Source: Naegleria gruberi (Eukaryota). Taken from it: a DNA stretch of 64,000 bases. Position numbers and translations under genes: made by a program. Shown here in pieces: positions 1 through 64,000 of this stretch; positions within the stretch are counted from its first letter, which is position 1, and every line of letters starts with the position of its first letter. The DNA is taken from NCBI GenBank assembly GCA_000004985.1, contig GG738845.1; one strand, 5' to 3'. A model generated the notes under the pieces. That model saw only the letters and a program-made list of their open reading frames with translations. It was not told the origin of the DNA and searched no databases.

Positions 1-838
1 CAAAGTTGCCATTCAATTCCTCTGCTTTGCACATTAATATTTTTACATTTTTCATGTTGAATTGGTTCACATTAAAATGCTTCAAGTTTGTAAATTTATA
101 TCCACTGTATTGGCATGTTGTAGACATGTCATTTCCAATCTCATTAAAGTAGAATAATTTAAAATTCTTATTAGGATATATAACTCGCAAATTCAATTTG
201 TGATTATGCACATTCCTTATCAAATTTACAAAATATTCTTCATATTGTGAAATTATCTTTGATTGCATACAAGTCCTAATCAAACTCTCAATGTCCTTCT
301 CATTACTATTCACAGCATAGCTATTCAAATATAATTTAGATTTTAAAACAGCCAATTGAAATCCTCTCACAATCAATGAAGGATGTAAATTCCTATTCTT
401 AATTAAATTTAAAGCCTGATTCAACAATTCACAAGTCAATATCACAACTGATGAAGTGCCATCACCAATTAATCTATCCTGCAACAAACTAGCCCTTGAC
501 AATAACTGACAACTCGGATGTTCAATATTTAAATATTTAATTATCGTACTTCCATCATTTGTAATTATAAAATTATTACTCTTCATCATTTCATTATTTC
601 CTTCCTCCGATATCGACATTGAATCCCTCTCCTGAAGGCTTTGATTCTCCATGTAAGGTAAATACTGTGATGATGAATCCATAACCTTGTGATTATTATT
701 ACTTTCAAAAATTGAAATATCCATTCCCATCGGACCAAGTGTATGTTCAATAATTTCCCTACTCAATGATAGACATGATTGAATATTATTTTCAATGGTC
801 GTTACATTGGAACCTCCTGATGATGAATTAAATTGCAT
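1..838 (-). CDS. Chaperonin, TCP-1/CCT (Cpn60) family, divergent; 5' part only, runs off the left edge of the window
   Basis: Minus-strand ATG at 838..836 with an in-frame stop upstream. The translation carries the three TCP-1 family signature motifs: TLGPMGMD, ITNDGSTIIKYLNIEHP and QDRLIGDGTSSV. A ~50-aa Asn/Ser-rich insertion separates motifs 1 and 2. This frame is absent from the ORF track because it is open at the window edge. Confidence 0.6.
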   Translation of the reverse strand, partial: MQFNSSSGGSNVTTIENNIQSCLSLSREIIEHTLGPMGMDISIFESNNNHKVMDSSSQYLPYMENQSLQERDSMSISEEGNNEMMKSNNFIITNDGSTIIKYLNIEHPSCQLLSRASLLQDRLIGDGTSSVVILTCELLNQALNLIKNRNLHPSLIVRGFQLAVLKSKLYLNSYAVNSNEKDIESLIRTCMQSKIISQYEEYFVNLIRNVHNHKLNLRVIYPNKNFKLFYFNEIGNDMSTTCQYSGYKFTNLKHFNVNQFNMKNVKILMCKAEELNGNF

Positions 839-1008
839 TTTTTTTAAAATTGAATTTTCCCAAATATTTTCAAAATTTTTTATTATTTGAATTTTTATTT
901 GAATATTTGGAAAGAATGAAGAATGAAACCCAATAATGTGAAATTAATATGGCGCCAAATATTCTTGACATTTTCATTGATGTTTGATTGATAACACTTC
1001 ATAAAAAA

Positions 1009-4000
1009 ATGACACAAAAACGAACGCCACTCAACGATCTATTCCCAGAACTTTCTCCCAATCACAGTTCACCTCACGATTATTCAACACCTCCTAAAAA
1101 ACAAAAGAAACAACAAAATCCATCATCTAATGGTGTTGATCAACAAGAACAAAATACGAAAGTGGAAACTTTATTGGAAACTAGTAATTGTACAACAACA
1201 ACACCTCACAACCATCACACACTTTCTGCTGATGACATTTTTCTTGAAGAAAGTGTTGATGGAGGAGTGGATAAAGAATCTTGTTCATTCGATAGTTTAG
1301 TTTCTAATAATGAAGGTAGCGAAAATGGAGGACTGACAAGTCCTTCTTTTTCCTCTGTAGATACAAATAACATTCCTAGTAGTTTAGTTTCTCCCTATGT
1401 TTCAAATGACACTCTAGATATTCGAAACAAGGAAGAAACACTTTTACAAGAATTAGATAAGTTTGTGGGTGAAAGTACACACGCACAACAAGCTCTGAAA
1501 ACAATACAACGCTGTTTTCTTAACAAGGTGGTCAGAAAAAACTTGAAAAGTAAGTTTTTTGTATTTACAAACTAATTTTAAACTAATTTCAATCAATTTA
1601 AATAACAATTTCCTTGAAATTCACTAAAATAGAATTGTCCACAATGTGTAAAAAACGTAAACACGTAATTAATGAAATAATTTCAACTGAAAAATCATAT
1701 GTCACTGATTTGAAAACAATTATGGATGTTTTCTATACTCCAATTGTTAAAAAAGGAATTGAAGCAAGTGAAAATATGGCTAGTATTTTTGTAAATGTAG
1801 AAATGATTTACAATTTGAATGAAAAATTGTATCAACGATTGGTCATTGCTCAAGATCATCAAGAAAAATGTGAACAGAAACAAAACGAAATGATCAAACA
1901 ATTAGTTTCTGTTATTAGATTATCTGCTTCTTCTGGTAATTTGCAAAGTATTGGAAGTGTTGGTAATATTGCTAGTAATCATACAGATGCTGCAGAATTT
2001 AGAATGTCAGCAGTTCCAATTGGTTCTTCACTTGACAGCTCAAGAAGAGCTACAATTACATCACCAACTGAACATTCTGCAAGTGCACAAAGTTTAAAAA
2101 ACAATGTAACAACTACTAACAATATATTCAATGAGACAGCATCAACAAATTCCAATCAAAAATCAAAAAATAGCAAGAATAAGAAGGATAAGAAAAAGTC
2201 AGGTGGAACAATCAAATCTTTGAAAGATTTTAAAAACAAAATTACACGTGGTAAACTTACCAATTTGGATATTCCAAATGGAGAGGCTCCAAATAGTTCG
2301 AGATCAACAACGAATGGAAGTTTGACTCCAACAGGTCAAATGAAATCGTTTGGTGGAGCTTTTGCTGAAATGGCCCCTTTTATGAGATTGTACACTGATT
2401 ATATCAATAACTTTTCACAAGCATCAAGTATTTTGAAGGATAGAAGAAAGAAGAATCAACAGTTACAAATCTATTTAAACGTAAGTTTTTATTTTATGTT
2501 TCGAATTCTAACCAAGTCATTATTTTAAATAGAAATGTAAGGAAACAAGAGAAGAATGTAGAGGATTGGATGTTTCTTCATTCTTAATCTTACCAGTTCA
2601 AAGAATTCCAAAGTATCAACTCTTATTGAGAGAATTACTGAAATACACACCAAAAGGACACTCTGATTACATGTACCTTTCCACAGCTCATGACACCATG
2701 ATTCAAGTTGCTAATCATTTGAATGAAATGAGAAGACAGAAACTTGCCTTTACCAGAGTGATGGATATCAAACAGAGATTAACTGAATTGAGTTTCCAAT
2801 TGGTTACAGCCATGAAAAATGCTCTCGTTGAAAGTCCAATTGTGAAACATAATTTCAATTCTATTGAACAAGTTAAGAATTCAATTATCAAACCGCACAG
2901 ACACTTTGTGAATGAAGTATTGGTCAATGTAATAAGAGATAAAGTCTCCCCTCTCAAATTACAATGGATCGATAAAGCAATCAATACAGACATGCCACAA
3001 TCTGAACCAATTCCATTCGAAAGTTACCTATTCAATGACTATTACTTGTTAATCATTAAGGGAATCAAGAATGAAGACAGATCAGAGGATTCAGCCGTGA
3101 TGACTCTTCCAAGTGCTTCCTTACAAACAATGGCAACTGATCGTTCTAATTATACTATTTTTGCAAGAACTCCTAGGGATACAGTTGTAGATATTAATCA
3201 AATGGATGAAATACTTGGTCAAAAAGAATTGACTGCACCATTCATTGTTCAACCGTTCTACTTGTCAATTAGTGATTTCTCCATCGTTGATAAGGATCCA
3301 TTGGCAATGAGATGCAAGGATTATATCAGTGGAGCTGAATTTAGAGTTTTCTTTGAAACAGAAGACATCAGAAATGAGTGGTACAATAATATTACTGATA
3401 AGAAGAGGCAAGAAATTCAAAAACTCATCAAGCAAATGACTGAAAAACATACCAAGGCCAAGTTTAGTAATTTACCTGAATATCATGGAAGTGAAACAGC
3501 TAGAGCCAGAGATGTTGAGGAGACTGAACTGCACGCAAGAAACTTGTCCATTGAAAAGTTTAGCAAAATTTCTGAGTTTATTCAAGAAAAGATTAGTATT
3601 CAAAACAGATTTATCAAGATGAGAATGGACTTTGATAAGATTAAGAAAACCTTTGATAAGGACTTTGAAAAGTATCAAACTCTCAAGATGATCCTAAGTA
3701 GATTGAAAGACACTCCAGATCTGTACGAAAAAAAACAAAAACAAGTCATTGAATATGAAAATGAAATGGTTAAAACAAGAACCAGATTGAAGGATGCAAG
3801 TGAACGTCTCCAGAAGGGTGAAGGTGTCTTTAATCAAATGATTGAAAGAACCAAAGAATGCGATGAAGTTATTCTCATGTGTTTGAGAAATGATATCGAG
3901 TCATTGACTGCATTCTTTGGAGATTCTCAAATTTTAGATCAACCTGAAATTGTTGATCTGAGAGACATTGTAATGAAGATGCAATCCATTGATAATGATG

Positions 4001-5412
4001 TTTTCTATTTGGAAATTGAACACAAATTCCCAAAGCCATCCACTCAACCATTATCTGTATCGAGTAACAATATTATTATCAATTCTAGTTTCCACAAGAT
4101 GATTCCAAGTAGTGCTGAATCATCAATGGATGATGATACAACCAGTGAAACTGGTTCAACAATGAGCAATGCTCAAACTATTGAAGATGAAGAAGATTTG
4201 ATGAATACACCAAGTAAATCAAATAGCACACTAAGACCTGCCAACGTTCCAAAACTTCAAATTTCTGCTGAACCACCAGTCAACTCTCCACAAGATTCTC
4301 TGCAACAGTTGAAAAAGATTGAAGAACTTGAATTACTCATCAAGACAATCACTGAAGATAGAGATGAGTGGAAGAACAAGTTTGAATCACTCTCGCAGGA
4401 ATTCGACACTCAAAAACAAAGTGTAACCTCATTGAGTGAGGAAAATACCGATTTGAAGGAGGCCAATGCAATGCTTTCATCCAAGATTGAAACTCTAAAT
4501 GATGAGATGGAACAATTGAGAGCACAAACCAGAAAGCAAGACTTTGACATCAATAAGAGAAGATCCAATAGTGTACCTATCAAGTACTTGGGTGATTCTC
4601 TCTCCCTTGATGACGAAGAGGATGAAAATGAAACTAATCACTCCCACGACAAGTTGACTTCACCTCGTTCAAGTACCTCCTCTGAGACTCAAAAGATTGA
4701 TCTTGCTGTCGTTCCAACTGTTAATCAAATTGTTGAACAGTATGAAAAGCAAATTTTAGAAATCAAGACTGAAAATGACAAACTCATTGAAGAAATCGAT
4801 CAAACCAAGTATCTTTTGGAGCAACTCAAGAATGAAGCCACAGAAGAAAAGCTAACTTTCACACAACAAATTCAAAACTTGAGGGCAACCATTGAGAATA
4901 TGACTAATAATGGTTATATTCCATATGTTGATTCTGATTTTGAAACTGATGAGGAATCAGCTCACTCACCAAGCTCTTCTCTATCATCTGAGAGATCCAA
5001 TTCAATTCCAAGATTGGACACTTCATCAACCAATAGCACTAAAGTTAAATCTTCAGGAATGTCACAAGGAGCACTCACCACTCAACGTTCCCGCATTCAG
5101 GAACATGTCGAAAAGTATGAACAATTATCTAGAAGTAATCTTGACTCTTCTCGTATTGCCAGGAACAAATCCAAGTTTGGACATGACATGTTGGACGACT
5201 CTGAAACACAAAGTATTGATAACAAGATTCTCAAAATTACCATTCAAACTGTACAATATCAATTACAAACAGAGAGACAACAACACGAGCTTAGCAAAAA
5301 GGCACAATCCTCTCTGAAGGATGAAGTTAACATTTTAAAGAAGAGACTTGATGAAGCTAATAAGGTGATTGAAGATATGAAAAAGATTGTCTTTACACAT
5401 TTTAAAGTTTAA
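1009..5412 (+). CDS. RhoGEF (Dbl-homology domain) protein with long coiled-coil C-terminus; 3 exons: 1009-1549, 1633-2480, 2533-5412
   Basis: Three consecutive ORFs (988-1575, 1614-2528, 2566-5412) are joined by canonical introns. Intron 1 is GTAAGT at 1550 to AG at 1631-1632, phase 1, 83 nt. Intron 2 is GTAAGT at 2481 to AG at 2531-2532, phase 0, 52 nt. Splicing keeps the frame. Exons 2 and 3 encode the DH-domain hallmarks EIISTEKSYVTDLKTIMDVF and LILPVQRIPKYQLLLRELLKYT. Downstream is a long region predicted to form a coiled coil. The ATG is at 1009; the track start at 988 is a TTG. Confidence 0.75.
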
Positions 5413-5413
5413 T

Positions 5414-6712
5414 TTACAAGTTGAAATTTGATTTCTTTTGATACAAACTTCTTGGGCCATAATCTTCCCAATCTTCGTATGTCACAACAGCGTCTTCAAA
5501 GGTTGGTAAACTAGCAATAACAGATCCACCCATCCAAGCACTGAATTGTCTCATTGGATCAGCCAAAACTTTGAAAGGTTTGAAACTCTTTTCATTATTT
5601 TCCAATTCCAATTTAATTCTTTCCTTAAAACCATTGAAGAGAGTATTACCACCTGACAAGACAATTGAATTATAAAAATCTTTTCTGACATCAATAGGAC
5701 TTGCTTTGAATGTATCAAAAACAAGCTCTGCTAATCCAGGAGCATCCTTTCCCATCAAAGATGGATTGAATAATAATTCTGTACAAGCAAATAATTCCTC
5801 ATCAAGAGTAATAATTTGCCCGTCTGGTAATTCATAATCCTTCTTAATCTCTGAATAGGGTTTCTTCTTTTCCTTTTCAAAGTTTTGAGAAACGTAGGCA
5901 AATGATTCCTTAATTTCTCTTACAAAGTGATGTTCTGAAGAGCTAGCAAATCTATAACCCTTTGAGTAGAGCATTCTTTGCAAGTAATGTGTTACATCTC
6001 TTCCTCCAAAATCCAAGTGATTCATAGCATGATCAATGATAAATCCTTCAAATACAGGAACAGTGTGTGAAACACAATCACCAGAATCAATTACCAAACC
6101 AGTTGTTTTACCAACACTGTAGAGGGATAATAATGGTTGTGGCATGTAACACAAACCAGGAATTAAAAACAATTCAAACAAACATTCAGCCATCTTTTCC
6201 TTTTCCTTCTTTGTACTCATTGGATTATCAGTGATGAGTAATAATGTGTCCTCTGGTTCAACATCCAAAACATCCAACAAGGCATACTCAATAAGAAATT
6301 CAATTTGTTCCCAATCTTCAACTTGTCCTTTATCCATCGGATAGAACAATTGATGAGAGTGTCGTTGATCTAAAGCCTTATCACCAACTAGAAATTCCTC
6401 ATTCAAATATTCATCTTCCTCACTGGTTTCTGTAGCTGTCTTTTCATCACCATTTTCATCAACAGTGATTCTACTCTTTCCTAATCTTCTTAATCTCTTT
6501 AAATGAAGTTTTCTATATCGTTCCCGAATAGCACTTTCATCGTCCAGATGTGGCAAACCGACAACATTCTGAAAACAACATGATGGAATTTCTTCACCAG
6601 CAATACCAGCCTTAAACACACCACTTCCAAAATCAATCACAACTGGTGGTGGATTATCATATTCAGATCCTTCATCTGACGATCCTCCGAGTACGTTGTC
6701 ACTAAGTGGCAT
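5414..6712 (-). CDS. Actin-related protein (Arp family; subfamily not assigned)
   Basis: 432-aa ORF with an actin fold and characteristic motifs: VVIDFGSGVFKAG (phosphate-1 loop), LSGGNTLFNGFKERI, and DPMRQFSAWMGGSVIASLPTF...GPRSLYQKK at the C-terminus (compare actin SVWIGGSILASLSTF). It has acidic insertions typical of Arps. Its stop codon lies 1 bp from the RhoGEF stop, in convergent orientation. Confidence 0.8.
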   Translation of the reverse strand: MPLSDNVLGGSSDEGSEYDNPPPVVIDFGSGVFKAGIAGEEIPSCCFQNVVGLPHLDDESAIRERYRKLHLKRLRRLGKSRITVDENGDEKTATETSEEDEYLNEEFLVGDKALDQRHSHQLFYPMDKGQVEDWEQIEFLIEYALLDVLDVEPEDTLLLITDNPMSTKKEKEKMAECLFELFLIPGLCYMPQPLLSLYSVGKTTGLVIDSGDCVSHTVPVFEGFIIDHAMNHLDFGGRDVTHYLQRMLYSKGYRFASSSEHHFVREIKESFAYVSQNFEKEKKKPYSEIKKDYELPDGQIITLDEELFACTELLFNPSLMGKDAPGLAELVFDTFKASPIDVRKDFYNSIVLSGGNTLFNGFKERIKLELENNEKSFKPFKVLADPMRQFSAWMGGSVIASLPTFEDAVVTYEDWEDYGPRSLYQKKSNFNL

Positions 6713-6869
6713 TGGCTAAAATTCCTGAATGTGATGATTGGTTAATTTTTTAATGATAAAGAAAAAAAATTACATAAGTTATTGTTACGTTGCCTTAATG
6801 GGTGACAAAGCCAAGAGAAAAACCTATTGGTTTCTCTTTGAGAACAGAGTCTAATAAAGTAAGTTATAT

Positions 6870-9814
6870 TTATTGGTTTTCTACCTTATAATACATGGAG
6901 TTAGCACCGTCTTGTTGGGCTTCATGATCAAATCTCTTAAATCCAGCAGCATCCTTCTTCTTCTTTCTAACCATAAAGATAGCACCGACAATAACCAACA
7001 CTACAATGATCAAAACTACTGCACCACCAACAGAGCTTCCAATAATGATACCTAGATTGTTGTTGTTGTTAGTGACTGGAGGAGCAGTGTATCTGAATTC
7101 AATGGAGAACAAAGAGCTCTTTCCAGCCTCCTTACCCAAAACTGATACAAACACAGCTTTGTCAACAACAAGCCTTTCCTTTTTGAGGGTTATAACTCTG
7201 TCAACTTCGCCGTTAGTTGTAGATTTCCACGTGTAATTCTTTGGTGATGGATCATTGAACATATCTTGATTGATAAAAACATCAACCTTTCCTTCCAATT
7301 CCTTAATGTGGAGGTAAACATCCTTAGCCTTAGCAGATTCAGTAAATGGAAGCCAGAAGCTATAAACCAATGAATCCATATTTCCGTCTGGGGCAGTTCT
7401 ACCAAGAGTTGGGACATTTTCCAAAACAGTTGCACCAATGTTACTAGCCAATGACATGTGATAAACAGAGTCTTCAATAGCATGAACAGCAATATACCAA
7501 ACTCCACGTTTAAATCCAAGATCAGTTTGCTTAAGCAAAATACTGTTACCATAAGTGTTTTGGTCAGACCAAACATAGTTAGTAGAGTTGGCCTTTTGTC
7601 CATTTGTTGAAATGTACATAACAGTCTTTCCAGAAACAAGTGAGGCAGAAGCAGTGATGATTCTCAAAGCATTAGAAATGTCAACTCTGAAATGAGTAGT
7701 GCTATTCTTTGTGGCGTTGATGAGAATAGAGTCACCATTAGGGAACAAGTTCAAATAATCAGTGGCAACTGAGAGAGTGAATGGAATAGCTCTGGTGCTT
7801 GTATCAGTTGAAACAACACCATAAACAGAAATATAAATTTCTCCTGGAATGGCATCTTCAATGGTCAAAACATCATTACCAATGTTAATGGATCTTCCTT
7901 CATAATCATATCTGTTTGGTGTCTTGACGGAAGTACTGTAGAATATATCAGCTTCATCACCGTCCTTCAGCAAGTGAAGGTTAATATAGACCTTTCCTGA
8001 AGTCTTGATATTAAGAGTATAGTAGGTATAAGCACTTTCCAAAACCGAGCTTGATGTACGCATTCCTTCAGACAGAGTAGAAATAGCTCCAACTTGAGAT
8101 GCTGAAATAGAAAAGTATGAATCAGAATCATAGGCATAGACACCAATGTAGAATGTCTTTCCAGAAGCTTTAGCATCATTAGCTGGGATGTAAACAGTGT
8201 CAACACCAACAATATCAGCATACCACTGATTGCTTTCAACTGATGGATATTGGAGAGTAGTTGAAACATAGATATCAACGTCACCGCTGGATGGCTTGGT
8301 AGTAATGGAGATGGCATTGGATGGATATTTATCAGCAACAAAGGAGAAATATCTGTATGATCCCTTTGGAACCCAATTCAAATAAACTTCTTCACCATCA
8401 TTGAGGGCCATGATTGGTTGGGAAGTGGTGACTTCAATGGAGAACTCACCAGAATCAGCAGTAACAGTAAAGTAAATGAAAGGATGTGGAGATGGAGCAT
8501 CGAACTTTAAGACGCCATTGGTACCAGTAACTGCAACAGCCTTAGAATGGTACTTTGTGGCACTAGGTCTAGAGAATTGAGCTTCATAAACATTAATTGA
8601 GGATCCAGAAACAAGCTTCACAGTGGCAACAATGGTCTTGGTGAGATCGTTATTAGCATACTTGAAAGTATAAGACTTTGTTGTTGCAGTGAATGCCTTT
8701 TGGACAGGTTGGCTGGATGAAAGAACAACTTGATTTGGGTTTTCACCGAATGCCCAAACCTTATAGTTGGTACCATTCATCAAGCCATAAACACCAATGT
8801 AATAATCACCAGCTTCAGCACTTTTAAGAGTATAGGAATCGTCTCCTGACAATGAAACAACAACATCAAATTCAGATGAAGTTGGTTTAGAACCCTTACG
8901 GATATAAACCTTGGTTTCACCTTCACCATTTCTAACTTCGATGGCTTCAATGACAATGTCTTGAACTGATTCAAGACTTCTGAATACAAATGTGTCCAAT
9001 TCATTTTCATTGACAATATCTCTGATAAAGACACCTTCTGGCAAACGCATAGATTCATCATTAACATTAACAATAACACTGTAGACTGATTCAGAGAATG
9101 CAACAACGGTAATGTTCAATTGGGTCAATCCTGGAACAACCTTAATTTTCAAAGCATCGAATCCATAATCTTCAGAAGTCCATGAAACACCATTAGAACC
9201 AGTAACATAAAGATCTGGATCACCAAAAAGACCGTTGACAGAGATTGTTACCAAAGTAGCTTCGCTTGGCAAATTAAAATAGAAGGTATTCTTCTTTCCT
9301 CTTGGAGATTCAGCAAAGATGACTTCATTCTTGTTAATATTAATAATTTCTGTGATCAAAGTGCAACTTTAAGAATTTCATAAAAGAATTGATATTACAT
9401 ACCATTAGATCCCCAAGCAATAAAAGAAAAATCAGCAGATCTTTCTTGAGCAATAATACCAACATAGAATACACCTTGAGCAAATTCAGTGGTATTGTAG
9501 TAAACAATTCTAACATCACCAAAACCATTGGCATCACGATCAAGGCAATCAGCACAAGCAGTTTTTGGATAGTCAACGGTACTGATCCACATATCACAAT
9601 CACCCGAGAGTGAGTTCAAACTAAGGGACACAAAATCTCCTTCAGTCATACCCCAGGTAGTAGTATTAACGAGATAATATTGAATTTCTCCCTTTGAAAG
9701 AGTCTTTGGAAGATTCTTGCCGGCAACGTCATAATTAACAACGACGTTTTGACCAAAAACCAGAGAGCAAAGTAAAAATGTGGTAATTGCAATGATAGCT
9801 AAAGGTACTCTCAT
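6870..9814 (-). CDS. Type I membrane glycoprotein with ~7 repeated pre-peptidase C-terminal (PPC)-like beta-sandwich domains; 2 exons: 9814-9403 and 9349-6870
   Basis: Exon 1 begins MRVPLAIIAITTFLLCSLVFG, a signal peptide. A GTATGT donor at 9402 pairs with a CAG acceptor at 9350, giving a 53-nt intron that keeps the frame into the 829-aa ORF. Repeats carry PPC-like motifs: GDPDLYV, GDVDIYVS, GKTFYIGVYAYDSDSYFSISA and GDYYIGVYGLMNGTNYKV. The C-terminus has a TM helix (LGIIIGSSVGGAVVLIIVVLVIVGAIFMV) followed by a basic stop-transfer sequence. An alternative GTAATA donor 6 nt away is also possible. Confidence 0.65.
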
Positions 9815-10188
9815 TTTTTTTAAGGCTGATATTTTCTTTCTTGCGCTGTGTGTTGATTTAGGGGCGCGTCTTTTGTTAAGGATTGTTGAACAAACAATAA
9901 GCAATCCTGTAAACCAAATATTTTTAGTGGACGACAGAGCTATGGTGCCCTACACTATTATTTTGGTTAGTTGACAATTTCTATTGCCTATCGACCTATG
10001 AAGGTGGTGCCAAATGAGCTAACTTTGTACAGATTTAATTGTTATCAAGTCTTGAAAGTGCACAATGAGAAGACAAGAAGGAGAAGCAACAATAAGAAAC
10101 TCCTCAAAGTGGAATCTTCACTTTTTTGTAACTCTAGGAACATTGAACAAATGGAAGAATTAATTTTCAAAGTCCTGTTCCAAATGTT

Positions 10189-12468
10189 TTATTTGAAATA
10201 CCAAACTTCAACCTTCAAAACAGAGAAGGTTGTTTTTGAACCAACTAGTGGCTCATTGTCAAATGTTGTGCATCTATTACTTGTACCAATACAGAGCTGA
10301 TCATCGATTTGTAAGGCAGGACCATCACCACCAGCACCAAATACCAATCTGTCCTTTCTACCCATTACGAAAAAGTCATTCTTCCTTGACCATTTGTATC
10401 TGGCTTCCACGGGATACATTGAGAATAAGAAGGTATCTGTCGTACCTTCAAAACGATAGGTCTTATCATAGGACTCACCACAGTAAGCTCCAAAAACACA
10501 AACATCTGCTGTCTTTTTCTTCTTTTCTACTGGTGCTTCCTTTTTAGCATTAGGGTCCTTCTTTAAAGACTTTCTTAATGATGTACCTTGCTCCTTATGT
10601 TTTCTAATCATTTCAATGACTTTCATGGCATCTTCTTCATTTTCAGAAATTTGTAATTCTTGTGTGTGAGGTTGATTTTTTTCTTCCTTTTGTTGCTTCT
10701 TGATATCGTCAATGTCACCATCTAATGAGATAGGAACGGCTGATATCAGAAGGATATTAGGGCCAATATCATTACAAATACTATACAATTGTGACAAACT
10801 ATAACCATCTCTAGAGGTGGTGAATCTCAGTGCAAGAGTTCTCAACTTTTGCTTATATGAAAGCCAAGAAAAGAGTAACTCCCATTGAGAGATATCCTTA
10901 ATGATTTCTGATTGTGAGGAAATCTTTGGCTTGACAAAGGTGGACATTTTACCAGTTAATTTGGCAGGATTAATTTCTGCTCTATTCTTTTCATCCAGCT
11001 GTGTAAGATATTTTCTTGAAATACCAAATTTGAAGGCTGTCTTGAAAAATTCATCTTCATCAATACTCAGAGAGGTATTTGTTGTGAGAATTTCTTCCAT
11101 AAAGTTTGGTGAGAGAATCTTCAATAATTTTGGTTCCATAGTTTTCAATACTGCAAATGCTACTCTGTATAAAATCTTGGCACCTTCATTAATGAATGAA
11201 TCCATAGTTCTCAAAACAAAGTTGAATGGTAAATATGGAACAAAGAGTCTAGAGAACCACTTATAGGTAACAGTACTGATATCAAAACCAATCTTTTCAA
11301 AATGACTTCCCAAGTTTGGAATATTCTTCTTAATGATATCACTAAATGATTCAATAAATAAAGCATGTTGCATCTTGTTAGTTCTAAAGTACCATTTGGA
11401 TTCTCTGGACTTTTCAAGCATACAGTGGGCAGTTGCATAAGCTTGTTTTTCATTCATAATGATCAATAATAATTGAACAAGATCTGGTAATGGTGGGCAA
11501 TAATCAATGTCCAAGTGATGATCAGCAAGAACACACAGAATTCTCTTTGCTGATTTGATACCATCAACATTGAGTAAACAAAAATCTCTATCAACTTCCT
11601 TCTTCTTAGTTACAACCTTTGGCTCACCAGTCTCTTCATCAAATTCTTCCTCTTCCTTCTTTGGTTCTTCTTTAACAGCTCCAGTTGGATTATCTACATT
11701 ATAACCTGGTAACTTTGAACCAAATTCAGCAACAATTCTTGGATCTACAGATTCAATAAATTCCTTCTTGTTCTTGTGAACCTCGTTAGTGGTATAGTGA
11801 CCGTATGTCTTTTCGAAGTGATTTTCATAGAAATATGGACTCTGTTTCAAAAGAGATTTTGAGCCAGAAATTCCAGTCCATAATAAACATCTCTTTGACT
11901 GAGGAATTCCAGATCTTATCAACCCTTTTGTGGATTTGGAAACTTCAGAGTGGCTGAGAGGGAATTTTTGAACATCCTTCCAAGCACCTTCCCTTTGTCT
12001 TTTATCGTCAGTGAGTAATGAATCAATTGGTATCTTTTGAATATCTACATAACGTGAAAGATGTAAATCCTCCAATCCATCAGTTTTTTCAATAAAAACA
12101 AAATCATCAGAATTGTCCTTTCTTTCATCATCAAGATCAATGTATGGTCCTTTTTCATCCACTTCATCCCAATTAAACCCACTTCCAACAGCAGAGTCAT
12201 CATCATCAATAAATCCACCAGTCTCCTTTTTACTTTCCACAGAATTTAAAATTGAGTCTTGTTTTTCAATGGCACTTGGTAAAATGTTTTCAATTAAAAG
12301 TTTAACCATAGATTTACCTGTTCTTCCAGGTGGAATTTTCTCACCCTTGTATAATCTTGTATATCCGTTATGGAAAACATCATAGTATCTAATGGTTACA
12401 TTTCTATTCAGTCTTAAAAAGGCTGTTTCTAACCAAGTCTCAGCACCACCAATAGACGAGAATGTCAT
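10189..12468 (-). CDS. TBC (RabGAP) plus TLDc domain protein, TBC1D24-like
   Basis: 759-aa ORF. It has TBC motifs with the Arg finger (RCLLWTGISGSKSLL) and a C-terminal TLDc domain (LRFTTSRDGYSLSQLYSICNDIGPNILLI ... VFGAYCGESYDKTYRFEGTTDTFLFSM ... RLVFGAGGDGPALQIDDQLCIGTSNRCTTFDNEPL). It probably continues upstream into the 12465-13106 ORF; see findings. Confidence 0.8.
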   Translation of the reverse strand: MTFSSIGGAETWLETAFLRLNRNVTIRYYDVFHNGYTRLYKGEKIPPGRTGKSMVKLLIENILPSAIEKQDSILNSVESKKETGGFIDDDDSAVGSGFNWDEVDEKGPYIDLDDERKDNSDDFVFIEKTDGLEDLHLSRYVDIQKIPIDSLLTDDKRQREGAWKDVQKFPLSHSEVSKSTKGLIRSGIPQSKRCLLWTGISGSKSLLKQSPYFYENHFEKTYGHYTTNEVHKNKKEFIESVDPRIVAEFGSKLPGYNVDNPTGAVKEEPKKEEEEFDEETGEPKVVTKKKEVDRDFCLLNVDGIKSAKRILCVLADHHLDIDYCPPLPDLVQLLLIIMNEKQAYATAHCMLEKSRESKWYFRTNKMQHALFIESFSDIIKKNIPNLGSHFEKIGFDISTVTYKWFSRLFVPYLPFNFVLRTMDSFINEGAKILYRVAFAVLKTMEPKLLKILSPNFMEEILTTNTSLSIDEDEFFKTAFKFGISRKYLTQLDEKNRAEINPAKLTGKMSTFVKPKISSQSEIIKDISQWELLFSWLSYKQKLRTLALRFTTSRDGYSLSQLYSICNDIGPNILLISAVPISLDGDIDDIKKQQKEEKNQPHTQELQISENEEDAMKVIEMIRKHKEQGTSLRKSLKKDPNAKKEAPVEKKKKTADVCVFGAYCGESYDKTYRFEGTTDTFLFSMYPVEARYKWSRKNDFFVMGRKDRLVFGAGGDGPALQIDDQLCIGTSNRCTTFDNEPLVGSKTTFSVLKVEVWYFK

Positions 12469-13106
12469 TGTACTGTATGTTCGTTCATGTTGTTGTTATT
12501 GTTGTACATTTGATGAGGAATTGTTGTTATTATATTTGATGATGAGTTAAAGTTTGATAATGATTTGATGAAAATAGAATTAGGGTTGAAGATGAGAGAA
12601 AACACAAACCTCTGAGCTAAACATTGTTGAACTTTTCTCTTTACGTGGAATGTATAGACATTCTCTTGTTCATTACAATCAAGTTCTGCATTCTCCGTAA
12701 CAATTTCAAATCTACATTCATCAACAAAAGTTATAATTGTATATTCTTCTTCTAATAATAATAATAATACATACTTGTTCAGTTTATCATTATAACTCAT
12801 GATAGAAGTGATTGGATCGTAGGTAGCAAACCAATCGGATTGATCTCTTGATATTGATCCCATTAAATCGTGTCCATAAACTTTAGTCATATTTTCAGCA
12901 TCCTCTTTTGATGGTGCTTTGAATGCCTTTCCTGTTTGAGCGGATTCATTTTCCAATCTTCTTCTTAAAATATGAAATGCTGGCCTTGGAATAATCTTGG
13001 CATATTTATCAGTATCTTCAAAGTATTTAACTACAATCATTTTCATTGGTTTTCTCTTCGGAATTTTACTTCCTTGAGCAGATGATGATGTCACTTCTTC
13101 TGTCAT
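12465..13106 (-). CDS. Conserved-looking ORF of unknown function; probably the 5' exon of the downstream TBC/TLDc gene rather than a separate gene
   Basis: 213-aa ORF. The N-terminal 150 aa look like coding sequence (MIVVKYFEDTDKYAKIIPRPAFHILRRRL ... NVYTFHVKRK). Its stop (12465-12467) overlaps the ATG of the next ORF (12468). A GTTTGT donor at 12609 and a CAG acceptor at 12473 would splice it in frame to that ATG. Confidence 0.45.
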   Translation of the reverse strand: MTEEVTSSSAQGSKIPKRKPMKMIVVKYFEDTDKYAKIIPRPAFHILRRRLENESAQTGKAFKAPSKEDAENMTKVYGHDLMGSISRDQSDWFATYDPITSIMSYNDKLNKYVLLLLLEEEYTIITFVDECRFEIVTENAELDCNEQENVYTFHVKRKVQQCLAQRFVFSLIFNPNSIFIKSLSNFNSSSNIITTIPHQMYNNNNNMNEHTVQ

Positions 13107-13673
13107 TCTTTTTGGTTATTAATAACAATACTCTTGGCAGCGATTATGCAGACAACGAAATACAAGAGAAGTGTTGTGATCAGAGAGATATTTTTTTTCG
13201 CTTTTGTTTATAGTCAGGTCTATTTTTGTGTTTGGTTTTAGATTTGATAATTATCGCACAGGTGCAATGAGACAGTTTATTTAATCTTCGGGCAAGTCTC
13301 TTTACACGATGTTGTTCTAATGTGCTCACTGTGTCATTGAGGTGTTAAGCTTCTAAAATCAATATCAATCAGATCAGGGATGTTCAGCGTGCTAAATGTC
13401 AAGCAGAACAGGACCAAATATTTCAATCCTTCAATCGAATGTGTAAGGATACATCCTCCTTCAACCATTTCTTATTTCAAATCAATATTGATTATTTCTA
13501 TTTATACAGTATTTGATTCTTTACGTACACTATGTTGAACATAGTGCAACAATAGCACTGGATTTTGACTGAACCAATTGACTTGTTTTTGAGAATCCTA
13601 ATTTCGCTCTACATTGGAGAAAATAATTCAAAATCTTGCAATACAGCTTCAAAACTTTTAAAAACGCAAAAAA

Positions 13674-15158
13674 ATGACGACAAATAATTCATGGAATCCA
13701 TTTCAATCCTCGGTGACCTTTTCCTCTATGGCACCTTCCATGATGAATACCATCTGTAATAATATTAATAATAATAATAATAATAGGAGAGAGATGGATG
13801 ACAATGGATCGAATCAATCATCTTCGTGTTATTATCAAGGAGAAAATTCGACGACAATTTTGGGAATGAATAACAAGACACATACTAAAATGTTTCTTCG
13901 GAATATTGGTGGAGGAGCCTTGCTCAGTAATAATGATAATAATAATACTTGTTCATCTGATATTCAGCATCGACATGATGAGGGAGTGCTAGTTTGTTCT
14001 CCTCTTCCTCCAAAGAATATTCAACAACCACAAATTAATTCTACTAATAATATTGAAAATTCTAATATTTCGGAGAGTCAACAACAAGCAATTTTACAAT
14101 CTGATCCACAATCAGATAAACCAACGAGTTCTCAACTTCTCTACATGAAACTTTCAAAGAATTTACTTGCTGGAGGCTTGGCAAGATGTGGTGCAGCTAT
14201 GATTATGTTTCCTATTGATGTTGTGAAAACAAGGTTACAATTTCAAAGAGAAGATGCCTTCATGCAAGGAAAATTACGTCATCACTACAAGCACGGAATT
14301 GATGCCTTTACTACAATTTTAAAAGAAGAAGGTTTCAGAGGTCTGTACAAGGGTCTTTCAGTTCGTCTTATTTACATTACACCAGCCGCAGCTGTTAGTT
14401 TCACAGTATATGAACAATTTATGCAATCTATCCAAGGCAGACTCTCCACTATTTCATCAAAAGATAATTCCTCCGAGGAAAAGTCAAGCCAATTTTCATG
14501 GACTACTCCTCTTTTAACACTCTCTGCTGGTCTTTTGGCCAGAATTTTTGGTACTGCCTGCAGAACACCTTTCGATATTGTGAAACAACAATTACAAGTT
14601 GAGGGACAATTGAAATTGAATAAGACTGAAAGAAATTTAAGAAATGGAATTATTGGAACAGCAAAGAATATTGTAAAACAAGATGGTTTTTCTGGATTCT
14701 TCTCTGGATATTATGTAACTTTATTGAGAGATGCTCCGTTTGCCGCCATCTATTTTACATCTTATGAAACTATTAAGAGAATGCTTAGTATTAAGCAACA
14801 AAAGCATGAAATTTCAACAGATGAATTGGCCAAGAAGAGACCAGGAAAATCCATTCATCACTTGTTTGCTGGAGCATTGGCAGGAGCTATTGGCACAACA
14901 TGTACAATTCCAGTTGATGTTGTCAAGACCAGATTACAAACTCAAAGCAAGACTGGCCTTAGGGAATATGATGGAGTAGTTGACGCATTCCGAAAGATTT
15001 ACAAACAAGAGGGTCTGAAGGCATTTTCTAAAGGTTTGGGTCCAAGATTAATCTACATTATGCCTGCATCTGCTCTCACTTTCACACTCTACGAAAAATT
15101 GAAAGTATTTTTCAAAATTGAAAACAGCAACTCAACTGAATCCACTAACAGTGCTTAA
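13674..15158 (+). CDS. Mitochondrial carrier family (SLC25) protein with Asn-rich N-terminal extension
   Basis: 494-aa ORF. Repeated carrier signature P-x-D-x-x-K-x-R: FPIDVVKTRLQ, PFDIVKQQLQ and PVDVVKTRLQ. It has three tandem ~100-aa modules with paired TM helices. Confidence 0.8.
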   Translation: MTTNNSWNPFQSSVTFSSMAPSMMNTICNNINNNNNNRREMDDNGSNQSSSCYYQGENSTTILGMNNKTHTKMFLRNIGGGALLSNNDNNNTCSSDIQHRHDEGVLVCSPLPPKNIQQPQINSTNNIENSNISESQQQAILQSDPQSDKPTSSQLLYMKLSKNLLAGGLARCGAAMIMFPIDVVKTRLQFQREDAFMQGKLRHHYKHGIDAFTTILKEEGFRGLYKGLSVRLIYITPAAAVSFTVYEQFMQSIQGRLSTISSKDNSSEEKSSQFSWTTPLLTLSAGLLARIFGTACRTPFDIVKQQLQVEGQLKLNKTERNLRNGIIGTAKNIVKQDGFSGFFSGYYVTLLRDAPFAAIYFTSYETIKRMLSIKQQKHEISTDELAKKRPGKSIHHLFAGALAGAIGTTCTIPVDVVKTRLQTQSKTGLREYDGVVDAFRKIYKQEGLKAFSKGLGPRLIYIMPASALTFTLYEKLKVFFKIENSNSTESTNSA

Positions 15159-15250
15159 TGTAACTTGAAAATAATGTTGACGAGGGCTATTTTGTCAAAC
15201 CTTAATTTCATTAAAGTTGAAAGTTTTGGAAAAGTGGAACATGGTATTTA

Positions 15251-15733
15251 TTAAAAACTACCAAAAAATGTCATGTAAATAGGTTCAATTATTTCAAATC
15301 CTCGACCATCCATCTTTTTAATATAACTCAGGGCATCCTTACTTAATTTATCATCACCATAATGTTGTCTAATAAGATTTACCAACTTTTTAACATACTT
15401 CAAATGAAGTCTCTGATCATGCATCCTGCACACCAGATCCAAATCATCAACAGGTACTCCATTAAATTTCCAAGTAAAAGGACCACCATATTTTCCATAC
15501 CAAAAGGCAACTTTGGTGTTTGATTTTGGGCAGGTTCCGAGAATTGCCAAACATTCCTTCTCACTCTCCAAAAGAGCTGGAGAGCCCTGCTTTATAATTG
15601 AAATGAATTGTTCCTTGTATGTTTGCTCATCTTCCAAAAGGTGTGATATTGAGGAATGATGGATTGAGGGTTGTGGGCTTGCAGATGATGGTTGTTGTTT
15701 TGCAAGCACAATATTTGAATCAGATGATGACAT
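15251..15733 (-). CDS. Hypothetical protein
   Basis: 160-aa ORF with a Met start and non-repetitive, coding-like composition. No family recognised by eye. Confidence 0.4.
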   Translation of the reverse strand: MSSSDSNIVLAKQQPSSASPQPSIHHSSISHLLEDEQTYKEQFISIIKQGSPALLESEKECLAILGTCPKSNTKVAFWYGKYGGPFTWKFNGVPVDDLDLVCRMHDQRLHLKYVKKLVNLIRQHYGDDKLSKDALSYIKKMDGRGFEIIEPIYMTFFGSF

Positions 15734-16515
15734 TATATAGTAGTGATTATGTTCCGACTGGGGCTGATGAATGTGATGATATTGTTTTCAGTGCAATTTT
15801 TACCGAAGGTGGTAAGGGTTTAAATATATTGACTATATTAATAATAACAATGTTTGGCAAATTACGTACCGAACAATTTTCATTTATTAAGCAAAGAAAC
15901 GCTTTTACGCATAATCAGCGAGGGCATTCCATCGAGAATTTATGAGGATTGGGATCTTCAAAAATTAGAGAAATATATTCTGAAATTGTTTCCAAATGAT
16001 GATTCAGTTCATGGAGAATTTCAAGTCGATCAACATGGCCATAAATATAAATATGCCTTCTTGTCCTCTCTTTAGCAGAAATACGTCTCAATATATTTGA
16101 TTTGGATATGGACTGGATTCAAAGAAACACTGAGAAAAAACCTTATTAAATTCTTGGATATTGAAACTGGTAAATAAACAATTTGTTGTGATCATAAATT
16201 GTTCAAGTTTTTCACTCAACTACACTTGAATTACGAGCGCATTACAGTTCAGAGCTAGTGATCATGTGCTTAATTTAATTTCGTTTGTGCTTTGCATTTT
16301 TCAAACCTAATTTCACTCTTGCCAACTTTTATTTAACGGGTGGCACCAATTGCTTGGAACTTCAGATTATGGTGCTATTGTACACTATTGGGAATTAGTT
16401 GCTTATGGGTTTTGTTGTTTTCCAAGAATTGCTTATTTGCCCAACTTTTACTAAACTTCATATTTATTTTCAATCAACCAATAAATCACAAGAAAAGAAC
16501 ACAGCTGATGTTTTC

Positions 16516-17316
16516 TTAAGGTCTTGCTGAAGTACCTGTACGATTTGGAGTGTCAGATGTCCATTCATTAACCTTTTCCACAACCTTATCTTTCATTTCT
16601 TTTGCTTTTTGTCCAGCAATACTTGCAGCTTCCTTAACTGTCTCTGTAACAGCCTCACCCATAGTTGTTGCCTTCTCTTTGCCTCTTTCCATGGCATCTG
16701 ACATGGTATCTTTTACATCTTCCATCTTGTCTTTGGCTTCTTCCTTATATTGAATAGTCTTGTCTCTGACTTTAGTGGTCATATCTTGTGTCTTGTCCAT
16801 TGCCTCATCTTTCATTTCCTTGGCCTTATTCATGGTTTGTTTGACATTCTTATTCATGTCAGATGCCTTTTCTTTAACATTTTCCTTGATATTCTCCTTG
16901 ACATTTCTACCCGTCTTTTTCAAATCAGCAACTCCTTCTTGTGCCTTTCTCATTGCATCACCAGTTTCTTGAGAGGCATTGAACATGTTGGCTCCTGGAC
17001 TTCTAGGAGTAACATTTTCCGACTTGTCCTTTAAAATCCCACCTGCATCATAAATTCCAGGGTTTGCAGATCCAACTTTTTCACTAGTGTTCAAGCCAGA
17101 GTTTGGTTTGTTAAAATAGGATTCTCTGGACATTTCCTCTTCATCGATGGAAACTGGCTTGATAGTTACCTGAGGTTTCTTGGAGGTATTCAATTTAGAT
17201 TCATTCTTCTCCAATGTTGAATCAATGTTGGTGTTCTTATTGATGAGACATGTGGAAAAGGAGCATCTATTGTAACGAGCCAAATACTTGGTGTTTTGTA
17301 AAACTATTCTTTTCAT
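16516..17316 (-). CDS. LEA-like (late-embryogenesis-abundant group 3-type) repeat protein, possible mitochondrial presequence
   Basis: 266-aa ORF. The C-terminal half is built of charged 11-mer-like repeats (KEKASDMNKNVKQTMNKAKEMKDEAMDKTQDMTTKVRDKTIQYKEEAKDKMEDVKD). The N-terminus is basic. Confidence 0.55.
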   Translation of the reverse strand: MKRIVLQNTKYLARYNRCSFSTCLINKNTNIDSTLEKNESKLNTSKKPQVTIKPVSIDEEEMSRESYFNKPNSGLNTSEKVGSANPGIYDAGGILKDKSENVTPRSPGANMFNASQETGDAMRKAQEGVADLKKTGRNVKENIKENVKEKASDMNKNVKQTMNKAKEMKDEAMDKTQDMTTKVRDKTIQYKEEAKDKMEDVKDTMSDAMERGKEKATTMGEAVTETVKEAASIAGQKAKEMKDKVVEKVNEWTSDTPNRTGTSARP

Positions 17317-17502
17317 TTTCTTTCTGACTGTATAATAAATATATTCAAATCATGATTATCTTTTTAAATCTAATTTGGTTTCTTTCTATTAATCACTTAT
17401 CCTTTTTAGTTTAGCTTGAAACCAATAGAATCTACTTCTGTACAGTTAACAAATTTATCAATACTAATTTGTTAATTTGACAAATATGGCCGAGTTTCCC
17501 AA

Positions 17503-18357
17503 TTAAATATCAGCATTGAGTCCTCCAAACATTTTCTCTTCCATCTTTTTCAACTTTTTCAATTCCTTTCTTTCCTTCTTTTCTTCCTTCTTTCTTTTCT
17601 TTTCCTCTTTTGAAAGTTTCTTCTTTGGTTCTTCATTTTCCTTCTTTTCAAGTTGAGTTGGTGATTTCACAACAGCTGAGCCTTCATCCTCTCCATCCTC
17701 TTCTTCATCACTAGAATCGTGTCTTCCATTTGATGGTGATCCCTCAAACATGGTCATCATTAGATACTTGTGAAGCCAATTAGGATCTCTCTTTTTCATG
17801 GCATCATGATACAAAGTCCACTCAAAATCATCATTAGCCTTCTTTACTTTCTTATAAATCATTCCATCCTTTTCCATAGTTTCATATTTCGGAACATTTT
17901 CCTTCTTATCTTGTTGATATCTGTTATTGAACCGACCAGTAGTAGATGATGAATTTCTTCCTCCATTCCTGCCAGAATTTTGTTGTTCTTCCGGATCTTC
18001 GACAATCTTCTTATAATAATTAGGAGCATGATCGACACATATTATTCTTCCACCCAATTCAATGCCATTCAAATTATCAATGGCCAATATTGTCGAGCGA
18101 ACATCTTCATAGGCAATAAAACAAAATCCCTTACTGGTCAATTCCTGTTCCTCACGAACCAAATCAATATCAACAATTTCTCCATATTGAGAGAAAACTG
18201 AGAGTAAATCACCTTCCGTCAATCGGAAATCCAAGCCTCCAATGTAGATGTAGGCTGTTCGATTTTTTTCCTGATGATGCCATGAAGATGGAGTGTTTGT
18301 ATAGCCCAGAGAAAGTTCCTTCTGATTCAACTCGTTGATTTGTTTTGCTCTTTTCAT
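17503..18357 (-). CDS. RRM-containing splicing factor, RBMX2/Snu17(Ist3)-like
   Basis: 284-aa ORF. It has one RRM whose RNP2 is IYIGGL and whose RNP1 is KGFCFIAYE, followed by a Lys/Glu-rich tail. This architecture matches RBMX2. Confidence 0.75.
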   Translation of the reverse strand: MKRAKQINELNQKELSLGYTNTPSSWHHQEKNRTAYIYIGGLDFRLTEGDLLSVFSQYGEIVDIDLVREEQELTSKGFCFIAYEDVRSTILAIDNLNGIELGGRIICVDHAPNYYKKIVEDPEEQQNSGRNGGRNSSSTTGRFNNRYQQDKKENVPKYETMEKDGMIYKKVKKANDDFEWTLYHDAMKKRDPNWLHKYLMMTMFEGSPSNGRHDSSDEEEDGEDEGSAVVKSPTQLEKKENEEPKKKLSKEEKKRKKEEKKERKELKKLKKMEEKMFGGLNADI

Positions 18358-18645
18358 TTTTTTTCTAAAGAATAAAAGAATATAATTCTTGTTGAATATG
18401 ACATGAAAACCTCTATTTACTCTGACTTGTAAATATGATGTTTCAAAAGTTATTACAAGGCATCGACACTACAATTCAACAAGTATATTCCTGATACTAA
18501 TTTTGACATCTTCTACTAGTCCTCTCAATTCAGAAAATTTAGTATTAATCTTAAAATCATTAAAGTTCTCTGACTTAGTATAGAGTTTATATATTATACA
18601 AAGGTTGATTAATGATATCCTCAATCATTATTTATTATTATTATT

Positions 18646-20279
18646 CTTGCTAATTAATCTACGCATGTAGTAGAATAAACTCAGTATTTCAGAAACGACA
18701 ATTTATGTCGTTGTCAAAACGCATCCGGGCTCCCTTTAAACAATCCTAATACCAATCAATTAACACCTGAGAATGATAAACCTACTTGGGAGGAAGATTT
18801 TAATAATCATTTCGAACCATGGTCACCTACTAGATTCGAAGGTGGTGAAATTCAATTCCAATTTAAAGGAACAGAGTCTGCACTTTATTCTAGAATTAGT
18901 AATGATGAGACAAATCTCTATCAATTAAATGATCTTCCAAAGTTCGAACAATTTTGCAAACGAACATACTCTAGAATCAGAACACAACTCATGTCCAATT
19001 GTCAGGCCCATATTTCCATCACAGGCATGGTAAGAAGTGGAAAAACCACAATAGCCAGAGAAATATTTCCTTTTTTCTACACTAGAGAAACTAAATATAC
19101 CTCCTATAAAATATATATAAATTAACGATAATTAATTGGATTTACAATGGTAATACTAAGCCAATAGTTGAATTTTTAAACAAAAACCCTTCAACCATGC
19201 ACTACATTATATTTAACGAAATACAGCTATGTGATACAGATGTTTTATCAATCCTTAAAAAGATTTTCAAAATACCTCAATTGATAGGGAGAAACTTATT
19301 AAGTATTTGGATAGGAAATACACAAGCAGTGTTATTGAAAAGTTGAAAATGATTCCTTCGAATGCCTATTCTTTTAATGATAACTGTTTTACTATAACAT
19401 ATTATAGGATGGAAGTTTAAAAATTTAAAAGAATTAAAAGTATATTGCAACTACAGAGAAAAAAAGATTATAAATATAGTGAAGATTTTTGATAGAGATT
19501 TTGCTAAAACTAGATCTCAGTAGATTAATTAAAGAACCAACTTAAAACCAAGTTTTATCAATACCTTAGTCGATAATGAAATTAATTGAAAATTAAGAAG
19601 CTAAATAAATTTTCAAAAGGTTATATATTTGAAATTTAGAAAAGCTTAACAAAGTAATATAAAATACAAAGACCATTAATTTTTAAAAATCTTCTTAAGT
19701 TGGTTTATCATTTTTAAGAATCTAAAGAAAATGAATTTAAAGAAAGAACAAACTTTGTAAAAATATAACAAAAACATTGTTATTGGGTCATACTATTCCA
19801 CCATTCTTTTTTAATATCAATTAGGTCTACCTTAGAGATTCATAATTCATATCGAGATTGATATGAAATATTCATTTTTTGTAAATGGAAAGTGAATCCC
19901 TTATAATATTATTATATACACCAAGCTATTTTGGGAGACTTTTGAAACCTTTTTTGTTGAAGTTTGTTGTATTGGGAAAAACAAACTCACCAAATTGTTA
20001 AAAAAAGTCAAACAGAACACAAAAAAACATTAATTACAATATTCATAATTTTATTAGCAAAAAAAGGAAATTTATTGTATCCTACAGGACTTTCATTTTA
20101 GGTTTTTGTTTGGATTATTGGTACATAATTTGAACACTTGATGTATTTTGGAGTTTATAATATCTCCTTGATATTGAATGTAATGTCATTATGATCAATT
20201 AAAAATCAATATTCTTCCAAAAAAATTCTGAAATACTAAGTTTATTCTACTATACGCGTGTACATTAATTGCTATTAGC
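18646..20279. mobile_element. 1.63-kb segment bounded by ~50-bp imperfect terminal inverted repeats (L 18646-18694, R 20226-20279); putative non-autonomous TIR element or local inverted duplication
   Basis: The reverse complement of CTTGCTAATTAATCTACGCATGTAGTAGAATAAACTCAGTATTTCAGAA (left) matches TTCTGAAATACTAAGTTTATTCTACTATACGCGTGTACATTAATTGCTATTAGC (right) at about 45 of 52 positions. The interior has no long ORF but holds coding-like fragments. Confidence 0.35.
18672..19127 (+). pseudogene. Decayed P-loop NTPase reading frame (Walker A GMVRSGKTT; NB-ARC/STAND-like or nucleotide-kinase-like) inside the TIR-bounded segment
   Basis: A stop-free frame of ~150 codons translates ...FEPWSPTRFEGGEIQFQFKGTESALYSRISNDETNLYQLNDLPKFEQFCKRTYSRIRTQLMSNCQAHISITGMVRSGKTTIAREIF, then stops. 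It has no start codon, and no GT donor lies between the P-loop and the stop. A second coding-like segment follows in another frame at ~19148-19340 (GNTKPIVEFLNKNPSTMHYIIFNEIQLCDTDVLSILKKIF). Confidence 0.35.
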
Positions 20280-21179
20280 TTAAAAAACCATCTGATCAAT
20301 TCAATAAACCATAAAACCAAATCTGAAATATCTATTCTAACAATTTATTATATGATTTGTGTGTTTAGTTAATTTTTAAATTTAATGCAGAGAATAAATT
20401 ATAGAGTTTTCGTCTTGTTCTTGATATCCACCACCCAACAATTTCTTTAGATAATTGGATATCCAAATAAAAATAACATTTTACTAGATCTGAAATTTCT
20501 ATAGAAGTCTTGTTTTGTATTGTTATTTTGTGTTAAGGTGATAAGTAAATTTTTCAATAATGACAGACCTAATAAACACCTTCAAATTTTACATTATTTT
20601 TCATCAAGAAAACATCTTGAAAAAATGATTTAAGAAAGAAAAATCCAATCCATCATTAATGGTTGGAATATTCAAAACAATCTGATAAGTTGTAGCTATC
20701 ATTGAAACATCTTAATGGTATAAATGGTCCGCATTGAATTTAATAAAGTGCTTTTTATTAAGGTTTGAAAGTTACTAAGATCAAATAAATTATCTGGCAC
20801 CATAAAGTAAAAAAAATGAAACTACCCTCACAACCACACAAAATATTCAATAGGATTTATAATAATAATGAAAGAAATAATTTAATAGATGGCACAGAAA
20901 TACAAGTCCATTATTTTACTAAATTATTTTATAACAATACAAATATTAATTTACCACTAAACAAAACAACATTATTAGGAAAAAAAGGAAATATAGTTAA
21001 CTCCTTTGTTAAATTAATTCATCAATACTTTATTCGGAACCTAATTGAAGATTCTAAGTTGTATTGTTTTCTAGTAATTGTTATATATTGTACTTTGAAT
21101 ATCGTTGTTCAATTCATCGATAATCAATTTCAATTCATTTCTACAAACAACAACTTCTGATGAATTGACAGATAATCCA

Positions 21180-21740
21180 TCATAACCATGAATGCATTTG
21201 CCCTTGTAAACTTCATTCAATTCTAACGTCTTGTTTAGCATTACAAATTTCTTATTTTTGTAATCTAAAATCTTATCCTTGTAAAAAAGTCATGAAATGT
21301 TTTGGACTTCTTCTTCCAAAATTCAAATAACAAAGATTAGAATATTTCTGCATTCCTATACAAGTTATGTTTTCCCAAATAAATAGGTGTGTTCTCTAGA
21401 TAACGAAAATTCATTCCAATTTCCAACTCTCAATGCATAATAATAACCTCTAAGGGCTGGTAAAATTGTCTCAAACTTCTGTTGAATTGATATATAATTC
21501 ATCATAGCCGTGAATGTATTTTCCTTTGTATACTTCATTCAACTCTAATGTTTTGTTTAACATAATAAACTTCTTATTTTTGTAATCAATTAATCTTTTG
21601 TGTTTTTTAGAATTCTCCAAATACAATTTCTCCAATTTCTTCGAAGAACATTATAAAATTTTCTGTAAAAACATCATGAAATGTTTTAGACTTTTTCTTC
21701 CAAAAATTCAAATAATAAAGATTAACGATCACAGAAACCC
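21180..21740. repeat. Two tandem ~300-bp diverged repeat copies (21180-21300 region and 21480-21740 region) carrying minus-strand ORF fragments
   Basis: The copies share TGAATTGA(C/T)A...CATCATA(A/G)CC(A/G)TGAATG(C/T)ATTT(G/T)CC(C/T)TTGTA(A/T)ACTTCATTCAA(T/C)TCTAA(C/T)GT(C/T)TTGTTTA(G/A)CAT(T/A)A(C/T)AAA(T/C)TTCTTATTTTTGTAATC ... GTCATGAAATGTTTT(G/A)GACTT(C/T)TTCTTCCAAAATTC. On the minus strand they translate to DYKNKKF(I/V)MLNKTLELNEVYKGK(Y/C)IHGYD... and NFWKKKSKTFHD(V/F)F... Confidence 0.5.
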
Positions 21741-21934
21741 AAAAAAATCAACCAGTATTTTATAAATCAAAACACACTAACAAGAACCACTGATCCAACC
21801 ATAACAACACATTTAATGAAACCGAAGTACTTTAATACAATATTATACTAAGAAAACTCCAACACACCACTCTCAAAATTAAAAACTCAATCTTCCTTAT
21901 TGCAGCCATATGATTTGAAACCACGAATAAAATT

Positions 21935-22025
21935 TGATGAGTGTGGGATTTGAACCCACGCCCTTGCGGAACACGGTATTAATCATACCTTAACGTGTCG
22001 TCTTAGACCACTCGACCAACTCACC
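21935..22025 (-). tRNA. tRNA-Leu (anticodon AAG) with an 11-nt intron 3' of position 37
   Basis: Sense strand: GGTGAGTTGGTCGAGTGGTCTAAGACGACACGTTAAGG[TATGATTAATA]CCGTGTTCCGCAAGGGCGTGGGTTCAAATCCCACACTCATCA. The acceptor stem is GGTGAGT/ACTCATC with discriminator A73. The D-arm (GTC/GAC, loop GAGTGGTCTAA) is type II. The anticodon stem ACACG/CGTGT carries loop TTAAGG..C. It has a long variable arm and a GTGGG-TTCAAAT-CCCAC T-arm. Four T's follow immediately, a Pol III terminator. Confidence 0.8.
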
Positions 22026-22281
22026 ATCTCTTAAATTTTTTAATATTACTATTATGTTGATTTTTGAGGAAATACTTCCAAATTATTTAATCCCTTGTGT
22101 CATGACGTTTTTGATTAACATTTAATCCATTCCATTGCTATCAGAAATACCTTTAAAATATCTGTCGTATTTAAACGTGTTGAAGCTCTTCTAGTTTAAA
22201 GCCAAACATACTTGAAACAGACCACACTCATTTTAATTATTCGTGCTTCGCACTTTCGAATTCATTTTTAAAAAAATAACC

Positions 22282-23234
22282 ATGTCCACAAATAAGACCA
22301 CATCATCATCTGATGGAGAAGAACAGAGGAACAAGCCTGTTGCACGTTTCAGCAAGGAGGATTTACCAATACTTAAGACCTTCATGGAATCTGCGTTGAA
22401 AATCTACAAGACAGAAAGAGAATGTTACAAAGCATTTGGGAAAAAGTACGGCTATTCCGAAAGTCAAGTTAAACGTAACTACACTGAAAAAATTCGGCCA
22501 TTACTTACTTACTGATAAAGATGATTTGAAAGAAAAATTTAAAAAACGAGCAGCCAATGATGACGACGTTGAAATGGAACGGATTTTTGATGAGAAAGAA
22601 AAGAAGAAACAAAAAATTGAACAACAAGTTGAACGTGCTAAAGAAATTGATGCTGAAATTGAGTATCAATCCGATTCATCTGAAGATTCTTTATTTTGCA
22701 CTCCTTCAAAAACACATATTACAAAAGCGTTGAATCACAAGAATGAATCAGATGTTTACTTTTCATCATTTTGAGAGTAGAACACATCATGTTTTTGCTG
22801 TAAGATATCCAAATCATTTTCTGTTCGAATTTAAAGGTGTAAGTCGTAAAGAAAAGGAAATTTTGATTGATGTGAGTGTTTCTACTTCTTTAAAAGCAAG
22901 TGATATTCAATCAATTTTTGATTCAAACAACGTTAATATTGAAAAGTTAGAAGAAAAGACTGACATATCTACTTCAGTTTACACTTTGAAACAAAAGTTG
23001 CCTAAAAGTGCAGACGCACAGCTCATCAAACAAGGGATTGGATTGCTGCCAGATTCTGAAGACAGAGTGTTCCTACTTTATTGTGAGAAGAAAGTGGATA
23101 TTTTAAAACCATCAAGTGCGAACTCTTTCGCGTTCTTTGCCTCTCCTAAACCAAAAAAACCTCAACTCGAAAGCACTCAGCAAACTCAAGATGCAAGTAC
23201 AGACAATCAAAGTACGAGAGATGCAGATGAATAA
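22282..23234 (+). CDS. Hypothetical acidic/Lys-rich protein whose reading frame is interrupted twice (three consecutive ORFs in frames 1, 2, 3)
   Basis: ORFs 22243-22515, 22436-22774 and 22743-23234 overlap by 80 and 32 nt and step +1 in frame each time. The first junction coincides with an A6 run (22487-22492), where removing one A fuses ORF1 and ORF2. No intron signals fit, because the overlap regions are GC-normal and a candidate 75-nt GT..AG is a multiple of 3. This is either sequencing indels or a pseudogene. Confidence 0.4.
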
Positions 23235-23444
23235 ATTTGCTATCCCACTAGGTGTCAATTACTAAGTTAACTTTTGTACCAAAACATTACTTCAATTAAT
23301 GAAAAAGAACAAATTGGAGCATGACACTTTTAGTTTACAAAATTTATTCTTTTTTGACCAAGGTCATTATTATGCTACAATAATTGATATTTCGATAGCA
23401 AATCCGCAAATATACTATATTATCACTCAACTTTACACAAAAAA

Positions 23445-24674
23445 TTAGAATCTCATTGCAGGGTTGTATCCTGGTTGTGGATATCCTCTACCCATCATTG
23501 GTGGTCCATTCATTCCCATACCATTGTTGAGTGGTGGAGGTCCATTCATACCCATTCCCATTCCATTATTAAGTGGTGGTGGACCATTCATCATTCCCAT
23601 TCCATTATTAAATCCTTGTGGTGGATATCCTCTACCCATCATTGGTGGAGGCCCATTCATTCCCATTCCATTATTAAGTGGTGGAGGTCCGTTCATACCC
23701 ATTCCCATTCCATTGTTGAGTGGTGGAGGATATCCCATACCTCTTCCCATTCCATTGTTAAGTGGTGGTGGACCATTCATTCCCATTCCATTATTAAGTG
23801 GTGGAGGATAATTCATTCCTCTTCCCATTCCGTTGTTGTTGAGTGGAGGAGGACCACCTGGAATTGTGAATGGTTGTTGTTGTTGTTGTTGTTGTGGAGG
23901 TTGATTACTTCTGGCAGTAGGTTGGAGAGGAGAATCAAATAAATTCAAAACGCTATCCTTGCTAGATACTTGTGTTCTTTGTCCTGTTTGAGTGTTATCC
24001 ATAATAATGAATTCGGATAAATCATTTTGTTTTGGAGTATCTTCAAAAGTAATCAATGATGGAGTATTAGATTGTTGAACTGGTGGTTGCTTGACTTGTT
24101 GAACTGGTCTTGTTTGCTTTTGTGGAGGAGGATTAGCAATGTCATCTTGAGATGATACTGAACGTAAATTTTGTTGTCTGTTTTGTTGGAAATTTTGTGT
24201 AGAGATTGATTGTTTGAGTGGAGTGGTTGGTGTAGTGGCAGGTGATGAATCCTCACTATTCAAATCCAAATTTCCGTATTCTCTAGCATATGCATCATTA
24301 TCAATCCAAAGTTTTCTCTCATATTTTGCTCTGATAAACTTTTCCACTGTTGCAGTATCGGTATCTGCTGTTGGTTTTTCTCTGTCCAATTTGGCTTCGA
24401 AAATGGTATTAGCCTTCTCATTACCAAATAATTCAACCATTCTTCTTTGTTCGTCATTCCATGAATCAAGACCAACACTTCTCACCTTGGAAATATGTGT
24501 ACCTAATTTTCTATGCAAACCAGCACATCTTATACAAAAGAATACACCTTGAGTAGTACTTGCCCATTGTGGTCCTCTTGCGTTACAATCAGCACAAACC
24601 TTGTTTGATGGTATCTTTAAAAGATCATTGACAAGTTTCTTATTCCTTGAATTTTGTTCTTGTTTGCTGGACAT
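23445..24674 (-). CDS. ArfGAP-domain protein with C-terminal Gly/Met/Pro/Asn-rich tandem repeats
   Basis: The N-terminus has the ArfGAP C4 zinc finger (CADCNARGPQWASTTQGVFFCIRCAGLHRKLGTHISKVRSV) and the catalytic Arg. The C-terminal 150 aa are repeats of PPPLNNGMG(R/M)GMN(Y/G). Confidence 0.8.
   Translation of the reverse strand: MSSKQEQNSRNKKLVNDLLKIPSNKVCADCNARGPQWASTTQGVFFCIRCAGLHRKLGTHISKVRSVGLDSWNDEQRRMVELFGNEKANTIFEAKLDREKPTADTDTATVEKFIRAKYERKLWIDNDAYAREYGNLDLNSEDSSPATTPTTPLKQSISTQNFQQNRQQNLRSVSSQDDIANPPPQKQTRPVQQVKQPPVQQSNTPSLITFEDTPKQNDLSEFIIMDNTQTGQRTQVSSKDSVLNLFDSPLQPTARSNQPPQQQQQQQPFTIPGGPPPLNNNGMGRGMNYPPPLNNGMGMNGPPPLNNGMGRGMGYPPPLNNGMGMGMNGPPPLNNGMGMNGPPPMMGRGYPPQGFNNGMGMMNGPPPLNNGMGMGMNGPPPLNNGMGMNGPPMMGRGYPQPGYNPAMRF
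23464..23890. repeat. Coding tandem repeat (~45-60 nt units, ~8 copies) plus (TTG)7 tract; encodes the PPPLNNGMG repeats of the ArfGAP
   Basis: Repeated GGTGGAGGTCCATTCATACCCATTCC(CATTCC)ATTGTTGAGT-like units are visible. The + strand ORFs 23464-23811 and 23475-23942 are antisense artefacts of this repeat. Confidence 0.6.
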
Positions 24675-25282
24675 TTTCCTCTCTTTATATAAACTGAAGA
24701 TGATAAAATGACTAGAGTTTGATGAGTGATGATGAACAACAAACGGTACTTTTTTTTTAAAAAATAAAATTAATTTGAATTTTAATTATCAAATTTCATA
24801 GAGGAGGATTGGTCACAACGGTCAACGTTTATCGATTCTCATCATGGCAAAAACGATGACGACACATGATTACGCGGCAAAGAGAAGAGAGAACTTTTGG
24901 ATAACAACTTGTATGAGACATTGTCAACAAAGACCGACTACAAGTGGATAATGAAAATTACTTGAAACAATTTCCAAATGAATCAATAATATTTTGAGTA
25001 TATGAAAATCCTGATATTGGTTGACTGAATCAGTCATTACAACACTATTGGAATTTTAGATTGAAATACCAAAAGCAATCAATGGAGTTTAATTTGGTAT
25101 TTACAAAAAATCAAAAAAGTTTAGTGATTAAAAAAATTGCAACAATATTACACTTCCGAATAGCTTGCCTTCCTTCTAATTGATCATCTTCATCATCAGG
25201 ATATTATTTAATTAGATAGATTAATAATTTAGTGATTTTTGGATGAAAGAAAACATCAAATTCTAGAAACTCTAATTTTCAT

Positions 25283-27472
25283 ATGAATAATTCAACAGGA
25301 GAAAAGACACGATCATCATCATCGACTTCCTATACACCCATTCTACAAAATCAACAACAACAACAACAACAAGAAGGTTATTATAGTATTAATAATACAG
25401 AAGATTATATGAGTTTTGATCCTCGTAGACAAAATTATCAGAGAGGAAGTACCAACTATCCATTCACTCCACCATCATTAGCCTACACATCCCGATCGGT
25501 TTCATCCCCTAGAATTTCAATACCATCAAATAATGATTATTACGTAAGAGGAGGTACATCATCGTTTCAACAACCTTCAGCATTTTCACCGAGAGCTACT
25601 TCAAATGTACCAAATAGTTTTAATTCTAATTATTTACAAGTTTATGGCGTTCCTAAAAGCAGTAGAATACAGGATATGCCAATGGGATCATTGTATACCA
25701 GCTCTTTTGAGGATAATTATGGTAGAACTAGTGTAGGAGAGGATTATTATGAGGATGTGGAAGAGGAAGATTCTGATTTCACAAATGGAGAAGATAATTA
25801 TCACATTGTTACAGGAGATGGAGGGGATTTTTATGCTGATGTCAATAATCAAAATAATGATGTTTATTATACTGACAATGAAAGAGAGGAAAACCCAGAA
25901 CAAACATTATTGAATGAAAGAGAATCTAAAGAAACACAATATGAATCTTCGACGATGAAAAATTGGATCAGTAGATTATGTTCTTGTTGTTGTTCATCAT
26001 CAACATCTCGTCACCACGAAAATGAAACCTATAGAAAGGATACACCAACATGGAGATTATTCTTTGCTACCATGTGTTTTTGTGCCATGCAATTGTGTTG
26101 GAGTTTGCAAATTTCTCAGCTTACACCTCACATTTTGGAAATGAATTTTCCAAAAATTTGGATCACCCTAGTTTGGTTGTGTGGACCATTGTCTGGAATT
26201 ATTGTCCAGCCAATTGTTGGAGTTTGGTCAGATAGGTGTAAGAGTTCACTAGGTAGAAGAAGACCATTCATTCTTGTTGGGTCAATATTTATGGTGCTAT
26301 CTCTTTGTTTCATTGTCAACTGTTTGGATTTGGGGTATTTATTAGGAGACACTATAGATAACACAACCTGGTCTCTCACATTTACAATTATTGGATTTTG
26401 GATTCTTGACATTTCTCTCAACACACTACAAGGACCAGCCAGAGCTCTTGTAGCTGATATTGCTGTGCAGAGAAAGCAGGATAGTGCCAATGCCTTTTTC
26501 ACATTCTGGGTTGGACTTGGTAATGTAATTGGGTATGGTAGTAGCTTTATAGATTTTTCAGAATACATTCCAATGTATGCCACTCCACTGTGTAACAAGA
26601 CATGTGTCAATATGAAAGTCTCCTTCTACTTTTCCTCCATTGTAATTATTATTTCATGTATTGGTACTTTGATATTTGCAAAGGAGCAGAGTTTGGATGT
26701 TTTGAAAAATACTCTCTTCGACCAAGGAAAGAAACCAGACCGATTACAAGAGGATGACATGAATTTGAGGAATAGATTGAAGAAGTGGTTCTGCAATCCA
26801 AATCCAATTGTGAGACTTGCAAAGTACATTTACAAACTTCCAAGAACTATGAAAGTTTTGTGTATTTATCAGTTTTTCTCTTGGATTGGTTGGTTCTCCT
26901 TCTTGGTGTATATTACAGATTGGGTGGGAGAATCAGTTTTTAGAGGAAATCCTGATCCGCAACATCCTGCTTACCAACTCTACGAGACTGGAGTCAGATT
27001 TGGCTCTTTTGGATTGGCTGGGTTCAGTATTGTATCAATGATTTTCTCTCCTTTCATTCCAAGAATTTCCAAACGATATGGCAGCAAGGTACTTTTATTT
27101 ATTGCTCAAGTGATACTGAGCTTGTTATTATTAATGACCTTTTTCGTCAAGAACAAATACTGGGCAATTGTATTGATTAGTTGTTTTGGTGTTCCGTACT
27201 CTATTTCCAATACTCTTCCTTTCACTCTTTGCTCCACTTCGGCTGATGACTTTAATAAGGGTACCTATATGGGTATTCTCAATGTTTTTATAGTTGTTCC
27301 TCAGTTAATCATGTCAGTATTTAATCCAGTGATAGTCTATGTATTTGATGGTAATACTGTAGCTACACTAGTAGGTGGATCTATAGCAAGTTTATTCTCT
27401 TCAGTAATTGTTTGGTTCGTTAGAATTCCAAAAATTAGAAAAAAGAAGAGGAGAAATAACAACACGAATTAG
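25283..27472 (+). CDS. SLC45 / plant sucrose-H+ symporter (GPH) family-like membrane transporter with long low-complexity N-terminus
   Basis: 729-aa ORF with about 12 predicted TM helices after residue 250. The family motif R-x-G-R-R-R-P-F is present (CKSSLGRRRPFILVGSI) after TM2. The N-terminus has poly-Gln. Confidence 0.65.
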   Translation: MNNSTGEKTRSSSSTSYTPILQNQQQQQQQEGYYSINNTEDYMSFDPRRQNYQRGSTNYPFTPPSLAYTSRSVSSPRISIPSNNDYYVRGGTSSFQQPSAFSPRATSNVPNSFNSNYLQVYGVPKSSRIQDMPMGSLYTSSFEDNYGRTSVGEDYYEDVEEEDSDFTNGEDNYHIVTGDGGDFYADVNNQNNDVYYTDNEREENPEQTLLNERESKETQYESSTMKNWISRLCSCCCSSSTSRHHENETYRKDTPTWRLFFATMCFCAMQLCWSLQISQLTPHILEMNFPKIWITLVWLCGPLSGIIVQPIVGVWSDRCKSSLGRRRPFILVGSIFMVLSLCFIVNCLDLGYLLGDTIDNTTWSLTFTIIGFWILDISLNTLQGPARALVADIAVQRKQDSANAFFTFWVGLGNVIGYGSSFIDFSEYIPMYATPLCNKTCVNMKVSFYFSSIVIIISCIGTLIFAKEQSLDVLKNTLFDQGKKPDRLQEDDMNLRNRLKKWFCNPNPIVRLAKYIYKLPRTMKVLCIYQFFSWIGWFSFLVYITDWVGESVFRGNPDPQHPAYQLYETGVRFGSFGLAGFSIVSMIFSPFIPRISKRYGSKVLLFIAQVILSLLLLMTFFVKNKYWAIVLISCFGVPYSISNTLPFTLCSTSADDFNKGTYMGILNVFIVVPQLIMSVFNPVIVYVFDGNTVATLVGGSIASLFSSVIVWFVRIPKIRKKKRRNNNTN

Positions 27473-27687
27473 TATCAATAGGATTGAGTTTACTTGATTC
27501 AATTGAGATTTAATTTTCCAATTTGTTGGCAATTAGGATGAAGGTTATATTGCTTTTAGGCTGAGAGAATAACCTTAAATTTACCGCATAAATTATTTTC
27601 TTTCATTTATCCTCCTCTATAAAGAAAGGTTGGATTCTAAACTATGGATTTTCAATATTGTGCTATTTACATAATCATCTTAAACAA

Positions 27688-28137
27688 TTAATTCAACATT
27701 CCATTTTCAATAACTAGAAAATCAGATTCTGATATTTCCTTAAATCCAAATCTAAAAGCCATGCCCCAATTCTTCTTATTTGTAATAAATTCCAATTGAT
27801 CCAATACTGAATGAACAGAAAGTTCCTTCACATTCTTTTCAAATTCTACGTTCACTCTCCACGGTTTAAAATCTTCACTCATCACCACCTGATAGGGTTT
27901 ATCATCACTCTTTACAGTTCCAATTGCTGTAAACATTTGGCATGAATTTGCCTTTCCACTTTCTTCCATTTTAATTTTTGATGAATAGTAAACAACACGG
28001 TCGCCTGCCTTCATCCTCTTCAAGGGAGCAACCTTTCCGTGACAAGCTTGAGCAATAGAGAGCTCAATCCCTTTCCGAACATGATCTTTACTAGCAACGA
28101 TGAGAAAATACTTGATGGCACGAGTTGTTGTTTTCAT
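27688..28137 (-). CDS. EVE/PUA-like domain protein (bacterial-type)
   Basis: 149-aa ORF. KYFLIVASKDHVRKG ... MKAGDRVVYYSSK resembles the N-terminal strand and the GD-x-V-x-FY motif of EVE (PUA-like) domains. This is a weak, by-eye assignment. Confidence 0.45.
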   Translation of the reverse strand: MKTTTRAIKYFLIVASKDHVRKGIELSIAQACHGKVAPLKRMKAGDRVVYYSSKIKMEESGKANSCQMFTAIGTVKSDDKPYQVVMSEDFKPWRVNVEFEKNVKELSVHSVLDQLEFITNKKNWGMAFRFGFKEISESDFLVIENGMLN

Positions 28138-28585
28138 ATTTTTTTAATGTTTTGAATTTGAGTGGATAACAGTTCAAGCGGGCAATAGAAATAGATTTTC
28201 AAAAATGTCCTCAGAGGACACTTTCTCATCTGCTGATTCAAGACACATTTTCAAAATTGAAACTTCTTTTGTTGAATTATTCTTGAAAATTCGAACTTCG
28301 TGAAAATCTTGAATATTAAAACGGAGATTTGAAAAGTAGTGTTTCTATGAAGATGGTTTAATAATTTAGATTAGTTTGGAAATGAGAAAGGTAAATTTAA
28401 CAAATTACTGACACTCGATAAAAGGGAAGTCTGTAAGTTTAATATATTGTTTTATGTAATTTCGCATTCCTGAAAATCAGTTCTGATTCAACATTGCTTT
28501 ATTGAGTTTTAATGTTACTAACTTCCAAGAAACTCTGTATATTAAATATTATTTACGTAAGTAGTAGTACTGAAATATTTACAAA

Positions 28586-29017
28586 TTAATTGTTCACTCT
28601 TTCCTTAAATCCACACTTTAGACATTCATAAAATACAGTTTGACCTTCGTCAGCCGAACGTAACTGCATTGTAAAGAATTTTCTTTGAGGATGATGACAT
28701 TTTGGACATGGTTCGTTGATGATAGAAAATTCATTACCCGAAGACTTTTCTTCCTTTAATCTTTCTTCTAATTCTGCAATCTTTGATTTTCTCGGGATGG
28801 ACATTTTGAAAGAAAATTGAACATCATTATAGTCAGTAATATTAAATCTAGCACCACAACATGAACAAGCCCATGTTGTTACTGTCGGAGCTGTTGGAAA
28901 AGACAATAATGTACCACATTCGTGGCAAAACATTTTTGAAGCATAGAAATGAATGTCGGAAGATTTAGTTGCTGTTATGCCAGTGGCAGTGGTGGTAGCG
29001 GTTTCGTTGTTACTCAT
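28586..29017 (-). CDS. RNA polymerase small subunit of the RPA12/RPB9/RPC11 (TFIIS-type zinc ribbon) family, most like Pol I A12.2
   Basis: 143-aa ORF. The N-terminal zinc ribbon is CHECG...CSCCG. The C-terminal TFIIS-type ribbon is CPKCHHPQRKFFTMQLRSADEGQTVFYECLKCGFK and contains the invariant RSADE motif. Confidence 0.7.
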   Translation of the reverse strand: MSNNETATTTATGITATKSSDIHFYASKMFCHECGTLLSFPTAPTVTTWACSCCGARFNITDYNDVQFSFKMSIPRKSKIAELEERLKEEKSSGNEFSIINEPCPKCHHPQRKFFTMQLRSADEGQTVFYECLKCGFKERVNN

Positions 29018-29182
29018 TTTTTTTGAATTTCAATTTAAAAATGAAAAATGTTAAATTGATGAGAATTTTGCAACTTTCTTGTGAGGTTAATTAGAAAATA
29101 CGAAATCTAAGTCATACCATGTACTTGAATAGATTAATTGTTTCCACACCACTTCTAACATGATAAGGTAAGCAACAAAATT

Positions 29183-29273
29183 TGATGAGTGTGGGATTTG
29201 AACCCACGCCCTTGCGGAACACGGTATTAATCATACCTTAACGTGTCGTCTTAGACCACTCGACCAACTCACC
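29183..29273 (-). tRNA. tRNA-Leu (AAG) with 11-nt intron, identical copy 2
   Basis: The 91-nt sequence is identical to the copy at 21935-22025. A TTTT terminator follows, and the same ~45-bp conserved 5' flank is present. Confidence 0.8.
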
Positions 29274-29607
29274 ATCTGTAAATTTTTTAATATTACCATT
29301 ATGTTGATTTTTGAAGAAATTTTAAATTAAGCATTAATTGAAATTTGTAAAGTGAGAGAAGGAAATTTAGTAAAAGATACAATTTATTAGTTATTAACAC
29401 AATTCCTTGAGTAAATTTTCTTGGAATCATTTGATAATGGTTCACGATTATCATGTTGGTTGGATTAGAGTTTCTTCTTCTTTTCGTACTGAAATCTTTT
29501 CACCTAATGACCTTTCGCGTTTAAGAGTGCCATTAACATGTTATTCTAGTTTCCAAACAGAGCTATCGGTATTTCTATAGTAAACTACGGGTTTTTCCAT
29601 TGAGGTA

Positions 29608-30649
29608 TTATTGAATATGATTTGTTTCTTCTTGAAATATATCGTTTTCAATTGATCTCAAATCAAGAATGGTTTGATTTTCATACTTTTGATTGAAATT
29701 TCTCCAATGAGAATTCATCATTGTTGATAAATATTTGGAACTCGAAAAATTATTTGAAATGGTAAAGTCTTTCTCTTCAAATCGAATGATAACTTGCTCT
29801 ATTAGTGGTATTTCATTTTCATTTGTTGTCAAATTATTGACATCGCAAGTCTTGAATGGTTCAATTCCAAATTCATCATATGGTTCAATAAATTCAAAAT
29901 CATTCACTACTTTTGACAGCCAATATAGTGCTAATTTCAAATCCATTTCAACACCCTCTCCTTTTTTGTAACAACAACCAAGATTAAATTGACCATCCTT
30001 GCACCCTTTTTCAGCAGCTTTGAAATACCACTCAAATGCTTTAACATCGTCTTGTTCTACTCCTATACCATCATCAAAGCAAACGCCAATATTTAATTGA
30101 GCTCTTGCATAACCCTTTTCAGCAGCTCTTAAATACCATTCAAATGCTTTAACATCGTCTTGCTCAACTCCTGCACCTTTTCTATAAATACATCCAATCA
30201 CAAACTGTGCATCTGTATCACCCTTTTCAGCAGCTTTTAAATACCATTCAAATGCTTTAACATAGTCTTGTTGAACGCCTTTCCCCTCCTCAAAAAATGC
30301 TCCAACATTAAATTGAGCAGTTGTATCACCCTTTTCAGCAGCTTTTAAAGTCCATCGTTCTACACAAGTGAAAAGACAAACTGCATAATATCGATACCAA
30401 CACAGCAACACAGGACCACTGATGGAGGAATTTATACAATTTTTTATTAGAAGAATAGGAAATCAATGCTGTTTGTTGATTTCTCTTCCAACCTTGATTG
30501 TATGGTGCATCTAAAATGACATAAATATTGGTTAAACCACAAAGTTCAAGACTGTCATTAATCGGATCTCTGGATGTGTAAGCGAGGATGAAGATAATCT
30601 TCTGATCATTTCCAGAAGGTATTGTTAACATCATGTTGTGGTGTAGCAC
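29608..30649 (-). CDS. Sel1-like repeat (SLR/TPR-like) protein; reading frame shifts once near an A6/T6 homopolymer (~30440-30445)
   Basis: Six or more Sel1 repeats (KAFEWYLKAAEKGDTDAQFVIGCIYRKGAGVEQD) lie in ORF 29608-30411. The N-terminal part (MLTIPSGNDQKIIFILAYTSRDPINDSLELCGLTNIYVILDAPYNQGWKRNQQ) is in ORF 30335-30649, one frame off. Both frames are open across a ~120-nt overlap that contains a T6 run. Confidence 0.55.
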
Positions 30650-31293
30650 ATTGTAGGTTGTTGGCTTGTTTTTTTTTGTTGGAAAATTAAATTGTTATAA
30701 TAATTCTAACGGTTAATTTCAGCGGTAAAACACAAGAATGATCCTTTTTGCTTTCATTTTTGGACGCTCCGAACTTCTTCAACCAATTTTCAAAAAATCG
30801 AGCTGTGGTTAATTATTAGAAAAGGTAGATCACTAGGAACGAAATCTCACCATAAGAATATGTTATTTGATGTTGGCTTTCAGAATATATTCAAATCTTT
30901 GTCCTAGAACCTTTCATTCAAAAATAAGAAGAACTTTTTACAAAAAATCAAGGTTTTCCACTGTATTCTTCCTGAAAGTGACTTGAGAGAACCATAGCAC
31001 CTAGGAAAAGGATTTCAACGCCCTTATACATTAAACAGGGTCTATATTACAAAAATGTTATTATCTTGATCCTAGAACCTCTTCATTATATCAAACCAAC
31101 CATGCATACATGATTTTCAAAATAACTAGAGCAGAAGAAACAAATCTGAGAACGTATTCGTGTAGATCAGCCTCGATCTATATGAAAACCAAATAACAAT
31201 TCATCCTAGATATTATATTTATTTGGAGATTAGCTTGAGACAATAGTTACGCTTTGCGTTAACAGGACATTCCGCCCCCTTGCAAGAAATTGT

Positions 31294-34200
31294 TTATTCT
31301 GCTGGTTTGATGAGAATACCTTCAAAGAAAGAATTGGAAAGGATTTGCTTGGCACTTGGTCTCTTACTGGCATCCTTCTCCAGCAAAGATAAACAAATAT
31401 TAATCAATGTTGATGAATAATTTCCTGATTTTTCCATTTCCTTTGTTAATTTATCAATGGCTTCTTCCTCTCTATTCGAAATAAACATGTGACTGACAGC
31501 TGTGGTTGTGTCTTTGGTCATGATTTGATAGATAGCCACTCCCAATGAATAGATATCGGTGTTGAAACTGTACTTTCCTCCAGTTGCGAGTTCTAAAGAC
31601 ATGTATAAAGGAGTGCCAGCATAAGATCTGTCAACTGAACCCATACTTGCTTTGGCTAGACCAAAATCGGCTAATACAACATGAATATTATCGGAATCAA
31701 GGTCTCTAATAAAAATATTAGATGGTTTGACATCTCTGTGAATAACTTTCAGTTTTGTGTGAACAAAATTCAAAGCATCACAAATCTGATAAATAATCTG
31801 CTTTACCTTTCTTTCACTACACCATTCCGTATCGTTCATTAGCTTGAGTAAATCACCATTCGAATAGAAATCCATATCAATACACAATAATTGAGAATTA
31901 TCCACAAAAAAGTCATTAACTTTGATAATATTTTCATGATCAATGTTCATCAATTGAGAACCTTCTTTCATCATTCCATTCAATTCCTCAGCAGAAGAGT
32001 ATTTGATGATTTTAAGAGCTTTTGTTTTGTTTTGCTTGGTATCAAATGCTTTAAATACTGACCCAAAGGCACCTTCTCCAATTTTAACTAAATCCTTATA
32101 ACGAGAAAGTGGATTAAATGCATTTTGTGAGTCTGAACTCTTGATAGAGGAAAAACTCATGAGTGGTGTGAAATGTGCACTTTCTTGTGATGGGAAATCA
32201 CTATGAGAGGGTATTGTTACTTCCTCAATTAGTTCAGTTTCCTCTGGTTGTTCTTGTTGGTGTAGGGTTTGTTTCTTCTTTTGTAACACCACCACAACAG
32301 CAACCACTACAATGACCACAATAACAATTACCACCACAATAAATAAAGCGACTAGTATGCCAACAATTAGTCCAATAGTTGCTCCATCATCCACAGGAAT
32401 ATTCTTATTGCCTTGACTTGATTTTGGTGATGCAGTAACGGAAATTGTTGGAGTTATTACAACGTTATTATCAATAACTGAAAAGGTTGTAAAATGTTTG
32501 GTGGCACAAGTAATTTCATAGATATTTGCTGATTTTGACTTGATAATTGTTTGAATACCCAAGGTTGACCAAGTATTGGAGTTCGTATCATAGTAATTAC
32601 ATGATAGATTAGAAGATTTTGTTTCAATATTATCAAAAACAATGTCTACTGTTTGATTTAGATTTGCAACTGAGACTTGTGCCAAGTTATCTATTTTTTG
32701 GATTGAAAGACTTATTATTTTGCTTACAATATTCGAATCTGTCTTCTTAGTCGTTGATTTGAAAATAAAACATGATCTCTTGGAAGACAAATCCACTTGA
32801 GAAGCAAAATTTGATGGGAATTTCACAGTAACATCTGAAATTTGATTTTGTTTTGAGTTAAGTTCTTGAGAGGAGAACAGGAATTGTTTTCTTACTGTGG
32901 TTTCTCCATCAGTTGACTCCACAACATTTTGAGTTATTGAACCTGGGCCTGATAAAAGAATTTCAGTCATTTGAAGAGATGTTTTGAATTGATCAAATAA
33001 TATCAAATTCTGTGATTGACCAATTTCAACTAATTCATTCAACTCACTCAAATGAACTAAATCTATCATATAAGGAAGCGTCTTCTCACTATAATAAGGT
33101 AAATTACTTGTAATACTATTGACTGACCATGAGATCCATTCTTTCAACTCATCTAATTTATCTATTTTCTTATCAGAAAGGTATAAAAGTTTGTAAGTTT
33201 TGTGGAGTGGAGGAATGATGAGTGAAATTAGTTTATCATCCACATTGTAACCAACAGATCTAATGTCAGATAGAACTGATAAAATATCAATCAAGGTTGC
33301 TCTAACACTTGAAAGTGATGTCAGTTGGGATGATTGGGATTCCAAATAGGTCAACAAGAAATTCAATTCTTGTAACATTTCAAGACCTGAAGTTCTATTT
33401 CCTTTCATATAAGAATATTCGTCTTTGAAGTAATTCAACGGATCAGATGTTGGATTGGAAACACTTGTTAAATTTCTCATGAATTCTCCAACGTTTCCAT
33501 TTCTGCTTAAAACTTTCACCTTAATGGAAGAATTTGGAAGAATGGTAGAGAATTTCATGGCTACTTTCTTTTTCAATGTATTTGAAATGATGAATTTACG
33601 TTTCAAATCCATATTAAATTCCATAAGAATCATTAATCGATTCTCAATCATGTGATCACAAGAAATTGTTAAATAACTATTGGAAAGTAAATTAATATCA
33701 CAAGAAACTCTTGGTGAGCGTTCAGAGGTAAACGAGTAAGAGTTTGAAGCAACTACATCAACTCCATTCAGAGCTTGAATCTCGAAAATATAATTCTCCT
33801 CTTGATAGAACAAATCACCACTCATCCAGATGGAAGTTCTCAAATAATTATCACTTTGAGCTAAAATATTTGATTTAAGAGAATCACTCGATTGTAATCT
33901 TCCTTGACTAACCTTCCAGTTATAGTTTGAAAAGTTTCCAGTTATTTCTGCCTCTATGTAACATCCAGAATAGCTCAATGAATTCCAAGCTTTTGTAATC
34001 TTCACAGTGATTGGTTTTGATTTGGTTATTTCGAAGCGACCAACAACTGATCCACTTCCCAAATTATCATCTGAAGTACTAGCTTGAATTTGATAAACTC
34101 CAGGAGTAAGAGAACCTGCAGACAATTTAGCAATATTGGAATTTACACTGAATACCGATTGAGGAATTGTTGTTAATTTTGTGTCATTTTCAACCCTGAA

Positions 34201-37200
34201 AAGACTCCAATAGAAAGAAAGTTTTGAAAGTCTGAAGGAGGATTCGTTTTCAGCTGTAACCTCAATGGTGAAACTGTCATTTTGCGAATTCTTTGTGTCA
34301 ACCCCAACGAATGACAATTTAAGATCCACGCTTGTGAATGGTTTGTACTGGAGAGTGACAGTGATATCTCTGGAAGTGGTGGAGTCTTTGGCAGAACACA
34401 ACAAAGAAGCTTCACTCTCTTCCAAATTGGCATCTGAAAAGACTCTTATCATATGCTTATTCTTGAGAACATTGGTAAAGACATTTCCATATAAAGAAAT
34501 AGATTGGGATGGAGCAAAAGTTTCAATTTCTAGAATACATTCAAATCCAGAACATGAAATTATTCTAGTATCCAAAATATCATTGAAAAATTCAATGTTT
34601 GGACCTGTGGAGGTGATTTTCAAATCTAGTTTTGAACTTGATTTTGAATTGTTCATCCAGTTGTTGGTATTTAAAACTAAACTAATAGATGATGTCGATG
34701 ACAAATAGGTTTTTGGTATGATCAAAATATCTCTATTCAATCCAATAAATTCTCCAGTTGACCCACAAGTTGGACATGTCCATTTATAGTCAATTGATTT
34801 GGCAAACCTGTAATTGGAATCAATACTTGGTCTAACAATCAGATCAGAAGAAGAGGGAATAGTGGAATATAGTTTGGTTACCTTGATACTTGTGGAAGCG
34901 TAAGTTTTCGAATTGGATTTTGCTTCTTCCATACTAACATAAACTGAAATATTCGAATTTTTCAACTTGAGAATATCTCCAGTTTCTAAAATAAAGTTAT
35001 AACCTAAATAGATTGTTAAATTAGTGTTCCACACACAGATAGGTTGTTCGCCCAATTTCAATAGAGAAGTAGAATCAAATAAACTTTCACATTTTCCATT
35101 AAACATCTCAAAGGATTCATCCCTTGCAATAATGGTTTGAACTAGTGGCGCTAGAGTAATGGATTGATAATTCATACTGAAAACGTAATTTTCACATTCC
35201 TTTCCAATATATCCATTCTTACAAGTACATGTATGTGGACCTGAACAATTACCATTTCCAGAACAAACACCTGGATCAATTTCAACCTTTTGATAACACT
35301 TGAAATATTCGCATTTAGAACCAGCATATCCATTTGAACATTGGCAGACGTCCTTATCTACACATTGACCTTTCAAATTTGAACAAACACTTGCATTATT
35401 ACTATCGATTCCATAACAAGAAGTCAAGTTACAATTATTCCCAAACCATCCAGACTGACATCTACAATCATTAATGCCTACACATGTTCCCTTTCCATTA
35501 CAAACAGCAGTCTTATCAGAGGTTATTCCATAGCAATATGGATAATCACATCTCAAACCTCCGTATCCATCAGTACAGATACAATTTCCAGGACCATTAC
35601 AAGTACCATTATTGGAACATGCCTTTTTTCCATAACAATCGAATAATTCACATTGATTTCCATAGTAACCTTCAATACACGTGCAGTTATTGGGAATTCC
35701 ACAAACTCCATTACCACTACAGACACTTCTATTATTACTCATTATACCATAACAATATGTGATATTGCAATTACTTCCAGTCCAGGAATTTGCTGTACAA
35801 ACACAAGAGTTTGGAAGATCACAATATCCTTTTCCTGCACATACACCAGTTGAGTTTGCTTTAACTCCAAAACAAATTGGGATACATTCAGTTCTTTCTT
35901 GATTGAAATCATATCCATCCTCACAATAGGGCGTCAGTGATCTTATTGAATTATCTACTATATAATAAATCTTATTAGTTTCAAAGTCAGCTGTCAATTT
36001 TACAATTGAAGTACTAGCAATGGAATATCGTTCACCATTCTTTGGATATCTCCAAATATTATTTTCAGTGCTTGATATATAAACTATTGTATCACCGTTT
36101 GGCATAATTGCTAAATCCTTTGTCGAAGACTCTGTTTTATAGACAGTCTCAACATAATTATCACTTCTGAGAGTTCTTATGAGATTGTTGCCATTGTCTA
36201 TATAGTAAATTTGATCAGTCCCATTTGCAAAGGCAGCACCAACACAATAAAACATGTATGTTTCATTAAGCGGTTGTACTATTGGTAGATCTGGACCTTT
36301 TACAGTATATTGAGTACCAATTAATGAACTGGCTCTTCCTTTGTAAATTGTTTCTACAGTAGAATAGGCCCAAAAACTATGGATAAGCCTGTCATCAGAT
36401 GAAACTTTCAAATACTCAAGGGTATAATCAATATGTGTATGACGAGATGGTACATCTTCACCATATCCTATAAGTGTTCTTCTTCTTCCATCTGTGAGAT
36501 TGTGAAATGAAATTCCTTCGTTTTCCATAACAAGCAAATTACCATCTGGTAATAGAGCCAGATCCATTGGATAAATCATCTTTGCTTCTGTTGAGAGTAA
36601 GCCAGGAATTGGCTTCTTTCCATACAAATCAGAGTTTCCAGCAACAATGGTTATCTGATTATTCTCAAATTTCTTAACGAATCCATTAAAGTTATTTTCA
36701 GTTATATAAATAGCATCATTAATGACGATTGCCTTATTAGGGCAAGATAAACCACTTATTGGCAAAGTTGTGGTTGCACCTCCAATCACAGTTTGTTGAA
36801 TAGAATTTGCTTGACAATTTGCAACATAAATGGTATCATTGGCATGCACATATAAACCAGCTTTTGATGAAATTCCGCTCAAAACCGTTACCAAAGTGTT
36901 CGAAACTAGGTGCCTTAACCTTCCACCTTCAATAAACACGATACTTCCATTCGAAAGTACTCCAATAGCTGATGGCTCATTGATAGAACTCAAAGCTGGG
37001 ACAAATTCACCACTATATTCATTTTGACCATTACCAGCGATTGTGATTATTGTGCCATTAGTCAAAATTTTTCTAATTCTGTAATTCATACTGTCTGCTA
37101 TATAAATTTCATTATTTGAGGATAATGCAATTCCTTTCGAATAAATTGATGCCTCAGTAGCCAAAATACCATCTCCATTATTTCCTGAAACATAGTTTCC

Positions 37201-38781
37201 TGCAATTGTGTAATATCTTTGTTCACTCCAAACAAACTTTCGAATAACTTGGTTCATGGTATCAGAAACTAAGAAATCACCATTAGGATAAAGTGCAAAC
37301 GAAGGCGTTGAATAAATGGCATCACCAGCAACAATTTCTAAAGTTCCATTCTTGTGAACTTTGTAAATGTATCTACTATAGTGAAAATATAAGAGATCTC
37401 CATAAGCAGCAATTCGTTTAGGATAATCGAAGGAATATGTGCCGAATTTACAATCTGAAAGTTTAGATCCTTCTGAAACAATCTTACTTGAGTAAGGAGA
37501 GGATAATAAGTAAACATTTCCATCGGTTGCTATCTTTCTAATAGATTTTGAATCAGAGAAAAAAAGTTCTCTTGTTTTTGGATTATACACAACATCGAGT
37601 GGTGAATCTAAATTGGCTTTGCTAGGTTTCACACCATCTCCATAATAGGATGTACTTCCATCAGGAGCACCAACAACTTTAGAATAATTACCTTTCGAAA
37701 GTGAAACTTTTACAATTGCATTATTGGACGAATCTGCAATGTATAGCTCATCATTTTGGTTGATTGTTGCATAGTATGGATTTTTCAAGGAAAGAGAGCT
37801 ATTTTCATTGCCTGCAATTGTTGTGATAATACTAGTGTTCGAAATCAGACGAATCTTATTATTCCCCGCATCACAAATAACTAATTCATTCTTATAATTC
37901 ATGAAAACACACATTGGTGCAGTGAGTAAGGCATTAATCGCCAAACCTCCATCACCAATAAATCCAGAAGTCCCATTTCCTGCCATAGTAACGACACTTC
38001 CGTTTTGAAAAATCTTTCGAATACAATTATTTCCACTATCTGCAACATAGAGCTCACTTTCGTCTAAACTAAATGAAAGCCCTGAAGGTCTATTGAATAG
38101 AGCACTCAATCTTGTTTGATTATTGTCAAAACCACTCACACCATCTACACCAGCATAGTTATCAATAATTCCAGTGCTTGAATTAATTACTCTGATGACA
38201 TGCCTGTCAAAGTCGGTAAAGAAAATGTCACCTCTTTTGTTCATAATAATATCTAGTGGAGCAGAAAGGGTGGAATTAGTGGCAATTTGACCATTTCCAT
38301 AACCTCCTACCTGTCCATTACCTGCAATATTAATAACTTGTTTAGTTTCGAATATATATTTCTTAATCGTGTGAGTACCCAATTCTGTAAAGTAAATATC
38401 CATATTCTTATCCAGTAAAATTCTTGTAGGATTGACAATAGAAGGATTATCAAGTGAAGTAATAATACCATCGTTATCAATTATTCTAATCTTGGTATTA
38501 GAAGAATCTGCTATTGCCATGAAGAAAGGTTTCCTATTCTTGCCGCTGTCCCACATGGCAAATCCAGTTGGGAAATTCAACACAGACTTCTCAGCAGGTA
38601 CATTATCACCCAACAAATTTGTACCTACAACAAGTTCATTTCTATAAAGTATTCTAGCGGAAAGTGTTGTGTGTACAAGAATTGAAATTAGAACCAACAA
38701 AACTACCAGCACCGTTCGAAACATTTTTTGAATGAGTTGAAATGTACCACACCACCAATGTTTTTTTTTGTCTGTTGGCAA
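31294..38781 (-). CDS. Giant receptor-like Ser/Thr protein kinase: signal peptide, NHL-repeat beta-propeller region, tenascin-type EGF/Cys-rich repeats, Ser/Thr-rich stalk, one TM helix, C-terminal kinase domain
   Basis: Uninterrupted 2495-aa ORF with the likely ATG at 38724 (MFRTVLVVLLVLISILV). NHL-type repeats include YVADSGNNCIRKI, YIADSSNNAIVKV and YIADSMNYRIRKI. The EGF-like module CYGI(M/T/D)S...C(S/N)G.G.C.....C.C..G(Y/W).G..C recurs about 7 times. The TM segment is IGLIVGILVALFIVVVIVIVVIVVVAVVVVL. The kinase domain runs from subdomain I (IGEGAFGSVFKA) through VAIK-like ALKII, HRDVKPSN and DFGLAK to APE-like GTPLYMSLE. Confidence 0.8.
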   Translation of the reverse strand: MPTDKKKHWWCGTFQLIQKMFRTVLVVLLVLISILVHTTLSARILYRNELVVGTNLLGDNVPAEKSVLNFPTGFAMWDSGKNRKPFFMAIADSSNTKIRIIDNDGIITSLDNPSIVNPTRILLDKNMDIYFTELGTHTIKKYIFETKQVINIAGNGQVGGYGNGQIATNSTLSAPLDIIMNKRGDIFFTDFDRHVIRVINSSTGIIDNYAGVDGVSGFDNNQTRLSALFNRPSGLSFSLDESELYVADSGNNCIRKIFQNGSVVTMAGNGTSGFIGDGGLAINALLTAPMCVFMNYKNELVICDAGNNKIRLISNTSIITTIAGNENSSLSLKNPYYATINQNDELYIADSSNNAIVKVSLSKGNYSKVVGAPDGSTSYYGDGVKPSKANLDSPLDVVYNPKTRELFFSDSKSIRKIATDGNVYLLSSPYSSKIVSEGSKLSDCKFGTYSFDYPKRIAAYGDLLYFHYSRYIYKVHKNGTLEIVAGDAIYSTPSFALYPNGDFLVSDTMNQVIRKFVWSEQRYYTIAGNYVSGNNGDGILATEASIYSKGIALSSNNEIYIADSMNYRIRKILTNGTIITIAGNGQNEYSGEFVPALSSINEPSAIGVLSNGSIVFIEGGRLRHLVSNTLVTVLSGISSKAGLYVHANDTIYVANCQANSIQQTVIGGATTTLPISGLSCPNKAIVINDAIYITENNFNGFVKKFENNQITIVAGNSDLYGKKPIPGLLSTEAKMIYPMDLALLPDGNLLVMENEGISFHNLTDGRRRTLIGYGEDVPSRHTHIDYTLEYLKVSSDDRLIHSFWAYSTVETIYKGRASSLIGTQYTVKGPDLPIVQPLNETYMFYCVGAAFANGTDQIYYIDNGNNLIRTLRSDNYVETVYKTESSTKDLAIMPNGDTIVYISSTENNIWRYPKNGERYSIASTSIVKLTADFETNKIYYIVDNSIRSLTPYCEDGYDFNQERTECIPICFGVKANSTGVCAGKGYCDLPNSCVCTANSWTGSNCNITYCYGIMSNNRSVCSGNGVCGIPNNCTCIEGYYGNQCELFDCYGKKACSNNGTCNGPGNCICTDGYGGLRCDYPYCYGITSDKTAVCNGKGTCVGINDCRCQSGWFGNNCNLTSCYGIDSNNASVCSNLKGQCVDKDVCQCSNGYAGSKCEYFKCYQKVEIDPGVCSGNGNCSGPHTCTCKNGYIGKECENYVFSMNYQSITLAPLVQTIIARDESFEMFNGKCESLFDSTSLLKLGEQPICVWNTNLTIYLGYNFILETGDILKLKNSNISVYVSMEEAKSNSKTYASTSIKVTKLYSTIPSSSDLIVRPSIDSNYRFAKSIDYKWTCPTCGSTGEFIGLNRDILIIPKTYLSSTSSISLVLNTNNWMNNSKSSSKLDLKITSTGPNIEFFNDILDTRIISCSGFECILEIETFAPSQSISLYGNVFTNVLKNKHMIRVFSDANLEESEASLLCSAKDSTTSRDITVTLQYKPFTSVDLKLSFVGVDTKNSQNDSFTIEVTAENESSFRLSKLSFYWSLFRVENDTKLTTIPQSVFSVNSNIAKLSAGSLTPGVYQIQASTSDDNLGSGSVVGRFEITKSKPITVKITKAWNSLSYSGCYIEAEITGNFSNYNWKVSQGRLQSSDSLKSNILAQSDNYLRTSIWMSGDLFYQEENYIFEIQALNGVDVVASNSYSFTSERSPRVSCDINLLSNSYLTISCDHMIENRLMILMEFNMDLKRKFIISNTLKKKVAMKFSTILPNSSIKVKVLSRNGNVGEFMRNLTSVSNPTSDPLNYFKDEYSYMKGNRTSGLEMLQELNFLLTYLESQSSQLTSLSSVRATLIDILSVLSDIRSVGYNVDDKLISLIIPPLHKTYKLLYLSDKKIDKLDELKEWISWSVNSITSNLPYYSEKTLPYMIDLVHLSELNELVEIGQSQNLILFDQFKTSLQMTEILLSGPGSITQNVVESTDGETTVRKQFLFSSQELNSKQNQISDVTVKFPSNFASQVDLSSKRSCFIFKSTTKKTDSNIVSKIISLSIQKIDNLAQVSVANLNQTVDIVFDNIETKSSNLSCNYYDTNSNTWSTLGIQTIIKSKSANIYEITCATKHFTTFSVIDNNVVITPTISVTASPKSSQGNKNIPVDDGATIGLIVGILVALFIVVVIVIVVIVVVAVVVVLQKKKQTLHQQEQPEETELIEEVTIPSHSDFPSQESAHFTPLMSFSSIKSSDSQNAFNPLSRYKDLVKIGEGAFGSVFKAFDTKQNKTKALKIIKYSSAEELNGMMKEGSQLMNIDHENIIKVNDFFVDNSQLLCIDMDFYSNGDLLKLMNDTEWCSERKVKQIIYQICDALNFVHTKLKVIHRDVKPSNIFIRDLDSDNIHVVLADFGLAKASMGSVDRSYAGTPLYMSLELATGGKYSFNTDIYSLGVAIYQIMTKDTTTAVSHMFISNREEEAIDKLTKEMEKSGNYSSTLINICLSLLEKDASKRPSAKQILSNSFFEGILIKPAE

Positions 38782-39730
38782 GACGGCCGTCTTCTTAGTT
38801 TGTCCTGATCTACCATTAGTTGATACTGAAAGCTCAACATGTCATGTGAGAAAACTTAATTGGAATTACAAAAAGGCATTTTAAACATAAATATAATTTG
38901 ATATGAGAGTTGACAGCAACACTGTTACAGATCTCTTCTTGCCAAGTCCAATATTAAATATTCTACATGAAATATTTATTGCTTACCTTTAGATGATTAC
39001 CATAGGATAATTGTGGTTAGATAGGTAATTTTATATCTCATCTTCCACCAATAGAAGATGGTACAGGGTATCAAGTAATACAGGTGAGGTACCAAGTATA
39101 TACCAAGTATTTAGTTGGATTGAAAAAGAATCCTCCATAGGAACCTATTGTCGATAAACTTGGTATAATAAACTTTACAATAACAGTTGCGCACCAGACT
39201 AGTCTTCATGATTACAATATGTTTGATTGAAATTTACACAAAAGCAATACAGTATCTGTTATTCTTATTGCTTTTGTTGAAAGCAAAGTAATTGTGTAAG
39301 AGTTAATAATCTTGACAGGAACTGCACCCACACAAAACAATCTTTGATAGCAGGTTGTAGTTTCTTCATCAACAACTGCTGTGCATCACGAAAACAACTG
39401 GGCTATTAGGCAGACTGTGAGGATAACAAATCCATTTACTGTGTTTATGGTAAAACCATTACCGTTCCTTATTTCATTTTAAAATTTGGTGTCCATCAAA
39501 GCAGATTCCAGTAGGCTCAGTATCATTCTACAGCTGAGAAAATAACTTTCAAAAACAGTAACATTCCTTCCTTTTCAAATATCCAAATACTGTAAACAGA
39601 TAAAAATGGACCATAGGTAAAGACCAGTAGCTTTCGCCCTTTCACAACCAAGTAACCAAGCAACATGTTCCACATATCTGTCGATGCACAGACGCACGGC
39701 TTATCTGTGAAAAACCAAACAAGAAAAAAG

Positions 39731-40843
39731 ATGCAATCTTCTACTTTAGCTATTCTTTTGCTTTTCTGTTTGGTTGGTTGTGTTACTTGCGCCAGTAATA
39801 CGACTGTAAGAGCTTACATCCTCGATATTCAATCAGAATATGAAAAGATAGACACTCTTGGGCAACGTCTCACAAAGGCGATTGATATGTTAAATTTTGC
39901 AAACATCAACTCGACCTTAATTCCTCAAATTGTTCAAACAAGAGCAGCTCAATTGAAAAAATTAACAACTGCTAGAAGCATGCTCGCTCTTGAAATGTCT
40001 GTATTGAGCAATCAATGTAATATGTTTGGAGGAGATGACTGCACCGTTCCTACATGTTCATATCATGGAAAATATATAAGTAATAATCAAACAGCTAAAT
40101 GTGTATGTGATCAAGATTGGACTGGGTTAAACTGTTCTGTTCCAATATGTTATTCCATTCCTGCAACAAACAGCTCTGTGTGCTCAGGCTCTGGTACATG
40201 CATCTCCAATAATACATGTCTCTATCCAACTCCATCAAACAACCTTGTTGTTGACACCATTAGAATGTATGCGAATGGAACTGTTGCAAGAAGTTGTAAA
40301 GAATATCTCTCAACATTTAATGAGAGTGGACTCTATTGGATCAAACCAGATAATAACTATCCAAGTTTTGTAGTTCATTGTGAGCAGAAATTCAATGGTG
40401 GAGGTTGGATTTTAATTTCATCAAGAAACAAATCAATTCCTCCAAAATATTCTGATGTTGTAAAGCCACTCAATGATGGTTCGTCAATGGCAGATGATAA
40501 ATGGGCCATTTTCAGAAATGCCAATCCTGACTTAATGTGGAAAGATTCAGATCGTGATGAGTATAGTGTAACAAATATTTTGGGATGGAAAAATGGAGCA
40601 AATTGTAAAGTATTAACAACAAAACTAACTGATCTGTTGCTTGCTCATAAGGAGAACACTGGCTGTACAATGTCAGGAAGTGATTATTGCTTGCTTGGTG
40701 ATACTAGATTCGGTATGACTCCTTGTGCATCATGTGAGGCAACATACACAGCACCAACTTTGATTTGGAAAGAGTGGAAGTTCAAAAGCTATTTTTGGAA
40801 TGATTCTCCTGAACTATCAAAAGCAGATATTTATTTAAGATAA
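39731..40843 (+). CDS. Secreted protein with tenascin-type EGF-like repeats and a C-terminal fibrinogen-related domain (FReD)
   Basis: The ORF runs from 39665 and the probable ATG is at 39731 (MQSSTLAILLLFCLVGCVTCA, a signal peptide). EGF-like modules are CSYHGKY...CVCDQDWTGLNC and CSGSGTCISNNTC. The FReD core SCKEYLSTFNESGLYWIKPDNNYPSFVVHCEQKFNGGGWILISSR matches the fibrinogen C-domain pattern (compare vertebrate SCKEI...SG.Y.I.PDG...F.VYCDM...GGGWTV). Confidence 0.6.
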   Translation: MQSSTLAILLLFCLVGCVTCASNTTVRAYILDIQSEYEKIDTLGQRLTKAIDMLNFANINSTLIPQIVQTRAAQLKKLTTARSMLALEMSVLSNQCNMFGGDDCTVPTCSYHGKYISNNQTAKCVCDQDWTGLNCSVPICYSIPATNSSVCSGSGTCISNNTCLYPTPSNNLVVDTIRMYANGTVARSCKEYLSTFNESGLYWIKPDNNYPSFVVHCEQKFNGGGWILISSRNKSIPPKYSDVVKPLNDGSSMADDKWAIFRNANPDLMWKDSDRDEYSVTNILGWKNGANCKVLTTKLTDLLLAHKENTGCTMSGSDYCLLGDTRFGMTPCASCEATYTAPTLIWKEWKFKSYFWNDSPELSKADIYLR

Positions 40844-40972
40844 ATATTTTTGACATTGTATTGCAAAACTTAATTCTACCTCTACGATTCAACCCCAAGA
40901 ATCAGATACAGATGTATTGAAAGAAAATTCAGATCTTTTTATTTTTGTGCTTTGTGAGATTTTAATTTGAAT

Positions 40973-41506
40973 TTAGTTTTCATAAATGAATATCTTATTT
41001 GCCATTACAGACATATTTGGTCTCTTTTCAAGTTTTTCCAATAAGTCTTTCCAATCTCTGCATTCAATTTGCCCACCATTTCTTTCAATATTCTTGAATT
41101 GTTCCACCAATACTTTTGCTGCCTTTTTCAATAAGGTCATCTCAAAGTTTGGAATGAAATTTAATACAAATGGATTAATTTTAACAATTTTCTCTAATTC
41201 TTCTTCAGAGTTAACCTTTTTCTCAATAATTTTAATGCAACATGCTCTCTTCGCCACCAATCCAATCTCAAATTCATCCAAATTTTGAATAAGAGTTTTT
41301 AAACCATAACTGTAATATTTGTAATTCATTCCATTCACTAAGACTGCCTTCATCAGGAATTGATTATCCGTTCGAAATTTATCAGGTAATTCATTAATCA
41401 CATAATCATCCATTTCCACTGCTTTCAAAACAACATCTTCATCATTTTCCCATGGTTCAATCCAATTGATCCAGTTTTTCAATTGTTTCAATAAAATATC
41501 CATCAA
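40973..41506 (-). CDS. Hypothetical protein (internal repeat LKAV...N/NFIPN, DUF-like)
   Basis: 177-aa ORF with coding-like composition. Confidence 0.4.
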   Translation of the reverse strand: MMDILLKQLKNWINWIEPWENDEDVVLKAVEMDDYVINELPDKFRTDNQFLMKAVLVNGMNYKYYSYGLKTLIQNLDEFEIGLVAKRACCIKIIEKKVNSEEELEKIVKINPFVLNFIPNFEMTLLKKAAKVLVEQFKNIERNGGQIECRDWKDLLEKLEKRPNMSVMANKIFIYEN

Positions 41507-41937
41507 AATCTTTTCTACTTTTACTCTTCTTATCGGTGAAACCCTTCTCCCAAAAATCTTGTCGTTTTAACAACCATTTCGGAATTTTTTATCAAGAGGA
41601 AAATTAATATTTTCCTTTATTTTGAATGATAATAAATTGCTTTAAATTTTGCTATCTTTGCTTGTTTTTGGATGTGATAGAAGTTAGGGATATTCCGATA
41701 ACTAATTTCAACCATGATCGTCAAATTTCTTCCTTTTTTGATCTCCAAAATAAAGGTAAATATTTTGGCGCCAACCTACCAATATAGATTACCTTCCATA
41801 TTTAACTTTGTAATTTATTGACAACTCCGTGGCAGATGATTGGACGACTATTGACGATTCTTATCATAATCCCCACAAACATGAATCCATATAAATAGTG
41901 CTCATCTCTTCAACTTTAATATTAACTGTTAAAAAAA

Positions 41938-42663
41938 ATGAAACAATTTAATCAAGTCACCATTCAACTTGTCATTGCAACAATAATTATTAGCTTTGTA
42001 ATTACTTGTTCATCATCCTATTCAACTCCACGTACCAAACCCTATGAAAACACACTTCCTTTTCAATTATTGAAAATACAAGAATTATCATCTAGTCAAC
42101 CATCCACTTTACAACGTAACATTAACATTCAATCCAAAGATTTAACCTATCCAATATGGCCACTACAATTCAATGCTACACTACTAAAAATCACACCATT
42201 CAACACAGATATTCAATGGACCAAACTATACTATGATTATAAGAATCAATTAGGTCGATTTGATTTCTTTGATTCCTATTATAGTATGAATAATGAATGG
42301 GGAAGTACAAACTTTACTATTTTATGGTGGAATTCAACTGTTTGGTATATCTATCCAAAATCTAATGAATGTTGGATTAGATCCAAAACTTTACCTTTAA
42401 TTTCACCTCATTGGTTACAAATGACTCATTATATTGGAAGAAGTTTATTCAGGGGATTATATTCTGATTGTTGGGAATTTCCAAATGTTGATGAATTGGA
42501 TGGAATGAAATATTATCATCGTGTTGCAGATAAAATGGAAGATAGAATTCCATTACGTTCCACTAATCAAGCTAATGATCCAGGTGCAACTGATTATGTT
42601 GATTTTGTTATTGGTCAATCTGATTTATCTTTATATACTGTTCCAAAATATTGTCCAAAATAA
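41938..42663 (+). CDS. Hypothetical secreted Trp/Tyr-rich protein
   Basis: 241-aa ORF. The N-terminal signal peptide is VIATIIISFVITCSS, and there are N-glycosylation sequons. Confidence 0.45.
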   Translation: MKQFNQVTIQLVIATIIISFVITCSSSYSTPRTKPYENTLPFQLLKIQELSSSQPSTLQRNINIQSKDLTYPIWPLQFNATLLKITPFNTDIQWTKLYYDYKNQLGRFDFFDSYYSMNNEWGSTNFTILWWNSTVWYIYPKSNECWIRSKTLPLISPHWLQMTHYIGRSLFRGLYSDCWEFPNVDELDGMKYYHRVADKMEDRIPLRSTNQANDPGATDYVDFVIGQSDLSLYTVPKYCPK

Positions 42664-42686
42664 ATATCCATTCCAATTTTTAATGT

Positions 42687-45600
42687 TTAAACATCTTCCC
42701 ATTCGCCCATTATTTCATCATCTTCAAATTCATCTGCAATTTCAAGACCACTTGTTGTATTTCCTAAAAAGAATACAATTTGAAATGCATACTTGTTAAA
42801 GTATTTTCCACTTTGTTCTATTATTGTTGGTTTGTAAAATGATGGATTCAGCAAATCACAAAATTCCTCTGAATCAAAATAAAGCGACGTTCCACTTTTA
42901 CGTTCTTGATAATTCTTCAATTCAATTCTATTATACTTTCTAATTTGAATACTTTCTCTATCAAATGATTCATTTGCAATTAAATATTTAATTTTAAAAA
43001 TGTCAGTGGATTTAAACACTTCTAATAGATCAATAGAAAATAATCCACTTTTTCTTGATATAGGTGTCAGGTAGATATTAATATTATTTCCAAATACGTT
43101 AAAGAGATTGGAGGAGAAATTGTAATCCTCCAATACTTCAAGTGGAGTGAGAATAGAAATATTATGATGACTCATTGGTATATTCTTGGATAATTGTCTA
43201 TCAATCCATGGATGTACTCCATAGAGTGGTGATGCTGAACTCATTGAGAGAGTATTATTTAAAGATGGTGATTTCTCCAATAACTTCATACATACAACAA
43301 TCTTGTAGTCATAAGCATCATTTTTGAATTCTGTGGAGAGAATGGAAAAATGATTTTGTGAAATATTATCCAAGGCATGCTGAAATTTGTGGGAGTGTAC
43401 AGAGTAATGATTTGAATAGTAATAAGGGAAAAAAGCAACATCAACTCTCAAATATTCCAATACTGAGGAAGAATCATCTTCATGTTGTGTCGATTGTAAA
43501 TATAATGAACATGTTGCCAATGTATTATCTTCTCCACTATGAATAGTCATAAACCAATTAAATCCAAATGCTTTGAAAGTTTCAGAATGAACCTTTTTGT
43601 ACATTTCCCATTTGATTGGTTTTGAAATTTCAATACATGTTGTGAATGTATTCTCTCCTTTCCAACAATCAGGTATTGGAGTATATTGTGGAATGACATT
43701 ATTTATACCAGTACCACCCTCGCCAGTGTATAGAAAATTATTGTTATATGCCTTAGCAACCATCAACCCAAAAGGTCTACTCAAAGTAGAGAACCTTGTA
43801 TTACTTGTAAACTGAGAGATACTGTCATGTGAAAATGATTGATGTAGATTAATCTTATTTTCTAGACATTTCTTCATAAATTTATCAACATATTTTTTAA
43901 CACCAGATAAATCTAATAAATCCTCAGCAATTCTTGCAAAATGCTTAGCAATAATGTGTGGAACATTAAAATCCAATAAAATACTCAATGCTAAAAAGGT
44001 ATCCACTGTTGAATTCAATGCAATGAATACTGGAAGTGCCTTAGATAGAGAATAGATTAATGCTTCTCTATCAAATGCGAAATTACCATTCTCAATCTTG
44101 TTGGCGAAATATTTTAACAATTTTGTAAAGGACGATCCGTTCATATAGTCAAAGCTAAATACTGATTGTAAAGTATAGCATAATATAGTGAATCTATATT
44201 CATCTTTGATGGGTAAATCCAACAAGCGACTCATATATAAATTCAATTCCACTAATTTTCTCTCCTTCAATAGATTTGGAATAAGAGTTGCATTCAATTC
44301 TTCAAAGAGATGATTGGCACTCTCTACTTTGATACTCTGTAAATTTTCAGTAATAGTTTTGAGAGCACGTTCCATATTGAATTTTCTTTCCTTAATCTTG
44401 GTACAGAAAAAGTGAAAATCTCTTTCATGTTCCAACAATGAGATTTCATTGATATCCCTGAATTGAGGACAATCCACTAAAAGTAATAATGTTAATTGTT
44501 TCATGGATTTAAATGTAGAGAGTAATTGATTGGTGAGTTGAGAACAACCGTTAAAATAGATGGATTCAATAGGAGAATCATTAGTACATAATTCATTCAC
44601 AATTTCATCTTGAATGGATGATTGTTTCAATTTTAAAACTCTTAATTGAGTTAATGATTGAATATTCTTAACAAATCCCATTTCAGATCCTGAAGGATTT
44701 TCAAAAGATGAAATTGACAAGGTATATATTCTAAGTGGAAGTATCAAATGATTTGGAAATGGAACTGACATGTCTAAAATATTCAGTGTCTCTAGAGTTG
44801 TAAACTCTAATAGACTGATGGCATGATCATATACCATTGATAAATTTCTAAGTTTCTTCTTATTGGTTAGTTTCTTTACAATTTCAGATGTGATCAAATT
44901 ACCAGTGATTGATTCAAGATGAGGTAAAGGAACAATCACCTTTTCTAAATTGTGATTTTCTATCGATGCATCCAAGTGAAGTGATTTAACATTTTGACAT
45001 TTGGAAAGGAATTCAAAATTCATTTGATTTTCAAATCCAGTCACTGAAAGTTCTTTGAGGGACCTTCCAACAAGTACTGGAAGTAAAATGCCTGCTCCTT
45101 CCACTAAATCACAGGATACACTTTCTAAACGATTAAAACTTGAGGTGTCGGAAAGTTTCTTAATTAAATCTTTTGAAAATGAAACTCTTGTCATGAATAA
45201 TAGCTTTAGTTTGTTTAAATTTGGTAAAGAACAAATTGCCTCTAATAATGAATTATTATTTTTGGTAGATTCTATTCCAACAATAAATAAACTCAAATCT
45301 GTCAAATGTTCAACAATTTTTCCAAAAGCATTATTTGGAACAGTTATATCTGCTCTAACAAATAAAGAAAGTGATTTCAACTTGAGAGGTTCCTTAAAAG
45401 TAGTGAAAATTGAATTAGTTAACTGAACATCAGGTATCTCTGGATACATGAAATGGAACGAAGAAAGTTTAGGTAAATTTTTCATTAAAAATTGTGCATT
45501 CTTTTCTGAAACACCTCTCAAACGTAATTCCATTAAATTTGGGCATTGGTTTGGAATGTTTTTTAAAACTGCTGTTGGTAATATGTAATCAACTACTAAC

Positions 45601-46169
45601 TTCTCCAATTTTGAAGGAAATGTTACCTTGATATCCACTGAAATACCATTTCCTATTAAAGTTAATTGTTTCAAATTGGAAAATGATGAAAGTGAAAGGT
45701 TTTCAATATGAAAATCAAAACCACACATCAACAACTCTTCAAGACTATTCACCATTTGAAGCTTTTCATCAATGGCATCTTGTAAAAAGAATCCAGAAAA
45801 GGCATCACACGCCAACAAATCAAGCTTTCTAATTTTACAATTTAAAGATCGGAGAATTTTAAAGAATGATAAATCATCAATTTCTTCTCTAGCCTGAATT
45901 TCATCATTATCAATACTTTCTCTACTATTAATTTCTTGTAAATTTACTAATTTTGATAGATAATACTTGTTAATATTTTCCAATTGACCAGCTTTAACTC
46001 GGTAGGGAAGAATATACGAAGTTTTGTGGGTAATCCAATAATTCCAAATTAATTTGTTAAAATTATGATTGGTAGACTTGAGAGCGATTAAATGATGTTG
46101 TGGAATGAAGGGAAGGAGATGATCAAACAAGACTTCATTGGGAATATCCGAGAGGTGAATGTTGATCAT
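42687..46169 (-). CDS. F-box / leucine-rich-repeat protein (large)
   Basis: 1160-aa ORF. The N-terminus is F-box-like (IPNEVLFDHLLPFIPQHHLIALKSTNHNFNKLIWNYW). About 400 aa of LRR-like L-x-x-L-x-L segments follow (LKSLSLFVRADITVPNN, LKLLFMTRVSFSKDLIKKL, and others). Confidence 0.55.
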   Translation of the reverse strand: MINIHLSDIPNEVLFDHLLPFIPQHHLIALKSTNHNFNKLIWNYWITHKTSYILPYRVKAGQLENINKYYLSKLVNLQEINSRESIDNDEIQAREEIDDLSFFKILRSLNCKIRKLDLLACDAFSGFFLQDAIDEKLQMVNSLEELLMCGFDFHIENLSLSSFSNLKQLTLIGNGISVDIKVTFPSKLEKLVVDYILPTAVLKNIPNQCPNLMELRLRGVSEKNAQFLMKNLPKLSSFHFMYPEIPDVQLTNSIFTTFKEPLKLKSLSLFVRADITVPNNAFGKIVEHLTDLSLFIVGIESTKNNNSLLEAICSLPNLNKLKLLFMTRVSFSKDLIKKLSDTSSFNRLESVSCDLVEGAGILLPVLVGRSLKELSVTGFENQMNFEFLSKCQNVKSLHLDASIENHNLEKVIVPLPHLESITGNLITSEIVKKLTNKKKLRNLSMVYDHAISLLEFTTLETLNILDMSVPFPNHLILPLRIYTLSISSFENPSGSEMGFVKNIQSLTQLRVLKLKQSSIQDEIVNELCTNDSPIESIYFNGCSQLTNQLLSTFKSMKQLTLLLLVDCPQFRDINEISLLEHERDFHFFCTKIKERKFNMERALKTITENLQSIKVESANHLFEELNATLIPNLLKERKLVELNLYMSRLLDLPIKDEYRFTILCYTLQSVFSFDYMNGSSFTKLLKYFANKIENGNFAFDREALIYSLSKALPVFIALNSTVDTFLALSILLDFNVPHIIAKHFARIAEDLLDLSGVKKYVDKFMKKCLENKINLHQSFSHDSISQFTSNTRFSTLSRPFGLMVAKAYNNNFLYTGEGGTGINNVIPQYTPIPDCWKGENTFTTCIEISKPIKWEMYKKVHSETFKAFGFNWFMTIHSGEDNTLATCSLYLQSTQHEDDSSSVLEYLRVDVAFFPYYYSNHYSVHSHKFQHALDNISQNHFSILSTEFKNDAYDYKIVVCMKLLEKSPSLNNTLSMSSASPLYGVHPWIDRQLSKNIPMSHHNISILTPLEVLEDYNFSSNLFNVFGNNINIYLTPISRKSGLFSIDLLEVFKSTDIFKIKYLIANESFDRESIQIRKYNRIELKNYQERKSGTSLYFDSEEFCDLLNPSFYKPTIIEQSGKYFNKYAFQIVFFLGNTTSGLEIADEFEDDEIMGEWEDV

Positions 46170-46816
46170 TTTTTTTAAAGGCTTTTCTGAATTTCCTGTT
46201 TTTACCCGATTTTAGATTTTACAACAACAATAAAAATTCAAGAAATGGGTCTTTGATCCCGTGCTGATTTTTCTACACTACCCAACAAGTGCTTCGTCAA
46301 TTGGAATACACTCTTCTAGTACTACTATTTAAACCACTAATAAACATCATATTATTCATCAAATATTTGTCATCATGTCAATTTACCATTGGCAAATCTG
46401 ATACCAGTGTTGATTTTCAGCCCGATATCAAATTATTGAACAATAAAACAATCGAAGTGTAAAGTATACAAACTCCACCCCACACACTTATTTTGATGTG
46501 AATTCACATATTGGTGACTTTAATATTTATATGTTAGAAACTTTGCTTATAAACTGGCTGAATCTAGACTCATAATAGAAGTAGTACATTGATTACTAAT
46601 AACATCATCACAAGTTTAAGATAGTTATCTTTTCGTTGAGTATGAATTGAATTATTAATGTAGTAAATTGACAGAATACTTTGATTTGCCTATGAATTGG
46701 ATTTGTTATTTCCTATTCTGAAATCTTGTTATCATGGTCAATATTTTCTAAATGAAGATTCAGTGTTACATTATCAATTTTCTCTCTGAAGTGCGCAATT
46801 CAATTCGTCAATTATA

Positions 46817-47791
46817 ATGAAATGGGCTGAGACATTACAATTTTCAAAAAAAATGTTAAACGACTCAGTTTCGGTTGTCTTGGACGAAACTATTGAAAGC
46901 AAATTACTGCAAGGAAAATCCATCCACAAATTTATCCCATTCAAGTCATTCGAGAAGATCAAAAGTTATTCATTGGCAGAGATGAATACTCCAGAAACAA
47001 TTGTGATTTACAATGGAAAGATCATTATTGGTGATACTTACAATAACAATTTGGTGACGATTGACATGATTGAAGGTGAAAAGAAAGTTATTGAATTTAA
47101 CGATTCTCCATTCCACCCTTTCCAGATTTATATCGAGAATGGATATAAAAAGGATGGAAAGCAAAGTTATGGATCTGCATTGATATTCTATTGTTTCACT
47201 CAAGGTGTTCAAAAACATGACATGAGGGATGTGTTAAATGAGTGGAATTCATCAAAAGCTATTTGGAAGTTGAATGTGTCATTTGGTTGCATGATCATTG
47301 ATAAAACGAGGGGTGCAATTCATGTGTTTCCAAAGTATGAGTTCTTGTCTGCCTATGTTCCAGTTGTATTTCCTGAAAATACATCCTTTGATCTGGAAAC
47401 TGGAGTAAAATTGAGTGATAACTTCAAGATCAATAGAGAAACATTCACATTTCCAGTATTTGGACCAGATAACTCTGTATTGATTCATGACGGAAATACT
47501 ATTGAGAAATTAATATTGAAAGATGGAGAGTATTCTGATAAGGATATTGGTTTCAGATCTTTGAAGAAAGAAGGAGTGTATAGATTGTATTATGATAACG
47601 AGTTGACTGGACTGTTATTTGTGATTGGAAAGGATTATATTTCTGTATTGGATACTAATCTCATTGAAAAGTATTCTTACCCAATTGATTTTGTTTGCAC
47701 ACAAATAGCTGTCAATAAGGAAACAAGTGAACTATTTGTTTTGAGTGCCAATAACAAGATTTTACATGTTTACAAAATACATACTGATTAA
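46817..47791 (+). CDS. Hypothetical protein
   Basis: 324-aa ORF with a Met start and globular, non-repetitive composition. Confidence 0.45.
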   Translation: MKWAETLQFSKKMLNDSVSVVLDETIESKLLQGKSIHKFIPFKSFEKIKSYSLAEMNTPETIVIYNGKIIIGDTYNNNLVTIDMIEGEKKVIEFNDSPFHPFQIYIENGYKKDGKQSYGSALIFYCFTQGVQKHDMRDVLNEWNSSKAIWKLNVSFGCMIIDKTRGAIHVFPKYEFLSAYVPVVFPENTSFDLETGVKLSDNFKINRETFTFPVFGPDNSVLIHDGNTIEKLILKDGEYSDKDIGFRSLKKEGVYRLYYDNELTGLLFVIGKDYISVLDTNLIEKYSYPIDFVCTQIAVNKETSELFVLSANNKILHVYKIHTD

Positions 47792-47858
47792 AGACGCACT
47801 ACTAAACAAATTTATAAATTTAATTGATTTCTCATTAAGAATAGGATTTTTTGCTAAA

Positions 47859-48850
47859 CTAATCCTTTACAATATTAATCCTTAACAAGTGTTCAACTGT
47901 TTCTCTAATCATTACATTATTACCAATGAATTCAGTTAAACCCAATTCTCGTTTAATCTTCTTATTCGAATAATAAGATGGCTTTCCAAGATTACTATTA
48001 ATACCTTGTCTAATTCCTTTTGGTTGAAATAGAGCTATTCCCTTCACTAATAGACTTCCAAGTGCTCCTTCCAAAGATAATGTTGGTAATTTTTTGAGAA
48101 AGTTTCTTTCTGGGAATTCCTTCTTGATTATTTCACATACTTGTCTTATTGAAATAGTTTCATCTCCACATGAAATGAAACGTTCTCCTTTGGATGGTAA
48201 AAATCTAAGTTGATTGTCCATGTCCAGTTCCATGCATTTCACATGTGAAAGAGCAACGTCTTTAACATCTACAAATGTCATGTGCATGTCAATTAGTGCT
48301 GGCTGGCATTTCGCCATTGAGAATTTTAGCTAAAATGTCATGGGATTGGTTGACTTGTTGTGGAAGAATTGGCTTACCAATTACACCACTTGGACAAATA
48401 GTTGCCATTTCAATGAAATCTTCTCCATGTTTAGTTTGCATTTCTTTCATCAACTTCCAAGGCTCTCTGAAGTGACTTTCGAATAAAAATAAGGATTTCT
48501 ATCCACAGTTGACAATTCATTCCAATCATCCTCAGTATAAATCTTATCCTTCTCTGCTGTATCACATATAGCAACAATGGATGAAGTAATAATGATCCTT
48601 TGCAGTCTATTGTGATCTTGAGATGATTGTTCTAATCTGAGCTTGATACATTCATTCAGAATATTCAACGTTCCTTTCACAGCTGGATCCACCAACTCTA
48701 GCTGTGGATCCTTCACAGTTAACTTGTATGGACTAGCAACGTGATGTACAAATCGACATCCCTTATTTTGATTGTAATTAGTGCGCTGTTCAACTCAATT
48801 GAAGTGCTCATATGGAAGTTATCACTTGTTTGTAAAATGGTGTTTATTAA
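47859..48850 (-). pseudogene. NAD(P)-dependent epimerase/dehydratase, cinnamoyl-CoA-reductase-like; N-terminally truncated and with at least 2 frameshifts
   Basis: Fragments in three frames align in order to the CCR/DFR family. First is FVHHVASPYKLTVKDPQLELVDPAVKGTLNILNEC ... PYFYSKVTSE, carrying the YxxxK motif. After a frameshift comes PWKLMKEMQTKHGEDFIEMATICPSGVIGKPILPQ...ILAKILNG. After a second frameshift comes HMTFVDVKDVALSHV... The N-terminal Rossmann GxxGxxG segment is absent, because that position is occupied by the 3' end of the neighbouring gene. Confidence 0.55.
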
Positions 48851-50132
48851 TTGATTACCAATAAAATTACAACAAAGGTAATTGTGAATAAATAGCTCCA
48901 AATGGTAGCTGCTTGTGATGTTCTTGAAATATCAACATTAATTGATTTGGTATCTGAAAGTGTTTGATAAGTTGCCTTAAGAGAGGCTGAAGATGCAGCT
49001 GTTGCTGACAACTGAACTGAGAAGGAAGCAACACCTTCACTTGCCACTTTAGATTTATCACCAGTTATTGTAATACCAGATGATCCTACCATTTCCAAAG
49101 TGATAGTTCCTGAACCTGATTTGAGAGTATTTCCACTCGAATCCAACATTGAGACAGTTGCAGTGAATGCTGCACCACTATTCACAGAGGATGGAAGTGA
49201 GAGTTTGATACTGGAAGGTTGGGTTGGGTGACTGTGGTGGAGGTTTCACATTTACTACCAGTGTATCCTGAGAAGCATGTACACAAATCTTGACCACTAC
49301 ATGTTCCTTTACTGACAGTAGTACTGGAAGGTGCAATGCCATAACAAGTGAATTGAGATTGAGTGGCAGTCACTGTAAACTCAGCAGATGTCAATGAAGG
49401 AGCAGACATAAATTGGGTATTGATAGAAGCGAATAATTTAACAGTACCAGAGCTTGGTGCAGTGATTTCTGGACCTTTCATAATACCATTAGAAGCCATG
49501 GAAGAGTGTAAAGAACCAGGGTAGGTTAGATCAATTAAATAATTTCTTGGAACAACATTTCCATCACTATCGACAATTCTAACTTCAGGTGTGAATTTGG
49601 ATCCAGCCACAACAAGTGAAGGAGCAATAATAAGCAATTTTGAAGCAGATTTGGAACAAGCGCAATAATTTTGTACATCAACTGAACAGGAGGTAATGCT
49701 ATTCTTACATGAGAGTTTGGTAGTGTAATCAGTGGTATCAAGAATTAAGGAATTAGAGGCACTGAAACATTCTCCAACATTGTACCTGGTTTGTTCTTTA
49801 GAAAATTCAGCCACCTTGACAGAGGTATCAGTGGATGTTGTTTCAATAATGTAGGTGTGGTAGTCACCTTTTGGTGAAACCAAGAGATCCATTGCACTGA
49901 CATAATAACCAGTTGGACATTTGGTAGGACATTTAACTTCAATTGAGAAGAGGAAGGATAAGGTTACACTTCCTCCACATCTAGGACAGGAACATGTGGC
50001 TTGGGATGCTCTCTTTTGAAATAAATTGACTGGTTGGGGAATGTTGGAAGTATCACTTGTGGCAACAGTCAACTCGTAAGCAAAAGTGAAGAGGAATAGA
50101 CAAATGAGTAAAATTATATTAGAAACTTTCAT
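48847..50132 (-). CDS. Secreted Cys/Ser/Thr-rich protein with C-terminal hydrophobic tail (GPI-anchor-like); one frame discontinuity at 49182-49185
   Basis: ORF 49182-50132 has a signal peptide (MKVSNIILLICLFLFTFAYE) and is Cys-rich, with an EGF-like CSGQDLCTCFSGYTGSKC module. ORF 48847-49185 in the +1 frame continues with Ser/Thr-rich sequence ending IWSYLFTITFVVILLVIN. No intron fits the junction. Confidence 0.5.
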
Positions 50133-50567
50133 TGTTGTTTTTTTAATACTTTCTCCAGGTGGCCAAGGTTTTCAGCAGCTTTTATTGAGTTTGCCTGAGT
50201 TGTGAATTCTGTGCGTCTTTCAACAACAATCAATATCCAATCATTTTAGTTCCGAAATCATTGTAAATTACATTCTCATATTTCAAATGTCATTGGGGTT
50301 ATTGTTTCTATTGGTAAGTTATGGTTGAGTTTGGTACTTTCAAATTTACAATGAATCTTGCCGTGCAGCAACTTTGAAATTAACAAGAACTGATGCTCTA
50401 ATGTTGTGGCTGATGAATCAGTTGTTTAAAGGCTTAATAACTTCAATGTCTCTTCAAATGTCTCCTTAATTAATGAAAATTTGATTCCTTGTATTTGGAT
50501 TATGATATGTGGTGACAATAATGACAATAATGAAAAAAAATTTCATGAGTGTGGGACTGATAAAATT

Positions 50568-50658
50568 TGATGAGTGTGGGATTTGAACCCACGCCCTTGC
50601 GGAACACGGTATTAATCATACCTTAACGTGTCGTCTTAGACCACTCGACCAACTCACC
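50568..50658 (-). tRNA. tRNA-Leu (AAG) with 11-nt intron, identical copy 3; adjacent 20-bp partial duplicate of its 3' end at ~50541-50560
   Basis: The 91-nt sequence is identical to the other two copies. After its TTTT terminator, a second copy of CCCACACTCAT reappears, followed by a T8 run. Confidence 0.8.
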
Positions 50659-50950
50659 ATCTGTAAATTTTATAAATATTACTATTATGTTGATTTTTGA
50701 GGAGATATTTTTACGTTGGTCAAAAATGAAATTAAATATTACCGTATTAGAAAGTAGGCGGGAAGGTTTGAAAGAAGCAAGTTTTTTTGTGTGCAAATCC
50801 GTCACAAAAAAACTTGCTTCTGCAAACAGTGTGTAAAAATATTTGCATTAAGCTATTTTAACACGCGAACAGATAACTATATTTCACAACAAAAAAAAAC
50901 AACACAACCAAACAATAATATATTTCACACAACAAGAAAACACAACGAAA

Positions 50951-52120
50951 ATGCAAGCTCAAGTCAATTTTAATCAAATCAAGTCATCAATCTTTGTTCC
51001 TTTGGATAAGAAGAAATCTGATCAACATTGTTCTCTCCTTTTCAGCAATCTAATTGGTACTGCTTTACAATTCAGAGACAACAAGTACACATACTGTGGA
51101 TCATATGATCTTTCACAGTGGTTGGTTCTCTGCTTTAATACTATGGTCAAACAAGATGAGAAGTTATTTGCAGATATTGTTATCCCATTGGTAGCATATA
51201 TTTCGATTGTTGACGATGCATGTGATGAGAAGATTACAGACATCTCTATTGAAGAGATGAAATCACATTGCATGATATTTAGAGGTGAATCTGTACAAGC
51301 AACAAACCCAGCTCACAAGATGGGAAAACTCGTCTATAATTTGATCAAAGACAGTAGATTCGATGGAATTAGAGGAAAGATTTTAGAATTCTTGACCGTT
51401 GGAACCAATCTCATAGAGAAGGCAAAGAATGAATGCGAAAATAATGGACTTGTCTCTGAAGAAACCTTGCTTGCCTTTTTGAAAGAAAGAAGAGTCGACT
51501 CAATGTCCTCTCTTTTCTTTACTATTAATAATTTCTTTAATGACATTCCAGAGATCGATACATGCGATCACGTCATTGAATATAACCACTTGGCATGTGA
51601 CATTATCAGTTTGTTCAATGATGTTGCCTCAATCGCTAAAGATGCCAAGAAGGTTGTTAACAATTATATCATTTTGAATAAGGGCTTGAAAGAGGGCATG
51701 TCATACAGCCAACTTAAACAACTCCCAGTTGAAGCCTTTGATTCATCCCTCAATGAAGTATTGGAATTAATCAAAGAGAAATTGCAACAAATGGAAACAA
51801 TCAAATCCTCCAACCCAGACAACTCCAAACAATTTGAATCCATCGATGAAGTGATGAAAGGATATTGTACTTGGTGCATCATTTCAAAGAGATTCCAACA
51901 TTCTAACCACCTCCTTCCTGAATACCATTCCAAAAAATCAGTACTCAAGGCAATGATTGAAACTGTGTTAATGCCATTCCTCAAACCTTGGTCTGATAAT
52001 GATATGCTCACCTATCTTGATGATATTGAAAATTCCATGAAGAAATCCTCCTTTTCAAGCATATTGGACTCATTTGCCTACTCTATCGGAAAATTTTGCT
52101 CTTTTTCAATCACTAATTAA
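50951..52120 (+). CDS. Class I terpene synthase (microbial-type, as found in dictyostelid TPS families)
   Basis: 389-aa ORF. The Asp-rich motif DDxxDE appears in SIVDDACDE. The NSE/DTE-like second metal-binding motif is NDVASIAKD, about 140 aa downstream. The fold is all-helical. Confidence 0.7.
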   Translation: MQAQVNFNQIKSSIFVPLDKKKSDQHCSLLFSNLIGTALQFRDNKYTYCGSYDLSQWLVLCFNTMVKQDEKLFADIVIPLVAYISIVDDACDEKITDISIEEMKSHCMIFRGESVQATNPAHKMGKLVYNLIKDSRFDGIRGKILEFLTVGTNLIEKAKNECENNGLVSEETLLAFLKERRVDSMSSLFFTINNFFNDIPEIDTCDHVIEYNHLACDIISLFNDVASIAKDAKKVVNNYIILNKGLKEGMSYSQLKQLPVEAFDSSLNEVLELIKEKLQQMETIKSSNPDNSKQFESIDEVMKGYCTWCIISKRFQHSNHLLPEYHSKKSVLKAMIETVLMPFLKPWSDNDMLTYLDDIENSMKKSSFSSILDSFAYSIGKFCSFSITN

Positions 52121-52422
52121 TTGTAAATAAATTCACCTAATTCATTCAATAATATTCACAAGTAATTAATTGCAACAATGATATCAAATAGTAGTTTTTT
52201 TGATTCTAAAGTAATTAATTTAAATTTACCCATTCGGAATATGTAATGATGAAAGGTTAACAATTCATTTTTAATTAGTATAGCAAAGAAGAAGGCCTTG
52301 AGTATCCATCAACATGTATGCACTGTGTCTTCACTAATAATCACATGTAATTACTTGCAACAACAATAATTATTTTTTAAAAATTGTAAAGAAATTTAAT
52401 TTTTTATTGTTATTTTAAAAAA

Positions 52423-53280
52423 ATGTTCAGACAAGGTTTGCTCTCACTCTCCTCATCATTAAAAACCGTCTCGGGTTCTTCAAATTTGTTCGCTCGAGGC
52501 TTTTCCAAGCAATTATCTGGTGTTGTTGCTTTAAATTCCTCCCAATCATCTCTTCTTCAATTTACATCATCACTCAATGTTCAACAAACTAGATGTTATG
52601 CCATCCCTAGAAAAGTTAGAACTAAACTCTGGTATGAACAACAGGAAAAGGAAAAAGTGGACGGAAAGGGTAGAATTAAATATGCTAGACAACAACCTGA
52701 AGTTAACAATACTTTTATTCTTCAACAATTGTCTGTTCTGAAGAAGAATCGTAATTGGAAGAGAGCATACACTATCTTTAAGAGAATCTCAGAAACCAAG
52801 GCCAGACCAAAGGCTGAAGTTTTTCAAATGTTGTTGTACACAATCGGATATAGAGGAGGTCAAATGAAAGAAGCTTTTGAAGTTTTTAATTACATGAAAA
52901 AATGCCAAAAGGATGTTAAATCATACAATGTTATGCTCCACGCTTGTTCAAAGTATCCAGTTGAAATGAATACATATATTCGGGATCATGATGAAACAAC
53001 AAATTCATTCAACACTGCTGTTAAAATATATAATGAAATCAAGGAACGTAAGATTACGTCGTTCACCATTTCCTACATGGCCAAGTGTGTTGAAAGTGCT
53101 GTTCAACAAAATCTCTTGGATGAAGCTGGTAAACAAGAATGGATTCAAACTCTCCAACAAGATGGTGAAGCATTCCTCCAAAATCCAAATGTTCAAAAAG
53201 CATTGACACAAGCTGCTCAAGCTGTTTCCACTGTTGTTGAAAAAGTTGAACCTGTTGCCGAACAAAAACAACAAGCCTAA
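52423..53280 (+). CDS. Hypothetical mitochondrial-targeted helical-repeat (PPR-like) protein
   Basis: 285-aa ORF. The N-terminal presequence is basic and Ser-rich. The segment AYTIFKRISETKARPKAEVFQMLLYTIGYRGGQMKEAFEVFNYMKK...SYNVMLHACSK resembles PPR/TPR-like helical hairpins. This assignment is weak. Confidence 0.4.
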   Translation: MFRQGLLSLSSSLKTVSGSSNLFARGFSKQLSGVVALNSSQSSLLQFTSSLNVQQTRCYAIPRKVRTKLWYEQQEKEKVDGKGRIKYARQQPEVNNTFILQQLSVLKKNRNWKRAYTIFKRISETKARPKAEVFQMLLYTIGYRGGQMKEAFEVFNYMKKCQKDVKSYNVMLHACSKYPVEMNTYIRDHDETTNSFNTAVKIYNEIKERKITSFTISYMAKCVESAVQQNLLDEAGKQEWIQTLQQDGEAFLQNPNVQKALTQAAQAVSTVVEKVEPVAEQKQQA

Positions 53281-53512
53281 ATTCCACTCCAAAAAAACAT
53301 TTAAATAACTAATCAACCAAATAAAGGATTTTTTAAAATTACAAAAATTTTAAATTGTGTAACAACTCTTGTCAACTTACAGAAATATTTATTAATAAAT
53401 ATGTAGCTCAGATTTTTGTTAATATTGTAAACTGAGTAATATAAACTGTAAGTTGATATTGAATCATTTTTGATCAAAACCCTTTTTTGAAGTGTTTTAT
53501 AAATCAGTACCC

Positions 53513-54544
53513 TTATTCCATTGATTTCAGCATTCTTCGTTTTTTTGTCATATAAGTGTCATAGTTCATTACATATTTTTCCATATCCTCATCTTCATCA
53601 TAACCATCACTACTATTTTCTGAATAGCTTTCCTCCTCTGATGGAATAAAATCTTCTTCATCCTTAAAGAATTTTGGATCCACCTCATAATCCTCCAAAT
53701 CTTCAGAAGAAGAAGAAGAATCTGACTCGAGTGCTCTCTTCAAATTTTTGATTCCATGAGTAATTCTAGGTTTCTGCTGCTCAAAAAAGTCTTTCTTCTT
53801 GTAATTAAAAGCAACTCTTCCTAATTTCTTAACAAGAGCTTCAGTCTTTGCGTCCATGGTGGTTCTTGGTGAAATTCTCTTGTAGGAGAAGACTTTTGGA
53901 ATTTCCATTTGCTCATGAATGATAGCAGCAGCCTTTTCAGAAGTACTACGATTTGCCTTGTTGGCTTCAGAAGTTAAATCATTAAGAGTCACAGTATTAT
54001 TTACATTGTTCTGTGGTTGTTTGTTGTTTGAGGCTTCATTATTCTTCTTCTTGGTTTGTTTGTTATTATTATTAGTGTTCGGAGTGTTGTTATTGGCAGA
54101 CTTTGTTGGTTGACTCTTCTTATTTGAATCATCAGGCTTCTTATTGTTATTGGCTGCATTGTTTGAATTATTTTGAGGTTTGTTGTTATTTGTTGGTTCA
54201 TTATTCTTTTTCTTGGTTTGTTTGTTATTAGTATTCGGAGTGTTGTTATTGGCAGACTTATTTGAATTATTATTTGGCTTGTTGACTACTTCCTTATTAC
54301 TATTTGAATTGTCCAATTTTACATTGTTACTTGTTGAATTATTTGCATTCTTGTTGTTATTATTAGTAGGTTGAGCCTTCTTTTGCTTTTTGTTGTTGTT
54401 ATTGTTATTATTGTTTGGCTTTTGCTTGTTATTATTATTCGGAGTATTATTCTGTTTGTTGTTATTATTGTTACTATTTGGAGTGTTGTTCACTTCATTT
54501 GTGTTGGCTTTCTCTTGTGTGTTTTGCTTTTTCTTCTTGGCCAT
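53513..54544 (-). CDS. Asn/Lys-rich low-complexity protein with conserved acidic C-terminal domain
   Basis: 343-aa ORF. About 200 aa are poly-N/K/T with an internal ~180-bp direct repeat at the DNA level. The C-terminal 140 aa are non-repetitive and acidic (…ALVKKLGRVAFNYKKKDFFEQQKPRITHGIKNLKRALESD…). Confidence 0.5.
   Translation of the reverse strand: MAKKKKQNTQEKANTNEVNNTPNSNNNNNKQNNTPNNNNKQKPNNNNNNNNKKQKKAQPTNNNNKNANNSTSNNVKLDNSNSNKEVVNKPNNNSNKSANNNTPNTNNKQTKKKNNEPTNNNKPQNNSNNAANNNKKPDDSNKKSQPTKSANNNTPNTNNNNKQTKKKNNEASNNKQPQNNVNNTVTLNDLTSEANKANRSTSEKAAAIIHEQMEIPKVFSYKRISPRTTMDAKTEALVKKLGRVAFNYKKKDFFEQQKPRITHGIKNLKRALESDSSSSSEDLEDYEVDPKFFKDEEDFIPSEEESYSENSSDGYDEDEDMEKYVMNYDTYMTKKRRMLKSME
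54000..54480. repeat. Coding direct repeat (~180-bp unit x2 plus degenerate copies) within the Asn-rich gene
   Basis: The unit TTCTTCTTCTTGGTTTGTTTGTTATTATTATTAGTGTTCGGAGTGTTGTTATTGGCAGACTT...TTGTTATTGGC recurs at ~54040 and ~54200. The + strand ORFs 53919-54659 are antisense artefacts. Confidence 0.55.
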
Positions 54545-54825
54545 TTTTTTTGAAGTTAAACTATTAAATTCATTGAATGTGCAATATTATTTCATGACAT
54601 GTAAACAAATAAATAAATATTACAAGAAATCAAATACCTTCATAGATACTTCCATCTGACTTAACATTAAAAGAATCCATAGATATCCATACTAATGGGT
54701 GTTATTAGATTTATTACCAATTCTTTGTTTCATTTAACAATATTGTTAAGGTCTTGTTTTTTTAAGGTGCAAAATAGATGTTTGAGCTTCTATCACATCC
54801 CAAATGTGAGTTGGATGATTTGGTT

Positions 54826-56712
54826 TTATCTCATACCCACTTGCTTTTGTGCTTCCAATTCCTTCTTCTTTTCCTCAATCTCTTGTTTGGATCGTTTGTA
54901 CTCGGTGGTTCTCTTATATCTGACAAAGATGTCCATCAAGTCTCTTTCCACATGCTCTACCAATTTGTAAAAGATAGAATCTGGAATCTTCTTCTTTTCC
55001 AAATTGTCTAAAATCTCCTTTTCCCATATGGAACGGTTTGGTAAATTGAGTTCTAAATTGGATCCATACTGGACGTATTTTGAAATAATGGTAGTGGCGA
55101 ATTTCTTCTTCTTTTCCTTTGATTTAATTTTGAGAAAGGCATGAGCATCTTCCCAAAACAAGATACCTTCTGGAACGAAGGATTCAGTGGCGAATTCCTT
55201 AAAGAAGGCTCTTGCCTTCTTGTCTCTCAAAATTTCTCTCACCTCAATAGAATTACCAGCTTCAGTACTATCATTCCATTGATATTTGGAGGTTTGGAAT
55301 GACAAGATGATTGGAATTAAGCAAGAGACAACATTGTCAAACAAACAACCAAACAAGATAATCCAACCAGCTGGGAAATAATGTTCATATATCAAGTTAT
55401 AACTTCCCCAAATACCAGCAACGAAGAATAGTAAAACATCAATAATCCAAAAAAGCATGACAACGAAAACTTCCCTTCTGATGAACCAATTTTCCTTAAC
55501 CTTTCTCCAAATAATAATTAACATGACAAAACTGGTTACATAATAAATAAGTGTAAGCACTAAAACAGCATAGACTTTGGTTCCTACGAAACAACCTTGA
55601 AGGAATGGTTTTGTTGAATAATATCCAATATCTGTGAGGATTAAAATTACAAAGACAGCAAAGTGAATCATGTAAACAACAGCAATGATGGTAGACAGGG
55701 CTGCTTTGGAGCTCAGCTTGGCAAAGAGGTCGAGTTTCTTTGTTACTGTCTTACCTGATTGTGGTGGGCTATCTGTTGGTCTGTCATGGTCCAAGTTCGG
55801 GATTTCAATAGCTTCAATATCAAGATCATCATCATCCAATTCCGCAACATTTCTTGCTTCATCATTGTCTGTTGTAGTAGTTTCATCCTCAGTCATTATA
55901 CTATTGCTGTTATTAGCTGATTGAGAAGTTATAACAGGTAGTGTTGGAGTGTTCGTTTCAGAAACAGGTTGGTTTGCATTAATATTTGCATCTAATAATT
56001 CAGTAGTAGAGAGAGGTGATGTTGGCTGTGATGATGTTTGTACAGCACTAGAAGGAGAAGGTTTTGTAAATATTGGTTGAGGAGGACTTTGCCTTTTCAT
56101 GACCAAAGATTGTCTTCTTTCATTATAGGTGGTAATGAGCTGTTTCTTCTTACTTATTAAATACACGAAAATTAATCGCCAACATCTATTTTGGTTAATT
56201 AGTGTTAATATGGATGTGACTCTCGGTGAGAAAACTTACCTCAAAATGGCAGGCAAAAACAATCCTGGATAAGCCAACAAAAGCAGGAAGGTAAAGAAGA
56301 AACAAGGAAATTCATATCTTCCAAAAGCAAATCTCAAAGTTACCATGAGACTGACAAAATAGGTGGCAACAATGCTTACAATCATTAAAAAGATGTCTCT
56401 TGCTTTTACAGGTTGATAATTTCTTCTCCAAATTGCAAGAGAGAGAAGGAAAACAAACCACAGTGTAAATGCTCCAAGTAATGCCCATGAAACTGGCGAC
56501 ACATAACTCAAGTCCAATATTTCATGCCGAGTTGTAACAATTCCAGAATATACAGAGGAGAGAGATGATTTTAGGTAGGGAGTTGATGATGAATTGACAG
56601 CTAAACTTGCTAGTTGTTGCAATACTAGATCATAGTAACCATTGTTGTCCGAGTTAATATATGGGGATGCAGGAAAATATTGCAGAATGGTCGAATTCGA
56701 GTTATTGGACAT
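54826..56712 (-). CDS. Seven-transmembrane protein with C-terminal RGS domain (7TM-RGS); 2 exons: 56712-56239 and 56185-54826
   Basis: ORF 56236-56712 encodes 3 TM helices. It ends at a GTAAGT donor (56238-56233), and an AG acceptor lies at 56187-56186. The 53-nt intron is phase 2, completing an AGA codon, and is in frame with ORF 54826-56166. That ORF encodes 4 further TM helices and an RGS domain (KARAFFKEFATESFVPEGILFWEDAHAFLKIK...ISKYVQYGSNLELNL). Confidence 0.65.
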
Positions 56713-57719
56713 GGTTAAAGTTGTATGGGATTTATGGAATAAATTAAATATCTAGTAGATGATGTTGTTTAAACAAAGCTTAGGAGAGAGGTTTAAATAG
56801 ATGATGGATTGTTGATGATTATATGTAGATCTTCACCGAACAACACGTGGAACAACGCAGATATTAAACCTCTCAAAAGAATAATGATGATTATGAATGA
56901 CTTCTTCACCACTACCACAATAATAATAATTACTGAGAGAGAATATGATGAATAGCAACAACGCTCTCGGCACGTTTTTTTTGAAAGTGTTGAGACGCGA
57001 TAAAAAGGTGACAATTTGGAAAACAACTTCCGGAAAGAATGAATTTGAGCCAACTAGGCAGGTTTTACGGCTATGAGGCAGGTTTCTGTTCAGAAGAACT
57101 CAAACTTCTCTACCAATGTAGATGTTAATGGATGGTGTTGAAATTAATTTTATAAAGTTGATGCAATCAGAAGAAGATATGAAGGAACGATAAGGTAGCA
57201 ATCAGATGAGCTGTTGTGATGCTAGTTTCAGAATCTTGTTCACCACGTGTGAAAATCATGATTGATCGAAATTGGGGACAGGTTATCATAATTGTCATTT
57301 TGTCAAAGTGAGATGATTTTATCAAGTAGACTCAATATATTAAACATTATGATTATGTAGGAGGAATCCTGATACATGGTGATGTCGTCTTGTTTACAGT
57401 AAATATTTACAATTCATCTTTACAATTGTAAAATACAAAACATCTACAGTAACTAGTTGAAATAAAGTGACATAATATACAATGTTCATAGATGTCTTCC
57501 TAAAAAACAAGCATTGATGGCCATTTAAGGTTCATTCAGAGATATTCTCTCCATGAATGTGGCCTTTCTCAACATATAGATATTTACAAACACCATCTCA
57601 CATCAAGTCAAAAGTAATTGATAGAGGCTGATACTTTTTCTCGAGAACATTTAATCTTTTGGATAACAGGAAATAAATTACTTTATTGATTCTAGCATAA
57701 ATATTTAACATTGAGAGTA

Positions 57720-59291
57720 TTATATTACAATGAAGGCTGTTGAAAGTTTAAATTCAACCATCTTTAGTACATTGACTCCTTGAGGAATCTCTAAATTTGA
57801 AATATCAGGAACTTCTTCTCTATAGACAAGTCTGTTTTCCTTTTCATATCGAGCTTCGAGCTTTTTTGATTCAGCAAAAATTCTCCTCGTCTCATTCATA
57901 AAAGGATTACTCTTTGATATCTCATCCTGCAAATGTTAAACGATATCTGCCGAAAGTGGAACTACTTACAAAAACATCCATTTCTTCCAACTGTCTGTTG
58001 GCATTAATGATAAACGAAACTGAGATTCCACTCTTTCTATAATAAAATTAATAATCTGTGATTATATATCATCTAACTTACCCATTTTGATTGGCATCCA
58101 AGGCTAAATAGTACAATGTAATTCCTCTATATAAAATTCTATATTGAGCACAAATCAATCTCAATTCAGGATCTAATAAACATCCCATACTTTCGAATAG
58201 GGAAATTGTGCTCTTTTCGTTATTGTTTTTAAGTTTTGTATCCAGCATGATTAGAGTTTGTTGAGCTTGATCAAAAATCTTGAATACTGAAACACTGAGA
58301 CGTGCAATAGTTGCTGCTGTCTTTCCTGTAGCAATTGCAGTGTGAATGGCAATAACTTGTCCAATACCTTGAGTGTATTCAACAAGTCCTCGAGCACAAA
58401 GTACATCCATCTCTGGAAGGAGTGAAAAGGCAGATTTTGGGAAGGATAACTTAGAACTGATGGTTGGGAAAGTGGTTGGGTATGGATTTGATAGTGGGGA
58501 GGAGGAAACTGGAGAAATTTCTTGGAGGGTATTAAAATCCTGTCCAGTAATATAATGTGGAATACCAATATTTGCCAAATAATTAAATACACCAGAAGCT
58601 CTTCTCAAACAAAGAGCAGCATCTTGATAAACTTCAATTATGGAATTATTATCAGCTAGATTTGCTGTCATTTTGATTTTTTCTGATGCCAAATTACACA
58701 ATGCATATCCATAAGTATATACTACCATAAGTACTTCAAAGCTGATGAGTTTTGATGAAAAGTACTTTCTTGATTTTGAAAATGTTTTAGTTTCCTCTCC
58801 AAGTAATGCACTGGTCCATTCAAAAACAATACCATCTCTATCCTTTGCATCCTTTTGTGATTTTAATTGTTCATTTTCTGTTGCATGTAAAATTCCAGTT
58901 AAATATGGCAAGTACTTTTCGATTGCCTATTTGTATTTTTATCATCAATTTGTTTCATCAATTTTCCAAATATTATCCATTTAATTATTATTATTAAATT
59001 GTATACAATTATGATCACAATAAATACAACAATTCCATTATTTGCACAAATATACATCATCAATAACAACTGTACAAAAACAACAAGAACACATACCGCC
59101 ACCAACACTTGAAAAGGTTTCGATTTTGACAGGGCAATAATCATGTGATCTCTAGCCTTTGTAGCCTCCTTCAAATTCTCCTTTGTCATATTTATCGATT
59201 CCTTCGAAGCACCCGAAGAAATTATCTGCAACTTTTCCAAGTTTACCTTCTTCGTTTGTGGTGCAGTAAAATCGTGAGGGAGAACCGTCAT
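57720..59291 (-). CDS. BRO1-domain protein, BROX-like; 4 exons: about 59291-59097, 58926-58084, 58033-57970, 57926-57720
   Basis: Exon 1 (MTVLPHDFTAPQTKKVNLEKLQ...) ends at a GTATGT donor, followed by a ~170-nt intron. Exon 2 is ORF 58078-58911. It runs into a GTAAGT that overlaps its apparent stop, followed by a 49-nt intron to an AG. Exon 3 is 64 nt. Then come a GTAAGT donor, a 43-nt intron and a CAG acceptor, before exon 4 (ORF 57720-57932). All phases are consistent. Similarity to BROX is visible by eye: FEWTSAL/FKWTDTL, AALCLRRASGVFNYL/SLKIAAGIFKHL and [44 protein letters not shown]. Coordinates are good to ±1-2 nt. Confidence 0.6.
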
Positions 59292-59525
59292 TTTTTTTAA
59301 AGTCGATGACTGTCTCGTTTTCTTTCATCAAATTTCTTATCCAATTTATTAATTTCAATGTTTTTAAAGTTTTAGTAATGTGGACTTTTCATATAAAACA
59401 TTAATAATAATACTATGTAATATGTTGACTCAAAGTAAAAAGTAAATTGATTTGTTTGGAAAATTTGAATTGTAGGCAGAATCTTTTTTCGAATCTTTTT
59501 AAAATTTGAAAAAAAGAAATAAAAA

Positions 59526-60227
59526 ATGACTGACGAATCTTCACCACACGTTACTCTCTGTGATGCTGCTTACCACGGCGATTTGGATTCCATTAGAGAA
59601 GTTCTCTCTAATAGAGATAATAGATATTATGTTAATGAATTTTTGAACTATGATGAACAAATGGGAGAAGTATGTGTCGCTATTGTTTTTTAAATGTGTA
59701 TTCTAATATCGTCCGAATTTTTGATATTATTCATCATTATGTAGATGACCCCATTCATGTATGCTGCCGTTAAAGGACACATTGATTCCTTAAAATTATT
59801 CTTTGAATTGGGTAGACCGATTGTTAATCTTCCTGATGTAAGTTTGACCTTTTTCTATCTTTTTATGAATAATGAAAATAGTTTGAAGGTGATACTCCAC
59901 TGATTTTGGCTACCAACTCCAAGCAATATGATGTTATGAGATTCCTCATTGAAAAGGGATCAACTATTGACCATATGGATGAAAATGGAGTATGTGTTTT
60001 TTCAATTCAAGCCAATTTTCTAACTGTTATTTATCGGAATTAAATAGATGAACGCTCTTCACATTGCTGCATCAAATGGTGATATTCTTGCAGTAAAGAT
60101 TTTGCTTGAAAAGGGTGCTAACAAGAATCAATCAACAAGAGGAAAGGAAGGTCACACTGCCGATATGATTGCTGAAATGTACGGACACACAAAGGTTGCT
60201 CAATACATTCGCGATTTCCCTCTCTAA
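59526..60227 (+). CDS. Small ankyrin-repeat protein; 4 exons: 59526-59669, 59745-59837, 59882-59989, 60048-60227
   Basis: All four exons are in phase 0. The donors are GTATGT, GTAAGT and GTATGT, and the AT-rich introns are 75, 44 and 58 nt. The spliced product of 174 aa contains ANK motifs: TPFMYAAVKGHIDSLKLFFELG, GDTPLILATNSKQYDVMRFLIEKG and MNALHIAASNGDILAVKILLEKGAN. It is invisible in the ORF track because every exon is under 60 codons. Confidence 0.7.
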
Positions 60228-60492
60228 AATCATTGAGAGAATGGTGTGAAACATTACAAAAACTGGTCGAACCTTAGTTTGTGTTGCTAGAGTTTAAATG
60301 ATGAAAAACTATGTCAATGTGTATAGAGGTGGAATTGTGTAATGTCGACAAGTGTTTTTGAAATAAAACCAATACATAGTCTAGGCCAATTTAAATACAT
60401 ATCTAAAAGTCCCATCACTAAAATCTGTCACTTTTCACAGGGGAATATTTCTCAACAAAAAGAAATTGCTCTCTACACTGGCACCTGCTAGT

Positions 60493-61266
60493 ATGTCTGT
60501 TCTTTCAACAACATCAAAAAGTAGTCATCAGACAAGAAGAACCTCCGGAAGGGTGCAACAACGTATAGAACAATTAGAAAACAATGTCACCATCGATATT
60601 AATAATACAATTCAATCAAAACCAATTCCAATAACCAGACCAATTTCCACAACAAGTACTTCTCATTCAAGGTTGAAGCAATCAACAATTACTTCATCAG
60701 TAAACACACCAACCTCCACTTCATCTCTACCACGAAGGAGTAGAACAAAATCGAAAATGGAAATTTTCGAAGATGTTTACGAACAATTAGAACAATTGGA
60801 TGAATTATATTTTGAAAATATGTCGATTGATGATTGTACAATATCATCATCACCAGTTATTCAATTTGATAACAGCTCCTCAGAATCGGCTGTAATTCCA
60901 AATTTACATGTCCGAATGAATAGTTTAATGTCTCGTCAGGAATACGAAACAAAACGAGAATTGATTTGTCAACAATATTATAATGCAGATAGTGATAATG
61001 ATGATTTTGTGGACTCTAAAGTAGATAATATTTCAGAACATATTTCAATTGAAAAACAATTGAATCAATATTTGGATCCAAATTTGCACAAATTTTCATA
61101 CTTGGAACTGAAAAACAAATTTCCCAAAGGTGTAAAGGAATCTGAAAAAGAGAAATACCTATCAGATGATGAATTTTTCACAATATTTGGCATGACTCAA
61201 ACTCAATTTCAATCTCTTGGTGAGTACAAGAGAAGAAGACTGAAAATTGATAAAGGATTATTTTAA
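60493..61266 (+). CDS. Villin-headpiece (VHP) domain protein with Ser/Thr-rich N-terminal region
   Basis: ORF from 60466; the ATG is at 60493. The C-terminal 35 aa, LSDDEFFTIFGMTQTQFQSLGEYKRRRLKIDKGLF, are a canonical villin headpiece ending KxKGLF. Confidence 0.7.
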   Translation: MSVLSTTSKSSHQTRRTSGRVQQRIEQLENNVTIDINNTIQSKPIPITRPISTTSTSHSRLKQSTITSSVNTPTSTSSLPRRSRTKSKMEIFEDVYEQLEQLDELYFENMSIDDCTISSSPVIQFDNSSSESAVIPNLHVRMNSLMSRQEYETKRELICQQYYNADSDNDDFVDSKVDNISEHISIEKQLNQYLDPNLHKFSYLELKNKFPKGVKESEKEKYLSDDEFFTIFGMTQTQFQSLGEYKRRRLKIDKGLF

Positions 61267-61475
61267 ATCTCTCTCAAAAACTCATATTTCTGATCTAATC
61301 TTTTTCAATAATATTATTGTAAAGTATATTTAGTATTCTTAATAATAATTTAAAAGACACAACACCTTCAATAATTAAGAAATTCTAAAATTAAACCTCA
61401 AATAACCCGAAAAAATAACACAAAACATTTCATTAAAAAAAGTTTTTTTTCAAACAACTCTAGGAAATAATCAAA

Positions 61476-63667
61476 ATGTCCCTGCTGGATGAATTCTTTG
61501 CCGATGCTGCTGATGATACGACAACTACAACGTCGACACCTCCACCACCATCATCATCATTATTATCACTCTCTGTGCCACCACATGGTGTGCCTCCTCC
61601 GCAATCATTGAATAATACAAACCAACAACAACAACAAGTAGTAATCTACTTTTAAATCATCACCATCATCATGTATTTATTAATCCATTTCTACCTTCGA
61701 CTGTTGCTGGTATTGCTTCCCAATCTATTACAAATTTAACGCCCATTAATCTAAATCCACAGACCCTCTTTCCTTCTTCTTTGAATTCGTCAATGGTTAT
61801 GGATGACGATGGATCTACTACCACTGATGAAGCAAGTTCTTCCGGAGCACCATCACTCTCTTCTATAAACTTGTCGAGCCATGCCCAAAGATTCCACCAA
61901 GATCATGACACACTTTCTACAACTTCATCCATGAGTACTTTTTCTTCGGGATCGTATAGTCATTTCGTCCCAGATATTAATAATCAATCAACCAGTAATG
62001 GAGTAGCTACTATTGTGCAACAACAACCACAGCAACCTGTCATCAAGCCAATTATTAATACTCCAACCACAATTTCACTTTTACTTCGTGATGAAAATTT
62101 CAACATTCATATGGAGAAAATCAAGGAATTTGTAAAATTGACCAACAGCGGAAAAGTCATCAAAACTGGAGAATCGTTTCAAACCGATGAAGAATATCCT
62201 TATATTTTAGCCAGTAATTCATACACCTTGTCAATTGACCAGGATATTGACCAACTGTTTATTCAGTTAAAATTATTATATTCGGAAAAGTTTAAAGATT
62301 TGGAGAGCAATATTATTGATCCAATGACTTTTGTAAATACAGTATTGCGAATTGGTAACGGTATTCCACTTGTGGCTCCTAGAGGTTCACAAAATTTCAC
62401 AGATATTGATCTGAGTGATATTTTACCTCCTTCAACAATTATGATTCTTAAAGTAACAGCAGCCAATGATGGTACCTTTAAAGTAAATCTATCTGAAGAT
62501 AAGTGGAAGAAAATTGAACAAATTTGTAGAGATGTCATACTTTTGGATGAACATAAGGAACATATTTTACAATATCTATCTATGAGAATGTCCTATGTTG
62601 CTCCTAATTTGAGCTTATTGGTTGGAACAAGAATTGCTGCCCAATTAATAGGTGCAGCAGGTGGAATTTTATTACTTTCTCAAACTTCAGCAGATGTAAT
62701 TCAATGTCTGGGAAGAGAAAAGAAGAAACTTGAAGGATTTTCTACTAAGACTTACATGGGTATGCTCCCAAAGAGGAAACAAACTTCGACTGACTCAAAG
62801 GATGGAAACTATCTCCTCTCCTATACGGCCAATGATTTTTCTCATATGAGATATACTGGATTTGTTGGATTGTGTGATTTGGTGATGGAACATACTCCAC
62901 CAAGAGAAAAACTGAGAAAGAAGGTTGCTCGTCTTGTTGCCACTAAATGTGCTCTTGCTGCCCGTATTGACAGTTGTAATTCGGCCAAGAATGGCTCAGA
63001 AGGATTACATCTTCGTGAGGATATTCAAATGGCCATCAAGAAAATGTTAGAACCACCAAAAAGAAAGGAGGACAAACCACTCCCAGCCCCAGATTCTATT
63101 AAAAAGTCTGGATCTCGAGGTGGTTCAAAATCAGCAGCTGAAAAGCAATTGGCCAGAACTTCAGAATTGAGAAAGAAATATGCCAGATTACCATTTGGAG
63201 AATCAGGTTCAGATGATTCCTATACTGGAGATGGATCAGGAACCATGTTGGGCGATGAAGGCAAGAAGGGATTGGGCCGATCTCTAAGTGTACACAATGC
63301 AATTCTTGCTTCTGGCAAACGATACGAAAACAAGCACAAAAAGAAGGAGAAAAAACATACATCTGGCTCATCAACTGGGGTCAATACTGCACTTTCATCT
63401 TCCTCGGCTTACTTTGATGGTATCAGCACAATTTCAAACACCTCAATTTTCAAGAGTGGTACTGCTACTCAAATCATCAGAACTGGTACTGCCACTTCCA
63501 TGGCAATTAGCAATAACAATGAAATGGAAATTCTTAACCCTAATCTTATTGCAGAAGATCAGAAACGAAAGACAGAACAAAAGAAGGGATACTTTTCTAT
63601 GGATACTAAATTTAAGAAACCATCAGATGTTATGGCACCACCTTCTTCCACTGAAAAGAAAAAATAA
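61476..63667 (+). CDS. Prp31-like U4/U6 snRNP protein (Nop domain); N-terminal 55 codons in a different frame from the main ORF
   Basis: ATG at 61476: MSLLDEFFADAADD..., compare Prp31 MSLADELLADLEE. The frame then changes inside a (CAA)5 tract at ~61623-61640, and the main ORF 61781-63667 continues. It carries Prp31/Nop hallmarks: LYSEKFKDLESNI, the Nop core VAPNLSLLVGTRIAAQLIGAAGGILLLSQ, and GFVGLCDLVMEHTPP...KVARLVATKCALAARID. The discontinuity is a 1-2-nt frameshift, or less likely a 125-nt GTAGTA..CAG intron. Intron is less likely because the segment is not AT-rich and stays open in the downstream frame. Confidence 0.65.
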
Positions 63668-63780
63668 ACTTTAAGGTTTCAAACAGTTTCTTATTTTATA
63701 AAATAGACATAGTTCAGTAAGCTGTTTTATAAAATTATTAGAGTTGAGTATTAAAAAAGTATCAAAATGGAGAATTTATT

Positions 63781-64000
63781 TTAAAGATCAGTCTTTTTCT
63801 TCTTCTTCTTTTTATCAGTATTATCCTTCTTGGTTGCACTGCTTGTTACTGGAACTGGAGTGGCAGCAGCAGCTGTTATTGATGGTTGTTTCAATGTGGA
63901 GGTCATGTGATCTCTCAAAATGTTAAATAAAGTGGATTGGAATGTGGCCAAATCCTTATTTAATACAATTGTGGAAAATTTCTTATCTTTACCATTTGTT
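63781..64000 (-). CDS. 3' end of an unidentified gene running in from the right window edge
   Basis: Minus-strand frame open to the window edge. It reads ...KDLATFQSTLFNILRDHMTSTLKQPSITAAAATPVPVTSSATKKDNTDKKKKKKKTDL, with a stop at 63783..63781. Confidence 0.35.
   Translation of the reverse strand, partial: TNGKDKKFSTIVLNKDLATFQSTLFNILRDHMTSTLKQPSITAAAATPVPVTSSATKKDNTDKKKKKKKTDL

Follow-up and report, generated by a model that had tools for sequence, protein, structure and literature searches.

The window, the whole stretch of DNA analysed here, is 64 kb long and comes from Naegleria gruberi. It has a GC content of about 33% and is a gene-dense eukaryotic region, encoding RabGAP-TLDc, mitochondrial carrier, actin-like and MFS proteins together with other genes. 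Three of its open reading frames, all on the minus strand, are identical in sequence to proteins of N. gruberi NEG-M: 17503-18357 is the RRM protein EFC50848, 23445-24674 is the ArfGAP EFC50849, and 42687-46169 is EFC50855. The standard genetic code applies; an alternative (ciliate) code was considered and is ruled out by the long standard-code ORFs and by the exact N. gruberi protein matches. The consecutively numbered EFC50848 and EFC50849 flank a 5.1-kb stretch (18358-23444), and in it lies a segment bounded by inverted repeats that encloses the remains of a P-loop NTPase gene. A preliminary description of this DNA had noted that the interior of the segment holds no long ORF, and indeed no ORF of more than 123 aa is found between 18358 and 22282. 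The features of the segment and its surroundings are as follows, with P0004 and P0005 denoting the two protein relatives introduced below.

18649-18651, no strand: GCT directly outside the left arm, as read from the sequence; it pairs with GCT at 20271-20273
18652-18694, plus strand: left arm of the inverted repeat, 43 nt
18679-19122, plus strand: main stop-free frame of 148 codons, with its stop at 19123-19125
18705-19520 (about), plus strand: pseudogene of a Naegleria-restricted AAA_16-like P-loop NTPase, by homology to P0005
18772-18807, plus strand, against 19679-19712: interior inverted match, score 37, reached in 2 of 300 shuffles
19024-19047, plus strand: intact Walker A motif GMVRSGKT in the main frame (GMVRSGKTT), conserved in P0004 and P0005
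19146-19343, plus strand: second piece, in another frame, with its stop at 19344-19346
19200-19220, plus strand: Walker-B-like strand HYIIFNE (HYIIFNEIQ) in the second piece
19343-19417, plus strand: third piece, with its stop at 19418-19420
19421-19520, plus strand: last piece, with its stop at about 19521
19521-20225, no strand: anonymous AT-rich interior of about 0.7 kb, 23% GC
20226-20270, minus strand: right arm of the inverted repeat, 45 nt
21934-22026, minus strand: tRNA gene within the 18358-23444 stretch, one of three identical copies in the window

The surroundings of the segment contain several other repeated or broken sequences. The three identical tRNA genes (21934-22026, 29182-29274 and 50567-50659, all on the minus strand) are 93 nt long and receive no name from ARAGORN; read by eye, they are type-II tRNA-Leu(AAG) genes with an 11-nt intron at 37/38. 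Their 5' flanks are 95-97% identical over about 55 nt, so that the repeated unit measures about 150 bp. Between the element and the nearest tRNA gene there is a tandem duplication (21152-21340 / 21474-21724, period about 320 bp, 84-90% identity), the minus strand of which carries coding-like fragments (..DYKNKKF.MLNKTLELNEVYKGK.IHGYD.. and ..FWKKKSKTFHD..) without a Pfam match. This duplication is probably another decayed gene, and the whole 18.4-22.2 kb interval therefore looks like a small gene graveyard. Also between EFC50848 and EFC50849, a coding region on the plus strand (22283-23234), which begins MSTNKTTSSSDGEEQRNKP..., runs through three overlapping frames (ORFs 22243-22515, 22436-22774 and 22743-23234), and represents either a gene with two short introns or another frameshifted gene. 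Internal tandem repeats at about 77% identity occur in coding regions at 23468-23853 and 29948-30355, the former lying inside the ArfGAP gene and encoding the PPLNNGMG-type low-complexity repeats of the ArfGAP C-terminus. In addition, a metagenomic contig from a second N. gruberi strain (ENA ERZ929261, k127_98179; our locus L001) corresponds to window positions 16479-18594 at 99.2% identity, with 10 mismatches and 4 gaps, and ends 57 nt before the left arm; the strain is that of ERR1078381. The end of this contig could reflect an assembly break at a repeat, a polymorphism, or simply low coverage. Look-ups with the small ORFs in and near the element, and with the neighbouring ORFs, found no further contigs. 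A chimeric query aimed at orthologues of the neighbouring genes in N. gruberi and N. lovaniensis brought up mainly generic ArfGAPs, with P0006 and P0007 as the useful exceptions.

The inverted repeat is non-random and far beyond chance. Its gapped alignment (18652-18694 / 20226-20270) has 45 columns, 86.7% identity and one 2-nt indel; within it, an ungapped match of 34 nt (18661-18694 / 20226-20259) is 91% identical, and the inner 27 nt (18668-18694 / 20226-20252) agree at 26 of 27 positions. The pair scores 52.7 bits, a value reached in none of 200 dinucleotide-preserving shuffles of the 5.1-kb intergenic region, for which the best non-overlapping inverted pair per shuffle averaged 28.7 bits (sd 2.1, maximum 38.3). 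Moreover, it is the sole inverted pair at E<=1e-5 when the 64-kb window is compared with itself by BLAST, and the 21-nt core of the arm occurs at just these two sites in the window even when 3 mismatches are allowed. Similarity between the arms ends abruptly at both the inner and the outer edges. The preliminary description had placed inverted repeats of about 50 bp and about 85% identity around a segment at 18646-20279; the repeats and their degree of identity hold, but the arms are closer to 45 bp and the true limits of the segment are 18652-20270, a length of 1.62 kb.

A decayed gene makes up the left half of the interior. It can be aligned with P0005 in colinear fashion across three reading frames of the window, all on the plus strand, in four alignment blocks:

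P0005 residues 89-142: window 18928-19089, plus strand
P0005 residues 201-255: window 19173-19340, plus strand
P0005 residues 257-275: window 19343-19399, plus strand
P0005 residues 341-358: window 19458-19511, plus strand

The stop-free frame of about 150 codons ending in a P-loop, and the second coding-like fragment in another frame, which had been noticed by inspection of the DNA, correspond to the first two pieces listed above, one with the Walker A motif and the other with the Walker-B-like strand. The view that the interior is a decayed gene is likewise upheld, as the homology crosses frames within contiguous homologous residues. A three-way alignment of the window copy with P0004 and P0005 displays the common N-terminal motifs FN..F.P, SALY and NNFPE, the P-loop, the Walker-B strand and RN.LSIW.G.TQ. 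The Walker A sequence of the window copy, GMVRSGKT, conforms to GxxxxGK[ST]. Its Walker B sequence, YIIFNE, departs from hhhhD[DE] in having Asn where P0005 has Asp (FVVCDD), a substitution that is consistent with loss of function. There are at least four frame breaks in addition to internal deletions, and the stretch corresponding to P0005 residues 276-340 has lost about 40 residues. Upstream there is a single ATG (18705), and it lies in a different frame from the main one. Frameshift-aware alignment recovered nothing of the family's C-terminal third (P0005 residues 359-535) on either strand, the scores of 28 lying below shuffle means of about 33. To judge from these several frameshifts, stops and deletions, and from the loss of the C-terminal third, the assignment as a pseudogene is robust. 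The remaining interior (19521-20225) yielded no Pfam domain or transposase remnant in six frames and no match elsewhere in the window or in the fetched Naegleria loci. The segment is an inert relic, nothing in which is expected to function now.

Assigning the NTPase to a family by a profile search of the frame had been proposed in the preliminary description. A HMMER scan of the joined fragments against 1.84 billion protein cluster representatives gives exactly two relatives, both from Naegleria, each with 30% identity. One (P0004) is the N. gruberi protein EFC50151 (NAEGRDRAFT_61937), a gene model of 197 aa from a different scaffold, found at E = 3.9e-9; the other (P0005) is N. lovaniensis C9374_011505, a protein of 535 aa (E = 2.6e-7). 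A word-based homology search gave no match with the window fragment, and P0005 retrieved P0005 alone. Neither the window fragment nor P0005 reaches a Pfam gathering threshold, so there is no formal Pfam family membership: for the window fragment AAA_14 scores 24.0 against a 27-bit cutoff (E = 4e-5) and NB-ARC 18.1 against 23.5 (E = 0.0017), while for P0005 AAA_16 scores 32.1 against 32.6 bits and AAA_22 21.9 against 27, with NB-ARC and TniB also below threshold. Searches of PDB sequences, PADLOC and NCBIfam returned P-loop-level noise only (SLFN11, mad8, IstB). A full-length AlphaFold model built from the three-sequence alignment was unusable (pLDDT 38.5). The NTPase domain modelled alone has a pLDDT of 59, and its best Foldseek matches are AAA+/STAND proteins (PCH-2, NRC2, ORC, Sir3, CED-4, Apaf-1) at E>=0.006 and TM<=0.47, none of them at E<=0.001.

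Our reading of these results is that the family belongs to the AAA+/STAND type of P-loop NTPases, that its N- and C-terminal regions are lineage-specific, and that it is not a nucleotide kinase. It resembles the AAA_16/AAA_22/NB-ARC NTPases in that its Walker A motif lies about 110-125 residues from the N-terminus, that a Walker B strand of the form hhhhDD follows about 85 residues later, and that its C-terminal half is predicted to be all-helical. It differs from them in that the N-terminal domain of about 110 residues and the C-terminal half match nothing, and in that it is found in Naegleria alone. Of the two classes suggested at the outset from the context of the P-loop, STAND/NB-ARC NTPase and nucleotide kinase, the sub-threshold Pfam scores and the weak Foldseek matches keep the former and drop the latter. 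The accompanying argument, that a P-loop so deep in the frame speaks against a kinase with an N-terminal P-loop, agrees with the likeness to AAA_16/AAA_22/NB-ARC proteins in both kinds of comparison.

The N. lovaniensis gene (locus L002, 10001-11652) has one 44-nt intron and neighbours at distances of 170 nt and 77 nt. It is the sole intact member of the family and looks like a resident gene. No TIRs surround it or the block of DNA in which it sits, and it has no similarity to the arms in the window. The block itself is about 5.3 kb long (L002, about 6480-11778) and contains four genes, for an LRR protein, an OTU protease, an unknown 333-aa protein and the NTPase. It is missing from an otherwise colinear locus (L003, 5317-5664) in another Naegleria assembly, Logan SRR29240419, at about 80% nucleotide identity, and its edges carry no convincing terminal repeats. 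Since only three family members were found and the block is present in one genome and absent from another, the family is small and fast-evolving, and has been gained or lost between species. It was not found in viral contigs or in JGI metagenome contigs. A viral origin was also considered and has no support, the arm core being absent from the viral collection and the family from the viral contigs.

We tentatively favour the interpretation that the segment is a transposon relic, in which the dead NTPase gene copy would be enclosed by the terminal inverted repeats of an element resembling a non-autonomous DNA transposon, itself now decayed. The arms would then be the ends of the transposon, recognised by a transposase supplied from another locus, the gene copy would have been either carried as cargo or transduplicated, and arms and gene copy would subsequently have decayed neutrally for about the same time. 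The terminal inverted repeats themselves argue for this interpretation, with their 43- and 45-nt arms, 86.7% identity and a score that none of the 200 shuffles reaches. So do their sharp edges, with nothing aligning just inside or outside the arms, whereas a long duplication that decays uniformly looks otherwise. The make-up of the interior, where a dead gene is accompanied by 0.7 kb of nondescript AT-rich sequence, fits as well, and so does the patchy presence and absence of the family, as seen in the N. lovaniensis block that its sister Naegleria assembly lacks. The stop of the second-strain contig 57 nt before the left arm counts weakly on the same side.

Candidate target-site duplications at the ends also favour a transposon, although their identity is ambiguous. 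In one parse (A), TIRs of 43 and 45 bp are flanked by GCT and GCT as a candidate 3-bp duplication. In another (B), a 27-bp TIR (26/27) lies between TACGCATG (18660-18667) and TACGCGTG (20253-20260), an 8-bp pair that agrees at 7 of 8 positions; TTAA offers a further possible parse of the ends. The ambiguity stems from two palindromes, ACGCGT and AATTAATT, in the outer part of the arm: parses A and B are inseparable from a single copy, and parse B is confounded by ACGCGT. Other observations tell against a transposon. Neither the arms nor the element as a whole recurs elsewhere in the 64-kb window, with 3 mismatches allowed for the arm core, and the interior shows no transposase remnant in a six-frame Pfam search and no shared subterminal k-mers or motifs. 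The arm core was not found in metagenome, viral or prokaryote collections, a weak negative as Naegleria DNA is probably missing from them. Repeats of this kind are also lacking around the intact homologue in N. lovaniensis, which contains an intron and lies close to the host genes on either side. Naegleria genomes are, moreover, transposon-poor, at 0.28% in one survey; for N. lovaniensis, DNA transposons amount to 1.25%. A set of 447 hypermethylated regions carrying H3K9me3/H3K27me3 marks has been reported for N. gruberi (PMC12344493).

A local inverted duplication is a nearly as likely alternative, though likewise short of an even chance; the preliminary description had put forward both readings. 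The 5' flank of the gene and its first 35 or so codons, or more, would have been copied in inverted orientation downstream, tail-to-tail, and both copies would have died without any mobility. On this account the left arm may be the NTPase gene's own promoter and 5'UTR, indels having erased most of the second copy and left two islands. A start codon just 10 nt interior to the left arm (the ATG at 18705) is indeed more naturally expected of an arm that is itself the 5' flank of the gene. The second island is the interior match between 18772-18807 and 19679-19712, which is in frame with a 3-nt deletion (NDKPTWEEDF against NDKPT*-EDF), fits the duplication better than a transposon, and points to an inverted copy of part of the 5' end of the gene in the right half. 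That neither other arm copies in the 64-kb window nor a transposase in the six frames of the interior were found, and that the N. lovaniensis homologue is an ordinary resident gene, points the same way. However, the 77 nt between the two left islands are unmatched in the right 513 nt (score 15, compared with a shuffle mean of 17.6), nothing aligns beyond the inner island, and the minus strand of the right half shows no discernible homology to the family. Two islands of about 85% identity with total loss between them would need an extra deletion and an extra insertion, and uniform decay would not predict sharp 45-bp arms. By a rough estimate, the indels accumulated in the pseudogene are in line with the roughly 13% by which the arms diverge; under either model the repeat would then have formed at about the time when the gene died.

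It is unlikely that pseudogene and repeat are unrelated, the arms being independent copies of a short dispersed sequence (solo repeat fragments or a shared regulatory motif) that happen to flank a dying gene. Nothing at this single locus links arms and interior in function, and other remnants litter the surrounding 5 kb, the 21152-21340 / 21474-21724 duplication being an example. Yet a third copy of the arm is absent from the 64 kb with 3 mismatches allowed, and the arms form the strongest inverted pair of the window while lying just 1.5 kb apart, a coincidence that we put at about 5% by our own estimate. Still less probable is that the segment is one decayed member of an undescribed Naegleria family of small TIR-bounded mobile cassettes, in which a fast-evolving STAND-like NTPase, an immune-receptor-type gene, is the cargo and spreads by transposition; if true, this would also explain the patchy presence and absence of the NTPase family between Naegleria species. 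Finally, an intact, spliced and expressed gene missed by annotation is very improbable: the intron of the N. lovaniensis homologue does mean that the family has introns, but here the frame changes inside contiguous homologous residues (...GNTQAVLLKS / VIEKLKMIPSNAY against GSTQIQLFKILEKVPSNGF in P0005), which introns cannot explain, the interval from P-loop to Walker B is 30 residues shorter than in P0005, too short to accommodate GT..AG introns, Asn takes the place of the catalytic Walker-B Asp, and the C-terminal third is absent.

Taken by itself, the segment is an ordinary genomic relic of little importance. The gain is one unannotated pseudogene and one possible transposon relic in a transposon-poor genome. 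Added to these is a tiny, Naegleria-only family of AAA_16-like NTPases (EFC50151, C9374_011505 and the dead copy in the window) with signs of rapid gain and loss. Were the arms to prove multi-copy genome-wide, they would offer a way into a DNA-transposon family of Heterolobosea that is as yet uncharacterised.

If the segment is indeed a transposon relic, it can be compared with three groups of known mobile elements. The proximity of a tRNA gene had been taken, in the preliminary description, as the kind of niche in which mobile elements accumulate in dictyostelids. A tRNA gene does lie about 1.6 kb away (1663 nt from the right arm to 21934-22026), but the host is N. gruberi, a heterolobosean and not an amoebozoan, so the dictyostelid tRNA-targeting argument is inapplicable, and at such a distance the proximity carries no weight. 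Integration targeted to tRNA genes is a trait of dictyostelid and yeast retroelements, and the dictyostelid elements insert tens to about 100 bp from the tRNA gene. All that the segment has in common with TRE5, TRE3 and DGLT-A is a tRNA gene in its intergenic region; these elements are retroelements and have no TIRs, whereas here the tRNA gene is 1.66 kb off and the right half contains no reverse-transcriptase or other Pfam domain. Under parse B, with its 27-bp TIR (26/27) flanked by an 8-bp direct repeat (7/8), the segment would resemble hAT- or P-like elements. The consensus of hAT TIRs is YARNG, of which the TIR in the window, starting TAGTA, matches 4 of 5 positions with a misfit at position 5. 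In addition, the 8-mer overlaps the palindrome ACGCGT and could equally well be part of a longer TIR, and no remnant of a hAT transposase or dimerisation domain occurs in six frames. The third comparison is with Pack-MULE, Pack-CACTA and hAT transduplicates. Such families are recognised by their numerous copies with common termini and by well-defined target-site duplications, features not evident at the single locus described here; the nearest paralogue of the gene in the window is about 30% identical, with no evident parent gene, and the gene starts 10 nt from the arm instead of being an internal fragment. In their overall architecture they are nevertheless similar to the segment described here, with short TIRs around a cellular-type gene copy that no longer functions, a lack of transposase, and a size of 1-2 kb.

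What the first reader, a model, noticed from the sequence alone, without database searches (positions are those of the whole stretch)
22282..23234. Cluster of single-nucleotide frame discontinuities in otherwise intact genes across the window
There are at least six sites where two long, coding-like ORFs abut or overlap in adjacent frames with no room for an intron:
- 22436-22515 and 22743-22774;
- 30335-30411 (Sel1 gene, at a T6/A6 run);
- 49182-49185 (secreted protein);
- ~61620-61650 (Prp31-like, inside (CAA)5);
- 12465-12468 (TBC gene);
- 48317-48450 (reductase, two shifts).
Several coincide with homopolymer or triplet-repeat tracts. This many in 64 kb suggests systematic indel errors in a draft assembly. 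If the sequence is accurate, it would instead mean an unusual local density of recently inactivated genes.
Basis: seen in the sequence. Interest (0 to 1): 0.5.

Follow-up and report, generated by a model that had tools for sequence, protein, structure and literature searches.

The report
Introns and decaying genes, not assembly errors
In this stretch of Naegleria amoeba DNA, the reading-frame breaks are a mix of ordinary short introns and small 4-5-base duplications or deletions in dispensable genes, most likely real mutations rather than sequencing mistakes, so the finding is largely ordinary.

Summary
The frame breaks exist, but they have several causes and none could be shown to be a single-base change. 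The window is nuclear DNA of a Naegleria close to, but not identical with, N. gruberi NEG-M.

- **TBC site:** a normal 137-nt intron; orthologues read straight across it.
- **Reductase:** an old pseudogene. Its (CCAG)2 duplication is also present in an independent Illumina metagenome assembly of a 99% identical sister strain. The window adds a private 4-bp deletion and a 350-bp deletion.
- **Secreted EGF gene:** carries a private 5-bp tandem duplication, (ACCCA)2. The sister strain has it intact.
- **Focal gene, 22282-23234:** belongs to a Naegleria-specific family whose members are continuous across both junctions. No intron signals are present. Break 1 sits on (TTAC)3, one of only two such repeats in 64 kb. 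Break 2 sits at (GAAT)2 or a T4 run. The sister strain has deleted 675 bp of this gene.
- **Sel1 and Prp31:** unresolved; each is either a non-canonical intron or a small indel.

Homopolymer runs agree with the sister assembly in 118 of 120 cases. All 1-2-nt differences lie outside intact coding sequence. Systematic assembly error is therefore not supported. Recent gene decay by short tandem duplication is the best reading. Interest is low.

The parts
22282..23234 (+). Focal gene: a frameshifted member of a Naegleria-specific family. It has an N-terminal 3-helix bundle, a long helix and a C-terminal alpha-crystallin-like beta-sandwich. It is read in frames 1, 2 and 3 in turn.
   Evidence: - ORFs and codon usage.
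- An exhaustive HMMER search found N. gruberi XP_002674129 (E = 2e-45, one stretch covering query residues 13-300), XP_002672011, N. fowleri FDP41_012129 and two others. All are continuous across both junctions.
- AF2 model and Foldseek.
22501..22512 (+). (TTAC)3 tetranucleotide repeat immediately before the frame-1 stop (TGA, 22513-22515). This is the probable site of a 4-bp slippage insertion causing break 1 (+1).
   Evidence: - Only two tetranucleotide x3 loci occur in 64 kb, and none in 35.4 kb of intact CDS, so the chance of one falling in the 80-nt overlap is about 0.0025.
- The family HMM places the switch here. The 'PLLT|DKDD' reading scores 177.1 bits. The 46-nt 'intron' loses 5 bits and an early switch loses about 38 bits.
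- No candidate intron has a consensus donor.
22741..22763 (+). Zone of break 2 (+1). It contains (GAAT)2 at 22741-22748, a possible 4-bp duplication, and a T4 run at 22760-22763, a possible 1-nt insertion.
   Evidence: - Frame 3 opens at 22734, and the family motif FHHFE is read in frame 3 from 22761.
- HMM scores: GAAT removed 177.1 bits, one T removed 175.2-175.7 bits, shift at the stop codon 167.9 bits.
- No consensus-donor intron candidate.
12473..12609 (-). Ordinary spliceosomal intron of the TBC/TLDc gene (GAG|GTTTGT...ATACAG|T, 137 nt, phase 2). It is stop-free in the upstream frame and was mistaken for a frameshift.
   Evidence: - Orthologues from N. fowleri, Willaertia magna and a metagenome read '...CLAQSTMTFSSIGGAETW...' with no insertion.
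- Sister-strain contig L002 has the same arrangement. It differs only by a 3-bp change in the intron and an in-frame 6-bp change in an exon.
49220..49229 (-). (ACCCA)2: a 5-bp tandem duplication that frameshifts the secreted EGF-domain protein gene (48847-50132). It cuts off the C-terminal ~130 residues, including the hydrophobic tail.
   Evidence: Sister-strain contig L001 has a single ACCCA and an uninterrupted 461-aa ORF.
47859..48794 (-). NAD-dependent reductase (3-beta-HSD / cinnamoyl-CoA-reductase-like) pseudogene. It is 5'-truncated with no start codon. It carries a 4-bp deletion near 48462, a (CCAG)2 duplication at 48299-48306, and a 350-bp deletion junction near 48764.
   Evidence: - Translation and Pfam.
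- Full-length homologues are 395-396 aa.
- (CCAG)2 is also present in L001.
- The 4-bp and 350-bp deletions are private to the window.
- L001 carries a further N-terminal frameshift and a G-to-R change in the GxxGxxA motif.
- The annotated NEG-M protein P0003 ends in an out-of-frame translation.
30338..30462 (-). Sel1-repeat gene (29608-30634): overlap zone of frame 0 (ATG at 30634) and frame 1 (the Sel1 repeats). A +1 change is needed. It contains an A6 run (30440-30445) and a perfect (CTGTGTTG)2 (30398-30413). The alternative is a 133-nt intron at 30360-30492 with donor GTTGGA.
   Evidence: -.
- The 40-nt 'intron' from the only consensus donor would delete ERWTLK of the first Sel1 repeat, so it is rejected.
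- The stretch 30361-30445 is non-coding-like in both frames.
61616..61762 (+). Prp31 gene (61476-63667). The N-terminal 54 codons are in frame 3 and the rest in frame 2, with overlap at 61616-61655. The candidate is a 125-nt intron at 61638-61762 (CAA|GTAGTA...CTAAATCCACAG|AC, phase 0) with a non-consensus donor.
   Evidence: - Pfam Nop and Prp31_C, and a match to human Prp31.
- Intron enumeration.
- The candidate stretch scores -0.01 bits per codon, against 0.36 and 0.34 in the flanks.
- No tandem-duplication footprint.

Best explanation
The 'cluster of frame discontinuities' is not one phenomenon.

**(a) Ordinary introns.** Part of it is short Naegleria introns that happen to contain no stop codon. 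These introns are 44-137 nt long, with GT[AT][AT]GT donors. The upstream ORF therefore runs into them. This is shown for the TBC gene and is possible for Prp31 and Sel1.

**(b) Small insertions and deletions, most likely real.** The rest is small indels in genes this lineage can do without. Most are replication-slippage duplications of 4-5 nt.

- *Reductase:* an old unitary pseudogene that keeps collecting lesions.
- *Secreted EGF protein gene:* carries a private 5-bp duplication.
- *Focal gene, 22282-23234:* a lineage-specific family member broken twice. Break 1 is at a (TTAC)3 microsatellite. Break 2 is at (GAAT)2 or a T4 run. The nearest known strain has lost this gene through a 675-bp deletion.

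**Shown:**
- the TBC intron;
- the indels relative to the sister strain;
- the shared reductase lesion;
- continuity of homologues across the focal junctions;
- the absence of intron signals there.

**Inferred:**
- that the private indels are real mutations rather than consensus errors;
- that the focal breaks arose by tandem duplication;
- that these genes are non-functional in this strain.
For: **Organism.** The closest named proteins are from N. gruberi, N. fowleri and Willaertia.

**Introns.** Nine verified introns all have GT[AT][AT]GT donors, are 44-137 nt long and have GC of 0.18-0.33. The TBC intron is proven by three orthologues.

**Sister-strain contigs L001-L003** come from ENA metagenome ERZ929261 and are 99-99.5% identical to the window. 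They show:
- the 5-bp (ACCCA) duplication, the 4-bp deletion and the 350-bp deletion are private to the window;
- (CCAG)2 is shared;
- a 675-bp deletion has removed window positions 22228-22902 of the focal gene in the sister strain;
- the sister strain's reductase has extra lesions of its own.

**Focal gene.**
- Homologues are continuous over both junctions.
- HMM scoring localises both switches.
- (TTAC)3 is one of two such loci in 64 kb.
- No consensus-donor intron candidates exist.

**Assembly quality.**
- 118 of 120 homopolymer runs are concordant.
- All five 1-2-nt differences are intergenic, while differences in intact CDS are 3, 6 and 6 bp.
- About 35 kb of long conserved ORFs (actin, a mitochondrial carrier, MFS, and the 2516-aa and 1174-aa ORFs) have no break.
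Against: - No reads or transcripts of this strain could be examined.
- Exact-product look-ups found nothing from this strain. The private indels (two in the focal gene, ACCCA, and the 4-bp deletion) therefore rest on a single assembly.
- Prp31 is an essential gene, so a real frameshift there is unlikely. Its candidate intron has a donor (GTAGTA) unlike all nine verified donors.
- The indel-to-substitution ratio against the sister strain is high: 16 small indels to 35 substitutions.
- (GAAT)2 in a 41-nt window has about a 15% chance expectation, so the mechanism of break 2 is not settled.
Confidence: 0.7

Rival explanations
1. Assembly or consensus errors. The indels private to this assembly are artefacts of assembly or polishing, and the genes are intact in the organism. 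This covers both focal breaks, the ACCCA duplication, the 4-bp reductase deletion, and the Sel1 and Prp31 breaks.
For: - All of these are seen only in this window.
- The sister strain has an intact secreted gene and the undeleted reductase motif.
- Prp31 is essential, yet its frames disagree.
- Short tandem repeats are also places where long-read consensus can slip.
- The indel-to-substitution ratio against the sister strain is high.
Against: - Homopolymer lengths agree in 118 of 120 runs.
- No 1-2-nt difference falls in intact CDS, whereas five fall in intergenic DNA.
- Differences in conserved genes preserve the frame.
- The lesions are 4-5 nt, some with adjacent substitutions, which is not a typical error profile.
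- One lesion of the same type, (CCAG)2, is confirmed in an independent Illumina assembly.
- Breaks cluster two per gene in genes that are independently damaged or deleted in the sister strain.
Confidence: 0.2
2. All remaining breaks are unusual introns. These would be very short or have non-consensus donors, and the spliceosome would remove them so that every gene is functional.
For: - Introns as short as 44 nt exist, and some are stop-free.
- GT..AG pairs of the right length class can be found at every junction.
- The Prp31 candidate stretch has intron-like codon usage.
- The Sel1 stretch 30361-30445 is non-coding-like in both frames.
Against: - Secreted gene and reductase: direct comparison shows insertions and deletions, not introns.
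- Focal gene: no candidate has the GT[AT][AT]GT donor or a G at +5.
- Focal gene: the 46-nt candidate removes conserved family residues (RNYTEKIRPLL) and loses 5 bits.
- Focal gene: the candidate stretches have exon-like GC of 0.28-0.41, against 0.18-0.33 for real introns.
Confidence: 0.07
3. Programmed +1 ribosomal frameshifting in the focal gene. Both breaks are +1 and both zero-frame ORFs end in UGA. 'UUU UGA G' resembles the prfB site CUU UGA C, and 'UAC UGA U' resembles the antizyme site UCC UGA U.
For: - Sequence at 22510-22516 and 22769-22775.
- Both shifts run in the same direction.
Against: - Reading break 2 at the stop codon destroys the family motif FHHFE and costs 9 bits.
- All five homologues are ordinary single ORFs with no shift.
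- The sister strain has deleted the region.
- Out-of-frame TGA is simply the commonest stop in off-frames here.
- The other breaks in the window are -1 or are explained by indels.
Confidence: 0.02

Closest known systems
Unitary (non-processed) pseudogenes decaying by small frameshifting indels
   Same: - Multiple disabling lesions occur in the same gene (two in the focal gene; two frameshifts and a 5' deletion in the reductase).
- One lesion is shared with a sister strain, and independent lesions are seen in relatives.
- Homologues are intact and co-linear.
- Codon bias is still visible, which points to recent decay.
   Different: - No expression or read data are available.
- The focal and secreted genes may be loss-of-function alleles segregating among strains or haplotypes rather than fixed pseudogenes.
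Short spliceosomal introns of Naegleria (GTAAGT/GTATGT donors, ~45-140 nt)
   Same: The TBC site fits completely. Eight other introns of this type in the window also create apparent frame changes between adjacent ORFs (1550-1632, 2481-2532, 9350-9402, 56186-56239 and others).
   Different: The focal, secreted and reductase breaks lack the donor motif or are shown to be indels. The Prp31 and Sel1 candidates have donors (GTAGTA, GTTGGA) unlike the nine verified ones.
Replication-slippage tandem duplications and microsatellite indels
   Same: - (ACCCA)2, (CCAG)2, (TTAC)3 and (GAAT)2 are perfect head-to-tail copies of 4-5-nt units at the break points.
- 7 of 16 small indels against the sister strain are perfect gains or losses of a tandem unit.
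   Different: The direction of change (gain versus loss) is demonstrated only for ACCCA. For CCAG it is inferred from the NEG-M protein.
Homopolymer indel errors of 454, Ion Torrent or nanopore draft assemblies
   Same: They produce frame breaks in otherwise good ORFs. A T4 run (focal break 2) and an A6 run (Sel1) do lie in two of the overlap zones.
   Different: - Homopolymer lengths are concordant with an Illumina assembly.
- The resolved lesions are multi-nucleotide and not in homopolymers.
- No break occurs in ~35 kb of conserved ORFs.
Programmed +1 frameshifting (prfB, antizyme, Euplotes)
   Same: Two +1 shifts in the focal gene sit next to UGA stops in the zero frame.
   Different: - Homologues have no shift.
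- The best-scoring switch points lie upstream of the stop.
- The gene is deleted in the sister strain.

Membership tests
Spliceosomal intron (as seen in this window) | GT[AT][AT]GT donor and AG acceptor | tested here: met
   TBC site: GAG|GTTTGT...ATACAG|T at 12473-12609.
Spliceosomal intron (as seen in this window) | Removal gives a protein co-linear with orthologues | tested here: met
   TBC site: 'CLAQ|STMTFSSIGG' is identical in arrangement to N. fowleri, Willaertia and P0083.
Spliceosomal intron (as seen in this window) | Consensus donor available at the focal-gene junctions, with removal compatible with family conservation | tested here: not met
   Of 52 and 44 frame-restoring GT..AG candidates, none has a consensus donor or a G at +5. 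The 46-nt candidate deletes conserved residues and loses 5 bits.
Spliceosomal intron (as seen in this window) | Consensus donor and intron-like composition at the Prp31 and Sel1 junctions | tested here: inconclusive
   - Prp31: donor GTAGTA, but codon usage of -0.01 per codon is intron-like.
- Sel1: donor GTTGGA with a good acceptor; the region is partly non-coding-like.
- No transcript data.
Systematic assembly indel error | Homopolymer length disagreements with an independent assembly | tested here: not met
   2 of 120 runs of 4 nt or more differ over 7.5 kb.
Systematic assembly indel error | Indels blind to coding frame and to gene importance | tested here: not met
   All five 1-2-nt differences are intergenic. 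Differences in intact CDS are 3, 6 and 6 bp. Conserved long ORFs are unbroken.
Systematic assembly indel error | Indel absent from the raw reads of the same strain | not testable with these tools
   No reads are available, and this strain is not in the look-up collection.
Unitary pseudogene | Disabling lesion confirmed in an independent assembly | tested here: met
   Reductase (CCAG)2 is present in both the window and L001.
Unitary pseudogene | Several independent lesions in one gene, or loss in close relatives | tested here: met
   - Reductase: two shifts plus a 350-bp deletion; L001 has a further shift and a motif mutation.
- Focal gene: two shifts in the window and a 675-bp deletion in L003.
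Unitary pseudogene | Intact, co-linear homologues exist | tested here: met
   - Reductase: P0001 and P0002 at 395-396 aa.
- Focal gene: P0085-P0089.
Unitary pseudogene | No functional product (no full-length protein, or degraded transcript) | not testable with these tools
   Needs RNA or protein data.
Programmed +1 ribosomal frameshift | Shift site conserved in homologues | tested here: not met
   All five family members are single ORFs.
Programmed +1 ribosomal frameshift | Frame switch located at the zero-frame stop or slippery codon | tested here: not met
   Break 2 read at the stop scores 9 bits worse than upstream switch points. Break 1 cannot be told apart from a TTAC insertion.

The most novel reading that the evidence does not exclude
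The three loci with non-intron frame breaks each lie 0.2-2.3 kb from one of three identical copies of an intron-containing tRNA-Leu(AAG)-like gene. The loci are the focal gene, the Sel1 gene, and the secreted gene plus reductase. Each tRNA copy sits in a 151-nt repeat.

Indel density against the sister strain peaks right beside those copies. tRNA-gene neighbourhoods in this Naegleria lineage could therefore be hot spots of short tandem duplication and deletion, driving rapid gain and loss of lineage-specific genes. The cause could be fork stalling or element insertion at tRNA genes.
Probability: 0.08. Interest if true: 0.45.

Novelty: new member of a known kind. Interest (0 to 1): 0.2.

Why it matters
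**For annotation.** Gene models in this Naegleria genome should not be 'repaired' by assuming single-base errors.
- The TBC gene needs an intron.
- The reductase should be flagged as a pseudogene.
- The focal and secreted genes should be flagged as probable strain-specific loss-of-function alleles.

**For method.** It is a caution for sequence-only reading. Short stop-free introns mimic frameshifts. The stop codon of the upstream ORF also marks a point downstream of the real lesion.

**For biology.** The modest point is that 4-5-nt tandem duplications are the recurring way genes are broken here. Two near-identical strains have disabled the same dispensable genes by different lesions.

Tried and rejected
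- **Word-indexed homologue search with the joined focal protein:** no hit. Only the exhaustive HMMER search found the family.
- **JGI metagenome scans:** nothing for the focal protein or for a Prp31 24-mer.
- **Exact-product look-ups:** seven window ORFs were tried, to find the same strain or transcripts (ArfGAP, focal ORF3, secreted ORF, RPA12-like, Sel1 downstream and upstream, Prp31 upstream). All were negative.
- **Chimeric homologue query:** my E-value cut-off of 1e-15 was too strict, so it returned only TBC relatives. No Sel1 or Prp31 orthologues were obtained.
- **Codon-usage change-point analysis:** no resolution for break 1.
- **Prp31 N-terminal 54 residues against PDB:** too short for a significant match. 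The link to the Prp31 N-terminus (MSLADELLAD in human) rests on my own knowledge.
- **Non-standard genetic code (TGA as sense):** rejected, because TAA follows directly in the same frame.
- **40-nt Sel1 intron from the only consensus donor:** rejected, because it deletes 'ERWTLK' of the first Sel1 repeat.
- **22-, 27- and 37-nt 'introns' at focal break 2:** rejected as too short and lacking the donor motif.
- **Literature searches:** nothing useful on PRJEB11402, Naegleria splice sites or pseudogenes.

Full report
**Source and setting.** The window has about 33% GC and is densely packed with eukaryotic genes. Pfam finds actin, a mitochondrial carrier, MFS, RhoGEF, TBC/TLDc, Sel1, Prp31 and a terpene-synthase-like protein. 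The nearest named proteins are from Naegleria gruberi NEG-M, N. fowleri and Willaertia magna. Identity to NEG-M is only 87% for the reductase. Contigs of one ENA metagenome assembly match the window at 99-99.5% nucleotide identity. That assembly is ERZ929261, built with MEGAHIT from run ERR1078381. The window therefore comes from a gruberi-complex Naegleria. The metagenome supplies an independent Illumina assembly of a sister strain or haplotype covering 8.2 kb of the window, as contigs L001, L002 and L003.

**Checking the observation.** At each listed place, two open frames with coding-like codon usage abut or overlap on one strand. In the focal gene the best-scoring frame moves from 1 to 2 to 3. 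However, 'single-nucleotide', 'no room for an intron' and 'otherwise intact' do not hold in general.

**Introns in this genome.** I verified nine introns in the window, using orthologue co-linearity or clear domain continuity.
- All nine have GT[AT][AT]GT donors and AG acceptors.
- They are 44-137 nt long, with GC of 0.18-0.33.
- Two of them contain no stop codon in the upstream frame.

**The TBC site (12465-12495) is one of these introns.**
- N. fowleri, Willaertia and a metagenome orthologue all read '...HVKRKV..CLAQSTMTFSSIGGAETW...'.
- In the window, 'CLAQ' and 'STMTF' are separated by GAG|GTTTGT...ATACAG|T at 12473-12609.
- L002 has the same structure. It differs only by a 3-bp change inside the intron and an in-frame 6-bp change in an exon.
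- This site is not a frameshift.

**Secreted EGF-domain gene (48847-50132).** Aligned with L001, the window carries an extra ACCCA that forms a perfect (ACCCA)2 at 49220-49229. L001 has a single uninterrupted 461-aa ORF.

**Reductase (47859-48794).**
- There is no start codon. The N-terminal Rossmann part is missing because of a 350-bp deletion relative to L001.
- The first shift is a 4-bp deletion with adjacent substitutions: GAGAAGGCTGCTTGG in L001 against GAGAG----CCTTGG in the window.
- The second shift is a (CCAG)2 duplication at 48299-48306. It is present in both the window and L001. NEG-M reads 'GEMPALIAMYMTF' in frame.
- L001 has a further shift in the N-terminal part, and its GxxGxxA motif is changed to RGTGFVA.
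- The annotated NEG-M protein ends in the out-of-frame translation 'YFYHPKENVSF...'.
- This is a long-standing pseudogene, and at least one of its frameshifts cannot be an artefact of this assembly.

**Focal gene (22282-23234): homologues.**
- The joined protein had no hit in the word-indexed search.
- The exhaustive HMMER search found a small Naegleria family. It includes NEG-M XP_002674129 (E = 2e-45, 37% identity, one stretch over residues 13-300), XP_002672011, N. fowleri FDP41_012129 and two unnamed proteins.
- All are single ORFs that align across both junctions without insertions.

**Focal gene: break 1.**
- The conserved 'SQV..N.Y..I.P.L' block is read in frame 1 up to 'IRPLL'.
- The following 'DKDDLKEK' is read in frame 2.
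- The switch therefore lies within TTACTTACTTACTGA.

**Focal gene: scoring the alternatives**. A family HMM built without the window sequence gives:

| Reading | Score (bits) |
|---|---|
| One TTAC removed | 177.1 |
| Switch at the stop (break 1) | 176.8 |
| 46-nt GTAACT..AAAG 'intron' | 171.8 |
| Early switch (break 1) | 137.4 |
| Break 2: one GAAT of (GAAT)2 removed | 177.1 |
| Break 2: one T of a T run removed | 175.2-175.7 |
| Break 2: switch at the stop | 167.9 |

The break 2 result arises because the family motif FHHFE is read in frame 3.

**Focal gene: further evidence.**
- No frame-restoring GT..AG candidate at either junction has the donor motif.
- (TTAC)3 is one of only two tetranucleotide x3 repeats in the 64 kb, and none occurs in 35.4 kb of intact CDS. 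Its presence in the 80-nt overlap has a chance of about 0.0025.
- (GAAT)2 alone is not significant, at about 0.15.
- L003 shows that the sister strain has deleted window positions 22228-22902. That removes the start codon and both junctions and leaves only the last 112 codons.
- Two near-identical strains have thus disabled this gene in different ways, which is what is expected of a dispensable, decaying gene.
- An AF2 model (mean pLDDT 62.5, domains about 80) shows a 3-helix bundle coded in frame 1, a long helix in frame 2 and a beta-sandwich in frame 3. The beta-sandwich weakly resembles the alpha-crystallin/HSP20 fold.

**Is the assembly error-prone?**
- Over the 7.5 kb aligned to L001 and L002, 118 of 120 homopolymer runs of 4 nt or more have identical length.
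- Across all three contigs there are 35 substitutions and 16 small indels, and 7 of the indels are perfect tandem-unit changes.
- The five 1-2-nt indels at 50417, 50360, 50144, 22072 and 23253 are all intergenic. A sixth 1-nt alignment gap, at 48763, sits at the junction of the 350-bp deletion in the pseudogene.
- In genes that look functional the indels are 3, 6 and 6 bp. An 8-bp indel at 46828 switches between two overlapping ATGs and leaves both alleles open.
- This is the footprint of natural variation filtered by selection, not of a frame-blind error process.
- About 35 kb of long conserved ORFs are unbroken.
- Systematic assembly error is therefore not supported. For the private indels it cannot be excluded without reads, and I give it about 0.2.

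**Unresolved site: Prp31.**
- The first 54 codons (MSLLDEFFADAADD...) are in frame 3. They resemble the Prp31 N-terminus, but that resemblance rests on my own knowledge and could not reach significance.
- The conserved body is in frame 2.
- There is no consensus donor and no tandem-duplication footprint.
- The best intron candidate is 61638-61762 (GTAGTA...CTAAATCCACAG, phase 0).
- Its codon usage in the open frame is -0.01 bits per codon, typical of the verified introns. The flanks score 0.36 and 0.34.
- Because the gene is essential, I lean slightly towards a non-canonical intron.

**Unresolved site: Sel1.**
- The only usable ATG (30634) is in frame 0, and the repeats are in frame 1.
- The 40-nt intron from the only consensus donor would delete part of the first repeat, so it is rejected.
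- A 133-nt candidate (30360-30492) has donor GTTGGA and a good acceptor.
- The overlap also holds an A6 run and a perfect (CTGTGTTG)2.
- I lean towards an indel, but weakly.

**Programmed frameshifting.**
- Both focal shifts are +1 and sit next to UGA. 'UUU UGA G' looks like the prfB site.
- Against this, the homologues have no shift, and the at-stop reading of break 2 scores 9 bits worse.
- The sister strain has deleted the region, and TGA is simply the most frequent off-frame stop here.
- I give this about 0.02.

**Verdict.** This is a heterogeneous and mostly ordinary set.
- One site is an intron, and up to three may be.
- One is an old pseudogene.
- Two or three genes carry recent frameshifting indels, mostly 4-5-nt tandem duplications.

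Novelty is low. These are new examples of known kinds of feature. The one mildly interesting regularity is the recurrent short-tandem-duplication signature. There is also a possible, post-hoc association with tRNA-gene neighbourhoods.

Noticed in passing
window 21934-22026, 29182-29274, 50567-50659 (- strand); repeat 21927-22077, 29175-29325, 50560-50710: Three identical tRNA genes scoring 47.4 bits in Rfam. Each has anticodon loop TTAAGGT (Leu-AAG by my reading), a short intron and a long variable arm, and sits in a 151-nt repeat that includes about 50 nt of conserved 5' flank. Each copy is 0.2-2.3 kb from one of the three loci with non-intron frame breaks. Indels against the sister strain are densest right beside them.
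   Followed up: partly
window 12712-12774 (- strand): The first TBC intron (GTATGT...AATGTAG, 63 nt) is a multiple of three and stop-free. A naive ORF reading inserts 21 spurious residues ('VLLLLLEEEYTIITFVDEC') into the protein.
   Followed up: yes
window 46817-46835 versus L001 4050-4075: An 8-bp indel just after the start of the 324-aa gene 46817-47791 switches between two overlapping start codons (ATGAAATGG). The window reads MKWAETLQF..., the sister strain MGYCKETLQF..., and both stay open.
   Followed up: yes
window 48847-50132 versus L001: All six substitutions between the two strains in the secreted EGF-domain gene change the amino acid. There are also in-frame 6-bp and 3-bp indels. 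The gene is evolving fast or is under relaxed constraint, apart from its frameshift.
   Followed up: partly
P0003 (N. gruberi NEG-M 3-beta-HSD family protein, 288 aa) versus window 48150-48260: The annotated NEG-M protein ends with 'YFYHPKENVSFVVEMKPSQLDKYVK'. This is the out-of-frame translation of the conserved 'RFLPSKGERF...' region. The NEG-M copy therefore seems to be disrupted too, or mis-modelled.
   Followed up: partly
window 18000-22000: A low-GC stretch (26-29%) with few convincing genes. It contains a duplicated 114-nt segment (21152-21265 and 21474-21587, 85% identical) carrying similar short ORFs ('MLNKTLELNEVYKGK...').
   Followed up: no
window 23445-24674 (- strand): An ArfGAP-like gene whose C-terminal half is a tandem array of imperfect ~40-85-nt repeats. 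The repeats encode 'GPPPLNNGMGMNG' units (repeat finder family D4).
   Followed up: no
window 50852-52120 (+ strand): A terpene-synthase-like gene (Pfam Terpene_syn_C_2, E = 2.3e-6), an enzyme class that is uncommon in protists.
   Followed up: no
window 22282-23234 and P0085-P0089: The focal gene's family appears restricted to Naegleria and close relatives. It combines a helical N-terminal domain with a C-terminal beta-sandwich resembling the alpha-crystallin/HSP20 fold (Foldseek E ~1e-3, TM to target up to 0.66). No Pfam family matches.
   Followed up: partly
window 54607-54618: (AAAT)3 is the only other tetranucleotide x3 repeat in the window. It lies in the intergenic gap between the ORFs ending at 54586 and 54826.
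   Followed up: no

Follow-up and report, generated by a model that had tools for sequence, protein, structure and literature searches.

Naegleria gruberi encodes, in one long open reading frame (ORF), what is probably an adhesion-type receptor kinase—a type I, single-pass Ser/Thr kinase with a GAIN module as the link to its ectodomain; for this module we propose self-cleavage and a gating role. From the outside in, the protein consists of NHL propellers, six EGF repeats, about five Ig/FN3-like beta-sandwiches, a GAIN domain with its GPS motif, a transmembrane (TM) helix, a juxtamembrane segment, and the kinase. What is new here is the GAIN module, which had not been flagged before and is predicted to be wired to a one-helix Ser/Thr kinase rather than to a seven-transmembrane (7TM) region.

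Gene structure and genomic context

An earlier note on this DNA had described an uninterrupted ORF of about 7.5 kb, free of introns and opening with a signal peptide. The ORF is confirmed: it holds a complete single-exon coding sequence that is collinear with three Naegleria homologues, and its first ATG (38724-38722) gives a 2476-aa protein with the N-terminus MFRTVLVVLLVLISILVHTTLSA. A hydropathy scan of this protein finds two hydrophobic segments only, the signal-like N-terminus and one TM helix. Positions refer to the window—the whole 64-kb stretch of DNA that was analysed—and residues are counted from the Met at 38724; numbers in Pfam and other outputs are one lower, as the query lacked this Met.

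31294..38781, minus strand: mechanical ORF, 2495 aa counted from TTG
31294..38724, minus strand: complete single-exon CDS, ATG at 38724-38722, stop at 31294-31296, 2476 aa plus stop
38656..38724, minus strand: signal-peptide-like N-terminus, residues 1-23 (MFRTVLVVLLVLISILVHTTLSA), hydropathy peak 2.55, putative cleavage site
38780..38793, no strand: perfect 14-bp palindrome AAGACGGCCGTCTT in the 5' flank, 55 nt upstream of the ATG

The palindrome had been singled out as lying about 57 bp upstream of the ATG; it is present at very nearly that distance, but as a single element it carries no weight, because perfect 14-bp palindromes number 16 in the window against 8.1 +/- 2.9 in shuffled sequences. 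A regulatory role for AAGACGGCCGTCTT was therefore rejected as unsupported. The suggestion of an amoebozoan-type genome has to be dropped as well: three ORFs in the window are exact matches to RefSeq proteins of N. gruberi NEG-M, all from a single 1.56-Mb record, so the genome is heterolobosean (Discoba) and a dictyostelid or amoebozoan origin is rejected. No other GAIN-bearing or family ORF was found in the 64-kb window, and no protein identical or near-identical to the 2476-aa product was found among 15 billion sequences, though neighbouring genes are present. Exact look-ups of a neighbouring 1160-aa ORF, the ArfGAP ORF, and the actin-like ORF likewise gave no match.

The ectodomain

Three arrays of repeated modules make up the outer part of the protein; the third is predicted from its fold.

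35947..38553, minus strand: NHL beta-propeller repeat region, residues ~58-926 (Pfam TEN_NHL and NHL; blade HMM; alignment with N. lovaniensis NHL-EGF proteins)
35194..35874, minus strand: six tandem teneurin/tenascin-type EGF repeats, residues 951-1177 (Pfam EGF_2 and EGF_Teneurin; Cys-pattern scan)
33469..35109, minus strand: about five tandem Ig/FN3-like beta-sandwich modules (predicted), residues ~1206-1752 (AF2 model; Foldseek)

The NHL repeats proposed in the earlier note are recovered by Pfam (TEN_NHL, E 3.9e-20; NHL, E 3.4e-18), and a self-trained blade HMM puts the number of NHL-like blades in residues 58-926 at 13 or more. Judging by its length, the region could form about three six-bladed propellers; it aligns with NHL-EGF proteins of N. 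lovaniensis and scores best against bacterial NHL proteins. For the EGF/tenascin modules the type was correctly called (EGF_2, E 1.1e-14; EGF_Teneurin, E 1.5e-12), with EGF_TEN at 63.1 bits falling slightly under its 65-bit cut-off; the number was not, as the Cys-pattern scan gives six complete repeats rather than about seven.

The roughly 900 aa between the EGF repeats and the membrane had been read as a Ser/Thr-rich stalk. They are instead predicted to be folded: some five Ig/FN3-like beta-sandwiches come first and a GAIN domain after them, and only some 35 residues before the TM helix are stalk-like. In the AF2 model residues ~1206-1752 are all-beta (pLDDT 50-87), and Foldseek matches the array to the ectodomains of contactin, DSCAM, and KIT; its identity to the Naegleria homologues is 25-27%. 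No Pfam family matches these residues, and a profile of residues 1206-1752 gave no meaningful match to PDB sequences; it is from the predicted fold, and from that only, that we suggest the Ig/FN3-like assignment. An REJ identity for the same residues was considered and rejected—there is no Pfam REJ match even at E <= 10, and P0081, an N. lovaniensis protein that does carry REJ, aligned with a probability of 3.9% in hhalign. Scores in hmmsearch against N. lovaniensis P0035 and P0081 were weak, at 11.6 and 6.5 bits.

The predicted GAIN domain and its putative cleavage site

The most unusual feature of the protein, and one that the earlier note missed, is a predicted GAIN domain with a GPS motif adjoining the membrane.

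32953..33441, minus strand: GAIN subdomain A, helical bundle, residues ~1762-1924
32467..32925, minus strand: GAIN subdomain B, beta-sandwich including the GPS motif, residues ~1934-2086
32488..32496, minus strand: putative autoproteolysis triad H2077-F2078|T2079, followed by the last beta-strand, TTFSVID

The Pfam GPS profile (PF01825) matches over positions 2-45 of 45 with 19.8 bits (E 1.2e-3), against a gathering score of 22.5 bits; two relatives, P0124 and P0129, lie above that score with 25.0 and 25.7 bits. Searching with the middle region of the protein, phmmer reaches proteins that bear a GPS, among them an adhesion GPCR from a fish (E 2e-9). A six-sequence family profile retrieved ten PDB entries at E <= 10. 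Nine of these are GAIN domains of adhesion GPCRs (ADGRG1, 5.7e-5; ADGRL3, 3e-4; ADGRF1; ADGRE5), whose cleavage triads line up with the family's, and the remaining entry is a designed helical protein (E 1.9).

The predicted structure points the same way. The AF2 model, built on a 9-sequence alignment and of moderate confidence (mean pLDDT 62, pTM 0.32), was used instead of a single-sequence prediction of residues ~1642-2116, which had a pLDDT of 36. It shows a helical bundle and then a beta-sandwich (pLDDT ~65-89), the two-subdomain layout of a GAIN domain, and places H-F-T in the turn that leads into the last strand. Among Foldseek matches, the GAIN domain of BAI3 ranks second (E 1.7e-7).

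At the site itself, H2077-F-T2079 aligns with the HL|T of ADGRG1 and ADGRL3, and every one of the six aligned family members has HL|S, HL|T, or HF|T. The domain lies directly N-terminal to the TM helix, which starts 37 residues from T2079. H-X-S/T is the canonical GAIN triad; it is insufficient for cleavage, as BAI2, with HLS, remains uncleaved (PMC13062082). There are departures from the animal pattern: the GPS cysteines amount to a single pair (C2042 and C2073) where two disulfides would be expected; in the Gly-Cys motif Ile, Leu, or Val takes the place of the Cys across the family; and P1, usually Leu, is Phe in this copy. On the side of cleavage, the Gly of that motif is the same in every aligned member; the His-orienting aromatic position, occupied by Phe in adhesion GPCRs, is always Tyr in this family; the strand downstream of the cut, T-x-F-x-V-I, is similar to the tethered-agonist consensus TxFAVLM (PMC12716839); and the GAIN domain of GPR56 retained self-cleavage when placed on the single TM helix of PDGFR (PMC3321182). 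We infer that the Naegleria module may cleave itself and may be gated by force.

The transmembrane helix and the kinase

32284..32376, minus strand: single TM helix, residues ~2117-2147, hydropathy peak 4.12, the sole internal hydrophobic segment
31324..32100, minus strand: RD-type Ser/Thr protein kinase domain, residues 2209-2467 (Pfam Pkinase; motif alignment)

One TM helix followed by a complete kinase domain (GxGxxG, HRDVKPSN, DFG, and an APE-like motif) is what the earlier note had described, and both are found. The two are joined by a juxtamembrane stretch of some 60 aa, in which the motif FNPLSRY is conserved; its counterparts in two homologues are FNPHLRY and FDPMSRY. The Pfam Pkinase match is full-length (E 2.5e-52) and the motif set is complete: GEGAFGS, ALK (K2238), MMKEG with the alphaC Glu, HRDVKPSN, DFG, and the APE-like GTPLYMSLE. 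The kinase is thus predicted to be a catalytically complete RD-type enzyme with Ser/Thr in its activation loop. It does not belong to a separate downstream gene, because no stop codon interrupts the ORF and the same fusion is common to three Naegleria homologues.

The solved structures closest to the kinase are NEK1, CaMK1, and STK24; the best 60 PDB matches are all NEK, CaMK, STE20, ULK, or CDPK kinases, and IRAK, RAF, and TGFbR do not appear in that set. Pkinase also leads PK_Tyr_Ser-Thr by 64 bits (178 versus 114). The kinase therefore appears to be of a non-TKL type, a placement drawn from PDB matches and Pfam scores.

A small Naegleria family

Neither the middle region nor the GAIN alignment retrieved any homologue in word-indexed searches; the relatives came to light only through an exhaustive phmmer search with the middle region, which matched just 9 proteins among 1.84 billion representatives. 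Three of the nine match over the whole query length (~900 aa, E 1e-35 to 1e-43) and combine NHL, EGF, and Pkinase domains: NAEGRDRAFT_70317 (XP_002674574) and NAEGRDRAFT_49308 (XP_002676784) in N. gruberi, and FDP41_013523 (XP_044565022) in N. fowleri. Their modules follow the same order from signal peptide to kinase, and they are collinear with our protein across the beta-sandwich array, GAIN domain, TM helix, juxtamembrane motif, and kinase. Conservation is uneven: the TM and kinase part shares 52-53% identity with NAEGRDRAFT_70317 and FDP41_013523, the ectodomain just 25-29% with the homologues, and the numbers of NHL blades and EGF repeats vary. The cleavage site reads HF|T in this copy versus HL|S or HL|T in the homologues. 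NAEGRDRAFT_49308 is a pseudokinase, since HGN replaces HRD and the Gly loop is broken. Counting this gene, N. gruberi has three members of a small Naegleria family, the pseudokinase paralogue among them.

The earlier note had treated the architecture as novel and outside any described family. Undescribed it is, but not unique—the same architecture already sits in databases as these three unnamed, uncharacterised predicted proteins, while the copy studied here is absent from protein collections. Our literature search found no paper on a GAIN-kinase fusion, nor relevant work on GAIN/GPS or NHL plus EGF proteins in Naegleria. Standard annotation misses the GAIN-kinase combination because the GAIN domain is sub-threshold in Pfam across family members (the relatives P0124 and P0129 pass) and because this copy is missing from protein sets.

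Proposed mechanism and alternative readings

Building on the domain inventory and order, the conserved motifs, and the predicted fold, we propose the following sequence of events. During maturation the GAIN domain would cut itself between F2078 and T2079, and the adhesive N-terminal fragment of about 2050 aa would remain non-covalently clamped on the TTFSVID strand of the membrane-bound kinase fragment. Binding of the NHL/EGF region to a surface ligand—possibly the substratum, prey, or another cell—together with a pulling force would loosen or remove the N-terminal fragment; the clustering or orientation of the C-terminal fragments would then change, allowing trans-phosphorylation of the activation loop. 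The step that couples cleavage to the kinase is without precedent and speculative, because the 7TM pocket that receives a tethered agonist is absent.

Other readings of the same protein have to be weighed. It could be a conventional receptor kinase, activated by ligand-induced dimerisation and trans-phosphorylation, in which the GAIN-like fold stays uncleaved as a rigid juxtamembrane spacer. The second GPS disulfide and the Gly-Cys cysteine are missing throughout the Naegleria family, P1 is Phe in this copy, and clustering is the usual mode of single-pass RD kinases, all of which would suit such a spacer; however, the triad His and Ser/Thr are kept in all six aligned members at a regional identity of 21-38%, which argues for selection on the catalytic residues and not on the fold alone, and the T-x-F-x-V pattern of the post-site strand is preserved too. 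We regard an inert spacer as rather unlikely, though it is the most serious competitor. Cleavage might also serve shedding, freeing the adhesive NHL/EGF ectodomain under shear while the kinase just reports or regulates turnover. Microbial MAIN domains, which are autoproteolytic and have been proposed to release proteins under force (bioRxiv 10.64898/2026.05.12.724683), offer a parallel, as does P0124, a small, kinase-less EGF-GPS-TM protein from a metagenome in which Naegleria DNA with 99.2% identity to the window also occurs. Against this, the kinase is intact in three of the four full-length members and the juxtamembrane motif is conserved with it, which together point to signalling as a selected function; as a self-sufficient account shedding seems improbable, and it overlaps the gated-kinase reading rather than opposing it.

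If the ORF were chimeric, misassembled, or a pseudogene, the absence of the protein from sequence sets that do contain neighbouring genes would be accounted for. Such an artefact is very improbable: 2476 stop-free codons at 34% G+C are beyond chance, the domains are all complete and ordered as in three independently annotated homologues, the catalytic and GPS residues are intact, and there is a proper signal-like start with a single TM helix. Taking the evidence together, we favour the adhesion-type receptor kinase with a GAIN module between ectodomain and membrane.

Significance

GAIN domains count as the hallmark of both adhesion GPCRs and polycystins. Recent work traces the GAIN-7TM module to stem holozoans and regards the GAIN domain itself as older (PMC12716839, PMC3321182). 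Tentatively, and at less than even odds, we suggest that the protein is a mechanosensitive "adhesion receptor kinase" of Naegleria (Discoba), its single-pass Ser/Thr kinase being gated by autoproteolysis of the GAIN domain. If so, GAIN would be an ancient, output-agnostic switch for force or shedding that was coupled to a kinase in one lineage and to 7TM regions only later, in holozoans, and GAIN-dependent signalling would be possible without a tethered-agonist pocket.

The Naegleria family offers a testable case of a GAIN domain with an intact triad on a one-helix Ser/Thr kinase—a different output—and opens the question of whether a kinase that has no agonist pocket can be switched by autoproteolysis and release of the N-terminal fragment. 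With this family, a free-living species related to the pathogen N. fowleri also gains a class of receptor kinases in which the kinase appears to be non-TKL; N. fowleri itself carries an orthologue-like copy.

Comparison with known systems

Adhesion GPCRs (ADGRE5/CD97, ADGRL/latrophilin, ADGRG1/GPR56, ADGRB3/BAI3) give the best sequence-profile and structural matches to the GAIN region and share with the Naegleria protein a large adhesive ectodomain ending in a GAIN domain with H-X-S/T before the first TM helix; the strand after the Naegleria site resembles their Stachel. In contrast to their 7TM region and G proteins, the Naegleria protein has one TM helix and a Ser/Thr kinase, and Pfam gives no 7tm_2 match. 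It has one GPS disulfide where they have two, and neither a HormR domain nor a tethered-agonist pocket. Polycystin-1 and PKDREJ are likewise non-GPCR membrane proteins with a long beta-rich ectodomain and a membrane-adjacent GAIN/GPS; unlike them, the Naegleria protein has no detectable REJ, no PLAT, 11-TM region, or channel, and its output is a kinase.

The earlier note had called the ectodomain teneurin-style, and this holds for domain types only: the Pfam families TEN_NHL and EGF_Teneurin/EGF_TEN are shared, and in both proteins the EGF repeats are membrane-proximal relative to the NHL propellers. The topology differs—teneurins are type II, whereas an N-terminal signal peptide and a C-terminal cytosolic kinase make the Naegleria protein type I. 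The teneurin YD-repeat shell, FN-plug, TTR, and Tox-GHH toxin domain are absent from it (no RHS/YD or Tox-GHH Pfam matches), and the intracellular kinase and bacterial-like NHL scores set it further apart.

Dictyostelium GDT/DRK, plant RLK/Pelle, and TGF-beta receptor kinases share the layout of signal peptide, ectodomain, one TM helix, and C-terminal eukaryotic protein kinase (PMC1420674). Their kinases belong to the TKL group, whereas the Naegleria kinase appears nearer to NEK1, CaMK1, and STE20-type enzymes. We know of no GAIN domain in any of these three groups.

A parallel outside eukaryotes is found in bacterial and archaeal surface proteins with GAIN-like MAIN domains, in which an autoproteolytic module tethers diverse adhesion domains, some of types shared with the Naegleria protein, without a 7TM region (bioRxiv 10.64898/2026.05.12.724683). 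MAIN proteins are prokaryotic, carry no intracellular signalling domain, and are distant from eukaryotic GAIN, whereas the Naegleria GAIN domain is detectably related to the animal GPS.

Gene structure and domain composition

The receptor gene and its product have the following features, with residues counted from the Met at 38724-38722.

Features of the receptor gene and its product
31294..38781, minus strand: uninterrupted ORF
38724-38722, minus strand: first ATG, giving 2476 residues
N-terminus, MFRTVLVVLLVLISILVHTTLSA: signal-like segment (hydropathy)
Residues 58-926: at least 13 NHL-like blades (blade HMM trained on the receptor itself)
Residues 951-1177: six complete EGF repeats (cysteine-pattern scan)
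Residues ~2117-2147: single TM helix, very hydrophobic (hydropathy)

An earlier note read this ORF as a receptor-like kinase with NHL and EGF repeats, and both the ORF and its named domains are real: the coordinates were reproduced, and Pfam recovered Pkinase (E 2.5e-52, full-length), TEN_NHL (E 3.9e-20), NHL (E 3.4e-18), EGF_2 (E 1.1e-14), and EGF_Teneurin (E 1.5e-12) from the whole receptor, with EGF_TEN slightly below threshold. Hydropathy gives two hydrophobic segments only, and the reading as a type I protein with one TM helix ahead of the kinase stands. A 14-bp palindrome does sit upstream of the gene where it had been reported; however, it carries no weight, because the window holds 16 such palindromes vs ~8 in shuffles.

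A predicted GAIN domain next to the membrane

The region between the EGF repeats and the membrane had been described as a Ser/Thr-rich stalk; it is instead predicted to be folded and to end in a GAIN domain—the autoproteolysis module of adhesion GPCRs and polycystins, and a key module of the receptor that had been missed. The sequence before the TM helix reads CNYYDTNSNTWSTLGIQ...CATKHFTTFSVID and resembles a GPCR proteolysis site (GPS). In a Pfam search of the sub-sequence the full GPS profile (PF01825) is matched at E 1.2e-3 and 19.8 bits, against a cut-off of 22.5 bits. By phmmer, the last 150 query residues match proteins that pass the GPS model: P0124, a small EGF-GPS-TM protein (E 1e-11); P0125, an adhesion-GPCR-like protein from catfish in which several GPS motifs accompany a 7tm_2 domain (E 2e-9); and P0129, a further GPS-bearing relative.

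A profile of six family sequences across the GAIN region was searched against all PDB sequences (E <= 10) and matched ten entries. Nine are adhesion-GPCR GAIN domains, with ADGRG1 (5.7e-5), ADGRL3 (3e-4), ADGRF1, and ADGRE5 among the proteins matched; the one other entry, at E 1.9, is a designed helical protein. Some 130 residues of subdomain B are aligned to the GAIN entries, HLT on HLT. AF2 was unsuccessful for the membrane-proximal region without an alignment; with a 9-sequence alignment it gave a model of moderate confidence (mean pLDDT 62), which runs from about five beta-sandwiches through a helical bundle to a final beta-sandwich (pLDDT ~65-89 in these last two elements) and places H-F-T at the turn joining the last two strands. 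When this model was compared with the PDB by Foldseek, the BAI3 GAIN and HormR crystal structure ranked second (E 1.7e-7), and the remaining matches were tandem Ig/FN3 ectodomains, e.g., contactin, DSCAM, and KIT, which fall on the N-terminal array. The receptor and P0129 have the cleavage triad (↓, cleavage position) HF↓T, the two N. gruberi paralogues HL↓S, and the N. fowleri protein and P0124 HL↓T; the triad is conserved despite an overall identity of 21-38% in the region. On the strength of the GPS and profile matches, the AF2 model, the Foldseek result, and the conserved triad, we assign residues ~1762-2086 to a predicted GAIN domain; in the same model, residues ~1206-1752 appear, at lower confidence, to be Ig/FN3-like modules. 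A relation to REJ was sought by Pfam, hmmsearch, and hhalign and was not established.

The kinase

The kinase carries GEGAFGS, the ALK lysine, HRDVKPSN, DFG, and PLYMSLE, and by these motifs is predicted to be of RD type and catalytically complete. Its closest solved structures are NEK1 (E 1e-28), CaMK1, and STE20-type kinases; TKL and Tyr kinases are not among the nearest. The juxtamembrane motif FNPLSRY is conserved, as FNPHLRY and FDPMSRY in two homologues.

A Naegleria family

Bacterial NHL-repeat proteins dominate the matches of a whole-receptor search, and the top eukaryotic matches are NHL-EGF proteins without a kinase from N. lovaniensis and Acrasis kona. The EGF-to-membrane region (921 aa) gave zero matches in a word-indexed search and nine in an exhaustive phmmer search of 1.84 billion representatives. 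Three of the nine—N. gruberi NAEGRDRAFT_49308 and NAEGRDRAFT_70317, and N. fowleri FDP41_013523—span the full query at ~30% identity (E 1e-35 to 1e-43); all three carry NHL, teneurin-type EGF, and Pkinase domains by Pfam and align collinearly with the receptor. Thus, the architecture proposed in the earlier note as novel is not unique, as these proteins have the same order, and it is already in databases as unnamed predicted proteins. Identity across the TM helix and kinase is 52-53% to NAEGRDRAFT_70317 and to the N. fowleri protein; in the ectodomain it is only 25-29%. The collinear relatives and these figures point to a small, fast-evolving Naegleria family of NHL-EGF-GAIN-kinase proteins, to which the receptor belongs.

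In NAEGRDRAFT_49308, HGN replaces HRD and the glycine loop is broken, which makes it a pseudokinase paralogue. The NAEGRDRAFT_70317 model breaks off abruptly partway through the kinase domain; this looks like a gene-model truncation.

Host genome and public protein sets

The host had been taken for an amoebozoan-type genome. Three ORFs in the window are exact to Naegleria gruberi NEG-M proteins, from the same 1,555,553 bp record, so the genome is heterolobosean (Discoba).

ORFs with exact N. gruberi matches
16516-17316: NAEGRDRAFT_56551
17503-18357: XP_002683592.1
50951-52120, plus strand: NAEGRDRAFT_61605

Elsewhere in the window, the genes are of common eukaryotic nuclear types: actin family, mitochondrial carrier, ArfGAP, RabGAP-TBC/TLDc, MFS, Prp31, RGS, PPR, and Sel1. 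The receptor protein has no exact entry in protein collections, no near-identical match in a 5.8-billion-cluster search, and nothing above ~31% identity across the full query in the exhaustive phmmer search described above; among ~15 billion proteins there is no identical or near-identical entry, while the flanking N. gruberi genes are present. The locus seems to be unannotated, or to lie in a problem or poorly assembled region of the public gene set.

Neighbouring genes

The divergent neighbour of the receptor gene (39665-40843, plus strand) codes for a 392-aa protein that looks secreted and carries teneurin-type EGF repeats, an EGF type common to both products. Its weak similarity to a fibrinogen C-terminal domain covers the first ~50 residues of that domain (24.7 bits in Pfam), with PDB matches to fibrinogen gamma and angiopoietin-1 at E ~1.5e-3. 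Immediately downstream of the receptor gene (29608-30411, minus strand) lies a Sel1-repeat ORF (Pfam E 5e-43) that begins at GTG in the mechanical list; its true 5' exon is therefore probably elsewhere. At 1614-2528 and 2566-5412 (plus strand), a 948-aa ORF opens with the last third of RhoGEF (profile positions 129-180 of 180), so this gene must extend upstream across an intron. Introns thus occur in the window; the receptor gene, by contrast, is intronless. NAEGRDRAFT_61605 matches the Pfam model for the C-terminal domain of terpene synthases of microbial type (PF19086, E 1.9e-6, 28.2 bits).

Identical 91-nt tRNA genes (Rfam, 47.4 bits each)
21935-22025, minus strand
29183-29273, minus strand
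50568-50658, minus strand

ARAGORN names no anticodon for these three genes, so a long variable arm or an intron is probable in each. A common ~45-nt flank lies ahead of every copy; upstream sequence was thus dispersed along with the genes.

Naegleria DNA in a public metagenome (ENA ERZ929261, run ERR1078381, PRJEB11402) is 99.2% identical to window 16479-18594. The same sample holds P0124, which has no kinase and is 38% identical to GAIN subdomain B; it probably represents a short paralogue carried by a closely related strain.

Proposed mechanism and alternatives

The receptor is type I, with a large adhesive ectodomain, one TM helix, and an intact GAIN triad 37 residues from the membrane. 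Its domains are best read as those of an adhesion-type receptor kinase. The GAIN domain would cut between F2078 and T2079, and the N-terminal fragment would remain clamped on the TTFSVID strand; ligand binding and force would remove or loosen this fragment, and its loss would alter clustering of the kinase fragment and hence trans-phosphorylation. For cleavage the GAIN domain suffices on its own, also when it is joined to one TM helix taken from another protein (PMC3321182).

The canonical triad is H-X-S/T, with His as base and Ser/Thr as nucleophile; it is needed but not enough, as a His-orienting aromatic and a Gly-Cys motif matter too (PMC13062082). Throughout the family, Tyr serves as the orienting aromatic and the Gly of the Gly-Cys motif is kept; the Cys after this Gly is absent, leaving one of two GPS disulfides missing. 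The juxtamembrane module shows most of the defining features of the GAIN family. Alternatively, the GAIN domain would stay uncleaved and act as a spacer in a receptor kinase that works by ordinary dimerisation. The module may also be a shedding device, by analogy with microbial proteins bearing the GAIN-like MAIN domain (bioRxiv 10.64898/2026.05.12.724683). That a locus absent from protein sets is an artefact or a dead gene is very unlikely; its ORF is uninterrupted and its relatives are collinear. The adhesion-type receptor kinase remains our best reading.

Comparison with known systems

The receptor is not an adhesion GPCR, since it has no 7TM domain. Nor is it a teneurin: it has only the NHL and EGF domain types in common with that family and is type I, without a YD shell or toxin domain. 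The REJ, PLAT, and multi-pass regions of polycystins were not found in it, which sets it apart from that family as well, and unlike TKL receptor kinases, e.g., Dictyostelium GDT/DRK (PMC1420674) and plant RLKs, its kinase is not TKL-type. In the literature searched, no publication connects a GAIN domain with a protein kinase or describes these Naegleria proteins. According to a recent survey, the fusion of GAIN to 7TM dates to stem holozoans, and the GAIN domain itself is older (PMC12716839). The receptor thus joins a predicted GAIN domain to a Ser/Thr kinase with one TM helix in a lineage of Discoba—a combination relevant to studies of adhesion GPCRs, of GAIN domains, and of how receptors evolve.

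What the first reader, a model, noticed from the sequence alone, without database searches (positions are those of the whole stretch)
39731..40843. Fibrinogen-related domain protein with tenascin-type EGF repeats in a non-metazoan-looking genome
The C-terminal 200 aa carry the FReD core pattern SCKEY...SGLYWIKPD...F.V.CEQ...GGGWILISSR after two EGF-like modules and a signal peptide. This is the ficolin/tenascin/angiopoietin-like layout. FReDs are overwhelmingly metazoan, with scattered bacterial examples. An amoebozoan instance would be of evolutionary interest, either as lateral acquisition or as an ancient domain.
Basis: partly seen in the sequence, partly recalled or inferred. Interest (0 to 1): 0.5.

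Follow-up and report, generated by a model that had tools for sequence, protein, structure and literature searches.

The report
Short bacterial-type fibrinogen-like protein in Naegleria
A real gene of the amoeboflagellate Naegleria gruberi encodes a secreted protein whose globular head is a short, divergent fibrinogen-like domain; its named relatives outside Naegleria are all bacterial, and it sits on a helical stalk and EGF-like spacer, so the ficolin/tenascin look is probably convergent.

Summary
The ORF at 39731-40843 (+) is real. It is identical to a 370-aa 'predicted protein' of Naegleria gruberi, which is a heterolobosean (Discoba), not an amoebozoan.

The quoted motif (aa 188-232) is a significant match: PF00147 scores 24.9 bits (cut-off 22) and NF040941 scores 39 bits (cut-off 30). 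The match covers only the first ~50 residues of a fibrinogen-related domain (FReD), the A subdomain or 'NEC' unit.

An exhaustive search shows that aa ~176-370 are one conserved ~190-aa C-terminal domain family with its own signature: C..YCDM..GGGW, then C292, H306-x-E308, C312, D318-Y319, ending in YVR/YLR. Every named member outside Naegleria is bacterial.

The four N. gruberi paralogues plus one unidentified eukaryote form a clade in 72% of NJ bootstraps. Codon usage is native and the flanking genes are eukaryotic.

Best reading: a secreted, probably oligomeric, lectin-like binding protein. It combines a bacterial-type short FReD, probably acquired laterally, with Naegleria's own helical and EGF-like modules. 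The function is inferred, not shown.

The parts
39731..40843 (+). Complete single-exon gene (370 codons plus stop). Product is the N. gruberi 'predicted protein' P0001.
   Evidence: ORF list and sequence. 100% identity over 370 aa to the N. gruberi protein. GC3 of 0.264 matches the neighbouring genes at 0.24-0.29.
39731..39793 (+). Probable signal peptide, aa 1-21 (MQSSTLAILLLFCLVGCVTCA|SN).
   Evidence: Highest hydropathy window in the protein is at aa 3-22. It is a low-confidence helix 3-13 in the full-length model. The cleavage site is inferred by reading the sequence; no predictor was run.
39794..40024 (+). Alpha-helical stalk, aa 22-98, with a heptad pattern (candidate coiled coil). Cys96 lies at its C-terminal end.
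   Evidence: AF2 predicts helices 22-56 and 63-98 at pLDDT ~80. One heptad register has 71% hydrophobic a/d positions against 42% overall; paralogue P0003 gives 72%. P0003, P0157 and P0007 also have a Cys at the end of the helical segment (sequences).
40016..40222 (+). Cys-rich EGF-like spacer, aa 96-164. It holds one degenerate 5-Cys EGF-like module (C104-C135) and one truncated module (C140-C163).
   Evidence: Pfam EGF_TEN E 7.3e-6 and EGF_Teneurin 23.1 bits, both below their cut-offs. tblastn against the EGF repeats of the neighbouring receptor kinase gives E 3e-9 at 39-51% identity. Strict tenascin spacing is not met. Short beta hairpins with pLDDT 56-66.
40256..40840 (+). C-terminal ~195-aa short FReD-like globular domain, aa 176-370. 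It ends at the protein's C-terminus with IYLR.
40289..40429 (+). A subdomain / NEC unit, aa 187-233 (RSCKEY...YWIKPD...FVVHCEQKFNGGGWILISSRN). The C189-C217 pair corresponds to the disulfide bridge that stabilises the NEC unit.
   Evidence: PF00147 profile positions 3-50. NF040941 over its full length. PDB phmmer and profile hits are confined to this stretch. NEC concept from PMC2211786.
40604..40687 (+). Family-specific conserved block, aa 292-319: C292...L299...H306-x-E308-x-x-G311-C312...G316-x-D318-Y319. This is the candidate ligand- or metal-binding site with a probable second disulfide.
   Evidence: These positions are 85-100% conserved across 84 non-redundant family members and invariant in A1 and A3. 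The role is inferred only.

Best explanation
The gene encodes a secreted, N-glycosylated protein of Naegleria gruberi built from four parts: a signal peptide, a ~75-aa heptad-patterned helical stalk, a short EGF-like Cys-rich spacer, and a ~195-aa C-terminal head.

The head belongs to the fibrinogen-related superfamily, but to a short and so far uncharacterised branch. Outside Naegleria, every named member of that branch is bacterial. The branch keeps the A subdomain (NEC unit, C...YCDM..GGGW) and a FReD-like beta core that ends in a YVR/YLR strand. In place of the canonical Ca2+/ligand-binding P subdomain it has its own invariant block: C292, H306-x-E308, C312, G316-x-D318-Y319.

The most likely working model is as follows. 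The stalk, possibly with Cys96, brings several chains together. The clustered heads then bind a repeated surface ligand multivalently. That ligand is most plausibly a glycan on bacterial prey, on the substratum or on the amoeba's own coat, and binding would go through the conserved H/E/D/Y block. This is the same operating principle as ficolins, tachylectin-5, intelectins and angiopoietins.

The likely history is that the head entered a heterolobosean ancestor once, probably from bacteria. It then duplicated, giving at least four N. gruberi paralogues, and was joined to native helical and EGF-like modules.

Shown here: gene integrity, family membership, predicted fold, distribution among named sequences, and native codon usage.
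Inferred: secretion, oligomerisation, ligand class, binding site and direction of transfer.
For: Gene and organism.

Sequence homology to the A subdomain: PF00147 at 24.9 bits (above cut-off 22), NF040941 at 39 bits (above 30), and family profile against PDB FReDs and intelectins at E ~1e-13.

A coherent ~190-aa C-terminal family: 275 hits at E<=1e-3 among 1.84e9 representatives. Of the top 150, 62 have one long match, and nearly all of those end at the protein's own C-terminus. The invariant residues are listed.

Bacterial affinity: all named non-Naegleria full-length members are bacterial, as are the other named high scorers to the family profile. The genomic contexts examined are bacterial.

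Eukaryotic clade: it is recovered in 144 of 200 NJ bootstraps.

Native gene, not contamination: the flanking genes are eukaryotic, GC3 equals that of the neighbours, and the EGF part matches the neighbouring Naegleria gene.

Stalk and secretion: helices 22-56 and 63-98, heptad register at 71% against 42% overall, and 10 N-glycosylation sequons against 5.0 +/- 1.9 in shuffles (1.4% of 2,000 shuffles reach 10).

Binding-head analogy: weak fold hits to cyanophage proteins annotated as FReD- or collagen-NC1-domain-containing, and to one tail-fibre-like protein. A nearby gene in Pseudoalteromonas viridis combines discoidin (F5/8 type C) with weak FReD/COLFI hits.
Against: - No experimental datum exists for any member of this family, so ligand, oligomeric state and localisation are all inferred.
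- The canonical FReD ligand and Ca2+ site is absent, so a lectin function cannot be carried over from ficolins by homology.
- The monomer model cannot tell a coiled coil from a helical hairpin. The heptad test is crude.
- The tree is unrooted NJ with 72% support. Most family members come from metagenomes without taxonomy, so neither the direction of transfer nor the restriction to bacteria is proven.
- Other Naegleria species and other Heterolobosea could not be surveyed.
Confidence: 0.6

Rival explanations
1. It is a canonical metazoan-type FReD lectin (ficolin, tenascin or angiopoietin homologue). It would either have been inherited from an ancient eukaryotic FReD or been acquired from an animal. 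It would bind acetylated sugars through the usual Ca2+-dependent P-subdomain pocket.
For: PF00147 passes its gathering score. The best solved-structure matches are vertebrate fibrinogen, angiopoietin, ficolin and FGL1. The domain order resembles tenascin and angiopoietin.
Against: - Pfam and PDB alignments stop at profile position ~50.
- hhalign against canonical FReDs is confident only over the first ~60-80 residues.
- No WW, NCA or NLNG motifs are present, and the one D-x-D-x-D string (aa 272) falls in a segment that varies across the family alignment.
- The head is ~25 aa shorter than PF00147's 221 positions.
- Metazoan proteins cover only 15-27% of the query, whereas bacterial proteins cover 60-96%.
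- Tenascin EGF spacing is not met, and Pfam reported no fn3 or collagen family for the protein.
Confidence: 0.08
2. The head is a vertically inherited, ancient (pre-LECA or LECA) minimal FReD that was retained in Heterolobosea and lost almost everywhere else. On this view it was not a lateral acquisition from bacteria.
For: Codon usage is fully native. There are several diverged paralogues at 29-45% identity. At least one further eukaryote carries a homologue (P0007; its contig has a MAPK-like neighbour and 34% GC). NEC units occur in apicomplexans (PMC2211786).
Against: Only one moderately supported eukaryotic clade was found among >80 non-redundant full-length members. All other named members are bacteria from several phyla. 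No full-length member from animals, fungi, plants or Amoebozoa surfaced among the 150 listed hits of an exhaustive search of 1.84e9 representatives; the library carries no names, so this rests on the members whose source could be traced.
Confidence: 0.2
3. The head is not a binding module. It would be a catalytic or metal-dependent domain, for example a hydrolase, that uses the invariant H306/E308/D318 triad. The FReD resemblance would then be only a scaffold.
For: The invariant His-x-Glu ... Asp-Tyr block flanked by a conserved Cys pair looks like a metal or active site. It has no counterpart in canonical FReDs.
Against: No enzyme family matched in Pfam, NCBIfam or PDB. As far as I know, every characterised member of the fold is a binding protein (own knowledge). 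The bacterial architectures place the domain at the end of adhesin- or lectin-like proteins such as discoidin, ricin-B, Big and cadherin-like.
Confidence: 0.1
4. The match is a chance Cys/Gly pattern, or the locus is bacterial contamination or a pseudogene.
For: The Pfam score is only ~3 bits above threshold and covers 22% of the model.
Against: Family-profile E-values are ~1e-13 against PDB. Paralogues and bacterial homologues score 1e-20 to 1e-48. All invariant family residues are intact. The gene lies between ordinary eukaryotic genes on a 1.56-Mb contig and has the same GC3 as they do.
Confidence: 0.01

Closest known systems
Bacterial 'fibrinogen-like YCDxxxxGGGW domain-containing proteins' (NCBIfam NF040941), e.g. 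Pseudoalteromonas luteoviolacea WP_063367195 and Gallaecimonas pentaromativorans WP_050660704
   Same: The whole ~190-aa C-terminal head is shared: the same two invariant Cys pairs, GGGW, the H-x-E..GC...G-x-D-Y block and the terminal YVR/YLR. The window protein passes the NF040941 cut-off.
   Different: The N-terminal parts differ. The bacterial proteins carry lipoprotein or other bacterial leaders, Cys-rich repeats and CarboxypepD_reg, ricin-B or discoidin partners. Naegleria uses a helical stalk plus an EGF-like spacer. The NCBIfam model describes only the 46-aa motif. I found no model in Pfam or NCBIfam, and no paper, that describes the full domain, and no member has a known function.
Canonical metazoan fibrinogen-related domains (Pfam PF00147: fibrinogen beta/gamma, ficolins, tenascins, angiopoietins, FGL1, tachylectin-5A)
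   Different: The head has ~195 aa against 221 Pfam profile positions. The segment that follows GGGWT in canonical FReDs (DGSVDFYRxW..Y..GFG, seen in the examples) has no counterpart. There is no P-subdomain Ca2+ loop, NCA...GGWWY...C disulfide or NLNG motif. A different conserved block takes their place.
Intelectins / X-type lectins (human ITLN1 4wmq, Xenopus XEEL 4wmo)
   Different: The solved intelectin and XEEL chains are about 280-300 residues long. Their three-Ca2+ architecture and exocyclic-diol binding site (own knowledge) have no detectable sequence counterpart here, because no alignment extends beyond the NEC unit.
NEC domain (neurexin/collagen domain) of apicomplexan CCp/LCCL proteins and fibrillar collagen C-propeptides (COLFI, PF01410)
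   Same: This is the same ~50-aa alpha-beta3, disulfide-bridged unit. It has been described as a mobile module outside animals (PMC2211786). 14 of 35 family members also hit COLFI through this unit. Giant bacterial adhesins carry 3-9 tandem copies.

Membership tests
Fibrinogen-related domain, canonical (Pfam PF00147 Fibrinogen_C) | Score above the Pfam gathering threshold | tested here: met
   24.9 bits against 22, E 2.2e-5. The aligned stretch is only aa 187-233, which is profile positions 3-50 of 221.
Fibrinogen-related domain, canonical (Pfam PF00147 Fibrinogen_C) | A subdomain: helix plus three strands, first disulfide, YCDM...GGGWT motif | tested here: met
   C189...C217-E-Q...G223GGW226 is present. 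PDB phmmer and profile matches fall in this stretch. The model shows H14-18, E25-29, E38-43 and E51-58.
Fibrinogen-related domain, canonical (Pfam PF00147 Fibrinogen_C) | B-subdomain beta core with the overall FReD fold | tested here: inconclusive
Fibrinogen-related domain, canonical (Pfam PF00147 Fibrinogen_C) | P subdomain: Ca2+-binding D-x-D-x-D loop, NCA...GGWWY...C disulfide, NLNG, ligand pocket | tested here: not met
   No Pfam, PDB or hhalign alignment extends beyond ~aa 260. A regular-expression scan finds no WW, NCA or NLNG. The single D-x-D-x-D string at aa 272 lies in a segment that varies across the family alignment.
NCBIfam NF040941 (fibrinogen-like YCDxxxxGGGW domain) | Score above the curated cut-off over the full model | tested here: met
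   39 bits against 30, for aa 188-229, model positions 1-46 of 46.
Short FReD-like C-terminal head, named members bacterial (family defined here by alignment A1) | All signature residues present (C189, C217, GGW, C292, H306, E308, C312, D318, Y319), terminal h-Y-h-R, and the domain ends at the protein's C-terminus | tested here: met
   All signature residues are present in the window protein. In nearly all long matches the residues left after the match are about equal in query and hit. E-values to members are 1e-13 to 1e-48.
Tenascin | Heptad assembly region, tenascin-type EGF spacing, FN3 repeats and a canonical FReD | tested here: not met
   A heptad-patterned helix is present. The EGF spacing rule from PMC11401434 is not matched. 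Pfam reported no fn3 family for the protein. The FReD is not canonical (see the rows above).
Ficolin | Collagen-like G-X-Y stalk followed by a canonical FReD | tested here: not met
   The sequence contains no G-X-Y repeat (direct reading). The stalk is alpha-helical.
Intelectin / X-type lectin | Intelectin-type head of ~280-300 aa with intelectin-specific Ca2+ and ligand residues | tested here: not met
Fibrillar collagen C-propeptide (COLFI, PF01410) | Pfam match and COLFI fold | tested here: not met

The most novel reading that the evidence does not exclude
The family may represent a minimal FReD, possibly close to the ancestral form: A subdomain plus beta core with a different, H/E/D/Y-based binding site. 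If so, Naegleria independently built a ficolin-like, stalk-clustered pattern-recognition lectin around it to recognise bacterial prey. That would be a protist case of convergent 'innate-immune' architecture, and it would bear on whether the animal FReD arose from a bacterial-type short form.
Probability: 0.25. Interest if true: 0.6.

Novelty: new variant of a known kind. Interest (0 to 1): 0.4.

Why it matters
FReDs are usually treated as an animal invention that underlies clotting, innate immune lectins and matrix proteins. This locus documents two things.

First, a protist from the Discoba carries at least four genes with a FReD-superfamily head.

Second, that head belongs to a short branch whose named members outside Naegleria are bacterial. 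The branch is conserved over the whole ~190 aa and has its own invariant putative binding block. Current models do not capture it: Pfam sees only 50 residues and NCBIfam models only 46.

Characterising one member would test whether the FReD scaffold supports a second, independent binding chemistry. It would also help to polarise the evolution of the superfamily.

The practical caveat for genome scans is that a PF00147 hit limited to profile positions 1-50 identifies a NEC unit. The same unit is shared by COLFI, intelectins and bacterial adhesins, so such a hit does not by itself identify a fibrinogen-type lectin.

Tried and rejected
- The look-up of encoding contigs with the window protein found no record.
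- The search for homologous proteins with the single protein returned only the protein itself. With the five-sequence eukaryotic alignment A4 it returned only P0007 and missed even the known N. gruberi paralogues. The word-indexed search is therefore insensitive here, and the question of orthologues in N. fowleri, N. lovaniensis or Willaertia stays open.
No systematic bacterial taxonomy or context survey was done, only three spot checks.
- Foldseek against afdb50 was unavailable.
- Doolittle et al. 2012 (PMC3575912), the key review on FReD distribution, is not held.
- Literature searches for Naegleria+fibrinogen, GGGW, PF00147+bacteria, and Naegleria+HGT+lectin found nothing about this protein or family.
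- hhalign in global mode against a small set of canonical FReDs gave no trustworthy alignment past the first ~80 residues. The correspondence of the H-x-E/D-Y block to the P subdomain could therefore not be established.
- Considered and rejected: chance motif, contamination, pseudogene, COLFI membership, tenascin or ficolin orthology. Reasons are given under the rival explanations and the membership tests.
Full report
OBSERVATION

The window is Naegleria gruberi DNA. The 370-aa product of the ORF at 39731-40843 (+) is 100% identical over its full length to an N. gruberi 'predicted protein' on a 1.56-Mb contig. N. gruberi belongs to Heterolobosea within Discoba, not to Amoebozoa.

The surrounding ORFs are ordinary eukaryotic genes: RhoGEF, actin family, TBC/TLDc, mitochondrial carrier, ArfGAP, MFS, RGS and Prp31. 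The gene's GC3 is 0.264, the same as its neighbours at 0.24-0.29. It is therefore a resident gene and not a contaminant.

They are a statistically real match. PF00147 gives E 2.2e-5 and 24.9 bits against a gathering score of 22. NCBIfam NF040941, 'fibrinogen-like YCDxxxxGGGW domain', gives 39 bits against 30 over its whole length. phmmer against PDB finds fibrinogen gamma and angiopoietin-1 at E ~1e-3.

In every one of these comparisons the aligned stretch is only aa ~183-233. That corresponds to positions 3-50 of the 221-position Pfam model. The remaining 137 residues match nothing canonical.

WHAT THE ~50-AA MATCH MEANS

This unit is the FReD A subdomain. It has been described as an independent, mobile, disulfide-bridged alpha-beta3 module called the NEC domain. 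It is shared by fibrinogen-type domains, fibrillar collagen C-propeptides and neurexins, it is present in lectins such as ficolin and intelectin, and it occurs stand-alone in apicomplexan CCp proteins (PMC2211786). A PF00147 hit restricted to it does not by itself establish a fibrinogen-type globular domain.

WHAT THE C-TERMINAL 200 AA REALLY ARE

I ran an exhaustive phmmer of aa 165-370 against 1.84e9 cluster representatives. It gave 275 hits at E<=1e-3. The hits fall into two classes.

- Class (ii) holds about 80 large proteins with 2-9 tandem copies of the NEC unit only. The three examined (P0002, P0004, P0008) carry further domains such as FG-GAP, Big_9, cadherin-like and fn3. The one contig examined (P0004) has 69% GC. 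These look like bacterial adhesin-type proteins.
- Class (i) holds about 60 of the top 150. Each matches the query in a single stretch from residue ~17 to ~160-200. In nearly all of them the number of residues left after the match is almost the same in the query and in the hit. The similarity therefore runs to the C-terminus of both proteins.

Aligning 35 class (i) proteins (A1), and later 84 non-redundant ones, defines a ~190-aa domain. In window-protein numbering its signature is C189, G200-x-Y202, C217, G223GGW226-x-L228, C292, L299, H306-x-E308, G311-C312, G316-x-D318-Y319, and a terminal hydrophobic-Y-hydrophobic-R strand (IYLR here).

A third Cys pair is optional. 18 of 84 members have C320, and all 18 have at least one further downstream Cys. 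47 of the 66 members without C320 have none.

Pfam sees only the first 50 residues in 34 of 35 members, and sees COLFI in 14 of 35. No Pfam or NCBIfam model that I searched covers the whole domain.

FOLD

An AlphaFold2 model of aa 176-370 built with A1 is confident: mean pLDDT 83.8 and pTM 0.83, with low confidence only at model residues 160-180.

The head is thus predicted to keep the FReD A+B architecture, but distantly.

Profile-profile alignment to canonical FReDs is confident only for the first ~60-80 residues. The canonical P-subdomain hallmarks (Ca2+ loop, NCA...GGWWY...C, NLNG) are absent. Canonical FReDs end ...MKIR(P/R), as in P0185, and this family ends ...YVR/YLR. I read this as the homologous last strand, but that is an inference.

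REST OF THE PROTEIN

The N-terminus is the most hydrophobic segment and reads as a signal peptide.

The full-length model has two long helices, at aa 22-56 and 63-98, with pLDDT ~80. One heptad register places hydrophobic residues at 71% of a/d positions against 42% overall. Paralogue P0003 gives 72%.

Cys96 sits at the end of the helical stretch, and three homologues also have a Cys there (sequences). The mature protein would have 17 Cys, an odd number. An interchain disulfide is therefore plausible, though inferred.

Ten N-x-S/T sequons are present against 5.0 +/- 1.9 in shuffles; 1.4% of 2,000 shuffles reach ten.

The Cys-rich segment at aa 96-164 is EGF-like but sub-threshold in Pfam. It fails the published tenascin spacing rule (PMC11401434; tested). 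It consists of one 5-Cys degenerate module and one truncated module. Its best match in the window is the six-repeat EGF block of the adjacent 2,495-aa NHL-EGF-TM-kinase gene (tblastn E 3e-9; repeats listed). The 'tenascin-like' layout therefore appears to be assembled from Naegleria's own module stock.

DISTRIBUTION AND HISTORY

N. gruberi has at least four genes with this head: the window gene, XP_002672788 (361 aa, same architecture, 45% identity in the head), XP_002676610 (365 aa) and XP_002671279 (1,109 aa).

A fifth eukaryotic sequence, P0007, comes from an unidentified organism. Its contig has 34% GC and a MAPK-like, poly-Q-containing neighbour.

Every other full-length member that carries a name is bacterial: Pseudoalteromonas luteoviolacea, Gallaecimonas pentaromativorans and alphaproteobacterial MAGs. 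Other named proteins that score highly against the family profile are also bacterial: further Pseudoalteromonas species, Agarivorans, Aliagarivorans, Myxococcales, Polyangiaceae and 'Ca. Aureabacteria'. Two contexts that I inspected are typical bacterial neighbourhoods. Metazoan FReDs match only the NEC part, covering 15-27% of the query.

In an NJ tree of 86 heads the five eukaryotic sequences form a clade in 144 of 200 bootstraps. The window gene pairs with XP_002672788 in 136 of 200.

The simplest reading is one acquisition by a heterolobosean ancestor, probably from bacteria, followed by duplication and fusion to native modules. It was old enough for complete codon amelioration. Vertical descent with massive loss is not excluded. 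The tree is unrooted and only moderately supported, and most sequences lack taxonomy.

MECHANISM

The mechanism is inferred. The architecture is a secretory leader, an oligomerising helical stalk, a rigid Cys-rich spacer and a C-terminal globular head. This is the operating design of ficolins, tachylectin-5A, intelectins, angiopoietins and tenascins, which achieve high avidity by clustering weakly binding heads.

The family's invariant H306-x-E308...C312...D318-Y319 block, braced by the C292-C312 pair, is the obvious candidate for the binding site, possibly metal-assisted. It would replace the missing P subdomain.

Two further observations fit a surface-binding role. Weak fold similarity exists to cyanophage proteins annotated as FReD- or collagen-NC1-domain-containing and to one tail-fibre-like protein. 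A neighbouring Pseudoalteromonas viridis gene combines discoidin with weak FReD/COLFI hits, and some family members carry ricin-B hits.

For a bacterivorous amoeba, prey or substratum recognition is the most plausible use. A catalytic role for the H/E/D block is a minority alternative.

COMPARISON AND NOVELTY

The protein works like an oligomeric FReD lectin but is not a canonical FReD, tenascin, ficolin, angiopoietin, intelectin or COLFI. The membership tests give the details. It is a member of the family that NCBI labels through the 46-aa YCDxxxxGGGW model.

The protein is already in databases with a precomputed PF00147 tag. I found no publication on it or on the family.

I rate it a new variant of a known kind, of moderate interest (0.4). 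It is relevant to the origin of the animal FReD and is an example of convergent lectin architecture in a protist. There is no experimental anchor, and the evidence for direction of transfer is only moderate.

Noticed in passing
window 31294-38781 (-): A single 2,495-aa ORF immediately upstream of the finding. It encodes a signal-like N-terminus, NHL/teneurin-NHL repeats, six complete EGF-like repeats (aa ~970-1200), a transmembrane stretch and a C-terminal protein kinase domain (Pkinase 178 bits). This is a teneurin-like ectodomain on a receptor kinase. Its EGF repeats are the closest in-window relatives of the finding's EGF-like spacer.
   Followed up: partly
window 39665-39730 (+): An in-frame ATG 22 codons upstream of the annotated start would add MFHISVDAQTHGLSVKNQTRKK in front of the signal peptide. 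The database protein starts at 39731, and that start places the hydrophobic leader at the N-terminus.
   Followed up: partly
window 50951-52120 (+): A 389-aa ORF with a weak but above-threshold match to terpene synthase family 2, C-terminal metal-binding domain (PF19086, 28.2 bits against a cut-off of 23.7).
   Followed up: no
window 41938-42663 (+), 42687-46169 (-), 46817-47791 (+), 49182-50132 (-): Four sizeable ORFs (241, 1,160, 324 and 316 aa) close to the finding have no Pfam match at the thresholds used. The 241-aa ORF starts with a signal-like hydrophobic segment.
   Followed up: no
window 6870-9359 (-): An 829-aa ORF that combines a bacterial pre-peptidase C-terminal (PPC) domain hit with UPF0669 (C6orf120-like). 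This is an unusual pairing for a eukaryotic protein.
   Followed up: no
not in window: P0002 (4,172 aa), P0004 (1,564 aa; locus L005 8001-12695, 69% GC), P0006, P0008: Giant proteins, probably bacterial, with 3-9 tandem stand-alone NEC (FReD A-subdomain) units. P0002 and P0008 combine them with FG-GAP, Big_9, cadherin-like, fn3 and Dicty_CTDC repeats. Each unit is ~35-40% identical to the Naegleria unit. These proteins account for more than half of the top hits.
   Followed up: partly
not in window: BFVD hits E3SJT6, R9TQT3, Q58LR8, H8ZN14 (cyanophages S-ShM2, S-CAM8, P-SSM4, metaG-MbCM1): The head model has weak fold similarity (Foldseek E 2e-3 to 0.25, TMq 0.28-0.51) to cyanophage proteins. 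Two are annotated as fibrinogen-C or collagen-NC1 domain-containing, one as tail-fibre-like, and one is uncharacterised. No giant-virus protein scored better than E 2.
   Followed up: no
locus L004 1341-3287 (Pseudoalteromonas viridis CP072426): About 2.7 kb upstream of one bacterial family member lies a 648-aa protein that combines F5/8 type C (discoidin) with weak or faint H-lectin, FReD and COLFI hits. A second discoidin protein lies about 3.8 kb downstream. This may be a cluster of secreted glycan-binding proteins.
   Followed up: no
tool behaviour: The word-indexed homologue search returned only the query itself or only P0007. It missed N. gruberi paralogues of 34-45% identity that the exhaustive representative search found easily. 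Negative results from that tool should not be read as absence.
   Followed up: yes
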